A stretch of DNA of 32,000 bases. Source: Alphaproteobacteria bacterium. GTDB taxonomy: Bacteria > Pseudomonadota > Alphaproteobacteria > CAAHEQ01 > UBA3637. A program made the position numbers and the translations under genes. The notes beneath the pieces were generated by a model. It was not told where the DNA came from. It made no database searches and worked only from the letters and a program-made list of their open reading frames with translations. Positions within the stretch are counted from its first letter, which is position 1, and each line of letters starts with the position of its first letter. Positions 1-32,000 of the stretch are shown one piece after another. The DNA lies in contig JAZUQR010000008.1 of the NCBI GenBank assembly GCA_045605805.1, positions 35,932 through 67,931 of the forward strand, in the 5' to 3' direction.

Positions 1-615
1 CCGAGTTATTCCCTGGAATTAGGCCTAGCCGAAGTTCCGGAATTCATCCGGTTCCTTGGCGCACGTGCCAATTCTATCGCCTTTAACTTCGCCCGATCCG
101 GTGAAGCACAGGCCACAGTTTCATTAATGGCACAAAGTGAAACCGCCGCTGGAACCTCTATCTCAGAGGAACCTGTGGTTAAAGATTACACCCGGTTTTC
201 ACAGTTCCAAGGCTACATCAAGTCCTTTGGCCAAACGTTGGCTAATGTGACTAGTGCCTCGGTTACCTATTCAAATAACCTTGAAAAAATTGAAACGATC
301 CGAAGCGATGGTAAAGTTGAAGCCATTGACCTCGGAGTTGCTTCCTTGTCCGGTTCGATTGCGGTCCGTTACGGCGATAATGCTCTGATGGATAAAGCGC
401 GCGCCGGAATTCCTATTGATTTGGAACTGGGATATCAACTGTCCAACACACAAAGATTGCTTATCACTTGCCACGAAGTCTATTTGCCAAAGCCGAAACG
501 TTCTATTTCAGGCCCTGGTGGCATTGAGTGCACTTATGATTTCCAAGGTGCAAAGAATGCGGAACTCGGCAAAATGGTAACCGTTCAATTGATTAACGAT
601 GTGGAGGAATACTAA
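1..615 (+). CDS. Major tail tube protein, 5'-truncated by the window edge
   Basis: Frame 1 has no stop codon from base 1, so the ORF-track start at 127 is probably internal. The gene sits directly upstream of the chaperone pair and tape measure, which is the usual tube position. The function is assigned by synteny only. Confidence 0.6.
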   Translation, partial: PSYSLELGLAEVPEFIRFLGARANSIAFNFARSGEAQATVSLMAQSETAAGTSISEEPVVKDYTRFSQFQGYIKSFGQTLANVTSASVTYSNNLEKIETIRSDGKVEAIDLGVASLSGSIAVRYGDNALMDKARAGIPIDLELGYQLSNTQRLLITCHEVYLPKPKRSISGPGGIECTYDFQGAKNAELGKMVTVQLINDVEEY

Positions 616-1151
616 TGTTAAAGTTGAAGTTTAAGAATGAGCCTTATTGGTTGGATTTGGGAATGGGTGTCCGGGTTAAAGTCAAACCCTGTACATCTTC
701 GGTCTTTTATGAGGCAAAAGCCTTTATGAATTCTAAGGTAGCCGAGGTAGCAAAACGCTTAAAAGACGTGCGCGAAAACGGTGCCAAAGATAAAGATTTG
801 CCTGATTTAGAGGACATCACAAAGCGCGAAGCCTATGCAGATCACCAACTGATTTTAGGCCTTGCGCTGGCGGGCATTATTGAATGGGACGGCATTTTAG
901 AGGCCGACACCGATGAAAAAGCACCGCTGACACCGGCCAAAATTGAGGAACTCTTCACGAACTTTTGGAGTATCGCCGAAACATTCAGGCAACAGTATTG
1001 CGGCATTCAAGAAATACTCGAGGCCGAAAAAAACGCATATACGCCCGAGCAAAGTGGCACTTCGGCTCCGGGCGAAACTACTGCCAAGGATGCGGTGAAG
1101 ACGAAATCAACTGTCCCTTCTACAGATGCCGATACGTCGAAACAGCCTTAA
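615..1151 (+). CDS. Tail assembly chaperone (lambda G-like)
   Basis: Acidic 178-aa ORF between the tube and tape measure genes. Its start overlaps the upstream stop (TAATG). An overlapping -1 frame ORF continues to the start of the tape measure gene. Confidence 0.7.
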   Translation: MLKLKFKNEPYWLDLGMGVRVKVKPCTSSVFYEAKAFMNSKVAEVAKRLKDVRENGAKDKDLPDLEDITKREAYADHQLILGLALAGIIEWDGILEADTDEKAPLTPAKIEELFTNFWSIAETFRQQYCGIQEILEAEKNAYTPEQSGTSAPGETTAKDAVKTKSTVPSTDADTSKQP

Positions 1152-1342
1152 ACACCGTAGAAGGACATCAGGCTTGGGAGGTTTTGCTTAAACTTTCTGA
1201 GCCTGACCTTGGTGTCGCGCTGACGGTGGCAGATAATTTGGGATTAAAAAGTGAAATCATGACGGAGTTATTGTCCGTTGGCATACAAGGTATAAAGGCA
1301 GGATTAAATGAACACAGCGAAAAAACTTTCAATCAGACTTGA
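615..1342 (+). CDS. Tail assembly chaperone, -1 frameshift product (lambda GT-like)
   Basis: The -1 frame stays open from before 965 to 1342. A canonical slippery heptamer A_AAA_AAC sits at 1028-1034 in the zero frame (codons GAA AAA AAC). The two-ORF arrangement is conserved upstream of tape measure genes. Confidence 0.55.
1028..1034 (+). promoter_or_regulatory. Candidate -1 programmed ribosomal frameshift site (A AAA AAC)
   Basis: It is the only X_XXY_YYZ heptamer I could find in the G/GT overlap region, and it is in the correct register with the zero frame. Confidence 0.5.
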
Positions 1343-3953
1343 AGCGGTGGGCGGCGACAAGGTCCGGCAAGAGTTCAAGAACATTGGCTCGGACGGACAA
1401 AAAGCCTTTCAGCGGATAACTCAGGTCATCACACCGGCAAACGATAACTTAAAGGTCTTGGACAACACAGCCAAGGCCTTTAATAATACCCTCAAACAGG
1501 CGGCATCGTTGGCCGGAGCATACTTCGGGTTACGCGGACTGACATCAGCATTCAAAGGTATTGTGCAGACAAACAAAGAGTTTGAAAGCCTGATTGGGTC
1601 CTTAAAAACGGTGACCGGTTCGGCCAAAGGTGCTCAAGAAGCCTTTTCAATGATCGAAAAGTTTGCGCTGGACACGCCGTATCAGCTGGAAGAGATTATT
1701 GAGGCTTTTACCCGGTTAAAGGCACTGGGCCTTGATGCCACATCTGAAGCCTTAACATCATACGGAAATACCGCTTCGGCGTTTGGTAAAAACATCTTGG
1801 ACTTTACGAATGCTGTCTCTTCGGCGGTGATGCTGAACTTCAAATCGCTCCGTACCTTTGGTATTCAAACCCAGGTCGAGGGCGATAAAGTCCGGTTTAC
1901 ATTCCAAGGGATAACGACTACTGTTGGCAAAAGTGCACAAGAAATTGAAGCCTACCTCAAATCCATCGGCCTTGTGAACTTCGGCGGTGCGATGAAAGAA
2001 CAAATGGACACGATGGGCGGTGCCATGTCCAACATTCAGGATGCTATCAGCAAACTCATTCGGTCCATTGGCGAAAACGGTCTGAACAAAGCCTTAAAAG
2101 AGACATTTTTGCAGTTTAACGAGTTGTTAGACGGCTCTGGTGAAGCGGCACAAGCCATTGGCCAAACCTTGGCGGCGGCTGTTAATGTTGCCAGCAAGGC
2201 CTTTTTTACAATGGCCAAATACATTGAGCCGATCATCACACTCTTAACCGTCCGGTTGGGCGCGAGCCTGATTACCAAGGGAATAGACCTGTTAAAAGCA
2301 AGTGTTTATGCCTTAAATGTTGCGCTCATGGGAACCGGAACCGCCGGAGCCTCAGCCACGCTTGGCCTTAAAATGATGTGGCAAGTTTCCAAAGTGGCCG
2401 CAGTTCAAATGTATGCAACAGCGGTGGCGGCTAAAGTTTTGGCCGGTGCCGTTGGCCTTTTGAAAGGAATAATGGCACTTCTTGGTGGTCCGGCCGGTTT
2501 AATTTTGCTTGTCGTTTATGGTCTTTATAAGCTCATTGACAGTCATAATGTGGCCAAACGCGCGGCAAAGGATCACGCGGACACCCTGGCAAAGCTCAAG
2601 GAACAGATGGCCGAAACGGTCAAAGAAACAACCAACCTTGTGAACGCTCAGACCAAAAATCAAGCTATTGCCGAATGGTCCTATAAGTTAAAGGTGGCCG
2701 AAAAGAATATCCGCGATCTGAAGGAAGAATTGAAAGCAACGGGCGGACTTTCCATGTGGGACCGCTACCGACCGGATTTCTTAATGAAGGAACACGAGAT
2801 TTTTGCTAAGGAGTTGGCAGAAATTCTAAGCGAGTCAAAGTATAACCTTCAGGAATATGAACGAGAGATTTGGAACTTAGCCTCTGAATATCCGGACTTT
2901 AAACCACAGGCGGACAAGATCCAAGAAAAACTTTTGCTCTTAAAGGCCGCCGAGATAGATGCACAAAAGGCTCGTGACGAGTTAAAGTATATTCAAAATC
3001 CGGAACTAAGACCTAAAACCGAAACGCCGGAAGCTCTAAAACCACCAGTTCTGCCAAAAACTGACACATCAGCTTACGAAAAGACCATTGAGGACATCAA
3101 GCAAAAGGTCTTTGAATTGCAGGATCCTTATGATCAGGCCATGCAAAAAGCGGCCAAATGGCGTGATGATGCACTTAAAAACTTGGATAAAACCAAAGCC
3201 GGCTACGAGGATTTCAAAAACGATGTGAACCGAGTTTATGACGACATGGTCAAAAAAGCCGGTGAAGCCGCTCTTCAAAGTTCAAAGGACTGGAAGGACG
3301 GCGTAACCCGAGGAATGAAGAGTGTTTATGATGATGCCTCGGATATGGCTTCAATGACCGAAAGCCTGGTTAAAAGTTCGTTCAAGTCAATGGAAGATAC
3401 ACTGACAAACTTTGTTATGACCGGGAAAGCGAACTTTGGAGACTTTGTTAACTCAGTTGTCGAGGGAATGGTCCGAATGGCCATGCAATACGCTGTGATC
3501 AAACCGATCATGGGTGGCGTGATGGCTTACTTCGGTGTCCCGACAGCACATACAGGAGGTGTCATTGGTACGGATACTTTATCTACTAAGGTTATTAGTC
3601 CAAGTGTTTTTGAAAATGCTCCCCGTTTTCATACCGGGGGCTTGGTCGGCGGCGAAGTCCCGATTATCGCGCAAAAAGGTGAAACGGTATTCACGCCGGG
3701 ACAGATGAAAGCACTCGGAGCTGAACTCAATTCTAAACCGCCGGTTTACGTCAATGTGAATGTTGTCAATAAGGCATCAGGCGCAAAAGCAACCGCAAAT
3801 CCGACACGCGACCTGAACGGAAATGTCAACCTGGACATCATCGTTGAGCAGATCGAAGGTGCCATTGGTAAAAACATCAGTAAAGGTGAAGGTTTATCGC
3901 CTATCTTGGAACAAAGATATGCCTTAAACCCCGCCTATGGGAGTTATAGATGA
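1308..3953 (+). CDS. Tail tape measure protein
   Basis: 881 aa. Alpha-helical N-terminal part, a hydrophobic Gly/Ala-rich central segment, coiled-coil stretches and a C-terminal HTGG-containing region. Positioned after the chaperone pair. Confidence 0.85.
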   Translation: MNTAKKLSIRLEAVGGDKVRQEFKNIGSDGQKAFQRITQVITPANDNLKVLDNTAKAFNNTLKQAASLAGAYFGLRGLTSAFKGIVQTNKEFESLIGSLKTVTGSAKGAQEAFSMIEKFALDTPYQLEEIIEAFTRLKALGLDATSEALTSYGNTASAFGKNILDFTNAVSSAVMLNFKSLRTFGIQTQVEGDKVRFTFQGITTTVGKSAQEIEAYLKSIGLVNFGGAMKEQMDTMGGAMSNIQDAISKLIRSIGENGLNKALKETFLQFNELLDGSGEAAQAIGQTLAAAVNVASKAFFTMAKYIEPIITLLTVRLGASLITKGIDLLKASVYALNVALMGTGTAGASATLGLKMMWQVSKVAAVQMYATAVAAKVLAGAVGLLKGIMALLGGPAGLILLVVYGLYKLIDSHNVAKRAAKDHADTLAKLKEQMAETVKETTNLVNAQTKNQAIAEWSYKLKVAEKNIRDLKEELKATGGLSMWDRYRPDFLMKEHEIFAKELAEILSESKYNLQEYEREIWNLASEYPDFKPQADKIQEKLLLLKAAEIDAQKARDELKYIQNPELRPKTETPEALKPPVLPKTDTSAYEKTIEDIKQKVFELQDPYDQAMQKAAKWRDDALKNLDKTKAGYEDFKNDVNRVYDDMVKKAGEAALQSSKDWKDGVTRGMKSVYDDASDMASMTESLVKSSFKSMEDTLTNFVMTGKANFGDFVNSVVEGMVRMAMQYAVIKPIMGGVMAYFGVPTAHTGGVIGTDTLSTKVISPSVFENAPRFHTGGLVGGEVPIIAQKGETVFTPGQMKALGAELNSKPPVYVNVNVVNKASGAKATANPTRDLNGNVNLDIIVEQIEGAIGKNISKGEGLSPILEQRYALNPAYGSYR

Positions 3954-4426
3954 GCGTTTATTTTCCACCACATTTACCTTACCCGACCGTTGAAAACTAC
4001 TCAATTAAACCGGGTGAAGCAATTATCCGGACAGATATGGAAGCTGGTCCGGCACGTCAAAGGCGGCGTTACACTCAAACGCCGTCTAAAATTTCTGTGC
4101 GTTGGCTGATGAACCCGGACCAATTCTGCATCTTTGAAGCCTGGTATAAATACCATGCCAAAGAAGGTGGCGAATGGTTCTACATCACACTTTTAGGCGG
4201 TATGGGCCTGAGTAACCAAGAGGCCCGCTTTACACAACAATTTGAAGCCAAACTCTTAAACGGCTATTTGTGGGAAATTACGACCGAGCTTGAAATTCGT
4301 GACCGTCCGACTTTGACCGAGGATGCGATGGCGATCGTTATGGATAACGATTACAACAAACTGCTTAAAACGTGCGACCGGCTCCATATTTTGGTTCATC
4401 GGACGCTTCCAATCAATTTAAATTAA
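3950..4426 (+). CDS. Minor tail protein (lambda M-position / distal tail)
   Basis: ATGA start/stop overlap with the tape measure gene. 158 aa. The function is assigned by position only. Confidence 0.5.
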   Translation: MSVYFPPHLPYPTVENYSIKPGEAIIRTDMEAGPARQRRRYTQTPSKISVRWLMNPDQFCIFEAWYKYHAKEGGEWFYITLLGGMGLSNQEARFTQQFEAKLLNGYLWEITTELEIRDRPTLTEDAMAIVMDNDYNKLLKTCDRLHILVHRTLPINLN

Positions 4427-4439
4427 GAAAGGACACAAA

Positions 4440-5546
4440 ATGCCAAATATGCAAGAGCGGCTGGAAACAGCCATTGAGAGGACTGAAACAGATTCCTCGC
4501 TATTTCATGACATGGTGCATGGGACCGATACAGAAACGGTAACAACCGAAAACGGCGAAGTTCCGACAGTTGCAAAGGCTCTTAAAGATGTGCGAGACGA
4601 GCTGTACGGACAGACTTCAAGCCTGGTCAATATGGCACAAGCGGCGGCAAGCGATGCGGCGAACTCCGTTTTGCTTGCTCAGGCTGAAGTCCAAAATGCC
4701 AAGGCCGAAGTCGTCAACACACGTCAGGAAGGTCAAAGAGCAAAGGAAGAACTCGAAGCCGCCGGTGCCAATTTCATTTCGCTTGCGCAGGCTGAAGTGG
4801 CAAATGCTCAGGCTGAGGTTGTGAACGCACAATTAGAGGTTCAAAAAGCTAAAGATGAAGTCGAAAACGCAAAGGCTGAAGTGCAAAACGCCAAAAATGA
4901 GGTGCTGAACGCTAAAGCAGAAGTGGTCAACGCTCAAACAGAGGTCGCCAATGCTCACACCGAATTTTTGAATGCACAAGGTGAAGTGGCCAAAGCGGCT
5001 CAGGAAGTCGTCAAAGCCAAGGCCGAAGTGGCAAATGCGCAAGCCGAGGTTATCAATGCACAAACGGAAGTTCAAAACGCAAAAGATGAAGTCGATAATG
5101 CAAAAGCCGAGGTACAGAACGCAAAGGCAGAGGTTCAAAACGCTAAAGCCGAAGTAGAAAAAGCGCGGATTTGGTCTGAAGGAACAGATACGGAAGTTTC
5201 GGGCCAAGGCGGAACGCACTCTTGCCGAGAATGGGTGAATTTGGCCCGTCAGGCAACCGTTGGTAGTTTTCCAATGTCAAAAACAGGTATCGCTACGGCA
5301 AACCAAACAAACTTGCCGCTTAACCTCAGCACACCGCTAAACAGTGATGAACAAATTCTGTGCGTTATCGTAGAAAACACAGCACTTCTTCCGGAAAACT
5401 ATACGTTGGCGGCTGGCGGACAAGCAGTTGTTCTTGCCAATCCGTTATCAGCCGGCGAGCGATGGTGCGTGAAATGCTTGTACGACCTGCAATCCATGGG
5501 CGGCGTTATCGACTGTGTAGTTTATGAAGTAGAAGGAGATGCTTAA
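4440..5546 (+). CDS. Coiled-coil fibre or whisker-like structural protein with heptad repeats
   Basis: Strong RBS (TTAAGAAAGGAC). About 165 aa of near-perfect heptads of the form x-E-V-x-N-A-x (for example AKAEVQNAKAEVQNAKAEVEKA), followed by a globular C-terminal domain. Confidence 0.65.
   Translation: MPNMQERLETAIERTETDSSLFHDMVHGTDTETVTTENGEVPTVAKALKDVRDELYGQTSSLVNMAQAAASDAANSVLLAQAEVQNAKAEVVNTRQEGQRAKEELEAAGANFISLAQAEVANAQAEVVNAQLEVQKAKDEVENAKAEVQNAKNEVLNAKAEVVNAQTEVANAHTEFLNAQGEVAKAAQEVVKAKAEVANAQAEVINAQTEVQNAKDEVDNAKAEVQNAKAEVQNAKAEVEKARIWSEGTDTEVSGQGGTHSCREWVNLARQATVGSFPMSKTGIATANQTNLPLNLSTPLNSDEQILCVIVENTALLPENYTLAAGGQAVVLANPLSAGERWCVKCLYDLQSMGGVIDCVVYEVEGDA
4671..5169 (+). repeat. 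Intragenic tandem 21-nt (heptad) repeat tract
   Basis: Repeated gc(n)aa(a/g)gc(n)ga(a/g)gt(n)... units encode NAxAEVx heptads. The tract also creates spurious long ORFs in other frames and on the opposite strand (4570-4824, 4833-5219, 4972-5157). Confidence 0.85.
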
Positions 5547-5779
5547 TGACCGATACCAGTAAAATTCCGGCATCAAGATTTTCTAACGAAAGTTTTGATG
5601 TCACACCGCAATCAGGCAGTTCCAATGTTATTTCTTCGGGGGCCGTTTTTGATGCCCTTAAGGATAAGTTGGGAAAGACTGATACAGCTGCCAAGGCAAC
5701 TGCCGATGCCGATGGCAATATTATCAACCAAACGTATGCAAAATTGAGCGACATAATCACTTTTGAATACGAAGATTAA
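5546..5779 (+). CDS. Small tail-fibre-motif protein
   Basis: TAATG overlap with the upstream gene. Contains SSGAVFDAL..GKTDTAAKATADADGN..TY, the same motif found in the next two genes. Confidence 0.55.
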   Translation: MTDTSKIPASRFSNESFDVTPQSGSSNVISSGAVFDALKDKLGKTDTAAKATADADGNIINQTYAKLSDIITFEYED

Positions 5780-5801
5780 CTTTAAGAAAGGAAAATTTAA
5801 C

Positions 5802-6575
5802 ATGGCAACAAAAAGAATAAAACTTAAAAACGCAACCGGTGACTATTTGGAACCGTATACAACCAATGTTCCGGACGCAACAACTTCCGCTAAAGGTGTC
5901 GTTCAACTTGAAACAACGCCCACAGCGAACTCCTCAAAAGTCCTGACATCCGGAGCAGTCAAAACTGCCTTGGATGGTAAATTAGGCACATCTGCAACAG
6001 CCGCCAAGGCTACAGCCGATGCCAGTGGCAATACGATTACATCAACGTATGCCACAAAAACAGAAGTTCAAACGGCTCAAACAACAGCCAATGAAGCAAA
6101 AAGCATTGCTGAAGGTCGTGTACGTGCGACTGCCTATGCTGATTATCAGGCTATGATTACAGCTTTGAATGCGGCATCCGCCACAGACTTCAAAGTTGGT
6201 GACAACATCTTTATTCAGGCAAAAAATGTTCCTGATTTGTGGATTTACTCGGTTGAAAGTTCAAGCTCAACCTATACTTACACAACAGATGATGCGCTGG
6301 TTGCGGCCATTCAATCTGCCGGCTTTGTTCAGATCGGCTACTATAAAGTGGCTGTTCTTGAAACCGAAAAGGTTGATCTGACGAACTATGTGCCAGCCAC
6401 AAGAACGGTAAATGGTAAAGCATTGTCAACTAACATCACGCTTTCAGCCGCTGACGTTGGTGCATTAGCCTCAACCGGAACCGCTGCAAAAGCAACCGCT
6501 GATGCAGACGGGAATACAATTTCAACAACATACTTAAAAATATCTAACGCGATTTCTTATGAAGAAATGGCTTAA
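5802..6575 (+). CDS. Tail fibre protein, paralog A
   Basis: The ORF-track start at 5763 is a TTG codon. The ATG at 5802 follows the RBS TTAAGAAAGGAAAA and gives an N-terminus (MATKRIKLKNATGDYLEPYT) parallel to that of the next gene (MANKNVKLKNLNGDYLYPYT). Carries two copies of the AAKATADA(S/D)GN motif. Confidence 0.7.
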   Translation: MATKRIKLKNATGDYLEPYTTNVPDATTSAKGVVQLETTPTANSSKVLTSGAVKTALDGKLGTSATAAKATADASGNTITSTYATKTEVQTAQTTANEAKSIAEGRVRATAYADYQAMITALNAASATDFKVGDNIFIQAKNVPDLWIYSVESSSSTYTYTTDDALVAAIQSAGFVQIGYYKVAVLETEKVDLTNYVPATRTVNGKALSTNITLSAADVGALASTGTAAKATADADGNTISTTYLKISNAISYEEMA

Positions 6576-6588
6576 AAAGGAGTAATAC

Positions 6589-8097
6589 ATGGCAAACAAA
6601 AACGTGAAGCTTAAAAACCTGAACGGGGATTATCTGTACCCATATACGGATAATCTACCGACAGGATCTGCATCGGTCGCTGGCAAAGTAAGAGTGGATT
6701 CAAGTCCAACTTCAGGTTCTAGTAATGCCATTTCCTCAGGGGCGGTTTATACCGCCCTTGCAGGTAAATTAGGCACAACAGAGACAGCGGCCAAAGCAAC
6801 TGCTGATGCAAGCGGAAATAATATCGCGAACACTTATCTTAAGAAAACAGAGACAGCGGCCAAAGCAACTGCTGATGCTGATGGTAACAATATCGCCAGC
6901 ACATATTTGAAGAAATCTGAAGAAGGTCGAGGCGGTCTTGGTCTTCTGTCTGCACAACTCCGGAAAGCATATGCGTGGACATGGTCACAAACTTTAACAA
7001 GTGGTCAGGTGCAGATAATTTATTACAATAGCGGGTATAAGTTAATAGCTCCCATTGCGTGTAACAGCTTCTACAAATACGGCGGAAACTACATTGTAAT
7101 AGATGGAAAGCTCTATTATTTGAATAGTTATGGCGGTACATTAACTCAATTTGGAACTGATACCAATTATAAAGCCGCTATGCAAAACGTTGCAATTAAG
7201 GGAACTGGTATTTACTTTGTTGGTAGCACAACCTATGCAAAATGGATAGATCAAGGTGGCACATGGACAGACATAGGATATGGCTTTGGTATTAAAAATG
7301 GTACCCTAGGTGCTTTTGGAACCCAATCCAATACAGGTGCCGCGATCGCATGGGGAATAATTGACAGTGGTGGTGTTTGGACTCAAATTATAACATCCGG
7401 CAATGGTTATTGTGTCGGTCTAAGGGACGGGTATGCCTATTATGCAACCAGCCAGGGTTCAAATGGGACAATGATTATCGGGCATCTTGTGCAGTTGGCA
7501 TCAAAAACCGATTATACCCTTTACGGCGGAAACTCAAACTATATTTATGCTTGCAATGGCAATACCTGTGACGTGTATCCGATTAATTCAATTGTCAATG
7601 GTTATACAACGGGGCCATCTACTACATATACATTCCCCGCCAATATTGTGCAAATTTCTGATAGTTATTTTCTGCTTGAAGACGGTAGGATGTACAGTAA
7701 TCAAAGCCTTATCACTTCAGATGTAATTGCACTAGGATCAGGATTCTTCTTGAAGGAAGATGGTGTTTATGTTTTATCAACAAGAGTATTTGCAATTGAT
7801 GGTTCTTTTCAGACCATGTCCGGAAATATATTGTTTTCCGGGGCCGGTTCAATCCAAAGGTCAACAGTTTACACTGTTGAAAATCCGGCGACAAATTACA
7901 TTGCCTACAAGAAAGTGAGCCTCCAGGATGCTTCAACAATTACAGCCACAACATCGACAACCGTTACGGCTGGCGGAACAACGTATACAAGGGATCTAAG
8001 TAAGGATTCCACATTTACACAGCCACCGGACGATTTGAAAAAACAAACCCCAACCAAGTGGCAATTTTTGGAAATGATCAGCAATATAGGAGATTAA
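6589..8097 (+). CDS. Tail fibre / receptor-binding protein, paralog B
   Basis: About 85 N-terminal aa are homologous to paralog A, with a 23-aa motif duplicated in tandem. The rest is a long Gly/Tyr/Thr/Asn-rich, beta-type C-terminal domain unrelated to paralog A. Confidence 0.7.
   Translation: MANKNVKLKNLNGDYLYPYTDNLPTGSASVAGKVRVDSSPTSGSSNAISSGAVYTALAGKLGTTETAAKATADASGNNIANTYLKKTETAAKATADADGNNIASTYLKKSEEGRGGLGLLSAQLRKAYAWTWSQTLTSGQVQIIYYNSGYKLIAPIACNSFYKYGGNYIVIDGKLYYLNSYGGTLTQFGTDTNYKAAMQNVAIKGTGIYFVGSTTYAKWIDQGGTWTDIGYGFGIKNGTLGAFGTQSNTGAAIAWGIIDSGGVWTQIITSGNGYCVGLRDGYAYYATSQGSNGTMIIGHLVQLASKTDYTLYGGNSNYIYACNGNTCDVYPINSIVNGYTTGPSTTYTFPANIVQISDSYFLLEDGRMYSNQSLITSDVIALGSGFFLKEDGVYVLSTRVFAIDGSFQTMSGNILFSGAGSIQRSTVYTVENPATNYIAYKKVSLQDASTITATTSTTVTAGGTTYTRDLSKDSTFTQPPDDLKKQTPTKWQFLEMISNIGD
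6778..6915 (+). repeat. 69-nt tandem duplication inside the fibre gene
   Basis: Units at 6778-6846 and 6847-6915 both begin acagagacagcggccaaagcaactgctgatgc. They encode TETAAKATADASGNNIANTYLKK and TETAAKATADADGNNIASTYLKK. Confidence 0.9.
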
Positions 8098-8098
8098 A

Positions 8099-8308
8099 AT
8101 GACTGTTTATCACAAACTAATCAATGGCTTTATACTTAACAATTATGAATTAGGCGATATTACCGAAGAGGAAGCATTCGCACAAGGCTATAAAACGATC
8201 AATGAGCCACCACAAGACGGCGAGGCTTATTGTGCCGAAAGCTTCAATGAGGGAGAACATCACATTGAGGTAAAATGGGTCGAATTCAAGGTTCCGGAGG
8301 AACAATGA
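8099..8308 (+). CDS. Hypothetical small acidic protein (possibly a fibre assembly factor)
   Basis: 69-aa ORF immediately after the fibre gene, with an ATGA overlap onto the next gene. No recognisable motif. Confidence 0.4.
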   Translation: MTVYHKLINGFILNNYELGDITEEEAFAQGYKTINEPPQDGEAYCAESFNEGEHHIEVKWVEFKVPEEQ

Positions 8309-8847
8309 CCGACAACACACTTTCGGAAGCATTAAAGGAAGCGTACGCCTCGGCCCCGAGTGATGTGATTTTGTTGCACACCTTGGAACTGAGGCACCCG
8401 ACCTTTATTGATGACAACGGTAATCCGACAGCTATCCGGGTTGTGCGGGACCATATAAACCACACCTGTACGCTTGAAAACTCGGCTCCGCTTAACCCGG
8501 GCCAACCCGTTGAGTTCATCGCCATGGCCTTTGATTTGGAATTACCACCGGTCAATAACACGCCGACACCTGAAATTTCGGTCACGATTGATAACGTTTC
8601 AACAGAGATGATCTCTTATCTTGACCGGGCCGTAGAAACTCAGGACATGATTGAGCTGACATATCGGCCATATCTGTCTGATGACCTGACAACCCCGCAA
8701 ATGGACCCGCCGATAACCTTGGTTATTACCGATATTCACGTGGACTGCTATAAAATTACAGCAACAGCCCGCATGATGGACATCGGCAACCGGTCCTTTC
8801 CGGGCGAGAATTACACCGTTAAAAAATATCCGGGATTAACACGATGA
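8305..8847 (+). CDS. Minor tail protein (lambda L-position, DUF1833-like)
   Basis: The ATG at 8305 is preceded by GGAGGA and overlaps the upstream stop. It precedes the NlpC/P60 and J-like genes as lambda L does. The family name is from memory and was not searched. Confidence 0.55.
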   Translation: MTDNTLSEALKEAYASAPSDVILLHTLELRHPTFIDDNGNPTAIRVVRDHINHTCTLENSAPLNPGQPVEFIAMAFDLELPPVNNTPTPEISVTIDNVSTEMISYLDRAVETQDMIELTYRPYLSDDLTTPQMDPPITLVITDIHVDCYKITATARMMDIGNRSFPGENYTVKKYPGLTR

Positions 8848-9248
8848 CACATTTTGCTTGCAAATATATTGGTAAACCATGGGTGGCCGGCGCACAAGGC
8901 CCTGACCAGTTTGACTGTTGGGGAATGGTGCGCTGGATCCTTAAATATGAGTACGGCGTAGATGTGCCGGCGGTCAATGTCAATCCGGACAACTTAAGGA
9001 GTGTTTTGATCGCCTTTCGAGAGGATCCTGCTTTTCGGGCCTTTAAGGAAGTTCAAACACCGCAAGACGGCGATGTCGTTCTGCTTCGTCAATCAAAACA
9101 TCCGGTTCATGCCGGCTTATGGCTTGATGCAGACGGCGGTGGAATTTTACATTGTTGCCGCGATGGCGGTGTTGTTTTTCAGGATTTGCCATCTATGCGC
9201 CTGTGCGGGTGGCAAATTGACAGCTATTACCGAGTAAAAGGAAAATAA
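8844..9248 (+). CDS. NlpC/P60-family tail tip protein (lambda K-like)
   Basis: Has a catalytic-Cys context (FDCWGMVRW) and a downstream His (HPVHAGLW), typical of NlpC/P60 cysteine peptidases. Overlapping start/stop. Confidence 0.7.
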   Translation: MTHFACKYIGKPWVAGAQGPDQFDCWGMVRWILKYEYGVDVPAVNVNPDNLRSVLIAFREDPAFRAFKEVQTPQDGDVVLLRQSKHPVHAGLWLDADGGGILHCCRDGGVVFQDLPSMRLCGWQIDSYYRVKGK

Positions 9249-11483
9249 ATGATTTACTTTTCACATATTACAAACCCTTTTCAGCCGAATAAGGGTCGGA
9301 TAGATCGTGTCCTTGACGAAGGGAAAACGGTCTGGCAACTGGTCGAAGAACAGAAAGTTGACTTGAAACGCCCGACAATTTGTATGATCAACGGTGGTGC
9401 AGTCCTCAGAAAGTTTTGGAACGACCTTGTTCAGCCAGATTCGCTTGTTTGCTTTATCACGCTTCCGGAAGGCGGTGGCGGCGGTAAATCCTCAAATCCA
9501 GTTCAGGTTGTTTTAATGGTCGCGGTTGTTGTTGCTTCCGTTTATACCGGTGGTGCTGTGGCGGCGGCCTATGGTGCTGTTTGGGGTGGTGTTGCGGCGG
9601 CGGCAGTTTCCATTGGCGGAAGCTTTCTTGTCAACACATTCGTTCCACCACCTAAGGCCTCTCTTAACGGGTCCGGCTCGGCCAACTCAATAGCGGCACA
9701 AAGTCCGACTTATTCCTTGCAAGCACAAGGTAATCAGGCCCGGCTTGGCAGTCCGATACCGGTTATTTATGGCCGACACCTGATTTATCCGGATTTTGCC
9801 AGTCAGCCTTATTACGGCTATGCAAACGATGAACAATACACTTATCAAGTGCACTGCATCGGCCAAGGCTACTATGACATCGAGAAAATCCGGATTGAGG
9901 ACACGCCAATCAGCTCGTTTGAAGAGATAACATATCAGATTATCAATCCGGGCGAGAAGAACACGCTCTTTCGTGATGATGTGGTAACTTCGCCGGAGGT
10001 TGCCGGACAAGAGCTTTTGAAAGGAAACACGATCGGGCCGTTTGTCTTAAACCCGACCGAAAGTGAAATTGACCGGGTGGAAATTGATGTTGCTTGTCAG
10101 CGCGGCCTTTATTACGCAAATGACAGCGGCGGCCTGAACACAAAATCGGTTCAATGGCGCGTTGATGCCCGAAAAATTGATGATGAGGATAATCCCTTGG
10201 GTGACTGGTTCACTCTCGGGACCGAAACATTGTCAGCCAATACGGTCAACGGTCTTTACCGGACATATGGTTATTCGGTGGCAAAAGGCAGATACGAAGT
10301 CCGGGCCACACGTTTAGATGATAAAGATACATCTTCACGCGCTGGACATGAACTCCGTTGGGCCTCGGCAAAAGGCTTTATTGTATCAAATCCGAGTTAC
10401 GGCGACGTAACCTTGCTCGCCATTAAGATGAAAGCCACAAATAACCTGTCGCAACGTTCAAGCCGTATGGTTAACTGTATTGTGACAAGGAAGTTGCCGA
10501 CCTGGTCACCGTCTGGTGGCTGGACCGGCAGAGTGCCGACACGCTCTATCGCCTGGGCAATAGCCGACATCTTAAAAGCTAACTATGGTGCAAGACTGAC
10601 TGACAAGTCCATAGATCTTGAAGGTTTATACCGGCTGGATCAGATTTGGGCCGCACGGGGTGATACGTTTAATGCCGTCTTTGATTCCAAATTGACGGTT
10701 TATGATGCCTTGTCGCGAACCTGCAAAGTCGGACGTTCCGTTCCCTACATTCAAGGCGGCATTGTTCGCTTTGTCCGGGATGAGCCAAAATCAATACCGG
10801 TTGCATTGTTCGGGCCAAGAAACATCGTCAAAAACAGCCTGACAATTCAATACATCATGCCCTCTGAAGATACAGCGGACAGCGTTTGTGTTCAGTATTT
10901 TTCGGACCGAACTTGGAAGAACTCAGAGATAACCGGCAGTTTTGAAGGCTCCACCTCAGATAAGACGGCAACGGTTGAGCTTTTCGGTTGTACCGATAAA
11001 AACCAAGCTCTCCGGGAGGCCATCTATATGGCGTTGGCTAACCGATATCGCCGGCGAATTGTGACATTTTCAACCGAATTGGAAGGTCTGATCCCGAGCT
11101 ATGGGGATTTGATTTCCATTACGCATGATATGCCGCATTGGGGTTCAGGTGGTGAAATCCTGTCAAAAAATGACATGACTTTAACGCTATCCGAGCCGGT
11201 TGAGTTTACCGAGGGCCAAACTCACTATTTGGCTTTAAGAACTCGAACCGGGGAACTATCAGGACCGTACCGGGTAAAAGCCGGTTCGCTTCCGACTGAG
11301 GTTATTTTGCTAGATACTCCCGATATTCCTATCGATACCGGGACCGATGCAGAACGAACTCATTTTGCCTTTGGAACTCAAGACAAATGGGGAACATTAG
11401 CTCGTGTGACAGGGATTAAACCACGCTCCGGCAAGGTTGAAATTACCGCCGTCATTGAGGACAACAGAGTTCACGCCAATTAA
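9249..11483 (+). CDS. Host specificity / central tail tip protein (lambda J-like) with an I-like N-terminal module
   Basis: 744 aa. The N-terminal ~70 aa plus a GGGGGK and Gly/Ala/Val-rich hydrophobic stretch resemble lambda gpI. The remainder is the size of a J-type tip protein and sits in the J position. Confidence 0.7.
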   Translation: MIYFSHITNPFQPNKGRIDRVLDEGKTVWQLVEEQKVDLKRPTICMINGGAVLRKFWNDLVQPDSLVCFITLPEGGGGGKSSNPVQVVLMVAVVVASVYTGGAVAAAYGAVWGGVAAAAVSIGGSFLVNTFVPPPKASLNGSGSANSIAAQSPTYSLQAQGNQARLGSPIPVIYGRHLIYPDFASQPYYGYANDEQYTYQVHCIGQGYYDIEKIRIEDTPISSFEEITYQIINPGEKNTLFRDDVVTSPEVAGQELLKGNTIGPFVLNPTESEIDRVEIDVACQRGLYYANDSGGLNTKSVQWRVDARKIDDEDNPLGDWFTLGTETLSANTVNGLYRTYGYSVAKGRYEVRATRLDDKDTSSRAGHELRWASAKGFIVSNPSYGDVTLLAIKMKATNNLSQRSSRMVNCIVTRKLPTWSPSGGWTGRVPTRSIAWAIADILKANYGARLTDKSIDLEGLYRLDQIWAARGDTFNAVFDSKLTVYDALSRTCKVGRSVPYIQGGIVRFVRDEPKSIPVALFGPRNIVKNSLTIQYIMPSEDTADSVCVQYFSDRTWKNSEITGSFEGSTSDKTATVELFGCTDKNQALREAIYMALANRYRRRIVTFSTELEGLIPSYGDLISITHDMPHWGSGGEILSKNDMTLTLSEPVEFTEGQTHYLALRTRTGELSGPYRVKAGSLPTEVILLDTPDIPIDTGTDAERTHFAFGTQDKWGTLARVTGIKPRSGKVEITAVIEDNRVHAN

Positions 11484-11496
11484 GAAAGGACACATC

Positions 11497-11739
11497 ATGG
11501 ATTGGATTCAATTTTTACAGATCATCTGCGTACCGGCCTTTGGCTGGTTTTTTTATAAGCTCGGCGAACAGCGCAAAGAATTAAAAACTCTTGAGCGCGA
11601 CCTCAACGAGTTCAAAGTTGCGGTGGCCAAAGAGTATGCCACTCAGGTTAACATCAATCGCCTGGAGACAAAGATTGATGAATTACATCAGCTTTTATGG
11701 GAGATGCACAATGAACACACCTCGCGGCATAAGAAATAA
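11497..11739 (+). CDS. Small membrane/coiled-coil protein of the lysis cassette (holin-like)
   Basis: The ATG at 11497 follows TTAAGAAAGGAC. It has one N-terminal TM segment (ICVPAFGWFFYKL) followed by a charged helix. The ORF-track start at 11437 lies inside the J-like gene. Confidence 0.5.
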   Translation: MDWIQFLQIICVPAFGWFFYKLGEQRKELKTLERDLNEFKVAVAKEYATQVNINRLETKIDELHQLLWEMHNEHTSRHKK

Positions 11740-12118
11740 TAACCCCGGAAATATCCGGTGGGGATCGGACTGGAAAGGATTAAAAAAGGACGGAAAGCAA
11801 CAGGATCCGTCCTTTTGTGTATTTGAAACGCCTGAATATGGTATCCGGGCGTTGGCCAAATTACTCCGGAACTATCAGCGGCTTTATGGCCTGAACACGC
11901 CTTATCGGATAATCAGCCGGTACGCGCCACCGACCGAAAACGAAACAGTTTCATATATTGACAGCGTTTCGTGGCAACTGAACATCACGCCGGACACGCC
12001 GGTCGACCTTTCGGAAGATGGTGTTTTGATGGTGTTTATAAAAGCAATCATTAGACATGAGAACGGCATACAACCATACTCTAATGAAACTCTATTGAAA
12101 GGAATTCAAATGGCATGA
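11711..12118 (+). CDS. Endolysin-like protein
   Basis: An internal ATG at 11711 gives MNTPRGIRNNNPGNIRW..., an N-terminal motif I recall from small phage cell-wall hydrolase-type proteins. Located in the lysis cassette. Catalytic class unknown. Confidence 0.5.
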   Translation: MNTPRGIRNNNPGNIRWGSDWKGLKKDGKQQDPSFCVFETPEYGIRALAKLLRNYQRLYGLNTPYRIISRYAPPTENETVSYIDSVSWQLNITPDTPVDLSEDGVLMVFIKAIIRHENGIQPYSNETLLKGIQMA

Positions 12119-12333
12119 AAAAGCGGCTTTGGATCCCGGTCCTCGGGTGGATCCTGTGCTACGGGTTTCTGCACAACTGCCTGATTTCGCCTATAACAGG
12201 CCTGCCGGTAGTGGACTGGGAGTATTTATTAACGGCCATGGGCATTTTACTCGGTGTCAGTGGCGTACGAGATATTGGGTTAAAGGAAAGGAAAAAACAA
12301 GATGTGGTATCAGATAACAAACCTTTGGAATAA
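12115..12333 (+). CDS. Holin-like membrane protein (two TM segments)
   Basis: ATGA overlap with the endolysin-like gene. 72 aa with two hydrophobic helices and a charged C-terminus. Confidence 0.55.
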   Translation: MKKRLWIPVLGWILCYGFLHNCLISPITGLPVVDWEYLLTAMGILLGVSGVRDIGLKERKKQDVVSDNKPLE

Positions 12334-12523
12334 AGGTAAATACTGGATAATTGCCGGAGCGGTGGCCGTTTTATACATACTCGGCTATCGGCGCGGCAAG
12401 GAAAAAGAACAAGTCAAAGTAATGAAAGGAACGGTGGACAATGTTAAAACAGCTAAGAATAGTCGGGACAGCCTGGCTGATCCTGAGCGCGTTAAGCGGT
12501 TGCACAACAAATATAAACGGTGA
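12302..12523 (+). CDS. i-spanin-like protein
   Basis: 73 aa with an N-terminal TM segment (YWIIAGAVAVLYILGY) and a charged periplasmic part. The next ORF overlaps it in another frame. Confidence 0.5.
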   Translation: MWYQITNLWNKGKYWIIAGAVAVLYILGYRRGKEKEQVKVMKGTVDNVKTAKNSRDSLADPERVKRLHNKYKR

Positions 12524-12635
12524 TTTTTGCCTTTTATATGAACCGGTGTATGCCGATTATGAGCATGATACCCCGGAAACGGTCCGTCAAATTGATAGAA
12601 ACAATGTGATTTACGATGATTTATGTACAAATTAA
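12441..12635 (+). CDS. o-spanin-like lipoprotein
   Basis: Signal peptide with a lipobox (LILSALSG-C). 64 aa. Its start lies inside the i-spanin gene in a different frame, the classic Rz/Rz1 overlapping arrangement. Confidence 0.6.
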   Translation: MLKQLRIVGTAWLILSALSGCTTNINGDFCLLYEPVYADYEHDTPETVRQIDRNNVIYDDLCTN

Positions 12636-12732
12636 AAGATTTTGTTTGACTTTTCTTGCAAAAATGGCTCGAATCATAAGCGGAGGTGTCATGAACCTCT
12701 GTAATCTTAATATTAAGAAAGGAAAATTAAAC

Positions 12733-13005
12733 ATGAATAAAACTGAATTTGTTGAAGCAGTTGCTAAAGAAGCTAAAGCCTCTAAAGCCGCCGCAAATGA
12801 ATTGGTAAACGCTGTTGTAGCTGTTGTTACAAAAGCATTGAAAAAAGGTGAATCAGTTCAAATCACTGGTTTCGGTACATTTGAAGTAGCAAAACGCGCC
12901 GCTCGTAAAGGTCGCAATCCTGCTACCGGTAAAGAAATCAAAATCCCGGCATCAAAAGCTCCTAAGTTCAAAGCCGGCGCAGTCTTGAAAAAAGCTGTAA
13001 AATAA
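12733..13005 (+). CDS. hup: HU/IHF-family DNA-binding protein
   Basis: 90 aa, MNKTEFVEAVA...GFGTFEV..R.AR.GRNP.TG..I.I....P.FK.G..LK, which matches the full-length HU signature. The ATG at 12733 follows TTAAGAAAGGAAAA, the same RBS cassette the phage genes use. Confidence 0.9.
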   Translation: MNKTEFVEAVAKEAKASKAAANELVNAVVAVVTKALKKGESVQITGFGTFEVAKRAARKGRNPATGKEIKIPASKAPKFKAGAVLKKAVK

Positions 13006-13025
13006 GCCAAATTTGTCTTAATATA

Positions 13026-13055
13026 CCTCACAGGTTCTATCCCGTGAGGTTTTTT
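13026..13055 (+). terminator. Rho-independent terminator after the HU gene
   Basis: Stem CCTCAC (13026-31) / GTGAGG (13044-49) followed by a T-run (13050-55). Confidence 0.7.
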
Positions 13056-13056
13056 G

Positions 13057-13085
13057 TTGCATTTTAATCTGCCATGGGTTATAAT
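13057..13085 (+). promoter_or_regulatory. Sigma70-type promoter for the DGR operon
   Basis: TTGCAT (13057-62), a 17-nt spacer, then a perfect TATAAT (13080-85). Predicted transcription start near 13092. Confidence 0.5.
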
Positions 13086-13091
13086 GACCGA

Positions 13092-13343
13092 GCTTGGTTA
13101 GTTATGCCCAATCAGGCTAGGATTCGATAAATCCGATTATCAGTATGGGCAGAAGGTATTTCTGTCGGCATCCGCCATGGATACGCCGAAAGATTGTGTT
13201 AGTTCATGGGTGGATGCCTGCCGAATAAGGTATCCACCCCAATAAGGCAGGACTATTTCTCATACTGATAATAGTTTATCGACATCCACCCGCCTCATCA
13301 CAGGTGGGTAAATTGTTGATATGGGGCGTATGAAGGGTGGATC
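13092..13343 (+). promoter_or_regulatory. Highly structured ~250-nt 5' leader (candidate riboswitch or attenuator) with SD-sequestering alternative helices
   Basis: Long-range stem 13136-13147 (attatcagtatg) with 13261-13272 (catactgataat). GGGTGGAT occurs at 13208-15 and at 13335-42, where it overlaps the SD of the first gene. ATCCACCC occurs at 13232-39 and 13284-91. GGCATCCGCC at 13167-76 also pairs with 13208-18. I could not match it to any known riboswitch class. Confidence 0.45.
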
Positions 13344-13784
13344 ATGGGCAAGATATGCTCGTTTTTTGGACACAGTCATTTATATGGACAATCGGACCGT
13401 ATTGCCCAACAATTAAGGCAAGTCATTATCAATTTAATCGGACAAGGTGTTGATACCTTTTACGTTGGCAATCATGGTGAGTTTGATATTTTTGCCAGCC
13501 GGGTAGCCTATGATCTGAAAAGTTTATATCCTAACATCCAAATCATTGTTGTTTTATGTTATCCAAATGAGTTGCAATACTTAAAATGTGCCTTCACGGA
13601 TTTTTTGATGCCTCCGGAAATAGAAGCGGCCCCCAAACGGGCTTGCATTGTAACTCGCAATCATTGGGTTGCTGATAATTCTGACTACATCGTCTGCTTT
13701 ATCAAATACAAAATGGGTGGAGCCTATGCGGCTATCGAATACGCCCAAAAGCACCATAAACAGATTATAGAGGTGAGAGCATGA
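13344..13784 (+). CDS. SLOG-family (DUF1273/YpsA-like) protein, probable DGR accessory gene
   Basis: 146 aa. FFGHS...G(Q)GVDTFYVGNHGEFDIFA...YPNIQIIVVL resembles the Rossmann-like YpsA/DUF1273 pattern. It is the first gene of the operon. Family assignment is from memory. Confidence 0.5.
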   Translation: MGKICSFFGHSHLYGQSDRIAQQLRQVIINLIGQGVDTFYVGNHGEFDIFASRVAYDLKSLYPNIQIIVVLCYPNELQYLKCAFTDFLMPPEIEAAPKRACIVTRNHWVADNSDYIVCFIKYKMGGAYAAIEYAQKHHKQIIEVRA

Positions 13785-13883
13785 ACCAAGCAGGCATACG
13801 TCACATTTGGGCTGAACGGTTGACTTCGCAAGGGAAGACGGATAAAATTGGCCCGGTAAAAACTCATAAAGAATGGTGTAAAA

Positions 13884-14477
13884 ATGCGTAAAGATCAAGT
13901 CAGTCGTAATCAAAGAATTCATATGCCCAGGAAGGTAGAAAACGTTTCGGGGCAATTAATGCTACCTGTGGATGTTGCTTCTGTAAAGCAAGCATTTGCA
14001 ACAGCTAATGACAAACGATTTAAATATGCTGATGCGCTGGATCAAGCAACCAAAGAAGATCCGGAATTGCATCAAATTTCAACAATTCCAAGCGATTCAA
14101 GCGAATTAATTGTTATAACGAAACTTAAAAAACTGGGGGCTTATATTCTAGCCGTGACGGTTAAATCGCCGGCCAAATTTAGACCTGTTTTTATCAATCG
14201 GATGCAAAATTACAGCTTGTCGGCTTTGGAAAATTTATTGAATGCTAATTTTATTCGGATGGATAGCCCCGAACATAAAGCCCAGCGAGAAAAGCATCAA
14301 ACGGATGCACTCATTCAGTTAAAAATGGTGGCATATGTTGCAATGCTGTCGGAAAATGCAAAGTGTATTTTGATGAGGCAGTATAAACAAATATCAATTC
14401 AGGTTGGTGAAATTATTAACCTGATTATGGCATGGAAAAAAAGTGATGATAAACAATGGCAAACAAAAAAGTTTTGA
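13884..14477 (+). CDS. avd: Avd-like accessory variability determinant (four-helix-bundle type) with an N-terminal extension
   Basis: The C-terminal ~120 aa are helical and basic, with the pattern SPAKFR...L..A......H.....A...L.....L.......QY.QI..QVGEI.NLIMAWKKS, like bAvd and 23S-IVS-type four-helix bundles. It ends 38 nt upstream of the TR, the canonical avd position. Alternative starts are at 13923 and 13959. Confidence 0.6.
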   Translation: MRKDQVSRNQRIHMPRKVENVSGQLMLPVDVASVKQAFATANDKRFKYADALDQATKEDPELHQISTIPSDSSELIVITKLKKLGAYILAVTVKSPAKFRPVFINRMQNYSLSALENLLNANFIRMDSPEHKAQREKHQTDALIQLKMVAYVAMLSENAKCILMRQYKQISIQVGEIINLIMAWKKSDDKQWQTKKF

Positions 14478-14515
14478 ATCCGAAAGGGTCAAAAGAGGGA
14501 AAGTTGATAATGCGT

Positions 14516-14635
14516 ATTGTGCCTCTTGGTCCGCGTCTTCAAATGAAAATGAAAACGTGCGTTGCGTCAACTATAAGGGCGATAAGAACTGGAATAACAC
14601 GAATAAACGTAAAATCTCGGCGCGCCCCGATTTGC
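14516..14635 (+). repeat. DGR template repeat (TR)
   Basis: 120 nt matching 16142-16261. It contains 37 adenines, including 8 AAY codons in the register of the target frame. It ends in the GC-rich element TCTCGGCGCGCCCC (14615-28). Confidence 0.95.
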
Positions 14636-14890
14636 TTTTAAGGAGAACAACAAAATGTGGTCGGCAAAGACACAGATCTCTGAAACAAGCCAGATATGTG
14701 GATTTTAGAAAAAATCCGCCCGTGCTTAAAGCAAAGGAAACTTTCTCTTTTCTAACCGCTGTCAGCTTAATGCTCAGTGCGGTGGAAGAAGTAAAAATGC
14801 AAAGTTTGCGTTTTATGGGGTATCACATATATTGACACGTCTTGTTTTAATATATTATCGGGTACCCCTTTTTTACAACAAAAGAGAACG

Positions 14891-15940
14891 ATGAAGATAG
14901 AAGAGATATTTACATTTGAAAACTTGGTTGCGGCCCACAAAGCATGTCGGCTGAGTAAGCAACATAAACGAGGAACAATCATGTTTGAAATTGAATTGGG
15001 GCGTAATGTCACCAATCTGGTCAAACAATTGACGGCTAGAACATATCGTTTAAGTCCTTACAGATCCTTTACCATTTATGATCCGAAGAAAAGATTAATT
15101 GAAGCGTTACCCTACAAAGACAGAGTGGTTTTAATGTGCTTTTGTCAGCATTCGGTAGCTCCCCGGCTAGAGAGACACCTGATTTATGACAATGCCGCTT
15201 CACGCAAAGAAAAAGGAACGCATTTTGCGGTAGAGAGATTGCATTCATTTATGCGAAAGCTGTACATCAAAAACAAAACAAATCGGATTTATTTTTTGAA
15301 ATGCGATATCAGGAAATATTTTCAAAGCATCAATCATGAGATTTTATTGGAACTGTTGGCCAAGACCGGTTTTTCGGCTGATGAGATGTGGTTTTTAAGG
15401 ATGATCATTGAATCACACGGTTCCATCGGGTTGCCTTTGGGTAATCAGACCAGCCAATGGTTTGCCTTGCTTTATTTGAACGGAATGGACAGGCTGATTA
15501 AAGAACGTCTGCGTATGTCCTGTTATGTGCGCTATATGGATGATTTTGTTATCCTAAGCGAAGATAAAGCCAAATTACAGCTGTGTAGAAAGCAAATTGA
15601 TGAATATGTCAAAGGATTAAAGCTGTCCTTAAATCAAAAGACACAAATCGGGCTGTTATCGGATGGTATTGATTTTTTGGGATTTAACCACAAATTATCG
15701 GCCACAGGTAAGATTATCAAATCTTTGCGTGGATCGGCCAAAAGCCGCCAAAGAAAATACCTGAAAACCATCCGTCATTACTATTTGAATGATGTCCTGG
15801 ATGATGAGTACCTAGACGTCCGTTTAGCCTCGTTTCGCGGGCATTTAAAGGGGACTAAGAACTGGATCCATATCAGCAACCGCTTGGCTTCCTTAAAACA
15901 CGAGAAACGCCGTACAAAAAAAATTGTTGCAGAACAATAA
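14891..15940 (+). CDS. DGR-type reverse transcriptase
   Basis: 349 aa. Has RT motifs including LPLGNQTSQ (the DGR-characteristic NQ/SQ motif) and the catalytic YMDD (VRYMDDFVIL). There is no maturase or endonuclease extension. The TR lies 255 nt upstream. Confidence 0.9.
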   Translation: MKIEEIFTFENLVAAHKACRLSKQHKRGTIMFEIELGRNVTNLVKQLTARTYRLSPYRSFTIYDPKKRLIEALPYKDRVVLMCFCQHSVAPRLERHLIYDNAASRKEKGTHFAVERLHSFMRKLYIKNKTNRIYFLKCDIRKYFQSINHEILLELLAKTGFSADEMWFLRMIIESHGSIGLPLGNQTSQWFALLYLNGMDRLIKERLRMSCYVRYMDDFVILSEDKAKLQLCRKQIDEYVKGLKLSLNQKTQIGLLSDGIDFLGFNHKLSATGKIIKSLRGSAKSRQRKYLKTIRHYYLNDVLDDEYLDVRLASFRGHLKGTKNWIHISNRLASLKHEKRRTKKIVAEQ

Positions 15941-15984
15941 ATTGTATGATATACTGGGAGTATAAGCTAAATTAGGAGGCTCAT

Positions 15985-17934
15985 ATGGACTTTACGTTTT
16001 TGAAGGAAGATCAGATATGGGGCGATGGTGCCCTAGATGTAATGAAGCGTTATGGCACGAAGGTTGCGCCAACGGATCTGACAGTCATATTGGGTGGTTA
16101 TATGACTGGTGGAGGTGATCGTACTTCTGAAGATGATCTAACTTGTGCCTCTTGGTCCGCGTCTTCAGATGGACATGGAGGCGTGCGTTGCGTCCGCTGT
16201 GAGGGCGATGAGCACTGGGGTGGCACGCATGGACGTGTGATCTCGGCGCGCCCCGCTTTGCCTCCATCGGAGGCATCTAAAATCAGCCCGAGCGAAGCGA
16301 GAGCTATCGCTGGAATCCGCGTAGCGGAATATGGGGAATACCCGCAAACGGTCGCCGATGAACGCACCAGCGAGAAATTAGAAAGATTACATGATTCAAG
16401 ATCTCTCCGTCCGACCGGAAAAAATTACACATTTGATTCAGTTGGTTTAACCGATTATGACACGTCTTTTAAGGCCACATCCTATCAGGAATATGAAATG
16501 GATGGCAAAAGGTATATCCGCGTTCCTGGACGGCCTGCTGACGACGATAGCAAACTATCTACTGGGGAACAGGTAGAGTCCGGAAAACCCTACTGGGTTG
16601 AGGTCCAACCGATAGAATGGCTGATGGATAGAAGCGGCACAATGGTCGCCAAAAAATGCTTATTCGCCGGTATTCAATTTGATACAAAGAGCTCATATGA
16701 CGGTGACTTCTCTAAAACGTCCATGAAACACTATTTGGACACTTATTTTGCCAAAGAAATGGAGCCAACCGGACGTGTGGCCGCAAGAACGGTATCAAGA
16801 GACTATGAAGAAGAGCCGGAAAGAAAAGAACCCGTTAAAAAGAAAGAACCGACAGCCAGACAGAAGAAATACGGGATCGAGGTATCTGATGAGCCTATGC
16901 CCGTCAAGGACCAAATAAACTTCTATATTCAAAACGGAATGAGCTTCATGCTCCATGGCCCGTCCGGTGTCGGTAAATCACAACGTGTGAAAGAAATTGA
17001 TCCGGATTTGACCTCAATTACGCTGTGTAACGGAATTTTGCCTGAAGATGTTATCGGTAAAACAATCTATCCAAACGGCGTGGGAGCCGATGGGGCCTCC
17101 GGTGGTGTTTGGGTGCCGCCTAAGTGGTACACGGATTTGTGCAGAAAATGCGAAACAGAACCGGACAAACAGCACGTCTTATTTATCGATGAAGTGACCA
17201 ATGCGCGTGAAACAACACAAAGTTTGATCTATCACGTAGCGTTGGAAAAATCAATTGCCCAGGGCGTTGGCAAACTGCCTAATAATGCTGTGGTCGTATT
17301 GGCCGGTAACAGCAAGGAAGAATCAGGAGCCGCTTATAACATGCCGGCCCCGTTGTTCAGACGTTTAAGCCATATTTACTTGGACTTGAATATTCAGGAT
17401 TGGTTGGAATGGGGCTCGGAACACAGCAAGAGCCATCCGGAAGATCCGGATCGCTTAAACATCCATCCATTAGTCGCCAGTTTTGTGGCAACCTACGGAC
17501 GGCAAGTGTTCTATTCCGAGTATGATGAAGAAAACCCCGGCAAGTTTGCACTTGACCCACGAAAATGGGAAAAAGTATCAGATAAAATCTACGCTAATAA
17601 GGGTATGATGCGCCGTGAGATTTTGGAAGCTGATATCGGGCCTGAGTTGGCGGCCAGTTTGTTGTCTTATGCTAAAAATCCGCCGCTATCCCTGGAAGAA
17701 GTGATTGAGGGCGAATATACCCGCGAGGATATTCCTACGGGACAGGATGCCCGTTTGGCGTTGGCGTTGAGTTTGCGTCATGCAACACCGAAACAAGTCG
17801 GGAAAGTACGTCAATTTGTTGAAACACAGTTAGGCGCAGAAAATCGTGCGATTTTTGACTCTGTTTGGGTGGGCAAGGATGATACACGCGCCATGCAGAT
17901 TGCCACTTTACATAACTTAAAGGGAGGAAGATAA
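15985..17934 (+). CDS. DGR target protein: N-terminal variable ligand-binding domain fused to a MoxR/AAA_5-like ATPase
   Basis: Strong RBS (AGGAGG). The VR occupies codons 53-92. A charged linker spans about aa 272-296. Walker A is GPSGVGKS (16957-16980), Walker B is VLFIDEV, sensor-1 is LAGN, followed by PLFRRL. The order and spacing of these motifs resemble MoxR/AAA_5 ATPases. Confidence 0.8.
   Translation: MDFTFLKEDQIWGDGALDVMKRYGTKVAPTDLTVILGGYMTGGGDRTSEDDLTCASWSASSDGHGGVRCVRCEGDEHWGGTHGRVISARPALPPSEASKISPSEARAIAGIRVAEYGEYPQTVADERTSEKLERLHDSRSLRPTGKNYTFDSVGLTDYDTSFKATSYQEYEMDGKRYIRVPGRPADDDSKLSTGEQVESGKPYWVEVQPIEWLMDRSGTMVAKKCLFAGIQFDTKSSYDGDFSKTSMKHYLDTYFAKEMEPTGRVAARTVSRDYEEEPERKEPVKKKEPTARQKKYGIEVSDEPMPVKDQINFYIQNGMSFMLHGPSGVGKSQRVKEIDPDLTSITLCNGILPEDVIGKTIYPNGVGADGASGGVWVPPKWYTDLCRKCETEPDKQHVLFIDEVTNARETTQSLIYHVALEKSIAQGVGKLPNNAVVVLAGNSKEESGAAYNMPAPLFRRLSHIYLDLNIQDWLEWGSEHSKSHPEDPDRLNIHPLVASFVATYGRQVFYSEYDEENPGKFALDPRKWEKVSDKIYANKGMMRREILEADIGPELAASLLSYAKNPPLSLEEVIEGEYTREDIPTGQDARLALALSLRHATPKQVGKVRQFVETQLGAENRAIFDSVWVGKDDTRAMQIATLHNLKGGR
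16142..16261 (+). repeat. DGR variable repeat (VR)
   Basis: Differs from the TR at 24 positions, all TR adenines (17 A->G, 6 A->C, 1 A->T). The other 83 positions are identical. It lies in frame inside the 649-aa target gene. Confidence 0.95.
16260..16274 (+). promoter_or_regulatory. Hairpin immediately 3' of the VR (candidate homing/target-recognition element)
   Basis: GCCTCC-ATC-GGAGGC, a perfect 6-bp stem with a 3-nt loop. It starts where TR/VR homology ends and is absent from the TR side. Confidence 0.6.
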
Positions 17935-17935
17935 A

Positions 17936-18400
17936 ATGTCATTAAAAGAAATACTCGAAAAAAGTCGGAAAAAACGCAAGAATGGCTTAGTCATTGGGCC
18001 TGATATAGGATGGCTTGGTCCGAAACCCGCCCGAACAAAAGCCGAAAAGATTAATCAAATCAAAACGGAATTTATTGATGATAGAGCTTTGTTGATTGTC
18101 GGAGCTAAAGCATCCGATTTTGCAGAATATCCGAAGATAGAGGCTGATATCTCAGTTCAACGTTTGATTCAATATATGGATACGTTTGAAAAAACGGAAG
18201 ATCATAAAGGTTTCTTGGTCATTGATGGGTTAGACAATATACCTGAATCTGAACAGGAAAAGTTTGTCCCCTTGTTAAAAGATCGGCAGATTTTATCCAG
18301 TAAGCTGCCAAATGAAGTTCAAATTTTGGTTCCTGTGAAAAAAATTGAAGACATTTCAAAAAGGATAAAATCTCTGATATTTCCTCTGAAGGTGGTATAA
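17936..18400 (+). CDS. Hypothetical protein, operon partner of the ATPase and VWA genes
   Basis: 154 aa. It starts 2 nt after the ATPase stop and ends in a TAATG overlap with the VWA gene. Apart from a Walker-B-like FLVIDGLD, I found no motif. Confidence 0.5.
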   Translation: MSLKEILEKSRKKRKNGLVIGPDIGWLGPKPARTKAEKINQIKTEFIDDRALLIVGAKASDFAEYPKIEADISVQRLIQYMDTFEKTEDHKGFLVIDGLDNIPESEQEKFVPLLKDRQILSSKLPNEVQILVPVKKIEDISKRIKSLIFPLKVV

Positions 18401-20247
18401 TGATCAAAGATGTTTTAAAACAACAAGAAGAAATTCAATATATCAAGGAACAGGTTTTAGCCAAGTTTCCCTTACTTGGTGTGACGATGATGCCTTTGTC
18501 GGTTGTTCCTGATGATAGAATTGGGACAGCGGCCACGGATGGACATAAAATTATCTATTCTCCAAAGTTTTTTAACACCTTATCGGACGAACAAAAACAA
18601 TTTGTCTTTGCGCATGAAGTGATGCATGTCGCTTTTAACCATATTTTGCGCAGTAAGGGTCGTAATCAAAGATTGTGGAATATCGCAACCGATTCTGTTA
18701 TCAACCAAATCTTGAAAAATGAAAAATTGCCATTAGCGGAAGGTGGCGTTGATATTGCAGAAGCTGTCAATCATTCGGCCGAGGAAATGTACGAAAAACT
18801 TTTGAAAAAGAAAGAACAGCGCGATCAGGAAAAACAGCAAAATCAAGAGCAAGATCAACAGCAACAACAATCACAATCCGGTGGGACGGACCAGCCTCAG
18901 GATCAGGATGCACAAAATCAGCCTGAACAGGAACAACCTCAGGATCAAGACGGACAAAATCAATCCGGACAAGACCAGCCTCAGGATCAAGACGGGCAAA
19001 AGGGACAAGAACAATCCGATCAACAATCAGACGGTTCAGAAAATCAAGATGAACAAAACAAAAATTCATCAGAAGGCTCGGAAGGATCCGAACAACAGAA
19101 AGATCAATCTCAAGATGGTGATTCAAACTCTGAACAAAACAGTTCTTCCGGTCAGGGAGACGAAAATCAATCTGATTCAAATTCCGAACAATCAAGCGAC
19201 AATCAACAAGGATCCTCTAAACCTCAAAAAGGTGGTCAACGTTCGCAATCCGGTTCTTCCTCTCAATCAGAAGACACCGACTGGGATGACAGCAATATCG
19301 ATTGGGACAATGAAGATGAACAAGTAGGCCACGATACACATGATATTTGGAAAGAAGCAGTTGAGCAAGCAGAACGTGAAGAACAACGAAAACAGGAAGC
19401 ATCCAAAAAGAAAAGTTTATGGGATAAACTAAAAGAGAACATGGGGCAAAAAGAAGTTAAAGAGGATCAGCAAGGCGAACCTCAAGAAAAAGAAGCTCCT
19501 GTACCGCAAGATGAAAACATGGATGCGTATGAAAAAGGCTTCTTGGCAGAAAATCAAGAAAAACGTCATGAGATGGCCGAACAGGTGCGCGAACAATTAA
19601 ACAGGATAAAAGGAAGCCTCCGTCAATCAAATGATCATACCACAGTCGGGGATGTTGGGGAAACTCAAACGCCGGTGGTTGATTGGAAAAAAATGCTTAA
19701 AAAATCTTTTGATGAAGAGCGTGATCGTTGGTCCTATCGTCGTTCCGGTTCTGAAAACGACTATATGGCTCGGGTAGAAGAATTGGAAGATGAAGGCCGT
19801 CCGGATACTGAGGTTATGTTGGATGTCAGCGGTTCTGTAAATATCCGCTTGTTACGTGAATTTTTAAGACAACTTAAACCGTTACTTAAATCCTCTAAAT
19901 TAAAGGTCGGTTGCTTTGATGAGTTTGTTTATGATTTTAAAGAAATAAAGACAAAAGAAGATATTGATCATTTTCAAATTACGGCAACATCTCAATGGAC
20001 TGAAAACTGGGATGCGGCTGTCCGGGCATTTTCTAAGAAAAAAGAAGTGAATAAAATTATTTTTACAGACGGATATCCATGCCCAGGAACAATGCCTAAA
20101 GAAGATTTAAAGGGTAAGAATGTTATTTGGATAGTTTATGGAAATAAAGATTTTAATCCATGCTGTGGTAAAGTCATCCAGGTTTCTGAACGACAACTTC
20201 AGTCGTATATTCAGACGGCCGCTCCACTTTCTAGAGGTGGAAGATAA
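18400..20247 (+). CDS. Putative HExxH metallopeptidase / VWA-domain protein (DUF2201-like) with a long disordered linker
   Basis: N-terminal HEVMHVAFNH motif (18613-). About 170 aa of Q/D/E/S/G-rich low complexity. The C-terminal domain has a MIDAS-like DVSGS (19822-19836). AAA_5/MoxR ATPases are commonly partnered with VWA proteins. Confidence 0.7.
   Translation: MIKDVLKQQEEIQYIKEQVLAKFPLLGVTMMPLSVVPDDRIGTAATDGHKIIYSPKFFNTLSDEQKQFVFAHEVMHVAFNHILRSKGRNQRLWNIATDSVINQILKNEKLPLAEGGVDIAEAVNHSAEEMYEKLLKKKEQRDQEKQQNQEQDQQQQQSQSGGTDQPQDQDAQNQPEQEQPQDQDGQNQSGQDQPQDQDGQKGQEQSDQQSDGSENQDEQNKNSSEGSEGSEQQKDQSQDGDSNSEQNSSSGQGDENQSDSNSEQSSDNQQGSSKPQKGGQRSQSGSSSQSEDTDWDDSNIDWDNEDEQVGHDTHDIWKEAVEQAEREEQRKQEASKKKSLWDKLKENMGQKEVKEDQQGEPQEKEAPVPQDENMDAYEKGFLAENQEKRHEMAEQVREQLNRIKGSLRQSNDHTTVGDVGETQTPVVDWKKMLKKSFDEERDRWSYRRSGSENDYMARVEELEDEGRPDTEVMLDVSGSVNIRLLREFLRQLKPLLKSSKLKVGCFDEFVYDFKEIKTKEDIDHFQITATSQWTENWDAAVRAFSKKKEVNKIIFTDGYPCPGTMPKEDLKGKNVIWIVYGNKDFNPCCGKVIQVSERQLQSYIQTAAPLSRGGR
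18817..19330 (+). repeat. Low-complexity Gln/Asp/Glu/Ser-rich coding tract with degenerate QPQDQDGQNQ repeats
   Basis: Repeated cagcctcaggatca(a/g)ga(c/t)g(g/c)acaaaa units. The tract creates spurious ORFs at 18881-19327 (+) and 18767-19195 (-). Confidence 0.8.
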
Positions 20248-20256
20248 GGTACAACG

Positions 20257-20277
20257 CCATTCTTAGGCGATGAATGG
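20257..20277. terminator. Possible hairpin between the convergent operons
   Basis: CCATTC (20257-62) / GAATGG (20272-77) with a 9-nt loop and no clear U-tract. Weak call. Confidence 0.25.
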
Positions 20278-20289
20278 GAAAGTGTTAAA

Positions 20290-22872
20290 TTAATATAAAT
20301 TAGCCTCAAAAATTTGATAAAGGTCAAATTCTATACCGTCAACGCCTCTGATGAGGTCTATTTCATCTTCGGCGGCGACATCAATTCGGGCCTGATCTAA
20401 AAACAAGCCTTCTTCTTTTCGTTTAAGCTCTTTTTCAGCGACATTCAGCTGTTTTTGAATTCTTAATTCCGTGAGCCGGTCTGAAGCGGAGGATATTGTC
20501 TCACGAATTTTTTTAACCTCTTGCCTTGCTTCTGAAATGTTTTGCTCTAGGACAGATTTTTGGCGGCTGGCTTTTATTTTAATTAAATCAACATCCGTAT
20601 CAAACTTTTTGGTATAATCATTTACATAACGTTCCTTAAGGTCGCGCTGGATGCGTGTATCTAACAAATCTCGCGATGAACCGCCAGTCGTTTTTAGCCA
20701 ATACGGATTCCTCTTTTCTTCAGCTATAAATTCACTAACCGGTTGATTGATAATTTTTTGGCATTCCTCATCAGTCATGAGCCGTCCATCAGGTGTCGTA
20801 CCAACCAAAATGTCATACTCTGATAAATACTGCCGGCGGCGATTACGTAAGACGATGTTATAGAACTTTATATTGCATTTTTCTGTTGGCTCAACGGTTT
20901 TAATGTCCGCTTTGTCAGAGCATGATATTTCTTGTAAAATACCACGAACAAGCACGGATGTTAAAGTGATGCGCCCTGCGACCGGCTTAAAATCTTTACT
21001 CATTCCATAAGTCCTGCGACCGGTGTATGGCACATTTCTTGTGCCGGTGTAATAGTAAAACATGTGCGGCAATTCTTCATCGTCCGGTAAAGTCAGCGTT
21101 TGATTGAAGTCATCGATCACATATTCCGGATGCTTTGTCGCAAAATAAAACTTCACAACTTCCCATAAATCTTTATTCAAGAACTCCGCTTGTTCCTCTA
21201 TGTATTTCGGCGAAACGGACACTTTCTCGGCAATATCTTTGGTAAAAGTGGTAAAGAGAGAACTTTCAGCCGCTGAAACAATGCGCTCATTCGGTTCGCG
21301 GTTTACTTCCAAGTTTGTTTCCATATCTGCGCGTATATCACTAAGCGTGCGGCGTTTTTGCAAAACATCTTCCAGTTTAACATCAAAATTACCGACAATA
21401 TCGTCCGACATACCAAAAATGCCTTCAAATTGCAGGGTACGCTTGTTTATCAGCTCCAAAATACGGACATCCGAGATATTTTCTTTGCTTAAAAGATTGA
21501 TAACTAAAACATCGGATTGCTGGCCTTGTCGGTGGCAACGACAGATACGCTGTTCCATTTCCACGGCGTTATAAAGTAAATCATAGTTAACCACAACTGG
21601 ACAATATTCAATATCCAAGCCTTTGGCCATAGCATCACTACAAATTAAAATTTGCAAATCTTTTTCTGCCCGAAAACGTGGCAGAGCATCATTTTCTGTA
21701 TGCTTGATGACATTATATCCGGCGGTTTTAAGCAAATTTGCCAAAACTGGCACGGTGGCAAGATTATCCACGAACACAATCGCTTTTTGTGTTTCTTTAC
21801 GCAATTTTAAGTGTGCAAATGTCGTTTTAATAGCTTTTAGAAATTCTTCCATTTTGGCGGTTTGCGTAATTTTTGCCGCCATATCGCGCATTGATTCCAA
21901 AATAACACGTTCATCGCCTTGTGTTCGCTCAATAGGTGCTTCCAACATTGTGGCAAATGCTTGTGGTGATGAGGCCAAAATGTGGTAAAACATCAAAGTC
22001 AGTTGATAATTATCCATTTGCGGATAAGCCTGCTTTTCAGCTAAATTTAAGTATTTTTCGGTTAAATCATAAATTTTCTTTTCATCATCTTTTGGTACGT
22101 AGTTCAAAACAATCGGTAAGCGACGTGTAAAGTTTACATACTGGCTCGCTTGGCTTTTAAGGGTACGAAAAGCGAATTGTGATACCCAATTTGATAGTTC
22201 TGGATAGTTTTCGGGCTTTCTGAAATACCGGCGATAAAAACTGTCAGGATCCGGCAGAACGCTTTCATCAATAAAATGTATCAATCCGTAAATATCCATG
22301 ATACTCATTGTGATCGGCGTTGGCGTTAAAAGCAGTTTGAAAGCATCGCCGACAGCACCCTTAATGGTTGCAACTGATTTATTGTCCGGCTTAAAAAGAA
22401 AATCAGCCTCATCAAACACGGCCAAATCCCAACGAATGCTTTTGACTTTTTCTGCCTCACGGATAACATCATCGTATGTGACAAGGCAAATACCTTTACT
22501 ATCGGCAGTATATTCGGCCCATTTGATAACCGGCAAGGTGAACTCTTCATCAAGTTTTTGTTGCCATTGTGCCATAAGGTTTTGGGGTAAAACAACCAAT
22601 ATATGTTCTTTTCCCTCGTACCAACGTTGAACTACTACAAGCAAAGCCTCATAAGTTTTACCGAGTGAGCCTTCATCACATAAAATGCAACCTTTAATCA
22701 ACCTAGATCGCAGGGCAAAACGGGCCGCGGCTATTTGATAAGGTAATACTTTAATTTTTGAAGAAGCATAAACCGCCAGTAAATTATCGTCATCGCGAAA
22801 ACTGGCCAATCGTCTGGCTTCCACCATAGCGGCAAATTCGGATACAAAACGATACGGCTTAGTCTCTTCCAT
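20290..22872 (-). CDS. SNF2-family helicase-like ATPase with a C-terminal coiled-coil extension
   Basis: Motif I is LCDEGSLGKT and motif II is VFDEADFL. The helicase-C block is ...DAMAKGLDIEYCPVVVNYDLLYNAVEMEQRICRCHRQGQ. The start lies 3 nt after the res stop. Confidence 0.8.
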   Translation of the reverse strand: MEETKPYRFVSEFAAMVEARRLASFRDDDNLLAVYASSKIKVLPYQIAAARFALRSRLIKGCILCDEGSLGKTYEALLVVVQRWYEGKEHILVVLPQNLMAQWQQKLDEEFTLPVIKWAEYTADSKGICLVTYDDVIREAEKVKSIRWDLAVFDEADFLFKPDNKSVATIKGAVGDAFKLLLTPTPITMSIMDIYGLIHFIDESVLPDPDSFYRRYFRKPENYPELSNWVSQFAFRTLKSQASQYVNFTRRLPIVLNYVPKDDEKKIYDLTEKYLNLAEKQAYPQMDNYQLTLMFYHILASSPQAFATMLEAPIERTQGDERVILESMRDMAAKITQTAKMEEFLKAIKTTFAHLKLRKETQKAIVFVDNLATVPVLANLLKTAGYNVIKHTENDALPRFRAEKDLQILICSDAMAKGLDIEYCPVVVNYDLLYNAVEMEQRICRCHRQGQQSDVLVINLLSKENISDVRILELINKRTLQFEGIFGMSDDIVGNFDVKLEDVLQKRRTLSDIRADMETNLEVNREPNERIVSAAESSLFTTFTKDIAEKVSVSPKYIEEQAEFLNKDLWEVVKFYFATKHPEYVIDDFNQTLTLPDDEELPHMFYYYTGTRNVPYTGRRTYGMSKDFKPVAGRITLTSVLVRGILQEISCSDKADIKTVEPTEKCNIKFYNIVLRNRRRQYLSEYDILVGTTPDGRLMTDEECQKIINQPVSEFIAEEKRNPYWLKTTGGSSRDLLDTRIQRDLKERYVNDYTKKFDTDVDLIKIKASRQKSVLEQNISEARQEVKKIRETISSASDRLTELRIQKQLNVAEKELKRKEEGLFLDQARIDVAAEDEIDLIRGVDGIEFDLYQIFEANLY

Positions 22873-22875
22873 AAT

Positions 22876-25800
22876 TTACACCGTTTTCTTAAATTCCTGC
22901 CAATTTCTGACCGGCTGTTCGGAGTAGATAACATTATCAAGAGCTTTGAAGTGCTGTGCGCCGCAATGAATCTTTTGTTGTTCTTCCGGTCGCAGGCCAT
23001 AGAACGAATCAGTTCCTTTGGTTTCAAGCACGAAATAAAGTTTCTGTTCGCCATTTTTCTCTAAATATACGGCCCAGTCCGGATTATAGGTTCCAATAGG
23101 TGTATCAATCTTAAACCGGCTTGGAATTTTAAAGAACATTTTAACGTCAGGATCCTCATCCAAAGCCACGGCAAACGGCTTTTCAACCGTGCTACTGTCA
23201 TAAATAACATAGTCATAAACGCTGTTTTTAACCGCGACAGCATTACGATCGAGGTTAGCAATCAATTCTTCACTCGAGAAAATCTCTTGCACGGCATATT
23301 CTTCGCCGGCCAATTTAATATACTTAATTCCATCAATGGCCAATGCATGGCGATTGCGCTGGATGATCTCCAAAACCTTTTCGTAAAAGTCTTGTGGGTT
23401 CTTCAAAAAGTCTCCGGCCCGGCTGCTTTCTTGAATGATTTTATTCACGGTCGAACGTTTCAGCAATGTTTTGGTAGAGATTAAACGCAAAATATCCGGC
23501 AGAACATCATAGCTCTTTTCCAGGTTTTGGGTAAACATCGCACCGGCTTGGGCGGTTACGCCTGACTTTTGAATATCAACCGAGGCTGTCTGACTGAGTA
23601 AACGGGCCGAAGCAATCTCCGGCATCTTACGAATATCCTTGATACTGTCGGCGATCAGTTTATCTAAATCAAACTGGACCCGATAAGTGGTCTTTTGCTT
23701 AATTTTATTCCACAACTCCATAAATTCCGGTGATAATAGCGCACGTTTATTGAGTTTTACCGTTACATCCTTGGAAGCATCGCGGATGTTGAGCTTATTA
23801 TCAGCCTTGTTCATGGACTGCAAAATTGCACGTTGCGCGGCTTTTGACCAACGCTCACTTAAATTGAGTGTACCGGCCGCAAGCTGTGCCTTCATGGTGT
23901 CTTTAATCTTGTTCTTGCTGTCAATAACCTTTTTATCTTTCAGCTCATCCATAATCGCGGCCGCTTCCTCATACGAGAAGGTCTTTTTCTCAACAACAGT
24001 TTCTTTATATGTTGTATTAGCAAGCGCGGCAACCGACACCGGCTTTGAAGTTTTGATCATATCTTGAACATGTGTTTTTACAGGTTCAGGCATGGGGATA
24101 TTTTCGATTTTAATTTCTTCCGGCTTAACTTCCGGTTTAATGTAGCCACCATCATCAATTAAGCCATATTTTTGTAAATCTTCAACAATAGCGGTGGCCT
24201 CGCTTTCGCTGACTCTACGTTCAACTTCTACTTCTTCATCGTAAGAATAGCCGACAAGCATATCCAACTCGAAAACGCCAAATTTAACACCGGTTTCATC
24301 TTCAATTTCTTTCTGTAATTTATCGGCAAACTCGGCAAAACTTTCGTTGGCGATAACGTGCAAAACATTGATGTTCTTATCCTCAATCCGTTCTCCGTCC
24401 TGATTAACGCAAAGTCTTAAGCCACGACCGATTTTTTGACGGCAGGTAAACAGCGATTTTTGCTCGATCAGCGTGCAAACTTGGAAGACATTCGGATTAT
24501 CCCAACCTTCTTTTAAGGCAGAGTGCGAGAAAATAAAGCGGAGCGGACATTCAAACGACAACAGCCACTCTTTATCTTTCATGATGGTATTGTAGGTGTC
24601 GTCATCAGCCTGCGTATCGCCTTTGGTATCCTTATATTTACCTTTTTTATCTTGGGAGAAGTAACCGTTGTGTGCTTTGTTTACGTCTGTATCGAACTTG
24701 GTTTTTAGCTCAGCGTAACGTGGTTTATTGATCAGTTCGTTATAGCATTCTTCGAACATTTTGGCATAAATACCTTTGCCGCCATCCTCAGTGCGGTATT
24801 TTTTAACCTCATCAATAAAGAACAGGGACAACACCTTAATTCCCATATCAAAATAGCGTAATTCCTTATCTAAATGGGTTTTAATGGTCTGATAAATTTG
24901 CGCACGTTTCAAAACTTTTTCATCAACGCTACCGATGGCTTTACCCAGGGCAACATATTCCGAGTTTGCAAATTCCACACCCTCAAGGCCTGATGTACAA
25001 TCAATCCCTGAAACAACATAGCCTTCATAAATTTTGCGATGGCCGGATTTGATAAACAGATCATCGTCCGGTTTAACCGTTATAACTTTACGCGTAATAT
25101 GAGCGTTGTCGTCTTCCACATCAATTTCCAGTTTGGCCGAAAAGCCGTTGGCGTTTGAAACGTTCTTTAAGGCGATATAGGGTTTGTTTGAATCATTGAT
25201 AACTGAATTTGAAATAACGCAAATCTGTTTTACTAATCCCAGTTGATACGCATCAACTGGTGTTAAACGATAGACAAGATTCTGCTTTTCGCGGTGGGTA
25301 GCGGAATAACGCAACACGCACAGCGGATTAAGCATCGCGATGGCTTCCTTTGCCTTTGGCGTATTATCAACACTTTGCGGTTCGTCAATAATCACAACCG
25401 GATTTGTGTCCTGAATATAGCGCATAGCGGTTTCGCCGTTCAGTTTATCTTGCTCTTGATTGATAATGTTTTCGGCCTTTTTGAAAGCATCGATGTTGAT
25501 GATCATGATTTCAATGTTGCTGGAAGTTGCAAAGGCTCGCACATCAGAGAGCTTGGCCGAATTATAAATAAAGTAGCGGTACGGCACACCGTCATATTGA
25601 TTTTTGAAATACTCTTCCGTAACCTGAAACGACTTGTTTACACCTTCGCGAATTGCTACACTCGGTACAACAATGATGAACTTTGTAAAACCGTAGCGGT
25701 GGTTAAGCTCCAAAATTGTTTTTGTATAAACGAAAGTTTTGCCGGTTCCGGTTTCCATTTCAATTGAAAGCGGCACCGCCTTTATGCCGTCAATGTTGGT

Positions 25801-26034
25801 TTGCGGCAGAGAATGAGCCTTTTGGATTGCATGAAGATTGTTGTTTATTGTCTCTTCATCCAACAGCAACTTGTTACCGAACCCAAATTCATTTTGCAGG
25901 AAAGAAGCCTGCGCGGAGTTATCGGCGATTGAAAAAGTCATGTTGGCTTTTTCTTGGCCCTTGAATAACTCAACCGCCGCATTCGTGGCATCAGTTTGAA
26001 ATTCTTGATTCTTAAACTTTAGTTTCATGCTCAT
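22876..26034 (-). CDS. res: Type III restriction enzyme, Res subunit
   Basis: 1052 aa. METGTGKT (Walker A), IIDEPQ (DEAH-like), helicase-C motifs, and a C-terminal PD-(D/E)xK nuclease signature (YNPDW...VLETKG). Confidence 0.85.
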   Translation of the reverse strand: MSMKLKFKNQEFQTDATNAAVELFKGQEKANMTFSIADNSAQASFLQNEFGFGNKLLLDEETINNNLHAIQKAHSLPQTNIDGIKAVPLSIEMETGTGKTFVYTKTILELNHRYGFTKFIIVVPSVAIREGVNKSFQVTEEYFKNQYDGVPYRYFIYNSAKLSDVRAFATSSNIEIMIINIDAFKKAENIINQEQDKLNGETAMRYIQDTNPVVIIDEPQSVDNTPKAKEAIAMLNPLCVLRYSATHREKQNLVYRLTPVDAYQLGLVKQICVISNSVINDSNKPYIALKNVSNANGFSAKLEIDVEDDNAHITRKVITVKPDDDLFIKSGHRKIYEGYVVSGIDCTSGLEGVEFANSEYVALGKAIGSVDEKVLKRAQIYQTIKTHLDKELRYFDMGIKVLSLFFIDEVKKYRTEDGGKGIYAKMFEECYNELINKPRYAELKTKFDTDVNKAHNGYFSQDKKGKYKDTKGDTQADDDTYNTIMKDKEWLLSFECPLRFIFSHSALKEGWDNPNVFQVCTLIEQKSLFTCRQKIGRGLRLCVNQDGERIEDKNINVLHVIANESFAEFADKLQKEIEDETGVKFGVFELDMLVGYSYDEEVEVERRVSESEATAIVEDLQKYGLIDDGGYIKPEVKPEEIKIENIPMPEPVKTHVQDMIKTSKPVSVAALANTTYKETVVEKKTFSYEEAAAIMDELKDKKVIDSKNKIKDTMKAQLAAGTLNLSERWSKAAQRAILQSMNKADNKLNIRDASKDVTVKLNKRALLSPEFMELWNKIKQKTTYRVQFDLDKLIADSIKDIRKMPEIASARLLSQTASVDIQKSGVTAQAGAMFTQNLEKSYDVLPDILRLISTKTLLKRSTVNKIIQESSRAGDFLKNPQDFYEKVLEIIQRNRHALAIDGIKYIKLAGEEYAVQEIFSSEELIANLDRNAVAVKNSVYDYVIYDSSTVEKPFAVALDEDPDVKMFFKIPSRFKIDTPIGTYNPDWAVYLEKNGEQKLYFVLETKGTDSFYGLRPEEQQKIHCGAQHFKALDNVIYSEQPVRNWQEFKKTV

Positions 26035-26726
26035 TTACCTATTTTATAAATTACATATTTAATTTCAGGATTCGAAAACTGCTCCTTAAAGAAAGATTCC
26101 ATTTTCTTGTCATTATTCACAACTTCTTTAGGCAATTGATTAAAATTTAATATTGTTTTATCCATCATGCCTACATCATTTATCAGAATACGATGACGCT
26201 TGTCTTCGTTCTTATTCCAGTAGAGGATCGCATACCTTATGGAGCCGGAAATAACCTCATTATCAAACGTAACGCTGTGCGTTGTAATGGTTTCCAACTT
26301 TTTCTTTTTTTTGATTTTACCAGTAAACGGGATAAAAATCGTCTTTTCGGGAGTTTGAACTCTAAAATATATGTCTTTATGCATAGGGATTTCAGGCTCA
26401 TAGGAGTATCTTTTCCCCATAATGTTATATGCATGAAAAGGTTCCAACAAAAATGGCTCATCAAAAGTTTTTAGTGTCATTAGGTATTTATTGTTGAATA
26501 CGACAGAGATGGCCGTAATCGTTTTCGGAGAGAGCGTTTTATTGAATATCGTGCAATGTAAACCACTCCCTTCAAAAGAATTATGATTTTCTCCGAAAGA
26601 TGTGATTTTAAGATTTTTTGAAAAGTGGTAAAGCCAAAAGCCATAAGCAGTTAAAACAAATATCCCCAAATTACCAAGGATGGATGCTACTTTCTCAACA
26701 GTTTCCAAATTCAAAAAATCACACAT
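26031..26726 (-). CDS. Hypothetical membrane-anchored protein inserted between mod and res
   Basis: 231 aa with an N-terminal TM segment (LGNLGIFVLTAYGFWLY). It has its own RBS (GAGGTGGA) and an ATGA overlap with the res start. It looks A+T-rich by eye. No recognisable motif. Confidence 0.55.
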   Translation of the reverse strand: MCDFLNLETVEKVASILGNLGIFVLTAYGFWLYHFSKNLKITSFGENHNSFEGSGLHCTIFNKTLSPKTITAISVVFNNKYLMTLKTFDEPFLLEPFHAYNIMGKRYSYEPEIPMHKDIYFRVQTPEKTIFIPFTGKIKKKKKLETITTHSVTFDNEVISGSIRYAILYWNKNEDKRHRILINDVGMMDKTILNFNQLPKEVVNNDKKMESFFKEQFSNPEIKYVIYKIGK

Positions 26727-26735
26727 CGTCCACCT

Positions 26736-28601
26736 CTACAGCAACATAATTTCCACGCCACTGTCTTTGCTTATGTAATAAGCGTTGGATAGGGCCACAT
26801 CATCTTTGAACGCTTCTTCAGCCGCGACAATTTTAGCCGGCGATAATTCGCACATCGCGGTTACGTCTTCCGGTGTGATACCGCCATTTGAACCGTCCAG
26901 GCAAACAAGAACCAAGCCTTCTTCGCCAATGGAATAAACTTTGCGGCCGTTCAAATTATTTTCTGTAACCTTATAAGTCTCCGGAATACCAAGCTTCAGC
27001 ATAACTTCATAAACCACATCTAATTCGGAGCGGTCAATTTTAAGACTCTTTATCATTGTATCGAAGCGTTCTTTCAAAATCTCTGTCTCGGAGCTTTCCA
27101 GCGGTGTATCATCCCACTTAACCAAATTTGATGTATCCAGTTTCAAAACCTTAAAGCCAACATCCACATCGGCGTTTTGCTCTTTGATTTTTGCACCGGC
27201 GCGGCGGATACGCTCTTTACCGATTTCACAAATGTTTTTATATCCGGCTTTGAAAGCTTCTGACTTTTCGTCCGTCAGTTCAGGTAACTGCACCATAATA
27301 AATTGACGTTTGCCTCCATCTTCTGCGTTGAGTTGCATAACCGCATGGGCGGTGGTGGCCGAACCCGAGAAGAAGTCAAGAACAATGTCGCCATCAGACA
27401 CTTTTGACATTAAAATTAGGTCATTTACGAGATTGACTGGTTTTGCATAATCAAAATATGATTTTTCAATTTGAAATAATTTTTTAATTTCTTCAGTACC
27501 CTTTGCATTTATGTATTCGTCTTTGAATATTGATATAAATTGTTTTTCTCGATTTGAATCATCGCGGATTTTTTCGTAAACAATGTAAGTACCATCGGAG
27601 CGTTTTTCAAAGATTACATCTCCCTCGCTGACTTTCTTATGCATCTTTTCTTTACCTAAACGCCAACGACCCTCTGTCCCATCATTTCGAATAGGATATA
27701 CATCTTCGCCATTCGGACCTTTTATAGGAAAATACATAGATGGAGAATCTTCTCGTCTTGAACCTGCGCCCCATTTGTTTAATTCGCGACCTTTCGCATA
27801 TGCACCTTTTTCATCTTGAAGATTTAGCGTCCTACCTTCTACCTCTACACCACCAAATTCAACATCATTTATATTCTTAGAGTAGATGAGAACATAATCG
27901 TGCGTAACTCTGATGTATTTAGATTGACTGCCACCTTTAATGGCTTCTCGTGTAATTTGCGCAATAAAGTTTTCTTCTCCGAATACCTCATTACAAATTT
28001 TCTTTAGGTTATCCACCTCGTTATCATCAATGCTGATGAAAATAACGCCATCGTCACGGAGCAAGTTGGCGGCCAAACGTAACCGCGGATACATCATGTT
28101 CAGCCAGTTGGTGTGATAACGTCCCATTGTTTCAGGATTAGACTTGGTGGTTTGGCTGGTAATTTCTTTATATTTTGCAAGCGGATCTTTGAAGTCATCT
28201 TCATAAACAAAGTCATTACCGGTATTATACGGCGGATCAATGTAAATCATCTTAACTTTGCGATAATAAGCCGTTTGCAACAGCTTTAATACTTCTAAAT
28301 TGTCGCCCTCAATATACAGATTATTGGTATTTTCAAAGTCCACACTTTCTTCAACACACGGGCGGAGTGTACCTGTAGAACGTTTTCCGGCGATACGCAG
28401 GCACTCTGATTTGCCTTTCCATTCAAACTTGTACTTTTCAAAGTCATTGTCGATATATTCGCCACATAGTGACAACAGTTTATCAATATCCAGCTTGCCC
28501 TCAACAAAACATTGCGGGAAGACGGCTTTTAAGCGTTCCTTATCAGTTTCTGCCACATCCAAACTCTTGCCGTCTAATTTCTTAATATTAAGTTCTTGCA
28601 T
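26736..28601 (-). CDS. mod: Type III DNA methyltransferase, Mod subunit (N6-adenine, beta class)
   Basis: Motif IV is IYIDPPYNTGNDFVY. AdoMet motif I is DFFSGSATT. The motif order (IV before I) and the 621-aa length are typical of Type III Mod proteins. Confidence 0.85.
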   Translation of the reverse strand: MQELNIKKLDGKSLDVAETDKERLKAVFPQCFVEGKLDIDKLLSLCGEYIDNDFEKYKFEWKGKSECLRIAGKRSTGTLRPCVEESVDFENTNNLYIEGDNLEVLKLLQTAYYRKVKMIYIDPPYNTGNDFVYEDDFKDPLAKYKEITSQTTKSNPETMGRYHTNWLNMMYPRLRLAANLLRDDGVIFISIDDNEVDNLKKICNEVFGEENFIAQITREAIKGGSQSKYIRVTHDYVLIYSKNINDVEFGGVEVEGRTLNLQDEKGAYAKGRELNKWGAGSRREDSPSMYFPIKGPNGEDVYPIRNDGTEGRWRLGKEKMHKKVSEGDVIFEKRSDGTYIVYEKIRDDSNREKQFISIFKDEYINAKGTEEIKKLFQIEKSYFDYAKPVNLVNDLILMSKVSDGDIVLDFFSGSATTAHAVMQLNAEDGGKRQFIMVQLPELTDEKSEAFKAGYKNICEIGKERIRRAGAKIKEQNADVDVGFKVLKLDTSNLVKWDDTPLESSETEILKERFDTMIKSLKIDRSELDVVYEVMLKLGIPETYKVTENNLNGRKVYSIGEEGLVLVCLDGSNGGITPEDVTAMCELSPAKIVAAEEAFKDDVALSNAYYISKDSGVEIMLL

Positions 28602-28815
28602 AAAGTGCTCCGTTTTTTTGAATTTTACATGGCTATTAAAATACCCAAATCGTTAAATAATTGCAAGGGAAATGAAAAAATTTCCTTATTTTTTTGAATC
28701 CGAAAGGCTTGGTGTGGTTGAATTTGGTAAAAAATCAGATACTACCATCAGGACTTGAAAAAATTTTTTATAACATGTATCATCATGAAGAATTTACTTT
28801 TTAACAGGACACAAA

Positions 28816-29004
28816 ATGAAATACGACAGCAATAAATTATACATCATCATTGATGAAGAGTATCGCGATACTTTTGAAGACAAGGTTGTGGAATTTTTAA
28901 ATAAAGGTTATTTGCCTCTCGGAGGTGTTTCAACTTATATTAATGAAGACGGGGCCATTCATTATTGCCAAGCTCTTTTGCAATCAGAAAAAGAGAAAAG
29001 TTAA
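28816..29004 (+). CDS. Small hypothetical protein (DUF1737-like)
   Basis: 62 aa. The pattern ...FLNKGYLPLGGVS......HYCQAL resembles the DUF1737 pattern as I remember it. Divergent from the mod promoter region. Confidence 0.4.
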   Translation: MKYDSNKLYIIIDEEYRDTFEDKVVEFLNKGYLPLGGVSTYINEDGAIHYCQALLQSEKEKS

Positions 29005-29162
29005 TTAATCGTTATTTCTCAATGGATTAAGGGTATTTTCCAACTCAATGTCAACCTCTCTTGAGCAGATTAGAAACACAAGAGCAATAAAATTGTATGT
29101 AAAACATTTCAAATCAATGAGTTAAGAACGAAGCGGCACTTTTTGTTTGGCAGATATGGTTC

Positions 29163-29201
29163 GGTATACTTTTAGGGTATAGGTATACTTTTTAAAGGGT
29201 A
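29163..29201 (+). repeat. Tandem direct repeats GGTATACTTTT(T)A(AA)GGGTA
   Basis: Units at 29163-29181 and 29182-29201. Related TTTTAGGTAT and GAGGGTATAG copies occur at 29294-29303 and 29272-29281. The region is non-coding and lies next to the tRNA 3' end. Confidence 0.7.
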
Positions 29202-29280
29202 ACAATCAAATTGACAGACACGGCGTGCAAAATTCCAAAAGCGGGAATAGTGGCTAGAACTGGGCTTTAAGAGGGTATAG

Positions 29281-29318
29281 AAAAAACGGACACTTTTAGG
29301 TATCCGTTTTTATTTTTT
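29281..29318. terminator. Bidirectional terminator-like hairpin downstream of the tRNA
   Basis: ACGGA (29286-90) / TCCGT (29303-07), flanked by an A6 run on one side and a T-rich run on the other. Confidence 0.45.
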
Positions 29319-29323
29319 AATAC

Positions 29324-29400
29324 TGGTCGGAGCGGCGGGATTTGAACCCACGACCACTTGCCCCCCAGACAAGTGCGCTACCAGGCTGCGCTACGCTCCG
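29324..29400 (-). tRNA. tRNA-Pro (anticodon GGG), CCA encoded
   Basis: The reverse complement reads CGGAGCGTAGCGCAGCCTGGTAGCGCACTTGTCTGGGGGGCAAGTGGTCGTGGGTTCAAATCCCGCCGCTCCGACCA. It folds into a cloverleaf with a 7-bp acceptor stem, GGTTCAAAT in the T-loop, and anticodon loop CU-GGG-GG. Confidence 0.9.
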
Positions 29401-29409
29401 ATAGCAACT

Positions 29410-29438
29410 ATAATACTTATTTTTGTGGTAAATTGCAA
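29410..29438 (-). promoter_or_regulatory. Promoter of tRNA-Pro
   Basis: On the minus strand: TTGCAA (29433-38), a 17-nt spacer, TATTAT (29410-15), then 9 nt to the mature 5' end. Confidence 0.6.
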
Positions 29439-29479
29439 GTACTTTTTTTAAGTGTTGCCTCTATTGTATTAAAAAAATG

Positions 29480-29507
29480 TTGACAAAAAATCTTTTTCTG
29501 ATATAAT
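29480..29507 (+). promoter_or_regulatory. Near-consensus sigma70 promoter with extended -10
   Basis: TTGACA (29480-85), a 16-nt spacer ending in TGa, then TATAAT (29502-07). Confidence 0.7.
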
Positions 29508-29532
29508 TTATTTGTTGTTTTAGGAGATAGAG

Positions 29533-29778
29533 ATGCGTCAAAACTTTCACTCTTGCAAAAGTAAAAGAAATGAGAATCTTGTTGATTTAAGCCTTGTGCT
29601 TGCTTTGTTGGCTTTGGGGATGGTGTTATCTGGTTGGAGTACTGGTCAAGCCATATACAGAAGATATTCTGCTTCCAAAAATATTCAAGATTCTTGCCAA
29701 AAAAATCTTAAAAAAACAAGTTCTGATTCTTTGAAATCCGATTGTTTTTTGTATCATTATAAACATAACCAAAAATAA
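29533..29778 (+). CDS. Small hypothetical membrane protein
   Basis: 81 aa, RBS AGGAGA, one TM segment (LSLVLALLALGMVL). Lies downstream of the consensus promoter. Confidence 0.5.
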   Translation: MRQNFHSCKSKRNENLVDLSLVLALLALGMVLSGWSTGQAIYRRYSASKNIQDSCQKNLKKTSSDSLKSDCFLYHYKHNQK

Positions 29779-29787
29779 GGAGAAAAT

Positions 29788-30102
29788 ATGTCTAAACAAA
29801 ATGATAATCAAATTAAAAAAGACGAATACCCTAAAAAGAAAGACTGGTTGGGATTTTCTGAAATTCGTCCGGGGCTTTATCAATCAGATGTGGATCCGGA
29901 AATGATTTTAACAGGCTCTCAATATAATGGGATGGTTATTGGTGGTTTAGGGGCTTTAATAGCTCTTGGTGTATGGTTGGCTGGTGGAATCAAAGCGGTT
30001 AAGTATGTTTTTGCTCCGCCAAAAGCCCCTGCCATTCAACAACAAGTGCCTGAAAATCCGGCTGTGACCAATAAAATGCACATTATTTCAAAAGAAAGAT
30101 AA
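29788..30102 (+). CDS. Small hypothetical membrane protein
   Basis: 104 aa, RBS AAGGAGAA, one TM segment (MVIGGLGALIALGVWLAGG). Confidence 0.55.
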   Translation: MSKQNDNQIKKDEYPKKKDWLGFSEIRPGLYQSDVDPEMILTGSQYNGMVIGGLGALIALGVWLAGGIKAVKYVFAPPKAPAIQQQVPENPAVTNKMHIISKER

Positions 30103-30108
30103 AAATAC

Positions 30109-30137
30109 TTGACAAATAGTTAAAAAAGTGTTAATAT
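30109..30137 (+). promoter_or_regulatory. Near-consensus sigma70 promoter with extended -10
   Basis: TTGACA (30109-14), a 17-nt spacer ending in TGt, then TAATAT (30132-37). Confidence 0.65.
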
Positions 30138-30143
30138 CTTGTT

Positions 30144-30257
30144 GGAGTGACAAAGAGGCTTGTTGTGTAATACTCCTCAACCTTGCAAACAAGTTTGGAT
30201 TTTCCCCCTTCTTTTTGTTGCTCCTCCTTTTCTCCCACCAGAAATGGTGGGTTTTTT
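30144..30257 (+). ncRNA. Candidate ~115-nt small RNA or leader with a C/U-rich tract
   Basis: It is bounded by the 30109 promoter and the 30234 terminator and contains no ORF. It carries a pyrimidine tract, CCCCCTTCTTTTTGTTGCTCCTCCTTTTCTCCC, at 30204-30236. Confidence 0.45.
30234..30257 (+). terminator. Rho-independent terminator
   Basis: CCCACCA-GAAA-TGGTGGG, followed by TTTTTT. Confidence 0.75.
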
Positions 30258-30313
30258 GTTGACAGAAGGGTCTTTATGTGATAAAACCTTTTCTATAATG
30301 AAAGGATTGTATT

Positions 30314-30841
30314 ATGTTCAGAAAAATTGAAAATGGGCGGACTTTGCTGGAAATGATTGGTGTGATTACCATGATTGGGGTTTTGACGGTGGGTGGTACT
30401 TCGTTATACACCCAAGCGATGGCAAAGGTTAGATTGAATAATCTTTTAGAGGAAGTGCGCAAACGGGCTTTGGTGGCGGACCGAAAAACAAGCAGCAGAT
30501 ATACATATGGGATGTTTAATGCCCAAGGCGGCGGTGCAAAGAGTGTGACTTCTTATGGGTATGGTATTGGGGACAATAACTCTGGAGTCAACCGTTCAGA
30601 TGGTACCGTGAAAGTTTGGGTTGGACAACTTGAAGGGACAGGCGGAAAACCTTTGGATCCTGCGGTTTGTGAGGCTTTATTGGCTTCTGTGGCTGAGGGG
30701 GATGAGATTAAAACGGGCAGTGTTGTGGGCGTTTATAAAGACAACTGTATGACTAAACTGACTGCTTGTCGGTCGGAAGATGATGAGGGTGAGATGGTGA
30801 ATGAGGTTCCGGATGTTGTGTGTATAGAAATTAAATCGTAA
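30314..30841 (+). CDS. Prepilin-type (type IV pilin / pseudopilin-like) protein
   Basis: The N-terminus is MFRKIENG|RTLLEMIGVITMIGVLTVGG. It has a short basic leader, a Gly, a Glu at +5, and then a hydrophobic helix. Confidence 0.65.
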   Translation: MFRKIENGRTLLEMIGVITMIGVLTVGGTSLYTQAMAKVRLNNLLEEVRKRALVADRKTSSRYTYGMFNAQGGGAKSVTSYGYGIGDNNSGVNRSDGTVKVWVGQLEGTGGKPLDPAVCEALLASVAEGDEIKTGSVVGVYKDNCMTKLTACRSEDDEGEMVNEVPDVVCIEIKS

Positions 30842-30909
30842 AAAAATGCAAAAAATACTTGTATTTTGTTTTGCTTTGGTGTATGAATAAGATAATAACA
30901 GAAAGGTGA

Positions 30910-31965
<1,056 letters not shown>

Positions 31966-32000
31966 TTTAACGCCAAAGAGGTGCCGTATGGAGAACAAAC

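Follow-up and report, generated by a model that had tools for sequence, protein, structure and literature searches.

The window (the whole stretch of 32,000 nucleotides analysed) carries, between positions 13884 and 20247, a DGR cassette whose Avd, TR and RT are all present, followed by three genes, hereafter the trio, the first of which is the DGR target. This target joins a variable N-terminal module to a MoxR-like AAA+ ATPase; the second gene encodes a small conserved protein and the third a metallopeptidase-VWA partner. We propose that the locus encodes a DGR-programmable recognition domain mounted on a MoxR/VWA-peptidase machine, most likely serving in inter-element conflict; taking anatomy and mechanism jointly, we give this reading a probability of about 0.5. 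The anatomy of the DGR and the trio is observed directly and we are highly confident of it, and the conflict mechanism taken by itself we rate at a little short of even odds.

The DGR, its target and the downstream genes

The features of the locus, in window coordinates, are the following.

12616..13005, + strand: HU-type DNA-binding protein, 5' of the DGR cassette (Pfam Bac_DNA_binding, 4.5e-32)
13344..13784, + strand: SLOG/YpsA-like small protein, immediately 5' of Avd (Pfam YpsA, 6e-6; 26.8 bits, slightly short of the 27.7-bit cut-off)
13884..14477, + strand: Avd, the DGR accessory protein (phrog_3206 'Avd protein of DGR', 6.7e-11)
14517..14635, + strand: template repeat (TR), 119 nt with 36 adenines
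14891..15940, + strand: DGR reverse transcriptase (RT), 349 aa (RVT_1, 9.6e-20; phrog_1423, 2.5e-93)
15985..17934, + strand: DGR target, 649 aa (variable DUF6273-like N-module, disordered linker, MoxR-like AAA+ ATPase)
15985..16770, + strand: N-terminal module of the target, 262 aa
16143..16261, + strand: variable repeat (VR), 119 nt, encoding aa 54-92 of the target
16244-16255, + strand: GC-rich element CGGCGCGCCCCG at the 3' end of the VR, a candidate homing signal
16259-16275, + strand: 7-bp hairpin TGCCTCC-ATC-GGAGGCA
16882..17931, + strand: MoxR-like AAA+ ATPase domain, aa ~300-649 of the target (phrog_1297, 1.8e-37)
17936..18400, + strand: conserved small protein, 154 aa, lying between the ATPase and VWA genes in every trio
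18400..20247, + strand: metallopeptidase-VWA partner, 615 aa (Pfam DUF2201_N, 2.6e-29, and DUF2201, 5.3e-7, each above cut-off)

The DGR claimed in the original prediction was recovered with all of its parts, Avd, TR, RT and VR. Avd also matches Pfam bAvd (1.1e-5; 26.3 bits, under the curated cut-off of 40) and NCBIfam DivGenRetAVD (5.4e-5, under its cut-off), and the RT contains the LGNQTSQ and YMDD motifs. Read in the frame of the target, the TR contains many AAY codons. All 23 mismatches between TR and VR fall at TR adenines (binomial P = 1e-12), with zero drift at other positions, and a search for a second VR across the window found none, leaving 16143-16261 as the sole one there. The hairpin follows the GC-rich stretch at the end of the VR and is missing from the TR. 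The DGR of Bordetella phage BPP-1 is the model for reading such an element and hairpin as IMH/hairpin, and by analogy we regard the two as candidate homing signals. Judged from its sequence, the DGR of the window is functional-looking, and its parts are intact.

The carrier is a temperate phage, present as an integrated prophage; its host is an alphaproteobacterium of the gut or rumen that has not been cultured. The HU-type gene is co-linear with the DGR cassette in five closely related prophages (L001, L002, L004, L005 and L023), and a role of its product as an accessory factor to the DGR is possible. In the same five, the SLOG/YpsA-like protein is kept alongside the cassette with 94.5-95.9% identity by tblastn.

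As predicted, the target has 649 residues without a signal peptide or transmembrane segment: a hydropathy scan of the three trio proteins detected none (maximal KD19 of the target, 0.86), and the target is cytoplasmic. The VR indeed lies in its N-terminal part, within residues 1-95 of the 262-aa module, whose residues ~100-262 are beta-rich; the AF2 model of the module has a pLDDT of 95.6 and a pTM of 0.93. The module is one of a very large family that has no name and comprises 2,440 representative clusters. DUF6273 matches occur in members of this family and fall on the VR-bearing part, and the family is remotely akin to Pfam DUF6273, which is C-lectin-like. For the window protein itself we obtained no direct match to the module in Pfam, PDB or BFVD and no lectin-fold match with Foldseek, and its own tie to DUF6273 is only transitive, through family members.

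The C-terminal half of the target carries Walker A (GPSGVGKS, aa 325-332), Walker B (FIDE, aa 400-403), sensor-1 (N442) and an Arg pair (R459/R460), all invariant or nearly so across 70 homologues. Foldseek matched it to CbbQ2 (6l1q, 5.8e-7) and NorQ (9qh4/9qh6, ~1e-6), and its profile matched PDB entry 2r44 at 1.5e-4. The original prediction had read the motifs of this half as a MoxR/AAA_5 arrangement; Pfam AAA_5 and AAA_3 reach only 16.6 and 17.3 bits, under their curated cut-offs, and the AAA+/MoxR assignment stands on phrog_1297, Foldseek and the conserved motifs.

Translational coupling had been proposed for both gene junctions, with a TAATG overlap at the first. The overlap lies instead at the second, between the small gene and the VWA gene (18398-18402); the first, between the ATPase and the small gene, is TAA-A-ATG with a 1-nt gap. 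The small protein, 116-165 aa long in relatives, lacks a P-loop and has a Walker-B-like LVIDGLD. Its STAND-like matches are weak and below every threshold (NPHP3_N, 0.003; Avs1b, 5.5e-4), and its hhalign match to the Walker B-sensor 1 region of the target is weak too (E 0.029); it is possibly a degenerate NTPase-core adaptor. The third gene is, as anticipated, a metallopeptidase joined to a VWA domain, and it also matches phrog_1314 at 1e-49. Its DUF2201_N zincin domain (aa 17-183, HEVMH...H81) and its DUF2201 VWA-like domain (aa 472-595, MIDAS DVSGS, T534, D557) are accompanied by a low-complexity linker rich in Q, E, D and S (aa ~135-400), and the HExxH and MIDAS residues are invariant in 6 divergent homologues. 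The catalytic motifs are intact in all three enzymatic domains of the system. A classical toxic effector is absent, the peptidase being the only candidate.

Occurrence and natural diversification of the trio

MAGs of gut and rumen Alphaproteobacteria contain the trio as a large family, both in prophages and on chromosomes. The survey of RT-MoxR-VWA co-occurrence that had been suggested revealed at least four divergent lineages with their own DGR and at least seven without. In L032 and L042, whose targets are each 52% identical to that of the window, the trio comes with a separate Avd-TR-RT and a separate VR, and TR adenines account for 13/14 and 23/27 of the VR mismatches, respectively; the L008 target is 58% identical, with Avd and RT adjacent. 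These comparisons indicate that DGR and trio became associated long ago and more than once.

In a set of 39 close homologues, TR-adenine codons show an entropy of 2.71 bits, other VR codons 0.47 and the ATPase half 0.16. Dozens of proteins that are 88-96% identical vary mainly in the VR, and near-identical ones differ almost exclusively at those VR codons that contain a TR adenine. VRs fitting the window TR were also observed in standalone N-module paralogues and in one ATPase fusion without a nearby RT, with mismatches at adenines in 20/22 (L013), 23/23 (L027) and 20/24 (L003) cases. Since the VRs of the standalone paralogues match this TR, they are probably diversified by it in trans as well.

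In the window, the trio lies at the accessory end of the prophage, after the lysis genes and outside the structural module. It adjoins an operon for type III R-M and a DrmD-like helicase, in agreement with the predicted position beside an R-M operon at the prophage end, and keeps company with cargo of the lysogenic-conversion type and not with an early operon. In L032, DGR and trio sit in a chromosomal defence island, with Gabija ~5 kb off (GajA, 2e-157; GajB, 1e-114). The trio neighbours type III R-M and PDC-S13 in L018, and PDC-S01 and type I HsdR in L034. In L020, L036 and L041 it stands amid housekeeping genes with no defence neighbours; these three and L018 are chromosomal trios without phage genes. 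Defence islands account for no more than about half of the neighbourhoods examined, several others being housekeeping. PADLOC contains no model matching the target ATPase or the VWA protein.

Comparison with known systems

The original prediction knew of no DGR coupled to a MoxR-VWA-peptidase module. This did not hold, as DGR-associated MoxR/vWA 'VMAP' and iSTAND ternary systems have been published (Kaur 2020, eLife, PMC7159879; Dore 2024, PNAS, PMC10907252). DUF6273, with VRs that may lie near the 5' end, has likewise been described in gut phages as a C-lectin-like domain targeted by DGRs (Baykov et al. 2023). The novelty was therefore overstated: that sensors of NTPase-based conflict systems can be DGR-diversified is already a known idea, and the variable scaffold, remotely DUF6273-like, is not new either. 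It is the architecture of the window that differs.

Like the trio, VMAP/iSTAND systems combine, inside the cell, a MoxR-type AAA+ ATPase, a vWA protein and a third conserved protein, often include a peptidase, and have a lectin-type domain, thought to sense the invader, hypermutated by a DGR. However, they have the variable FGS/C-lectin domain at the C-terminus of the vWA protein, whereas in the trio it stands at the N-terminus of the ATPase; their MoxR protein either carries a WxhapG/PsWRxa extension or is unextended. Their third component is a large VMAP or iSTAND protein that carries trypsin, caspase, TIR or EAD modules, while that of the trio is of 116-165 aa and effector-less, and their vWA protein is unlike the partner found here with its N-terminal zincin. 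Their hosts are mostly multicellular cyanobacteria, actinobacteria and Chromatiales, whereas the trio is found in unicellular gut Alphaproteobacteria known as MAGs and on a temperate phage. The STAND NTPases that DGRs diversify (NACHT/nSTAND carrying a C-terminal C-lectin; Dore et al. 2024) are likewise intracellular NTPases with a diversified ligand sensor, but this sensor is C-terminal, the effector is usually on the same polypeptide, and the window ATPase is of the MoxR/helix-2-insert type.

A MoxR AAA+ and metallopeptidase-vWA pair of the same two families (phrog_1297 and phrog_1314), also with the metallopeptidase N-terminal on the vWA protein, occurs in group 2.2 jumbo phages, for which a role in virion assembly was proposed (Iyer et al. 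2021, Viruses); an assembly-type role was likewise proposed for the MoxR-vWA of Acidianus two-tailed virus. These jumbo-phage ATPases, of ~370-400 aa and 25-30% identical over the AAA+ core, lack the variable module, and the pair has no DGR and no conserved small gene between its members, that of PA5oct being split by four unrelated genes. Distant relatives of the ATPase and of the peptidase-VWA protein lie in early or replication regions of lytic phages.

The DUF6273 targets of gut phages ('tentaclins' and Mtd-like small targets; Faecalibacterium prophages; Toutatisvirus) resemble the N-module as DGR-diversified C-lectin-like domains of gut phages with the VR at the C-terminal end of DUF6273. 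In tentaclins, Ig-like/Fn3 domains follow and the protein is a virion-exposed receptor-binding one, whereas here an intracellular AAA+ ATPase follows. The order of parts in the window N-module departs from the Pfam model: the VR part comes first, then an additional ~100-residue beta-rich insert and the 'YPQ...IEW...YLDxYF' part, and the window protein falls under every Pfam threshold.

Classical MoxR-VWA pairs (NorQ-NorD, CbbQ-CbbO, RavA-ViaA, CoxD-CoxE) include the best structural matches of the ATPase, CbbQ2 and NorQ, and share the MIDAS-bearing VWA partner, but these chaperones serve fixed metabolic clients and have no DGR, VWA-linked peptidase or lectin-like N-domain. We found no description in the literature of a variable domain on the ATPase combined with a metallopeptidase-vWA partner, a temperate phage and a unicellular gut host.

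Proposed mechanism and rival explanations

The ATPase would form a hexameric ring, as other MoxR proteins do, with a crown of six N-domains for substrate recognition. In NorQD and CbbQO the VWA partner reportedly docks on the MoxR ring; by analogy with NorD on NorQ and CbbO on CbbQ, the partner VWA may dock here too, which would bring the tethered metallopeptidase near the ring. This docking, like the role of the small protein, is drawn from analogies. The variable surface would capture a ligand, which is most likely a protein from a rival phage or mobile element, to be remodelled by ATP hydrolysis and cleaved, or its capture might turn the peptidase on. The DGR would keep rewriting ~20 codons of the binding surface, and a lysogen population would therefore hold an anticipatory repertoire of binding specificities, while standalone N-module paralogues would probably be rewritten in trans by the same TR family. 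A programmable module gating an ATPase/VWA/peptidase effector, and its anti-phage role, are retained from the original prediction as what we infer.

A conflict role of the trio is plausible. The points for it are the defence neighbours at the window, L032, L018 and L034 and the VMAP/iSTAND precedent; the points against it are the absence of a PADLOC model and of a classical toxic effector, the housekeeping trios, the lytic-phage relatives with a proposed assembly role, and the transitive DUF6273 tie of the window protein, for which Foldseek gave no lectin-fold match.

The machine could instead serve phage offence, the DGR retargeting the N-domain to fast-evolving host proteins, for example defence proteins, to be unfolded or cleaved as a programmable means of counter-defence or host takeover. 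Cassette and trio are phage-borne in the window and in L001, L002, L004, L005, L023 and L024, phage DGRs normally serve the phage, and the distant lytic-phage versions lie near early or replication genes. Yet the trio is frequent on phage-free chromosomes, L032 holds it with a DGR in a chromosomal defence island, and the window trio travels with R-M and DrmD-like cargo past the lysis genes, which makes offence unlikely in our opinion. Still less probable is a non-conflict chaperone or assembly factor that builds or processes a client, structural or enzymatic, and whose variable N-domain fits it to clients that vary, for example tail fibres or surface proteins. The virion-assembly proposal for the homologous phage pair, the maturation role of classical MoxR-VWA chaperones and the housekeeping neighbours of some trios speak for it, but no precedent is known for massive hypervariation targeted at the client-binding surface of a chaperone, the trio often occurs without any phage, and the window trio, outside the structural module, is accompanied by neither a second VR nor a variable client.

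Membership in the published VMAP or iSTAND systems, which would make the trio a known one, we consider barely credible. It has in its favour the count of three components, among them a MoxR-like ATPase and a vWA protein, the DGR association, seen in 80% of cyanobacterial and gammaproteobacterial VMAP systems, and the STAND-like matches of the small protein; these matches are below every threshold, and the place of the VR, the zincin on the vWA protein, the short effector-less third protein and the hosts all argue otherwise. We also find it very improbable that the DGR is decaying or silent, with historical VR differences and a fusion protein of fixed specificity, as might be suggested by the many relatives without an adjacent DGR, by variant P0025, identical in sequence on >40 contigs, and by the split RT of L042. 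Against this, the DGR of the window is intact, its changes are exclusively adenine-specific, and the dozens of closely related proteins vary mainly in the VR.

A diversity-generating retroelement at the right end of a prophage

The region is the right end of a siphovirus-type prophage. Two blocks of genes lie between the lysis genes and a tRNA-Pro, namely a plus-strand block that runs from the HU gene to the VWA gene and a minus-strand block with a helicase and a type III restriction-modification (R-M) system. The tRNA-Pro is likely the attachment site of the prophage and would bound this cargo region; Rfam and promoter/terminator scans added nothing except this tRNA.

Features of the window, with the supporting match where there is one (DGR, diversity-generating retroelement)
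1308-3953, upstream of the DGR block: tape-measure gene (phrog_1716, 2.6e-123)
Listed between the tape-measure and tail fibre genes, upstream of the DGR block: minor tail gene
9249-11483, upstream of the DGR block: J-like central tail fibre (phrog_469, 5e-159)
11591-12118, upstream of the DGR block: endolysin
12616-13005, plus: HU
13344-13784, plus: SLOG/YpsA-like gene (Pfam 26.8 bits, cut-off 27.7)
13884-14477, plus: accessory protein Avd
14517-14635, plus: template repeat (TR)
14891-15940, plus: reverse transcriptase (RT)
15985-17934, plus: 649-aa gene, the DGR target
17936-18400, plus: 154-aa gene
18400-20247, plus: 615-aa gene
Within 20290-28601, minus: DrmD-like SNF2 helicase (PADLOC DrmD, 1.3e-76)
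22876-26034, minus: Res of the type III R-M system (REase_III, 1e-296)
26031-26726, minus: unassigned 231-aa ORF between Res and Mod
26736-28601, minus: Mod of the type III R-M system (MTase_III, 1.6e-193)
29324-29400, minus: tRNA-Pro (GGG)

The DGR is complete. An RT is considered of DGR type when an RVT_1 domain carries an [I/L/V]GxxxSQ motif together with YxDD; here we observed RVT_1 at 9.6e-20, phrog_1423 at 2.5e-93 and, in the translation, LGNQTSQ and YMDD. The Avd that adjoins the TR is recognised by phrog_3206 (6.7e-11), and by Pfam bAvd (1.1e-5) and NCBIfam (5.4e-5) under their curated cut-offs. When the TR was compared with the variable repeat (VR, 16143-16261), each of 119 nt, all 23 differences were found at TR adenines, of which the TR contains 36 (P = 1e-12). 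Read in the frame of the target, the TR is rich in AAY codons, and a 130-aa ORF that overlaps it (14443-14835; CASWSASSNENENVRCVNYKGDKNW...) is this reading and not an independent gene. The similarity between the two repeats ends after 14635/16261. The 3' end of the VR contains the GC-rich element CGGCGCGCCCCG (16244-16255), followed by a hairpin at 16259-16275 (7-bp stem, 3-nt loop) that is missing in the TR. The element and the hairpin are candidate IMH/hairpin homing signals.

The VR corresponds to residues 54-92 of the 649-aa target, so that its position in the N-terminal part, proposed in the original prediction, is confirmed. A place so close to the N-terminus is unusual; a survey of thousands of DGRs places VRs in C-terminal C-lectin regions (Roux 2021) and 5'-proximal VRs have been termed rare (Baykov et al.). 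A search of the 32-kb window with the TR pattern, adenines masked, returned only the TR and this one VR; a tail fibre or any other second target was rejected on this basis.

The HU and SLOG/YpsA-like genes (12616-13784) immediately precede avd. In close prophages both accompany the cassette (SLOG 95% identical), and they are absent from the more distant loci L008 and L032, which also combine a DGR with the target and the two genes downstream of it; they may be lineage-specific accessory genes of the DGR. On the minus strand, the DrmD-like helicase is joined with the type III R-M genes into one operon (20290-28601). In L005, a prophage of the window type, a divergent version replaces the helicase/Res block, while the DGR and its three downstream genes are unchanged.

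A variable module fused to an AAA+ ATPase and its two partners

The target, the small 154-aa protein and the 615-aa partner are encoded in one operon. A TAATG overlap had been assigned to the first junction of this trio; it is in fact found at the second one, the first reading TAA-A-ATG. No transmembrane or signal-like segment was predicted in any of the three proteins, which suggests a cytoplasmic location.

We modelled the target by AlphaFold2 with 70 homologues. Residues 1-262 were predicted with a pLDDT of about 95, residues 264-286 form a disordered linker and the C-terminal half is alpha/beta plus helical (pLDDT 60-88). Modelled alone, the N-terminal module reached a pLDDT of 95.6 and a pTM of 0.93. 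It has no Pfam match even at E<=10 and no match among PDB sequence profiles, and Foldseek of the model against PDB and BFVD gave no significant match, to a C-lectin fold (Mtd, TvpA or other) or to anything else. The relatives of the module are more informative. When its profile was run against 1.84 billion representative proteins, 2,440 clusters were retrieved, of which 812 reached E<1e-30. The majority of members stand alone, with 270-450 aa; others contain the module in tandem or joined to ankyrin, DUF4116, MORN, pentapeptide or LRR repeats or to AAA domains. Among 50 longer members, four match DUF6273 and two of these score above its gathering threshold of 23.5 bits (P0140, 31.4 bits; P0127, 26.3 bits). 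On the module, these matches fall on the part that bears the VR: residues 57-117 of P0140, which are the VR region, align to positions 114-171 of the 172 of the profile, in agreement with the published mapping of the VR to the C-terminal end of DUF6273. In the tandem protein P0127 the match spans the junction between two consecutive modules. Since family members match DUF6273 and the window module itself does not, the relationship is transitive and remote; the alignments, whose stretches are individually weak, suggest that the module is a DUF6273 that has been rearranged or permuted and has gained a beta-rich insertion. The idea of a new, non-lectin VR scaffold was dropped on account of these distant members, DUF6273 being described in the literature as a C-lectin-like DGR target domain.

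The C-terminal half of the target matches phrog_1297 'ATPase' (1.8e-37) and its motifs are intact: none of the 70 homologues deviates at Walker A G328/G330/K331, Walker B D402/E403 or sensor-1 N442, and R459/R460 are almost invariant. Its best PDB neighbours by Foldseek are CbbQ2 (6l1q, 5.8e-7) and NorQ (9qh4/9qh6, about 1e-6), with probability 1.0, in a part of the model where the pLDDT is only 60-88. With the family profile we also detected 2r44 (1.5e-4; PDB title 'Uncharacterized protein'), which we take to be a MoxR-type ATPase, and CbbQ 5c3c (0.046). The Pfam MoxR-type profiles stay under their gathering scores, AAA_3 with 17.3 bits (cut-off 27) and AAA_5 with 16.6 bits (cut-off 22), and a few homologues have precomputed PF07728/PF07726 matches. 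The label MoxR-like, which the original prediction had based on motifs, is thus upheld by Foldseek, by phrog_1297 and by the motifs and is missed by Pfam; because AAA_5 and AAA_3 are under cut-off, it rests on structure and on context, a DUF2201 VWA-like protein being encoded two genes downstream of the ATPase in every trio examined.

For that partner the proposed metallopeptidase and VWA assignment was borne out above cut-off, by DUF2201_N (103.1 bits, cut-off 23.2) and DUF2201 (30.2 bits, cut-off 26.4); it also matches phrog_1314 (1e-49). In six homologues of 47-84% identity, the HExxH...H motif and all positions of the complete MIDAS (DxSxS, T, D) are invariant, the residues being H72, E73, H76, H81, D475, S477, S479, T534 and D557. 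The two domains are joined by a low-complexity linker rich in Q, E, D and S (aa ~135-400, window 18800-19600) with 42-nt tandem repeats at 18888-19013; among homologues it ranges from nearly absent (L032) to about 270 residues. Our literature search found no functional paper on DUF2201.

The small protein has 116-165 aa among relatives and is kept in every trio. It has no P-loop and contains a Walker-B-like hhhhDGLD. Pfam, PHROGs, NCBIfam and PDB profile searches, as well as hhalign against the ATPase, gave no significant family match; below threshold we observed the STAND-related NPHP3_N (0.003; 18.2 bits, cut-off 24.8) and Avs1b (5.5e-4), and the alignment with the Walker B-sensor 1 segment of the target was non-significant (E 0.029, probability 1.7%). 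From its sequence, the protein may be what is left of an NTPase that has lost its P-loop, and would then recall the inactive STAND protein of published MoxR-vWA ternary systems, where it is the third component.

Distribution of the trio and diversification in nature

Relatives of the target form 611 clusters at E<1e-5; many are full-length, with 46-96% identity. Genome matches came from uncultured Alphaproteobacteria MAGs of human, ruminant and other guts, and from one Clostridiales MAG. In the latter the relatives (L014 7845-10595, 916 aa; L017 3129-5519, 796 aa) are 37-39% identical to the fusion protein, with longer N-termini and housekeeping neighbours, and have neither an adjacent small gene nor a DUF2201 partner. 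In every alphaproteobacterial context examined the order is constant: ATPase fusion, small gene, DUF2201 gene. As to the genome survey called for in the original prediction, the trio recurs and adjoins a DGR in the window-type prophages (L001, L002, L004, L005, L023, L024, L025), in L008 (58% identity) and in L032 and L042 (52%). Each of L032 and L042 possesses a TR/VR pair of its own, in which 13 of 14 and 23 of 27 mismatches, respectively, are at TR adenines; the association of DGR and trio is therefore old or recurrent. No RT was found within 8-10 kb of the trios in L003, L007/L009/L018/L019, L020, L033-35, L036, L041 and L043.

The neighbourhoods vary. Defence genes accompany some trios: that of L032 lies about 5 kb from Gabija, that of L018 adjoins a type III R-M system with a PDC-S13 gene, and that of L034 is near PDC-S01 and a type I HsdR. 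The trios of L020, L036 and L041 are found amid housekeeping genes, e.g. plsX, fabH, rpmF, greA, trxB, tpiA and pyrG. The R-M system of L018 is related to that of the window and has its Bro-N/PDC-S13 gene where the window has the 231-aa ORF. In cultured phages, tblastn with the full target detected only the AAA+ core at <30% identity, with no match to the N-module, and IMG/VR scans for target relatives gave only two distant AAA+ fragments.

At the level of populations, we compared 39 proteins from different samples whose identity to the window target is 79-96%. Averaged over alignment columns, the entropy reaches 1.62 bits in the VR as against 0.16 bits in the ATPase half. The 20 VR codons that contain a TR adenine have a mean of 2.71 bits, and the other 19 a mean of 0.47 bits. 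This hypervariability supports activity of the DGR, whose mutagenic homing may be ongoing. A DGR-less variant, P0025, has an identical sequence on >40 contigs and thus a frozen VR.

Standalone paralogues of the module are present in chromosomal housekeeping neighbourhoods (L012, L013, L015, L016, L030, L031), near yajC-secD, rplQ and similar genes; they are sometimes tandem and have basic C-terminal tails. Further context look-ups of standalone module proteins ended on short contigs.

Coordinates of standalone paralogues
L012: 4311-5327
L013: 7992-8963
L016: 7980-9041
L030: 3829-5019 and 5032-6159
L031: 9998-11011 and 11170-12219

VR-like segments were compared with the window TR. The differences fall on TR adenines in 20/22 cases for L013, 23/23 for L027, 20/24 for L003 and 16/21 for L012 (P from 1e-12 to 2e-5); L003 encodes an ATPase fusion that carries a VR-homologous segment and has no nearby RT. 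Because these differences are mostly at TR adenines, one TR family appears to serve several paralogous targets, suggesting trans-diversification by the same TR family.

Relation to described systems and a possible role

The ATPase and the VWA protein match no defence-system model of PADLOC-DB v2, in which only the RT matches generic RT models; a known defence system was therefore rejected. Among described systems, the nearest are the DGR-associated VMAP/iSTAND ternary systems, a jumbo-phage pair of MoxR and metallopeptidase-vWA, and the DUF6273 DGR targets, and the locus combines elements of all three in its own arrangement. In VMAP systems the FGS/lectin or effector domains are C-terminal on the vWA protein (Kaur et al. 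2020), whereas here the VWA-like domain is itself C-terminal and without a VR, the VR being on the ATPase. As the variable domain is on the other component, a defining VMAP feature is lacking, and the third protein, with its 154 aa and no significant family match, does not appear to be VMAP-like. The third component of the iSTAND systems is an inactive STAND NTPase (Kaur et al. 2020); the small protein of the window has no P-loop and gives sub-threshold NPHP3_N/Avs1b matches. Tentaclins have an N-terminal DUF6273 followed by Ig-like/Fn3 domains and are virion-exposed (Baykov et al. 2023); the target has an AAA+ ATPase instead and no Ig/Fn3 match, and lacking Ig domains it is not a tentaclin. 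The near-unprecedented nature claimed for the system was overstated, related systems having been published, although the succession of DUF6273-like domain, MoxR-like ATPase, small protein and zincin-vWA was not found in the literature searched.

By analogy with NorQ-NorD, CbbQ-CbbO and the logic of AAA+ N-domains, the ATPase would be a hexameric motor whose N-domains choose the ligand. The VWA partner would dock on the ring, as in the two Q-D/Q-O pairs, and tether the zincin peptidase by its long flexible linker; the small protein could be an adaptor or a regulator, and the DGR would render ligand specificity evolvable. For such a machine, roles in phage offence or as a chaperone keep some probability in view of the housekeeping neighbourhoods, the absence of a toxic effector and the homologues in lytic phages. 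We favour inter-element conflict, i.e. prophage-encoded protection of the lysogen, because of the DGR itself and the cargo position beside the R-M system and the DrmD-like helicase, and because Gabija, R-M and PDC genes accompany the trio at other loci and DGR-coupled MoxR/vWA ternary systems offer a precedent. In its fullest form, to which we tentatively give a probability of about 0.3, the conflict reading describes a DGR-programmable intracellular machine for recognition and proteolysis: hypervariable lectin-like N-domains crown a MoxR hexamer, capture invader proteins and pass them to the docked VWA-metallopeptidase, and the DGR of the phage rewrites chromosomal paralogues of the module in trans. 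If so, a lysogen population would hold an anticipatory, antibody-like repertoire, and acquisition of the prophage would turn on diversification of host genes.

The great majority of DGR targets are proteins of the surface or of the virion whose variable lectin domain is C-terminal (Roux 2021). Inside the cell, the exceptions described to date are STAND NTPases and, in ternary systems of multicellular bacteria, vWA proteins. The locus extends this theme in that its variable domain is carried directly by an AAA+ motor, it belongs to a temperate phage of a unicellular gut or rumen alphaproteobacterium, and the partner is part of a metallopeptidase-vWA pair also common in lytic phages. If the mechanism holds, this compact three-gene system, its specificity set by about 20 codons, would be attractive for the study of anticipatory bacterial immunity and as a protein-targeting device open to engineering. 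The locus is experimentally tractable and of interest to specialists of DGRs and of defence, and it offers a way into the function of two large families that are uncharacterised, namely DUF2201 and the 262-aa module with its >2,400 representative clusters.

Some relatives depart from the common architecture. In L046 (6269-11018) an unfused AAA_5 gene (579 aa) directly precedes, and overlaps the start of, the gene of a 1005-aa module and ankyrin protein; the link of module and AAA_5 therefore recurs in split form. L010 (6756-7637) encodes a 293-aa protein in which the N-module and linker are joined to a VWA-linker fragment, a deletion or rearranged derivative. The short contigs L026 and L027 have a permuted order, probably from assembly breaks at the hypervariable VR.

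Follow-up and report, generated by a model that had tools for sequence, protein, structure and literature searches.

The window, by which we mean the whole 32,000-nucleotide stretch of DNA that was analysed, contains a sigma-70-type promoter followed by a long, structured leader, a gene for a small SLOG-fold protein resembling YpsA, and then the avd gene, template repeat (TR) and reverse transcriptase of a DGR. The promoter, the helices of the leader and the downstream gene are arranged as follows.

13057-13085, + strand: sigma-70-type promoter, read directly (TTGCAT 13057-62, 17-nt spacer, TATAAT 13080-85)
13092-13117, + strand: hairpin P1, GCUUGGUU / AAUCAGGC, with a loop that holds a conserved GCCC
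13120-13149, + strand: 5' strand of helix P2, made up of P2a GGAU, P2b UCGAUAAAU and P2c AUUAUCAGUAUGG
13149-13166, + strand: hairpin P3, GGCAGAA ... UUCUGUC, whose base is the conserved GGGCA
13167-13218, + strand: helix P4, strand a GGCAUCCGCC (13167-76) with strand b GGGUGGAUGCC (13208-18)
13217-13251, + strand: helix P5, CCUGCC / GGCAGG around a conserved GAAUAAGG ... CCAAUAA
13252-13287, + strand: J5/2 (ACUAUUUCUC) and the 3' strand of P2 (CAUACUGAUAAU, AG, UUUAUCGA, C, AUCC)
13282-13309, + strand: pivot c (ACAUCC followed directly by ACCCGCC) and hairpin P6 (13288-95 / 13302-09)
13323-13346, + strand: ribosome-binding region, with pre-SD GGGGCG, Shine-Dalgarno region AAGGGUGGAU (13333-42) and ATG (13344-46)
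13344-13784, + strand: putatively regulated gene, encoding a 146-aa SLOG-fold, YpsA-like protein (Pfam YpsA, E = 6e-6, just short of the curated cut-off)

A first-pass annotation of the same DNA had proposed the promoter and a riboswitch-like leader with mutually exclusive helices, and direct reading of the sequence verified all of its feature coordinates. The promoter was borne out exactly as placed. Since its -35 agrees with TTGACA at only 3 of 6 positions, the site is omitted by a simple promoter scan; nevertheless the -35 TTG lies 17 nt upstream of the -10, and across 36 relatives (alignment A2) the -10 hexamer is kept at a constant distance from P1, with A13081 invariant and T13080, T13082, A13083 and T13085 each at least 90% conserved. 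Within the leader, GGCATCCGCC(ATG) at 13167-79 faces (CAT)GGGTGGATGCC at 13205-18 in a pairing that includes one G.U and one bulge, GGGTGGAT occurs at 13208-15 and 13335-42, and ATCCACCC occurs at 13232-39 and 13284-91. Such a doubled 8-mer with its doubled exact complement exceeds chance (2 of 2000 dinucleotide shuffles), and a perfect inverted repeat of at least 12 bp was seen in 2 of 300 shuffles. The 12-bp closing stem that had been described is indeed a perfect inverted repeat (13136-47 / 13261-72), but the true helix spans approximately 25-27 bp and joins 13120-13149 with 13259-13287. The leader had also been described as free of ORFs; this did not hold, as six ORFs of 20-39 aa were found there, although the start codon of the longest + strand ORF is lost across the family. 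Finally, GGGTGGAT at 13335-42 does precede the ATG at 13344, but because it stops 1 nt short of that codon the working Shine-Dalgarno sequence is more likely AAGGG at 13333-37.

Folding of the + strand from 13092 to 13360 yielded -103.5 kcal/mol with a z-score of -5.05, a stability equalled by 0 of 200 shuffles, while the - strand of the leader region gave a z-score of -3.57. Comparison with relatives demonstrated a shared layout in which the promoter is followed by P1, by the approximately 25-bp helix P2 closing a four-way junction (P3, P4 and P5), by the pivot (ACAUCC followed by ACCCRCC) and by P6, with the start codon at a fixed 52-62 nt past the start of c in 24 of 24 lineages examined. 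Most clades also keep a GGGC(U)GA ahead of the Shine-Dalgarno sequence. Three helices from the first-pass annotation, namely the closing stem, GGCAUCCGCC/GGGUGGAUGCC (P4) and the hairpin at 13288-13309 (P6), proved to be conserved throughout the family. A hairpin occupies the place of P1 in every relative with many differing stem sequences, and the stems are 91% paired as compared to 50% when they are swapped among sequences. Compensatory changes were found in 10 of 10 pairs of the two central helices of P2 and in 2 of 4 pairs of its junction-proximal helix. P3 is present in every lineage, with varying length and sequence. P4, whose two strands are separated by a clade-specific inserted hairpin, is the local minimum free energy hairpin in 30 of 30 lineages despite 22 distinct a strands, with 302 of 330 positions paired in the b strand. 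P5 is 100% paired, with compensatory change in two pairs, and P6 is 99.5% paired, with compensatory change in 3 of 6. The CUA of J5/2 and the UAG of the P2 internal loop are invariant. We also noted a candidate pseudoknot between the GCCC of the P1 loop and either of two GGGC elements: one lineage, L051, alters all three together (GCCU, AGGC and AGGC), but the first GGGC is shared with P2c, at its top, and with P3, at its base, and few sequences vary at these positions.

In total, approximately 30 distinct lineages were recovered, from gut Alphaproteobacteria and their phages; the family is taxonomically narrow. In a covariation alignment of 36 sequences, 97.0% of cells were paired, as compared to 78.8% in shuffles and 33-43% when partners were slid; compensatory changes occurred in 18 of 28 pairs, and the covariation score (0.507 versus 0.176) was reached by 0 of 500 shuffles. 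The paired cells included 62 G.U against 7 A.C combinations, and from this excess it follows that the structure belongs to the + strand RNA. Conservation and covariation in related loci, which had been set beforehand as the check that could refute the first-pass proposal, were both found, and the leader thereby presents the conserved, structured 5' UTR aptamer with covariation that a riboswitch class requires.

Several features of the survey bear on how these counts are read. The metagenome scan employed an RNA pattern that demanded b and c, so their conservation is partly a matter of ascertainment, but the loci selected by protein agree with it: every alphaproteobacterial SLOG locus found by protein alone (L001-L008, L067 and L070-L074) carries the RNA. 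Pattern matches were screened with a covariance model, R1, which represents the 3' domain only (111 positions). Four of 37 metagenome pattern matches (L036, L040, L050 and L064) had no R1 match and were set aside as chance, and 29 of 34 viral loci from a looser pattern were likewise attributed to chance because R1 accepted L075-L079 only. The first RNA pattern had found no match on viral contigs, as it required ACRUCC whereas the phage copies have CCAUCC; a SLOG protein scan of viral contigs also found none, and a BLAST comparison of the region with the phage collection matched the HU gene alone. A third phage copy (b = GGGCGGAU, c = ACCCGCCC) appears compensatory, but since P3, P4 and P6 are missing from it and its stability does not exceed that of shuffles (z = 0.01), it was treated as decayed and excluded as evidence.

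The protein encoded behind the leader gave an AlphaFold2 model with a mean pLDDT of 92.9, for which the best Foldseek match was YpsA (2nx2; E = 1.5e-6, TM 0.75), with DprA, ShosA, the ThsA SLOG domain and LOG ranking next. We know of no established biochemical function for YpsA-type SLOG proteins. The RNA always comes first in its unit, and the cargo differs between loci. More than 90% of bacterial loci place it ahead of the SLOG family, even where the proteins have diverged to 27-40% identity, and the arrangements comprise SLOG alone, SLOG with endonuclease I, endonuclease I alone, and a small protein 5' or 3' of SLOG. In many chromosomal contexts the RNA and SLOG gene form a compact single-gene module, and many such units are followed by convergent genes. 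In phages the cargo consists of two unrelated proteins and an SNase-like nuclease. A riboswitch class would be expected to precede several linked gene families, and that is the distribution observed here, with SLOG dominating and the functional link conjectural.

We then consider the alternative pairings. The minimum free energy fold in the window pairs b with c' (AUCCACCC, 13232-39, in apical P5) at -102.6 kcal/mol through a 12-bp helix, GGGUGGAUGCCU / AGGUAUCCACCC; forcing P4 gave -100.6 kcal/mol, and forcing ATCCACCC(13284) onto the Shine-Dalgarno GGGTGGAT gave -102.3 kcal/mol. By these computations three folds lie within 2 kcal/mol of one another in the window, which supports the proposal of alternative helices there; c' (ATCCACCC at 13232-39) is confined to the window's clade (clade A). 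The related proposal, that such pairing occludes the Shine-Dalgarno sequence, fared similarly: within this clade the c:Shine-Dalgarno and other folds are near iso-energetic, at 0-4 kcal/mol apart, but across the family no significant or consistent Shine-Dalgarno partner was found (z from -2.2 to +1.0), and the GGUGGAU-type Shine-Dalgarno is limited to the window's clade and L052/L066. Pairing of the Shine-Dalgarno sequence with J5/2-P2c gave a weak signal in an own-versus-other test (p about 0.014), attributable to L062, L044 and L052. In the window the c:Shine-Dalgarno pairing is worth -15.1 kcal/mol and P6 -13.1 kcal/mol, and this P6 is not terminator-like because its tail, AAAUUGUUGA, reaches a maximum of 4 U per 8-nt window. 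By the criterion of at least 5 U within 8 nt past the stem, P6 resembles a terminator in 18 of 30 lineages; among the 12 lineages without such a U-tract, 10 reach -8.7 kcal/mol or lower for c:Shine-Dalgarno pairing. U-tract strength and this pairing showed no significant rank correlation (rho 0.22, p 0.25, with lineages that are non-independent). If P6 acts as a terminator in some members and has to compete with c:Shine-Dalgarno occlusion in others, there is no obvious single on/off logic. The complementarity of b and c (7-8 bp) is maintained in 39 of 39 sequences, with G-to-A in b accompanied by C-to-U in c in L007 and L033 and non-compensatory changes in the variant L071. P4, being local and of 10-11 bp, should win over the 8-bp b:c helix, which would also have to cross the long P2.

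As for known RNA classes, the suggestion that the leader matches no known riboswitch was upheld by Rfam 15. At gathering level the sole hit in the whole window was a tRNA (29327-29400); a permissive scan of 12950-13450 returned at best HCV_J7880 at 23.6 bits against a threshold of 90 and S4-Clostridia at 18.7 against 37.5, both implausible; and ten loci with other family members yielded nothing at E <= 1 except one tRNA. No tRNA or tmRNA was detected in the leader region by a dedicated search, and our literature search returned no paper matching the RNA or describing an RNA motif for DUF1273, YpsA or SLOG genes. By sequence comparison, then, the leader represents a new conserved RNA family that matches no Rfam 15 family and that we have not found described anywhere. 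A leader-peptide attenuator is not indicated, as the start of the longest + strand ORF, AUGGGCA (13145), reads AAGGGCA, ACGGGCA, GUGGGCA or UAGGGCA in relatives.

The first-pass annotation had treated the leader as part of the DGR operon, and this did not survive comparison: the RNA tracks the SLOG/YpsA-like gene, and no relatives of the window's reverse transcriptase or Avd were found adjoining it outside the window's own lineage. The riboswitch idea, which is partly supported, keeps its central element, a genuine conserved structured leader, and loses both the family-wide Shine-Dalgarno-occluding partner and the association with DGRs. Between the SLOG gene and avd the window has a promoter-like site, and no terminator-like site was found there. 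We regard the leader's link to the DGR as incidental or unproven; given read-through from the SLOG gene into avd-TR-RT, the leader might gate mutagenic retrohoming in this prophage.

Several other explanations for the leader were weighed. That it is a DGR- or retron-type component (a template, primer or msr/msd-like RNA) for the adjacent reverse transcriptase is hardly conceivable. The enzyme lies 1.5 kb downstream and the long P2 recalls the a1/a2 repeats of retron ncRNAs, but this is a DGR reverse transcriptase whose true TR (14517-14635) has its VR partner at 16143-16261, and every one of the 23 mismatches between them falls on a TR adenine; the leader is single-copy in the window and has no repeat partner there, it matches no reverse-transcriptase-associated or retron family in Rfam, and the distribution described above contradicts the idea. 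A phage-derived processive antitermination RNA resembling HK022 put, giving read-through into the SLOG gene and the DGR, also appears highly improbable. As with put, the element is phage-borne, promoter-proximal and cis-acting, and phage contigs that share synteny with the window carry two full copies, each placed closely behind a promoter at the start of its unit; the two units converge and occupy the variable cargo region that follows HU. The terminator-free interval between the SLOG gene and avd would suit such a role. However, the RNA has another fold and exceeds put in size approximately threefold, the tight start-codon spacing implies control of the first gene, and read-through would be purposeless in the many chromosomal single-gene units that lie before convergent genes.

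A stand-alone RNA with its own promoter, ended at P6 and acting in trans or as the antitoxin or partner of the downstream protein, is very unlikely in our estimation. The succession of promoter, RNA, terminator-like P6 and gene is that of type III toxin-antitoxin loci with their leaky terminator, the compact RNA and SLOG module recurs in diverse chromosomal contexts, and YpsA overproduction reportedly inhibits cell division in Bacillus. The likeness to ToxI-type loci goes no further than this order: tandem direct repeats are absent, the downstream protein has a SLOG fold in place of an endoribonuclease toxin, the window's P6 is not terminator-like, cargo genes vary, and conserved sequence and fixed spacing extend to the ribosome-binding site. 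We also consider it unlikely, if less so, that the fold binds a protein, either the SLOG product, with autoregulation as known from ribosomal-protein leaders, or an RNA-binding regulator from the host or a phage. In favour of such a protein are the near-constant SLOG cargo, the similarity of P4 and c/P6 (AUCCRCC / GGUGGAU), which might offer one protein a pair of sites and which co-vary in L007 and L033, the SLOG fold shared with the nucleic-acid binder DprA, and the dedicated protein repressor that controls clostridial SLOG homologs and marks tight control as a recurring need. Set against these are units that lack SLOG (L047, with endonuclease I alone, L057, with a small protein alone, and the two unrelated phage proteins), the phage contigs in which the SLOG gene next door has no RNA, and the four-way junction itself, whose many invariant unpaired nucleotides are more typical of ligand-binding RNAs.

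Judged from sequence and computed structure, the leader is therefore best described as what is probably a new cis-regulatory, riboswitch-like RNA of the SLOG/YpsA-like gene. It resembles four-way-junction riboswitches of the SAM-I type (RF00162) in being a promoter-proximal 5' leader with a closing helix around a junction with invariant unpaired nucleotides, in having the 3' strand of that helix overlap a segment that could form a terminator-like hairpin or an anti-Shine-Dalgarno pairing, and in that its lineages appear to differ in platform. Unlike these, it matches no Rfam 15 family and is larger, at approximately 230-250 nt, with P1 as an additional hairpin 5' of the closing helix; and unlike riboswitches generally, whose expression platforms usually vary, it conserves P6 and pivot c as strongly as the core. 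Serial complementarity of a (AUCCGCC), b (GGGUGGAU), c (AUCCACCC) and d (GGUGGGU) recalls the 1:2, 2:3 and 3:4 pairings of trp-type attenuators, as do the c:d hairpin followed by a U-tract in many members and the co-change of all four segments in L007 and L033. In contrast to those attenuators, a leader peptide is not conserved, and b and c lie approximately 70 nt apart with P5 and the 3' strand of the 25-bp helix between them, the b:c pairing being putative. Orphan structured RNA motifs upstream of genes of unknown function, such as the DUF3800 and RT motifs, have been described (Weinberg et al. 2017, PMC5737381); like them, the present RNA was found by conservation and covariation before a poorly understood gene family, partly in phages and metagenomes, and its function is suggested by position only, but it is absent from those families as represented in Rfam 15.

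For this probable riboswitch-like leader we propose the following mechanism. The SLOG/YpsA-like gene would be transcribed with nucleotides 13086-13343 as its 5' leader, starting from the promoter that precedes them. The junction of P3, P4 and P5, rich in invariant unpaired nucleotides and closed by the long P2, would be stabilised or destabilised in cis by an effector that could be a small molecule or a host factor. The junction's state would set the roles of the G-rich strand b and of the pyrimidine-rich pivot c. The first half of this pivot completes P2 and the second half forms P6, and the ribosome-binding site follows at a constant interval. Within the window's clade, the b sequence (GGGUGGAU) recurs as the Shine-Dalgarno sequence, which could be occluded by c or the clade-specific c', so that control there would be exerted at translation; in the majority of other lineages a U-tract comes after P6, so that control there would be exerted by transcription termination. 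That the leader switches, that it senses an effector and which sense, on or off, the folded state would have are all matters that we infer. A more specific reading, possible but doubtful, is that of a new riboswitch class sensing a nucleotide-derived signal, which would turn on SLOG/YpsA-like proteins along with secreted nucleases in gut Alphaproteobacteria and would have been captured by temperate phages for conditional expression of cargo, including, by read-through in the present prophage, an active DGR. Such a signal could be a cyclic nucleotide or alarmone, NAD/ADP-ribose, or a base, nucleoside or (deoxy)nucleotide.

The locus is a cautionary case for DGR research, as the leader is not a DGR component. 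More generally, the RNA would add a large four-way-junction element to the candidate riboswitches and regulatory leaders, found in uncultured gut bacteria of one lineage and in their phages, where one module heads varied cargo genes. YpsA-type SLOG proteins are widespread, and a dedicated sensor RNA would offer a direct experimental handle on them; its ligand, if found, would reveal what the SLOG protein handles, the more so given the endonuclease I and SNase-like nuclease that also occur as its cargo.

Reading positions 12700-13700 confirmed, at their positions, all the elements that the first-pass annotation had listed for the leader of the 146-aa gene:

13057-62 (+), promoter element TTGCAT, followed after a 17-nt spacer by TATAAT at 13080-85
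13136-47 and 13261-72, perfect 12-bp inverted repeat
13167-76, strand GGCATCCGCC, facing GGGTGGATGCC at 13208-18
13208-15 and 13335-42, repeated 8-mer GGGTGGAT
13232-39 and 13284-91, complementary 8-mer ATCCACCC
13288-13309, hairpin
13344 (+), start codon ATG

This pattern exceeds chance: an 8-mer and its exact complement, each present twice, arose in 2 of 2000 dinucleotide shuffles, and perfect inverted repeats 12 bp or longer in 2 of 300. The plus strand folded at -103.5 kcal/mol (z = -5.05), which none of 200 shuffles matched, while the minus strand was a weaker outlier (z = -3.57). The closing stem, described earlier as 12 bp long, does contain that perfect repeat but extends to ~25-27 bp in the computed fold.

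The leader and its gene lie beside a diversity-generating retroelement (DGR):

9249-11483, phage tail gene, gpJ-like
ending at 13005, HU gene with terminator, upstream of the leader
13344-13784, 146-aa ORF, directly after the leader
13884-14477, bAvd
14517-14635, TR
14891-15940, reverse transcriptase (RT)
16143-16261, VR, inside the ORF after the RT

Structural modeling indicates that the 146-aa protein is a SLOG-fold protein of the YpsA type. The Pfam YpsA match (E = 6e-6) was just under the cut-off; an AlphaFold2 model (mean pLDDT 92.9) had B. subtilis YpsA (2nx2) as its best Foldseek match (E = 1.5e-6, TM 0.75), followed by DprA, ShosA, Moco carrier protein, the ThsA SLOG domain and LOG. 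Assignment of the gene as the DGR accessory gene 'MSL' was rejected, as that name stands for MutS-like (PMC5758913). The DGR looks active, because all 23 TR/VR mismatches fall at TR adenines. Its VR is unusually close to the N-terminus (codons ~53-92) of a 649-aa protein (ORF 15985-17934), the remainder of which gave weak AAA/MoxR-like matches. Downstream lies a DUF2201 metallopeptidase with a VWA-like domain (ORFs 17936-18400 and 18400-20247 in the region), and the pair recalls the vWA-MoxR systems described in association with DGRs (PMC7159879). Inside the DUF2201 gene, three 42-nt tandem repeats (18888-19013, 74-79% identical) are rich in Gln, Asp and Pro codons. A tRNA gene at 29327-29400 (-) may be a prophage attachment site.

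No Rfam 15 family matched the window leader or ten loci carrying other members, and a full-text literature search returned no paper in which an RNA of this sort was tied to DGRs or to DUF1273, YpsA or SLOG genes. A protein-based scan limited to one genome per species yielded 29 SLOG loci. Eight of these came from gut alphaproteobacterial MAGs, with SLOG identities as low as 58%, and every one of the eight has the leader upstream. The 21 clostridial loci lack it and carry palindromic operators with a divergently transcribed HTH gene instead, which looks like a protein-repressor answer to the same control problem. At clostridial loci L009-L029, L068 and L069, the HTH gene, of XRE type, and the palindromes, which are repeated (such as TTACCCGAATACGGGT), lie ~100-300 nt upstream of the SLOG start; some of the clostridial SLOG loci are in conjugative-element settings (T4SS genes in L068). 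A degenerate DNA pattern built from two conserved blocks then retrieved 37 stretches of metagenome sequence, of which 33 are true members. To avoid pattern bias, further SLOG homologs were sampled by protein alone; all the alphaproteobacterial ones carried the RNA (L067, L070-L074), including a variant, L071, beyond reach of the DNA pattern. From these comparisons, the leader is judged a member of a conserved RNA family.

The same architecture recurs in every member. Downstream of a promoter whose -10 element is conserved come hairpin P1, with GCCC in its loop, and the long helix P2 (sub-helices a, b and c); P3, P4 and P5 radiate from the four-way junction that P2 closes. P3, which varies, has GGGCA at its base; in P4, strand a (GGCAUCYRCC) is paired to strand b (GGGUGGAUGCC); and P5 encloses GAAUAAGG ... 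CCAAUAG. Junction J5/2 (GGGCUACUU) and the P2 3' strand come next. The pivot c has two halves, ACRUCC and ACCCRCC: its first four paired bases complete P2, and the second half starts hairpin P6. The linker after P6 usually contains GGGCUGA and precedes the Shine-Dalgarno sequence and start codon. In each of the 24 lineages examined, the start codon comes 52-62 nt after the beginning of c.

Covariation was tested on 28 pairs of P2, P5 and P6 in a 36-sequence MAFFT alignment. Paired cells amounted to 97.0%, versus 78.8% in column shuffles and 33-43% with slid partners; both-sided changes occurred in 18 of the 28 pairs, and the covariation score of 0.507 (versus 0.176) was attained by none of 500 shuffles. 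P1 is present everywhere as many different stems, 91% paired versus 50% with stems swapped. Local folding gives P4 as the minimum free energy hairpin in 30 of 30 lineages, with 22 distinct a strands opposite a nearly invariant b. Since G.U pairs outnumber A.C pairs by 62 to 7, the structure is that of plus-strand RNA in the gene sense, and a DNA cruciform was rejected.

A second viral scan, with matches checked by covariance model R1 (3' domain), identified five IMG/VR phage contigs that carry the RNA. They are syntenic with the window (identities of 52% for gpJ, 51% for ORF175 and 54% for HU), and their HU gene immediately precedes the RNA. Four of the five also carry a decayed copy, and three of those four (L076, L078 and L079) have two full copies that face each other, heading two convergent units:

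L078, 7570-7870 (+), full copy
L078, 9600-9900 (-), full copy
L078, 8385-8600 (-), decayed copy
L076 and L079, likewise
L075, one full and one decayed copy
L077, truncated copy

The minimum free energy fold of a full phage copy is the exact consensus plan (z = -6.33). The first genes of the phage units encode unrelated proteins of 172 and 162 aa, and one unit goes on to encode an SNase-like nuclease that is secreted. The SLOG gene of the phage itself (L078 10275-10751) lies beside the units, lacks the RNA and has HTH neighbours.

Outside the window's own lineage, the RNA and SLOG gene form a compact unit at unrelated chromosomal sites (by recA, groEL, an efflux pump, glyA, enolase or a tRNA), often with a convergent gene next downstream. 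A tRNA lies directly beside the unit in L046 (1325-1399, Rfam call) and L067 (~2080-2155, read from sequence). Endonuclease I (PF04231, E = 4e-29) follows SLOG in two clades (L044, L058, L049 and L035) and in L047 stands alone directly after the RNA, without a SLOG gene. A small conserved protein is encoded before SLOG (L042), after it (L031, L070, L074) or alone (L057):

L044, 4595-5356 (-), endonuclease I
L058, 1909-2658, endonuclease I
L035, 7953 onward, endonuclease I
L047, 2522 onward, endonuclease I
L042, 938-1123 (-), small protein
L070, 1941-2114, small protein
L074, 1580-1771, small protein
L031, 69-221 (-), small protein
L057, 2701-2799 (-), small protein

The endonuclease placement suggests a functional link of SLOG proteins to DNA or nucleotide scavenging. 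The endonuclease I genes that follow an RNA-led SLOG gene adjoin it directly and overlap its stop. The small protein (~50-60 aa, motif ALKEVKRA.QEPL) had no Pfam match. Given this varied chromosomal and phage cargo, the RNA is a portable, promoter-proximal module that heads several gene families, with the DGR as one neighbour in one lineage. The earlier proposal that the leader could make the DGR conditional is thus unsupported as a property of the element, Avd and RT being neighbours of the RNA in no lineage but the window's (L001-L004, L045). Within the window, the interval from the SLOG stop (13784) to avd (13884) contains no terminator-like site, which makes read-through into avd possible; the same 100-nt gap holds a promoter-like TTGACT, 17 nt, TAAAAT (13820-13848, 10/12 matches), so the DGR may have a promoter of its own.

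Position, fixed start-codon spacing, conservation up to the ribosome-binding site and variable cargo together favour a regulatory leader that acts in cis. P6 (-8 to -18 kcal/mol) has five or more U in the 8 nt behind it in 18 of 30 lineages and there looks like an intrinsic terminator, with textbook cases in L007, L061 and L071. The other 12, the window included (four U), lack the U-tract, and in ten of these the Shine-Dalgarno sequence can pair with c at -8.7 kcal/mol or better (-15.1 in the window). The window's clade has an extra, clade-specific pivot copy, c' (13232-39), at the P5 tip, and its Shine-Dalgarno sequence matches strand b exactly. In forced-pair folding, the minimum free energy structure of the window leader, with b paired to c' over 12 bp, came to -102.6 kcal/mol, against -102.3 for the c:Shine-Dalgarno fold and -100.6 for the family fold with P4. 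Near-equal alternatives were obtained for six of seven other clade members; L033 lacks the long b:c' helix. Such near-degeneracy in the models is what a switch would be expected to show, and it supports the mechanism first proposed for this clade. Across the family, b and c are complementary over 7-8 bp in 39 sequences, and a G-to-A change in b accompanies C-to-U in c in two lineages. The b:c pairing could be antiterminator-like, in a 1:2, 2:3, 3:4 arrangement with a and d (GGUGGGU); counting against it, P4 should thermodynamically out-compete b:c. The riboswitch or attenuator first proposed is partly supported, by a conserved structured leader with near-degenerate computed folds in the window's clade, but a single conserved Shine-Dalgarno partner, sought family-wide, was not found; pairing with J5/2-P2c gave a weak signal in an own-versus-other test (p ~0.014).

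The size of the RNA and its many invariant unpaired junction nucleotides look like those of ligand-sensing RNAs. Response to a protein, through SLOG autoregulation or a host factor, is plausible at a rather low probability: SLOG dominates the cargo, and P4 and c/P6 resemble two similar sites, but the members without SLOG in their unit speak against strict autoregulation. We consider a stand-alone or antitoxin-like RNA quite improbable; gene order is the only shared feature, and tandem repeats and an RNase are absent. Antitermination of the put type, a shade less probable still, would suit the phage copies but does not fit the single-gene units on chromosomes. Least credible is a role as DGR or retron RNA, contradicted by the distribution of the RNA and by the separate TR.

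The element is probably a new family of a known kind, the structured cis-regulatory leaders. Its interest is real but specialist, and lies mainly in the access it gives to SLOG/YpsA function and in its being a regulatory module carried by phages.

Follow-up and report, generated by a model that had tools for sequence, protein, structure and literature searches.

The stretch of DNA analysed here (the window) comprises 32,000 nt of one strand from an Alphaproteobacteria bacterium (GCA_045605805.1, JAZUQR010000008.1:35932-67931). It contains a DGR carried by a siphovirus-like prophage of uncultured gut/rumen Alphaproteobacteria. The target operon lies directly downstream of tail and lysis genes and is adjoined, outside the DGR, by a defence island on the opposite strand. 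The features, in window coordinates, are:

13344-13784, + strand: SLOG/YpsA-like ORF, 146 aa
13884-14477, + strand: Avd accessory protein, 197 aa, pI 9.7
14517-14635, + strand: template repeat (TR), with mutable adenines at 14542-14614 and a GC-rich IMH*-like end at 14619-14629
14636-14890, + strand: TR-RT spacer, defined by position only
14891-15940, + strand: DGR reverse transcriptase (RT), 349 aa
15985-17934, + strand: target gene, 649 aa, consisting of an N-terminal variable module, a disordered linker and a MoxR-class AAA+ ATPase
15985-16770, + strand: N-module of the target (aa 1-262), a circularly permuted DUF6273-type (C-lectin-like) domain
16143-16261, + strand: variable repeat (VR), codons 53-92, with 18 diversified codons within 62-86
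16245-16255, + strand: GC-rich IMH-like element within the target coding sequence
16259-16275, + strand: hairpin TGCCTCC-ATC-GGAGGCA (7-bp stem, 3-nt loop), 3' of the IMH-like element and also within the coding sequence
16771-16842, + strand: disordered, charged linker of the target (aa 263-286)
16882-17931, + strand: MoxR-class AAA+ ATPase with C-terminal helical domain
17936-18400, + strand: small basic protein, 154 aa, pI 9.2
18400-20247, + strand: vWA-like protein with N-terminal zincin-type metallopeptidase domain
20290-28601, - strand: defence island (DrmD-like SNF2 helicase, type III restriction enzyme, an ORF without assigned function, type III methyltransferase)

The Avd protein matches phrog_3206 ('Avd protein of DGR', E 7e-11), and its gene adjoins the TR. 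It also matches Pfam bAvd (E 1e-5, aa 75-187) and NCBIfam DivGenRetAVD (E 5e-5), both under the curated cut-offs, and is extended by about 70 aa at its N-terminus. The RT belongs to the DGR clade, with matches to phrog_1423 (E 2.5e-93) and Pfam RVT_1 (E 1e-19), the DGR-type motif LGNQTSQ at aa 183 and a YMDD box at aa 215. The spacer between TR and RT is presumed to be a portion of the TR-containing RNA, by analogy with the BPP-1 DGR. TR and VR form a 119-nt direct repeat with an offset of 1626 nt. All 23 mismatches between them fall on TR adenines, of which there are 36 (17 A>G, five A>C and one A>T), and outside the TR adenines the VR is identical to the TR; 10 related VRs show this bias as well. 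Exactly two copies each of the repeat's 24-nt 5' anchor and its GC-rich 3' anchor of 16 nt are present in the window (shuffle expectation 0.00 and 0.01, respectively), and the window thus holds a single VR. Mutable TR adenines affect 18 codons that span positions 62-86 of the target. Across 26 close homologues and the window protein, mean column entropy at aa 62-86 is 2.30 bits, as compared with 0.15 bits over the ATPase.

Judged from these sequence patterns, the DGR on the prophage is apparently active. Over 170 nt the TR is 100% identical in the window and in two related loci (L001 and L004), yet the VRs of the three are only 77-82% identical and differ almost only at TR-adenine sites. The flanks of the related prophages that were checked (L001, L002 and L005) are 96-97% identical to the window. 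If the element were a dead relic with old TR/VR differences, near-identical prophages with the same TR would not be expected to differ in their VRs at precisely these sites, and long inactivity should have eroded the perfect match between TR and VR at non-adenine positions. The intact RT, Avd and TR, together with the YMDD box and SQ motif, also speak against this view. The DGR has been lost in several related loci (L003, L006, L007 and L009), and others contain broken targets, as a decaying element might leave behind. Nevertheless, we regard a relic as very improbable.

A first-pass annotation of this DNA had described the gene order SLOG-like gene, avd, TR, RT and target, and a 5'-proximal VR at codons 53-92 of a 649-aa multidomain ORF with the ATPase downstream. 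Every feature that it listed was recovered in place, and both the order and the VR position agree with our analysis. Its interpretation holds for these two points and for the risk of null alleles (see below), but not for the novelty of the layout or for the SLOG-like gene as a member of the cassette. The latter ORF reaches 26.8 bits against Pfam YpsA (E 6e-6), slightly below the cut-off of 27.7 bits, and its conservation is restricted to L001, L002, L004 and L005, which are near-identical prophages. It is absent upstream of avd in the distant relatives L008 and L018, and none is called within the 280 nt upstream of avd in L020. Thus, it neighbours the DGR but probably does not belong to it.

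With respect to the layout, the cassette does depart from the order of the prototype BPP-1 DGR (mtd-avd-TR-brt). The two elements share Avd, the TR, an RT with the SQ motif, adenine-specific mutagenesis, a GC-rich IMH-like element at the 3' end of the VR and, probably, a variable scaffold related to the C-lectin fold. In BPP-1, however, the target lies upstream of avd, and the VR encodes the extreme C-terminus of a tail-fibre protein, whereas here the target follows the RT, the VR occupies codons 53-92, the diversified protein is a cytoplasmic ATPase, the cis elements lie within coding sequence, and some Lys codons of the TR can become stops by mutation. Departures in target order and VR position have already been catalogued. 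Wu et al. (2018; PMC5758913) distinguished 48 cassette architectures, including N-terminal and internal VRs; their Architecture B (68%) has an avd, TR and RT core with a target whose position varies. The supplement of Roux (2021) contains 17 Ig1/Ig2-class targets with N-terminal VR. The combination of avd-TR-RT-target with a 5'-proximal VR is known from the survey of Wu et al. (2018) and from the tentaclins (Baykov, 2023; PMC10743442) and FP_Toutatis (Egorov and Atkinson, 2024; bioRxiv 2024.10.15.618418), which have a 5' VR in an N-terminal DUF6273/C-lec domain. For FP_Toutatis the target gene is stated to be downstream of the RT (bioRxiv 2024.10.15.618418). The layout is uncommon but has published precedents; the novelty lies in the type of protein that is diversified. 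Tentaclins and FP_Toutatis-type proteins resemble the window target in that the VR is close to the gene's 5' end, within a DUF6273/C-lec-type domain, and in their occurrence in gut phages and prophages. The DUF6273 domain of tentaclins is unpermuted, though, followed by Ig-like domains, and these proteins are presumed to be exposed on the virion surface. In the window target the module is circularly permuted, has no Pfam match of its own and precedes a MoxR AAA+ ATPase; Ig or Fn3 domains were not found in the target.

The cis elements at the 3' end of the VR are embedded in the target gene. The coding sequence over the IMH-like element and the hairpin (16245-16275) reads ..ARPALPPSEA... The GC-rich element is common to TR and VR except for one A/C difference at codon 91, which is fixed in all 10 aligned 119-nt VRs; the indel-bearing VR of L004 also has C. 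This difference looks like the distinction between IMH and IMH* rather than a product of mutagenesis. The 7-bp hairpin exists at the VR only, with none at the TR. Seven close loci retain it and L012 and L016 have altered forms, but it is not preserved in the distant cassettes L008, L018 and L020, so that its function is putative.

The target gene is preceded by a Shine-Dalgarno sequence (AGGAGG, 7 nt upstream of the ATG), and AF2 models the full-length protein with a pLDDT of 87.4. With a maximum KD19 hydropathy of 0.86, the target shows neither a signal peptide nor a membrane segment, and its sequence characterizes it as a soluble cytoplasmic protein. The N-module is modelled as a single compact unit (pLDDT 91.4, pTM 0.84), with the variable residues predicted by secondary structure to lie in loops around a short beta-hairpin; the linker that follows has a pLDDT below 50 in both models. 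The circular permutation is evident from hhalign comparisons with L019, whose ORF encodes a canonical DUF6273 target (PF19789, E 6.8e-26) with ..GARPAIKIG as its C-terminal sequence and is followed by avd. Residues 114-262 of the window protein align with residues 108-242 of this ORF (prob 96%, E 2e-9), and residues 30-92 with residues 308-371, in register but weakly (P about 0.02-0.03). A relative with two tandem modules (P0124, modules at 7-256 and 280-543) matches Pfam DUF6273 above the cut-off at residues 214-375, and this match bridges the tail of the first module and the head of the second. In another relative (P0130), the match lies in the VR half, with residues 57-117 aligned to positions 114-171 of the DUF6273 model. 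No Pfam DUF6273 (PF19789) match up to an E of 10 was obtained with the window sequence itself, whether as aa 1-110, as aa 1-272 or in an artificially re-permuted order; homology to DUF6273 is seen for the family only, in hhalign and in the relatives P0124 and P0130. The VR is N-terminal in the target because aa 1-262 are permuted: it still lies C-terminally in the module's VR-bearing half, but this half now comes first. Within its own fold the VR is not misplaced.

The N-module profile finds 2744 cluster representatives, and some N-modules occur as stand-alone genes of 290-350 aa (L010, L012, L013, L015 and L016). These are host genes with housekeeping neighbours, and the VRs of the copies in host chromosomes match the TR family of the window DGR. 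Such genes, and gene calls that begin just past the VR (e.g., P0057), could indicate that the window target is an annotation artefact, in which the VR part and the ATPase are two genes and a short protein has the VR at its C-terminus. The stand-alone genes also have an N-terminal VR, however (codons ~55-95 of ~300), and calls of the P0057 type are due to a frameshift or stop within the VR. Both halves are joined in one ORF in dozens of homologues. Among the 120 best-scoring listed homologues of the target (611 in total), 78 have an N-terminal RP[AV]L-type motif within the first 200 residues, and most are ~630-690 aa long. These single-ORF homologues, the strong Shine-Dalgarno sequence and an ORF uninterrupted over 649 codons do not support the two-gene reading, whose likelihood we consider negligible. 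A function of the N-terminal region as a recognition module is suggested by P0074, in which ankyrin repeats take the place of the N-module on an ATPase of 84% sequence identity, with the join at about aa 272 in the linker region.

The 5'-proximal VR has consequences for the remainder of the protein. The first-pass annotation had pointed out that nonsense or frameshift products of retrohoming would remove the downstream ATPase, and this risk is real: adenine mutagenesis can convert four Lys codons of the TR (two AAG, two AAA) to stops, and four related loci have broken VRs. The VR of L004 contains TAG at the K73 codon and a 2-nt insertion, that of L008 a TGA stop, that of L020 a 1-nt deletion at a TR adenine, and that of L021 a stop adjoining a run of N. 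As the Ns in the L021 VR illustrate, some of the broken alleles may be assembly artefacts from mixed populations. Owing to the position of the VR and the Lys codons of the TR, retrohoming would also yield null alleles, and in effect the ATPase could be switched off in part of the population.

The C-terminal part of the target has the fold of a MoxR-class AAA+ ATPase. It contains Walker A (GPSGVGKS, aa 325) and Walker B (VLFIDE, aa 398) motifs, resembles NorQ (9qh4, E 4.5e-10, TMt 0.61) and CbbQ (6l1q, E 6e-10) as the top Foldseek matches, and is encoded two genes upstream of a vWA-like partner. Sequence comparisons place it in phrog_1297 (E 1.8e-37), with weak profile matches to 2r44 and CbbQ among PDB sequences and only sub-threshold matches to Pfam AAA_5 and AAA_3. 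The small basic protein encoded next to it is present in every cassette, and its position is conserved in L001, L003-L009, L018 and L020. It has a Walker-B-like FLVIDGLDNIPE motif, no Walker A, and weak NACHT-like matches (NPHP3_N, E 0.003; Avs1b, E 5.5e-4). The vWA-like protein matches Pfam DUF2201_N (E 2.6e-29), the VWA-like DUF2201 (E 5e-7) and phrog_1314 (E 1e-49), and has HEVMH at aa 72 in its zincin-type domain as well as a low-complexity linker of acidic/Gln-rich composition. The order avd, TR, RT, target, small protein and DUF2201 recurs in L008, L018 and L020, each with its own adenine-biased TR/VR pair at the target 5' end. Conservation of the cassette extends to relatives of 37% identity, the N-module being 48% identical in L008 and 37% in L018, an IMG/VR phage contig.

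The NorQ-NorD and CbbQ-CbbO systems share with the window operon the logic of an AAA+ ATPase with a vWA partner, and no structures match aa 300-560 better than their ATPases. At the sequence level the identity is a mere 13-16%, however, and NorQ and CbbQ lack an N-terminal recognition module and act on fixed substrates (NO reductase and Rubisco). The two-gene core is also present in group 2.2 jumbo phages, where a MoxR ATPase is paired with a vWA protein that has an N-terminal metallopeptidase domain (PHROGs 1297 and 1314, both strong matches here). An assembly role was proposed for this pair (Iyer et al., 2021; PMC7824862). In Acidianus two-tailed virus, a comparable role has been demonstrated for the tail. 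By extension, the window operon could encode a virion-assembly chaperone that folds, assembles or processes structural proteins, with the variable module merely tuning substrate binding, and its location next to the tail and lysis genes would be in line with such a function. A DGR or variable N-terminal module has not been reported for the jumbo-phage pair, though, and it is not obvious why a chaperone that serves conserved proteins of its own phage should require about 1e18 variants. The genes adjoining the operon on its other side function in defence, not morphogenesis. Moreover, homologous operons exist in non-prophage chromosomal contexts (L007 and L009, where the adjoining ORF was read as dnaX), and the stand-alone N-modules belong to the host, where they have housekeeping genes as neighbours. 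We therefore consider an assembly chaperone unlikely.

A different precedent comes from MoxR-vWA conflict systems that are associated with a DGR (Kaur et al., 2020, PMC7159879; Dore et al., 2024, PMC10907252). Like the window element, these VMAP ternary systems connect a DGR with a MoxR ATPase and a vWA protein, have cytoplasmic targets, and were proposed to recognize invaders. They differ in that their vWA/STAND protein carries a C-terminal VR of the FGE-type C-lectin fold while MoxR is separate, and in being chromosomal in multicellular bacteria. In the prophage-borne window element, MoxR itself bears the VR in an N-terminal permuted DUF6273 module, and the vWA protein has a zincin peptidase; neither VMAP nor an effector-associated domain was detected.

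On balance, we slightly favor the interpretation that the prophage DGR diversifies a hypervariable module for intracellular recognition, which is joined to a conflict machine of the MoxR-vWA-peptidase type. According to this model, adenine-mutated cDNA would replace codons 62-86 of the gene directly downstream, and the ATPase would be co-transcribed with the small basic protein and the vWA-zincin metallopeptidase protein. The ATPase may assemble into a ring, as do NorQ and CbbQ, and this ring would display several hypervariable ligand-binding modules with about 1e18 possible sequences. The modules could recognize an intracellular ligand that changes over time, in all likelihood a protein from a competing phage or from host defence, and recognition would be coupled to ATP-driven remodelling and to the vWA-metallopeptidase partner. 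The system would then be akin to the DGR-linked MoxR-vWA conflict systems, but compact and carried by a phage, and might serve defence or counter-defence.

One sub-case of this model is a machine that serves the lysogen. Here, the variable module would sense proteins of superinfecting phages, and the MoxR ring would release or activate the vWA-metallopeptidase effector, resulting in superinfection exclusion or abortive infection by a compact analogue of the VMAP ternary systems; the direction of the conflict would differ from that in counter-defence. DGR-diversified sensors with MoxR and vWA partners in cellular conflict systems (PMC7159879, PMC10907252), the chromosomal copies, the adjoining type III R-M and DrmD-like helicase genes on the prophage, and the ORFs read as defence-type that stand in for the DGR in L006 are consistent with this function. 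However, a VMAP protein or recognized effector-associated domain was not found, the VR of the known systems is at the vWA C-terminus and not at the ATPase N-terminus, and no PADLOC defence model was matched by the target, the small protein or the vWA protein. We regard a lysogen-serving role as possible but less likely than not.

Among the full-length homologues, L003, L007, L009, L014 and L017 have no DGR within 8 kb, and diversification is thus optional for the family. As to the surroundings of the operon, the adjoining island gives PADLOC matches to DrmD (1.3e-76), REase_III (1e-296) and MTase_III (1.6e-193). A second association with conflict genes is seen in L006, where the position of the DGR is taken by an OLD-like ATPase ORF and a methyltransferase-like ORF, both read by eye.

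The diversity-generating retroelement (DGR) in the window is built around a 119-nt direct repeat with copies at 14517-14635 and 16143-16261. All 23 mismatches between the copies fall at adenines of the upstream copy, which contains 36 adenines, and they comprise 17 A>G, five A>C, and one A>T change when read from the upstream to the downstream copy. The conserved 5' anchor of the repeat and its conserved 3' anchor both have exactly two matches in the window, where about zero would be expected by chance, and an anchor search across the whole 32 kb detected no second variable repeat (VR). Since every mismatch lies at an upstream adenine and the anchors occur only twice, the upstream copy is the template repeat (TR) and the downstream copy the sole VR in the window. 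The first-pass annotation had already named this repeat pair and four accompanying genes, all of which were recovered where it had placed them:

13344-13784, SLOG/YpsA-like ORF (Pfam E 6e-6; weak, below the cut-off)
13884-14477, Avd (phrog_3206, E 7e-11)
14891-15940, DGR reverse transcriptase, RT (phrog_1423, E 2.5e-93; DGR-type motif LGNQTSQ and YMDD motif)
15985-17934, target ORF of 649 codons (AGGAGG just ahead of the start)

As that annotation had also held, the VR covers codons 53-92 of the target, and the ATPase is encoded downstream of it in the same ORF. Mutable adenines occur in 18 codons within the range 62-86. An A/C difference in codon 91 is fixed across all related VRs aligned and looks like a difference between IMH and IMH*, the GC-rich elements ending VR and TR, instead of a product of mutagenesis. 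A hairpin on the VR side, considered as a possible conserved cis element, is not kept in the distant loci L008, L018, and L020. We hold this structural and genetic description of the locus to be well supported and very probably correct. A 130-aa ORF with a GTG start (14443-14835) overlaps the TR in the same frame as in the VR (..CASWSASSNENENVRCVNYKGDKNW..); it exists because the TR copies coding sequence and is almost certainly a by-product and no gene. In the 197-aa Avd, the bAvd-like part is limited to aa 75-187, and an N-terminal extension of approximately 70 aa is kept in L008 and, in part, in L018.

The arrangement SLOG-avd-TR-RT-target is present as originally described, but its novelty had been overstated, because the catalogues of DGR architectures contain precedents. 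Wu et al. (2018, PMC5758913) distinguished 48 architectures, among which Architecture B (68%) has a core of avd, TR, and RT with a varying target position. The same authors noted N-terminal and internal VRs, for which the IMH must fall in coding sequence. Roux et al. (2021) counted 17 targets with N-terminal VRs, formerly assigned to "Ig" classes. Similarly, the tentaclins (PMC10743442) and FP_Toutatis (bioRxiv 2024.10.15.618418) have an N-terminal DUF6273 target, with the FP_Toutatis gene stated to be downstream of the RT.

The 5'-proximal position of the VR has a clear structural reason, namely a circular permutation of the DUF6273 scaffold. In an AF2 model, the N-terminal module of the target (N-module, aa 1-262) forms a single compact unit (pLDDT 91.4, pTM 0.84), followed by a linker (aa 263-286) that is disordered in the models. 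No Pfam family matched this region, Pfam searches with aa 1-110, aa 1-272, and a hand-permuted sequence gave no match to DUF6273, a Foldseek search of PDB and BFVD with a model of aa 1-300 returned nothing significant, and an N-module profile had no match among the PDB sequences. The connection emerged from more distant proteins. An ORF at L019, a weak relative of the N-module with avd following it, is a typical DUF6273 target that matches PF19789 (E 6.8e-26) and ends in ..GARPAIKIG before its stop codon. Residues 108-242 of this ORF align with target aa 114-262 (hhalign probability 96%, E 2e-9), and its C-terminal residues 308-371 align in register with target aa 30-92. The latter alignment is weakly significant (P about 0.02-0.03) and has the shared landmarks TDL/TDY, W-S-AS/WWLRS, and ARPAL/ARPAI. 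The clinching evidence comes from proteins with tandem modules. P0124 has modules at residues 7-256 and 280-543, and its Pfam DUF6273 match (214-375, above the gathering score) begins in the tail of module 1 and continues into the head of module 2. The final third of the DUF6273 model is matched by residues 57-117 of P0130. Thus, judging from these sequence comparisons, the N-module is a DUF6273 unit in circularly permuted form. As in all canonical targets, the half that bears the VR has it at its C-terminal end, but this half now comes first. DUF6273 is reported to be C-type-lectin-like, and its VR is described as a beta-hairpin on the surface with loops on either side (PMC10743442; bioRxiv 2024.10.15.618418). 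The predicted placement of the variable codons of the target, in the loops that surround two short strands (67-70 and 76-79) of the AF2 model, fits this description. The N-module profile matched 2744 cluster representatives (E <= 1e-3), of which 894 reached E <= 1e-30; they are mostly stand-alone proteins of 280-400 aa, with some tandem modules and some fusions to other domains. The locus thereby defines a large family, with about 2700 cluster representatives, that lacks annotation and is missed by current Pfam models.

The prophage carrying this DGR is siphovirus-like, with genes for a tape-measure protein, a J-like tail protein, an endolysin, and an HU-like protein in the window, and the hosts are uncultured Alphaproteobacteria known from rumen and gut MAGs. 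Comparison with near-identical prophages suggests that the DGR is active. The TR is 100% identical over 170 nt in L001 and L004, flank comparisons for L001, L002, and L005 gave 96-97% identity, and the VRs share just 77-82% identity, with differences almost only at TR-adenine sites. For the window protein and 26 close homologues, column entropy averages 2.30 bits at aa 62-86 versus 0.15 bits in the ATPase. High variability among the close homologues (2.2-2.9 bits) extends to aa 55 and to a loop that shortly precedes the VR (YMTGGGD, aa 39-45, window 16099-16119), even though the TR is free of adenines at these sites. These positions may adjoin the VR surface, or the TRs of other lineages may differ there.

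The order avd, TR, RT, target, small ORF, and DUF2201 gene recurs in L008, L018, and L020, and in each of them a separate TR/VR pair with adenine bias is located at the target's 5' end. Identity of the N-module to that of the window is 48% in L008 and 37% in L018, an IMG/VR phage contig. The recurrence of this order in three far more distant loci indicates that the layout was inherited as a design and did not arise by local rearrangement. Searches of the INPHARED phages gave no match for region 13000-20300 (megablast) or for the N-module (tblastn), and a scan of IMG/VR with the N-module alignment found two loci only. The SLOG-like gene was considered as a DGR accessory and rejected on account of distant cassettes that do without it. 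Only the near-identical prophages have it; L008 and L018 lack it ahead of avd, and none was called in the short stretch upstream of avd in L020. Hence it is not counted as part of the DGR and is probably a bystander.

An early VR puts the entire ATPase at the mercy of nonsense and frameshift mutations, as the first-pass annotation had pointed out, and broken VRs in four related loci bear this out, even if some of them may be assembly artefacts. The VR of L004 (8159-8279) has TAG at codon 73 and a 2-nt insertion, that of L008 has TGA at the equivalent of W78, that of L020 (2667-2777) lacks 1 nt at a TR adenine, and that of L021 (about 300-420) contains a stop beside a run of N. Several database gene calls start just past the VR, and one of them, P0057, was traced to a frameshift or stop within the VR. 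Such VRs could be null alleles made by the DGR, or artefacts from the assembly of mixed VR populations. The templates themselves permit these outcomes: the window TR does not consist of AAY codons alone and includes four codons, two AAG and two AAA, from which stops can arise by mutation, and the TRs of L008 (6528-6641) and L018 (5620-5702) contain an in-frame TAA at the W78 equivalent, so that an unmutated copy would truncate the target. The locus is a natural case of DGR cis elements coexisting with coding constraints, with nonsense outcomes being tolerated.

The C-terminal half of the target is a MoxR-class AAA+ ATPase with Walker A (GPSGVGKS) and Walker B (VLFIDE) motifs. In the full-length model (pLDDT 87.4), its best PDB matches by Foldseek are NorQ (9qh4; E 4.5e-10, TMt 0.61) and CbbQ (6l1q). 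MoxR ATPases act with vWA partners, as in the pairs NorQ-NorD and CbbQ-CbbO. Two genes downstream of the target, the window encodes a vWA protein (18400-20247) that combines a DUF2201_N zincin-type metallopeptidase domain (HEVMH) with the vWA-like DUF2201. A pair of MoxR and a vWA protein with metallopeptidase has been noted in jumbo phages (PMC7824862). Comparison of the ATPase and the vWA protein with PDB sequences by phmmer yielded noise only, and the target, small, and vWA proteins had no meaningful match in NCBIfam or PADLOC. Neither a signal peptide nor a membrane segment was found in any of these three proteins. The possibility that the target really represents two genes was rejected on conservation. 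In P0074 (548 aa), ankyrin repeats stand in place of the N-module, the ATPase is 84% identical, and the junction lies in the linker region. This swap supports the view that the N-terminal position is a slot for exchangeable recognition modules; ankyrin repeats were found in four of 49 larger N-module proteins. The small protein encoded between the target and vWA genes (17936-18400) is conserved, basic, and 154 aa long. It has a NACHT-like Walker-B motif (FLVIDGLDNIPE) without a Walker A motif, and weak matches to NPHP3_N (E 0.003) and Avs1b (E 5.5e-4). The vWA protein has a long, acidic, low-complexity linker rich in Gln, Ser, and Asp (18767-19330) that includes a 42-nt tandem repeat (18888-18971). 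This linker is not conserved, as the tblastn matches in all related loci are confined to the protein's conserved ends.

Directly beside this operon, on its downstream side, lies a prophage defence island on the minus strand, within 20290-28601:

minus strand, DrmD-like SNF2 helicase (PADLOC 1.3e-76)
minus strand, type III restriction enzyme (PADLOC 1e-296)
minus strand, 231-aa ORF with no assigned function
minus strand, type III methyltransferase (PADLOC 1.6e-193)

Alphaproteobacterial MAGs also contain stand-alone N-module genes in housekeeping neighbourhoods. Their products have 290-350 aa with Lys-rich disordered tails:

L012, 4311-5327, stand-alone N-module
L016, 7980-9041, stand-alone N-module
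L013, 7992-8963, stand-alone N-module
L015, 7782-9080, stand-alone N-module
L010, 6756-7637, stand-alone N-module

The copies in L012 and L016 are syntenic, being located between genes read by eye as suf and yajC-secDF. The stand-alone copies are 70-91% identical to target aa 1-270, and 16/21, 16/21, 17/21, 20/22, and 19/28 of their VR mismatches to the window TR fall at adenines. This bias shows that they are diversified by a TR of this family, and it makes the stand-alone N-modules possible trans targets of prophage DGRs. In the VR of L003, 20 of 24 mismatches to the window TR are likewise at adenine sites.

To our knowledge, nearly every phage DGR studied acts on virion proteins in contact with the outside of a cell. 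Here, the diversified protein lacks an export signal and comprises an ATP-driven motor with a vWA/protease partner inside a prophage defence island. The known DGR-MoxR-vWA systems differ from this locus in that they are chromosomal conflict systems whose VR is C-terminal on a vWA or STAND protein (PMC7159879; PMC10907252). In the literature searched, we found no description of a DGR target that is itself a MoxR ATPase, of a permuted DUF6273 module, or of a conserved phage cassette avd-TR-RT-target-small ORF-DUF2201. The interesting part is a DGR-diversified, circularly permuted C-lectin-like module fused to a cytoplasmic MoxR ATPase in a vWA-metallopeptidase operon of a prophage defence island, for which cognate stand-alone targets exist in host chromosomes. 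The hypervariable N-module might recognise an intracellular ligand, and this recognition would drive a MoxR-vWA-peptidase conflict machine in defence or counter-defence, a scenario to which we give an even chance. If the variable module selects substrates, the "anticipatory" recognition afforded by DGRs would also work inside the cell, on the phage side of a conflict. This would complement the DGR-linked MoxR-vWA and STAND sensors lately proposed for multicellular bacteria. A more far-reaching scheme, improbable in its full combination, is that the DGR of a temperate phage supplies a binder repertoire fused to an AAA+ motor and a partner protease. It would allow programmable, hypervariable targeting within the cytoplasm, directed at proteins of the host or of competing phages, while the prophage TR would rewrite chromosomal stand-alone modules in trans and the 5' VR would switch the machine ON or OFF stochastically.

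Other relatives of the target lack an intact DGR. In L006, the DGR position upstream of the target (4163-7860) is instead occupied by a 599-aa and a 328-aa ORF, taken on inspection by eye for an OLD-like ATPase and a DNA methyltransferase, and of the RT just 31 codons of the 3' end remain. Full-length homologues accompanied by the small and vWA genes but without a nearby DGR occur in L003, L007, and L009, the latter two adjoining an ORF read by eye as dnaX. The chromosomal copy in L009 (8001-9655) is probably a pseudogene, because its reading frame is broken into two ORFs (123 and 340 aa) and the equivalent of aa 105-187 is deleted.

Follow-up and report, generated by a model that had tools for sequence, protein, structure and literature searches.

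An apparently active prophage DGR with its variable region in the N-terminal module of a MoxR-class ATPase fusion protein

Within the 32,000-nt stretch of DNA analysed here (the window), which comes from an uncultured alphaproteobacterium of the gut or rumen, a siphovirus-like prophage carries in its accessory region a locus that, on its sequence, we regard as a complete and genuine DGR cassette. The DGR is real and the kind of system is known, and its target, a MoxR ATPase fusion, is unusual. The explanation that best fits the evidence as a whole, to which we assign a single joint probability of about 0.9, is an active prophage DGR that diversifies a module on a cytoplasmic MoxR ATPase, probably for use in conflict. 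The elements of the cassette and the first part of its target gene are as follows.

13884–14477, + strand: Avd-like accessory gene, 197 aa
14517–14635, + strand: TR, 119 nt with 36 adenines, between avd and RT
14616–14635, + strand: IMH*-like 3’ end of TR, CTCGGCGCGCCCCG-A-TTTGC
14636–14890, + strand: TR-RT spacer, non-coding by position
14891–15940, + strand: DGR reverse transcriptase (RT), 349 aa, with motifs LGNQTSQ and YMDD
15985–17934, + strand: target gene, 649 aa, one continuous ORF encoding an N-terminal variable module and a MoxR-class AAA+ ATPase
15985–16770, + strand: N-terminal module (aa 1–262, ~270 aa), a compact alpha/beta domain that carries the VR
16143–16261, + strand: VR, codons 53–92 of the target gene
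16242–16261, + strand: IMH-like 3’ end of VR, CTCGGCGCGCCCCG-C-TTTGC

An earlier note, made from the sequence alone, had aligned 14516–14635 to 16142–16261 by hand and read the pair as the signature of a DGR. Machine alignment of the two copies was gapless at a constant offset of 1626 and reproduced the 24 differences, all of which fall on adenines of the upstream copy (24 of its 37; 17 A>G, 6 A>C and 1 A>T), with identity at 83/83 non-A positions and an abrupt end of homology at both edges, beyond which the flanks are identical only at random level. The probability that all 24 mismatches would fall on the 37 adenines by chance is 3.3e-16 (hypergeometric). The note had also counted 23 differences if the first base is left out, and this proved the better delimitation: a repeat search likewise returned 14517–14635 (119 nt, 23 differences), and base 14516/16142 lies outside the repeat, as the bases preceding it differ too and read gta/aac in every related locus. 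In the target reading frame, 23 of the 24 differences sit in codon position 1 or 2. The last of them, A14630 in TR against C16256 in VR, is a fixed TR/VR difference rather than a product of diversification, because the VR has C at this position in all six loci examined (6/6). It belongs to a GC-rich 3’ element, conserved in six loci, in which a 14-mer is followed by A in TR and always by C in VR; by analogy with the BPP-1 paradigm, this element may play an IMH/IMH*-type role. The rewritable sites thus comprise 35 adenines in 19 codons (18 of them able to change the amino acid), spanning target residues 61–86 and allowing ~1e18 possible proteins, with four AAR codons able to turn into stop codons. 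No second VR was found in the 32-kb window, and an ORF that overlaps TR (14443–14835), for which there was no family match, is probably spurious.

The genes around TR support the DGR reading, with every element that the earlier note had named recovered and in the canonical Avd-TR-RT order, followed by the target gene. The Avd-like ORF ends 39 nt before TR, in keeping with its reported place directly upstream of the A-rich copy, and its product matches phrog_3206 (‘Avd protein of DGR’; 6.7e-11), with a four-helix-bundle region at aa 75–187 behind an N-terminal extension of ~70 aa. It also covers the whole of the Pfam bAvd (1.1e-5) and NCBIfam DivGenRetAVD (5.4e-5) profiles, at scores below the curated cut-offs, and the gene is conserved at 97–100% in four related loci (L001, L002, L004 and L005) and at 56% in the more divergent L008. 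The RT lies between the two copies and carries both of the motifs attributed to it; it matches phrog_1423 at 2.5e-93, is 34.5% identical to BPP-1 Brt over 91% of the length of the latter (E = 1e-41), and has its closest relative in the phage collection in the RT of gut phage nd12 (40.7% identity). By family match, motifs and pairwise identity, we therefore assign it to the DGR group.

Comparison of related metagenome-assembled genomes (MAGs) and metagenome proteins indicates that the DGR is apparently active. TR is identical in the window, L001 and L004, and carries one G>A change in L002 and L005. Between the window and L001, TR shows 0/120 differences and VR 21/120 (17.5%), 18 of these at TR-A sites, as compared with 1.2% across the remaining 3.9 kb; between the window and L002, the VR differences fall at TR-A sites in 27 of 27 cases. 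Across four VRs, 34/36 TR adenine positions were polymorphic vs 4/83 non-A positions, non-A differences in the VRs of sister loci being few (0–4 per VR). The same contrast was seen at the protein level: among 39 homologues (identity of at least ~80%), mean entropy was 2.68 bits at A-templated codons vs 0.37 elsewhere (p = 6e-15, Mann-Whitney), and A-templated codons accounted for 14 of the 16 most variable residues in the 649-aa target. The check on related genomes that had been proposed, polymorphism at A-templated sites as against an invariant VR, thus came out with VR changes almost all A-templated and flanks nearly identical, and the suggestion of recent or current activity was indirectly supported by this VR-specific, A-site polymorphism among near-identical loci.

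Two other accounts of the repeat pair fare poorly against these data. One is an ordinary duplication or recombination repeat beside an RT of another class (retron, group II intron or defence RT), the A-bias being coincidental. The RT does have sub-threshold matches to group II intron, retron and DRT models, but these lie far below the cut-offs whereas its match to the DGR RT family is strong; mismatches confined to adenines are expected by coincidence with a probability of only ~3e-16, and six loci that differ in TR sequence (L001, L002, L004, L005, L008 and L025) each show the A-only pattern independently. We consider this account refuted by the mismatch pattern and the RT family match, and negligible in probability. 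The other is a fossil DGR, in which the TR/VR pair records past mutagenesis and homing has ended. Such decay is visible among the relatives, as RT has been lost or persists only as remnants in L003, L006, L007, L009 and L010, and the VR of L004 contains an indel and stop codons. In the window, however, RT, Avd and TR are intact and every non-A position is preserved, and among loci that share TR exactly and the flanks at 98.8%, VR divergence amounts to 17–22% of sites, nearly all of them TR-A. Because VR polymorphism is almost confined to A-templated positions, 34 of 36 adenine sites varying among only four genomes, while the flanks are nearly identical, we rate the fossil interpretation as very unlikely.

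The VR lies at the 5’ end of the target gene rather than at its 3’ end, and full-length homologues of the target number in the dozens (633–725 aa). This departs from the pattern in a large DGR survey, where VRs occur at the target C-terminus in a C-type-lectin fold and targets serve mainly virus-cell or cell-cell attachment (PMC8144416). The module that carries the VR was modelled with AF2 at a pLDDT of 89.6 and a pTM of 0.84. Foldseek searches of this model against PDB and BFVD returned nothing below E 0.05, with TM scores of ~0.1 and no C-type lectin match; this null result weighs little against a C-type-lectin fold, because sequential alignment handles a permuted fold poorly. The module belongs to a family of 2,475 representatives at 50% identity, whose members are fused to ankyrin, MORN, LRR and AAA domains and have no recognisable solved structure. 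Profile comparison (hhalign) aligned the VR segment with the VR-bearing end of DUF6273 (positions 114–210; E = 8.1e-5, probability 61%), the two sharing the pattern W-x-x-S ... V-x-x-V ... G ... VRPAL. The DUF6273-like segments stand in swapped order, with the VR part first (aa 29–98) and the part resembling the DUF6273 N-terminus behind it (aa 178–265), which suggests a circular permutation of a DUF6273-like module; alignments for the second half of this proposed permutation were weak (E = 0.016–0.019). Pfam DUF6273 was matched by 3 of 49 family members (best 2.1e-7) and, in a permissive Pfam search of the module, by 1 of 26 (E = 0.16), the window protein itself reaching no Pfam DUF6273 match; phmmer with the Toutatis DUF6273 proteins found no match in the family, and tblastn of the module found none in the INPHARED phage collection. 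From this weak similarity, the module appears to be a remote relative of the C-lec-like DUF6273, and we infer a DUF6273-related ligand-binding module.

Behind this module, the target continues into an ATPase, and two further genes follow.

16879–17919, + strand: MoxR-class AAA+ ATPase domain and helical C-terminal region (aa ~299–645 of the target), with Walker A GPSGVGKS and Walker B LFIDEV
17936–18400, + strand: small conserved ORF, 154 aa, between the ATPase and vWA genes
18400–20247, + strand: DUF2201 protein, with an N-terminal HExxH metallopeptidase, a long Q/D/S-rich linker and a C-terminal vWA-like domain with DVSGS

The ATPase domain matches phrog_1297 at 1.8e-37, and its best Foldseek matches are CbbQ2 (6l1q) and the NorQ-NorD complex (9qh6), at E ~2e-6 and probability 1.00. 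A PDB sequence profile search with the target gave only weak AAA+ matches (2r44 and 5c3c), and matches of the domain to Pfam AAA_5 and AAA_3 were sub-threshold. Tblastn with the ATPase half retrieved phage ‘MoxR ATPase’ genes from 435 phage records, many of them of lytic phages. No Ig-like domain was matched in the target by Pfam, its C-terminal 350 aa being the MoxR AAA+ ATPase. Because the N-terminus shows no signal-like hydrophobic stretch by eye and the enzyme needs ATP, we take the target to be cytoplasmic. The small ORF has a counterpart at the same position in all loci (116–156 aa), with only weak STAND-like family matches and a marginal PADLOC match to Avs1b (5.5e-4). The DUF2201 protein (Pfam DUF2201_N 2.6e-29, DUF2201 5.3e-7; phrog_1314 1e-49) offers, one gene downstream of the ATPase, a partner with a MIDAS-type motif in its vWA-like domain, and is present in every locus. 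PADLOC reported no significant match for the target, the small ORF or the DUF2201 protein.

The full set of Avd, TR, RT, target, small ORF and DUF2201 with A-only mismatches occurs in L001, L002, L004, L005, L008 (target 58% identical) and L025 (52%). In roughly half of the related loci, the target, the small ORF and DUF2201 are retained with no RT nearby, from which it follows that the three-gene machine works without a DGR. An HU gene and a SLOG-like ORF upstream were considered as DGR accessory genes and dropped, since neither occurs in L008 or L025, two divergent loci that carry the DGR. A near-identity DNA search with 13800–18400 found no match in the INPHARED collection, which therefore does not contain the phage; IMG/VR contigs searched with the target as query yielded no relative, and an Rfam scan found only a tRNA. 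On its far side, the cassette, which itself follows tail and lysis genes, is succeeded by a DrmD-like/type III R-M cluster and a tRNA-Pro gene; defence genes thus lie directly downstream of it.

The cassette resembles the DGR of BPP-1 (avd-TR-brt, target mtd) in its adenine-specific TR to VR differences, its gene order, the motif-4 and YMDD signatures of its RT, and a GC-rich element at the 3’ ends of TR and VR that differs between the two (IMH/IMH* in BPP-1). In BPP-1, however, mtd lies upstream of avd and has its VR at the very 3’ end, whereas here the target lies downstream of RT; and Mtd is a trimeric tail-fibre tip protein, as compared with an AAA+ ATPase fusion. DUF6273/C-lec targets with a 5’-proximal VR downstream of RT have been described (PMC10743442; bioRxiv 10.1101/2024.10.15.618418), and the VR segment of the present target aligns with the VR-bearing end of DUF6273, the domain of the tentaclin/DUF6273 cassettes of gut phages (nd4, nd12 and FP_Toutatis; PMC10743442, PMC11792537, bioRxiv 10.1101/2024.10.15.618418). 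The VR of tentaclins closes a canonical N-terminal DUF6273 domain at aa ~160–260; Ig-like domains, with a virion anchor, come after it, and the host is a Firmicute. Here, the VR part comes first, a MoxR ATPase follows the module, and the host is an alphaproteobacterium.

MoxR-vWA conflict systems with an associated DGR have also been described (Kaur et al. 2020, PMC7159879; Dore et al. 2024, PMC10907252), and comparative genomics of cyanobacteria and purple sulfur bacteria led to the proposal that DGRs diversify the intracellular sensors of such systems. The present cassette shares with these ternary systems the coupling of a DGR to a MoxR AAA+/vWA pair, peptidase included, and a hypervariable lectin-like domain as the presumed specificity element. 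In the ternary systems, the VR belongs to a C-terminal FGE/CLec domain, on either the vWA component or a separate protein and never on the ATPase, and the loci are chromosomal, with a cellular-clade DGR RT and cyanobacterial or Chromatiales hosts; here, the locus is prophage-borne, the VR is on the MoxR protein and a single protein (DUF2201) combines the peptidase with the vWA domain. The VMAP third component that the ternary systems possess was not detected here, the 154-aa ORF having no significant family match. The partner has the same metallopeptidase-then-vWA architecture as that of the jumbo phage group 2.2 pair (PMC7824862), and the nearest structural counterparts of the AAA+ domain are CbbQ and NorQ, from the CbbQ-CbbO and NorQ-NorD pairs; unlike the target, none of the jumbo phage MoxR, NorQ or CbbQ proteins has an N-terminal variable module or a DGR link. 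The MoxR gene of PVP-SE1 has no vWA neighbour. In the searchable literature, we found no description of a DGR-diversified MoxR-type ATPase.

Following the BPP-1 paradigm, the avd-TR-RT unit would be transcribed, with the spacer presumed to form the 3’ part of the DGR RNA; RT and Avd would copy TR RNA into cDNA with misincorporation opposite adenines, and the mutated cDNA would replace the VR, the direction being set by the GC-rich 3’ element with its one fixed base difference. The ATPase may then form a hexamer displaying six hypervariable binding modules and work with the vWA-metallopeptidase as NorQ does with NorD, so that the DGR would change which intracellular protein is bound, remodelled or cleaved. 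From the encoded domains, we infer that the target is not a virion receptor-binding protein, and use in phage-phage or phage-host conflict would be its most probable function, in keeping with the defence genes downstream and with the precedent of DGR-associated MoxR-vWA systems. In a more specific form, which we put forward tentatively, the hexamer and its partner would act on proteins of competing phages or of host defence as a prophage-borne, DGR-programmable recognition system, an anticipatory, antibody-like repertoire on a circularly permuted C-lec/DUF6273 scaffold.

Alternatively, the DGR may be real but the target complex may serve the phage life cycle as an assembly chaperone or in adsorption or host take-over, the variable module binding a changing host or virion component. 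The abundance of ATPase-half homologues among phages, many lytic, is consistent with this, as is the position of the cassette right behind tail and lysis genes; moreover, the jumbo-phage MoxR/metallopeptidase-vWA pair has been proposed as a virion-assembly chaperone, a MoxR-vWA pair is needed for tail assembly in Acidianus two-tailed virus (both PMC7824862), and a receptor-binding role is presumed for the DUF6273 targets in other gut phages (PMC10743442). However, in L024 the three genes are chromosomal and not phage-borne, and in L025 the DGR lies outside any recognisable tail module. Phage assembly substrates are not expected to require 1e18 specificities, the target lacks a virion-anchoring domain, and an ATP-dependent motor is unlikely to work outside the cell. 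We therefore regard a life-cycle role as possible rather than likely.

The locus is a compact, prophage-carried cassette of five genes (Avd, RT, ATPase fusion, small ORF and vWA-peptidase) in which the variable domain is fused to a motor protein, and the natural variants with and without a DGR make the idea of intracellular DGR sensors testable. The known DGR scaffolds are extended by a VR-bearing module from a very large family; if the permuted C-lec/DUF6273 scaffold is correct, a DGR-tolerant scaffold can undergo rearrangement and be joined N-terminally to an enzyme.

RNA folding of the TR-RT region, whose spacer is partly conserved in L008, gave a structure no better than shuffles (z = −1.28). 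A possible hairpin directly 3’ of the VR was seen in both the MFE and centroid structures.

16260–16274, + strand: possible hairpin, GCCTCC-ATC-GGAGGC

Its DNA fold is likewise no better than shuffles (z = −0.66). The hairpin is identical in close loci and absent from L008, where TR/VR differences are still A-only, and it may arise incidentally from the conserved sequence that encodes LPPSEAS.

Three comparisons of the repeat pair, by MAFFT (14496-14655 against 16122-16281), by a repeat finder (family D1, spacing 1626) and by direct count, reproduced exactly the 24 differences in 120 nt (17 A>G, 6 A>C, 1 A>T) that the earlier note had counted by hand. As claimed there, every difference falls on one of the 37 adenines of the upstream copy (24/24; p = 3.3e-16 by chance, given 37 adenines among 120 positions), all non-A positions are identical (83/83), and the homology ends abruptly, with identity at the random level immediately beyond the repeat. 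Comparison of six loci places the first base (14516/16142) outside the repeat, giving corrected limits of 14517-14635 for the template repeat (TR) and 16143-16261 for the variable repeat (VR). The last difference, A14630/C16256, is a C in every VR examined in these six loci and is a fixed TR/VR difference within a GC-rich 3' element (CTCGGCGCGCCCCG-[A/C]-TTTGC); element and A/C difference together would correspond to the IMH/IMH* arrangement of BPP-1. No second VR was found within the 32-kb window. The repeats belong to a diversity-generating retroelement (DGR) cassette ordered, on the plus strand, as follows.

Genes and repeats of the DGR cassette and the small ORF that follows it
13884-14477, plus strand: Avd-like gene (phrog 'Avd protein of DGR', 6.7e-11; Pfam and NCBIfam Avd matches full-length, sub-threshold)
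14517-14635, plus strand: TR, with A-only differences from the VR
255 nt, plus strand: non-coding spacer between TR and RT
14891-15940, plus strand: reverse transcriptase (RT; phrog_1423, 2.5e-93; LGNQTSQ and YMDD motifs)
15985-17934, plus strand: target ORF of 649 aa, containing the VR
17936-18400: conserved small ORF of 154 aa between the ATPase (target) and vWA genes, family not clear

The profile matches bear out the earlier assignment of a DGR-type RT between the repeat copies and of an Avd-like gene upstream of the TR. The RT shares 40.7% identity with that of gut phage nd12, 34.5% with BPP-1 Brt over 91% of its length (both by tblastn) and 35% with that of FP_Toutatis, and the element is a clear member of the known DGR class. 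The region just upstream of avd (12616-13784) encodes an N-terminally extended DNA-binding protein of the HU family and contains a small ORF whose YpsA/SLOG match is sub-threshold; both are kept in close loci and absent from divergent DGR-bearing loci, and are therefore probably not DGR components.

Of the 24 differences, 23 alter the first or second base of a codon in the target frame. The TR carries eight AAY codons and four AAR codons, the latter stop-capable by mutation, and the theoretical repertoire is ~1e18 proteins. Homologues of the target occur by the hundreds in metagenomes, and we aligned 39 of them (at least ~80% identity) and computed the Shannon entropy at each position. At the 20 codons whose first or second base is templated by a TR adenine (a set that includes codons 53 and 91, otherwise set aside as outside the repeat and as the fixed difference), mean entropy was 2.68 bits, compared with 0.52 bits for the remaining VR codons and 0.37 bits for the protein outside the VR (p = 6e-15, Mann-Whitney); 14 of the 16 most variable positions among the 649 are A-templated.

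The same pattern was seen at the nucleotide level among related loci from other genomes and metagenomes (L-numbers below). L001 has a TR identical to that of the window and is 98.8% identical across the 3.9 kb that run from avd through the target, yet its VR differs at 21/120 sites, of which 18 are TR-A sites; every VR difference of L002 (27/27) is at a TR-A site. Among four VRs, 34/36 TR-adenine positions are polymorphic, as compared with 4/83 non-A positions. Variation concentrated at A-templated sites between near-identical flanks is not what the earlier note expected of a fossil element; it agrees with the recent or current activity proposed there, and at the level of sequence it is the pattern that mutagenic homing would leave if it was recent and had happened repeatedly. 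In-frame stop codons were present in the VRs of two MAG consensus sequences, L004 (6159-6280) and L008 (6164-6290), as mutagenesis of stop-capable TR codons should produce in the absence of selection. The stops of L004, whose VR also has a 1-nt indel, derive from AAR codons; in L008 the stop position is already a TAA codon in the TR, and mutagenesis can turn it only to sense. The DGR may be turning its target on and off; alternatively, each MAG consensus may be a mixture of alleles.

The VR occupies codons 53-92 of the target and lies within an N-terminal module (residues 1-262) that AF2 models confidently as a compact alpha/beta domain (pLDDT 89.6, pTM 0.84), joined by a disordered linker (263-288) to the ATPase. 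A Foldseek search of this model against PDB and BFVD returned no match; of 1.84 billion cluster representatives, its sequence profile found 2,475 (851 of them below 1e-30). Most of these relatives are stand-alone proteins of 270-450 aa, and some have the module in tandem or fused to ankyrin, MORN, DUF4116, LRR or AAA domains. Modules without the ATPase were also seen in L010, L013, L015, L016 and L012 (4311-5327), the last encoding a stand-alone 338-aa protein (86% identity over 264 aa) beside a gene for a LysM/M23-type peptidase; neither RT nor TR was found near these five within the locus extents examined.

Three of 49 family members reach Pfam DUF6273 (best 2.1e-7), a C-lec-like domain previously recognised among the DGR targets of gut phages, for example in Faecalibacterium prophages (PMC11792537) and in Toutatisvirus (bioRxiv 10.1101/2024.10.15.618418). 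With a deeper alignment, hhalign matched target residues 29-98, VR included, to DUF6273 positions 114-210, its VR-bearing C-terminal part (E 8.1e-5, probability 61%), and residues 178-265 to positions 15-87 (E 0.016). An HMM of DUF6273 relatives repeated this swapped mapping in many family members. We accordingly interpret the module as a relative of DUF6273 in circularly permuted form; these profile matches give the kinship reasonable support, and are only suggestive of the permutation.

The C-terminal half of the target is a MoxR-class AAA+ ATPase (Walker A GPSGVGKS, Walker B LFIDEV; phrog_1297, 1.8e-37), with 25-30% identity to what 435 phage records list as 'MoxR ATPase' genes. A PDB sequence search gave weak matches to 2r44 and CbbQ, and Foldseek of the full-length AF2 model (pLDDT 78.6) ranked CbbQ2 (6l1q) and NorQ-NorD complexes (9qh6 and others) at the top, with probability 1.00. 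An ORF occupies the position of the 154-aa ORF in every locus; here it matches STAND NTPase models weakly (NPHP3_N 3e-3, Avs1b 5.5e-4) and has a Walker-B-like stretch, 'LVIDGLD', without a Walker A. It is followed by a DUF2201 protein in which a long acidic Q-rich linker separates an HEVMH metallopeptidase domain from a vWA-like domain with DVSGS; target ATPase and DUF2201 correspond to the 'MoxR plus metallopeptidase-vWA' pair noted in jumbo phages (PMC7824862). The linker (18820-19400) is very long, low-complexity and Q/D/S/E-rich, with three 42-nt tandem repeats (18888-19000), and varies in length among loci (proteins of 476-615 aa).

The full arrangement (Avd, TR, RT, target, small ORF, DUF2201) with A-only TR/VR mismatches recurs in L001, L002, L004 and L005, whose targets are 95-97% identical, and in L008 (58%) and L025 (52%). 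Its persistence down to 52% identity indicates that the association of DGR and ATPase fusion is old and maintained. The ATPase fusion, small ORF and DUF2201 are also kept together with no RT within 6-7 kb in L003, L007, L009, L022 and L023, and L006 has only an RT remnant; the DGR is thus an optional add-on to a machine that works alone, as is also reported for Toutatisvirus targets. The three-gene unit of L025 (4838-10754, with Avd-like gene, TR and RT) adjoins UvrD/SMC-like genes; that of L024 (7001-10820), without a DGR, lies among housekeeping genes and is apparently chromosomal.

It is the target, and not the retroelement, that departs from textbook DGRs. Surveyed DGRs have their VRs at C-termini, in C-lec folds (PMC8144416), whereas here the VR lies at codons 53-92 of 649; tentaclins, the DUF6273-bearing targets of gut phages, share the 5'-proximal VR but have Ig-like tails in place of the MoxR ATPase; and in MoxR-vWA-linked DGRs the vWA component or a separate CLec protein is diversified and, unlike here, never the ATPase. 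No DGR-diversified fusion to a MoxR/AAA+ ATPase was described in the full-text literature searched; the architecture differs from all found there, within a DGR of known class.

The cassette lies between the genes below.

Genes flanking the cassette
11591-12118: lysin
20290-28601, minus strand: defence-type gene cluster that follows the DGR cassette directly
29324-29400, minus strand: tRNA-Pro(GGG) gene
30913-31965: host mreB, after tRNA-Pro

At its start the window runs through a tail module of siphovirus type, with genes for a tape measure, for minor tail proteins and, as far as 11483, for a J-like protein; the lysin is followed by the HU gene, the SLOG-like ORF and the cassette. The defence cluster comprises a DrmD-like SNF2 helicase (PADLOC 1.3e-76), a type III restriction subunit, a 231-aa ORF (26031-26726) and a type III methyltransferase; in L001, L004 and L005, too, the cassette is followed by the SNF2 gene, which hence appears to be part of the same element. 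With tail and lysis genes before it, and defence genes, tRNA-Pro and mreB after it, the cassette belongs to the accessory end of a prophage. The tRNA-Pro gene is a plausible attachment site and right boundary of this prophage; the window stops short of the left end. The related loci come from MAGs of uncultured Alphaproteobacteria from ruminant and other gut samples.

The sequence relationships, the A-site-specific population diversity, the domain composition and the gene order are shown by these data; the mechanism is proposed by analogy with BPP-1: the RT, with Avd, would reverse-transcribe TR RNA, misincorporating at adenines, and the cDNA would replace the VR, the GC-rich 3' element setting the direction of transfer. 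MoxR ATPases are hexamers that act on or through vWA partners (NorQ-NorD, CbbQ-CbbO). By family resemblance, each subunit would carry one hypervariable binding module, and the vWA partner would contribute the metallopeptidase. No signal-like hydrophobic stretch was seen by eye at the target N-terminus, and this, together with the need for ATP, makes the ligand most probably intracellular. Because defence genes lie next to the cassette, and because MoxR-vWA systems linked to DGRs are already on record (PMC7159879, PMC10907252), we favour a role in phage-phage or phage-host conflict (probability roughly 0.35-0.4); service in the phage life cycle, for example as an assembly chaperone or in host take-over, is only slightly less probable.

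Imperfect tandem repeats also occur at 4789-5149 and 6777-6915 (periods of 84/231 nt and 69 nt), in the tail-region ORFs 4440-5546 and 6589-8097; their mismatches have no A bias, and they are probably coiled-coil or fibre repeats.
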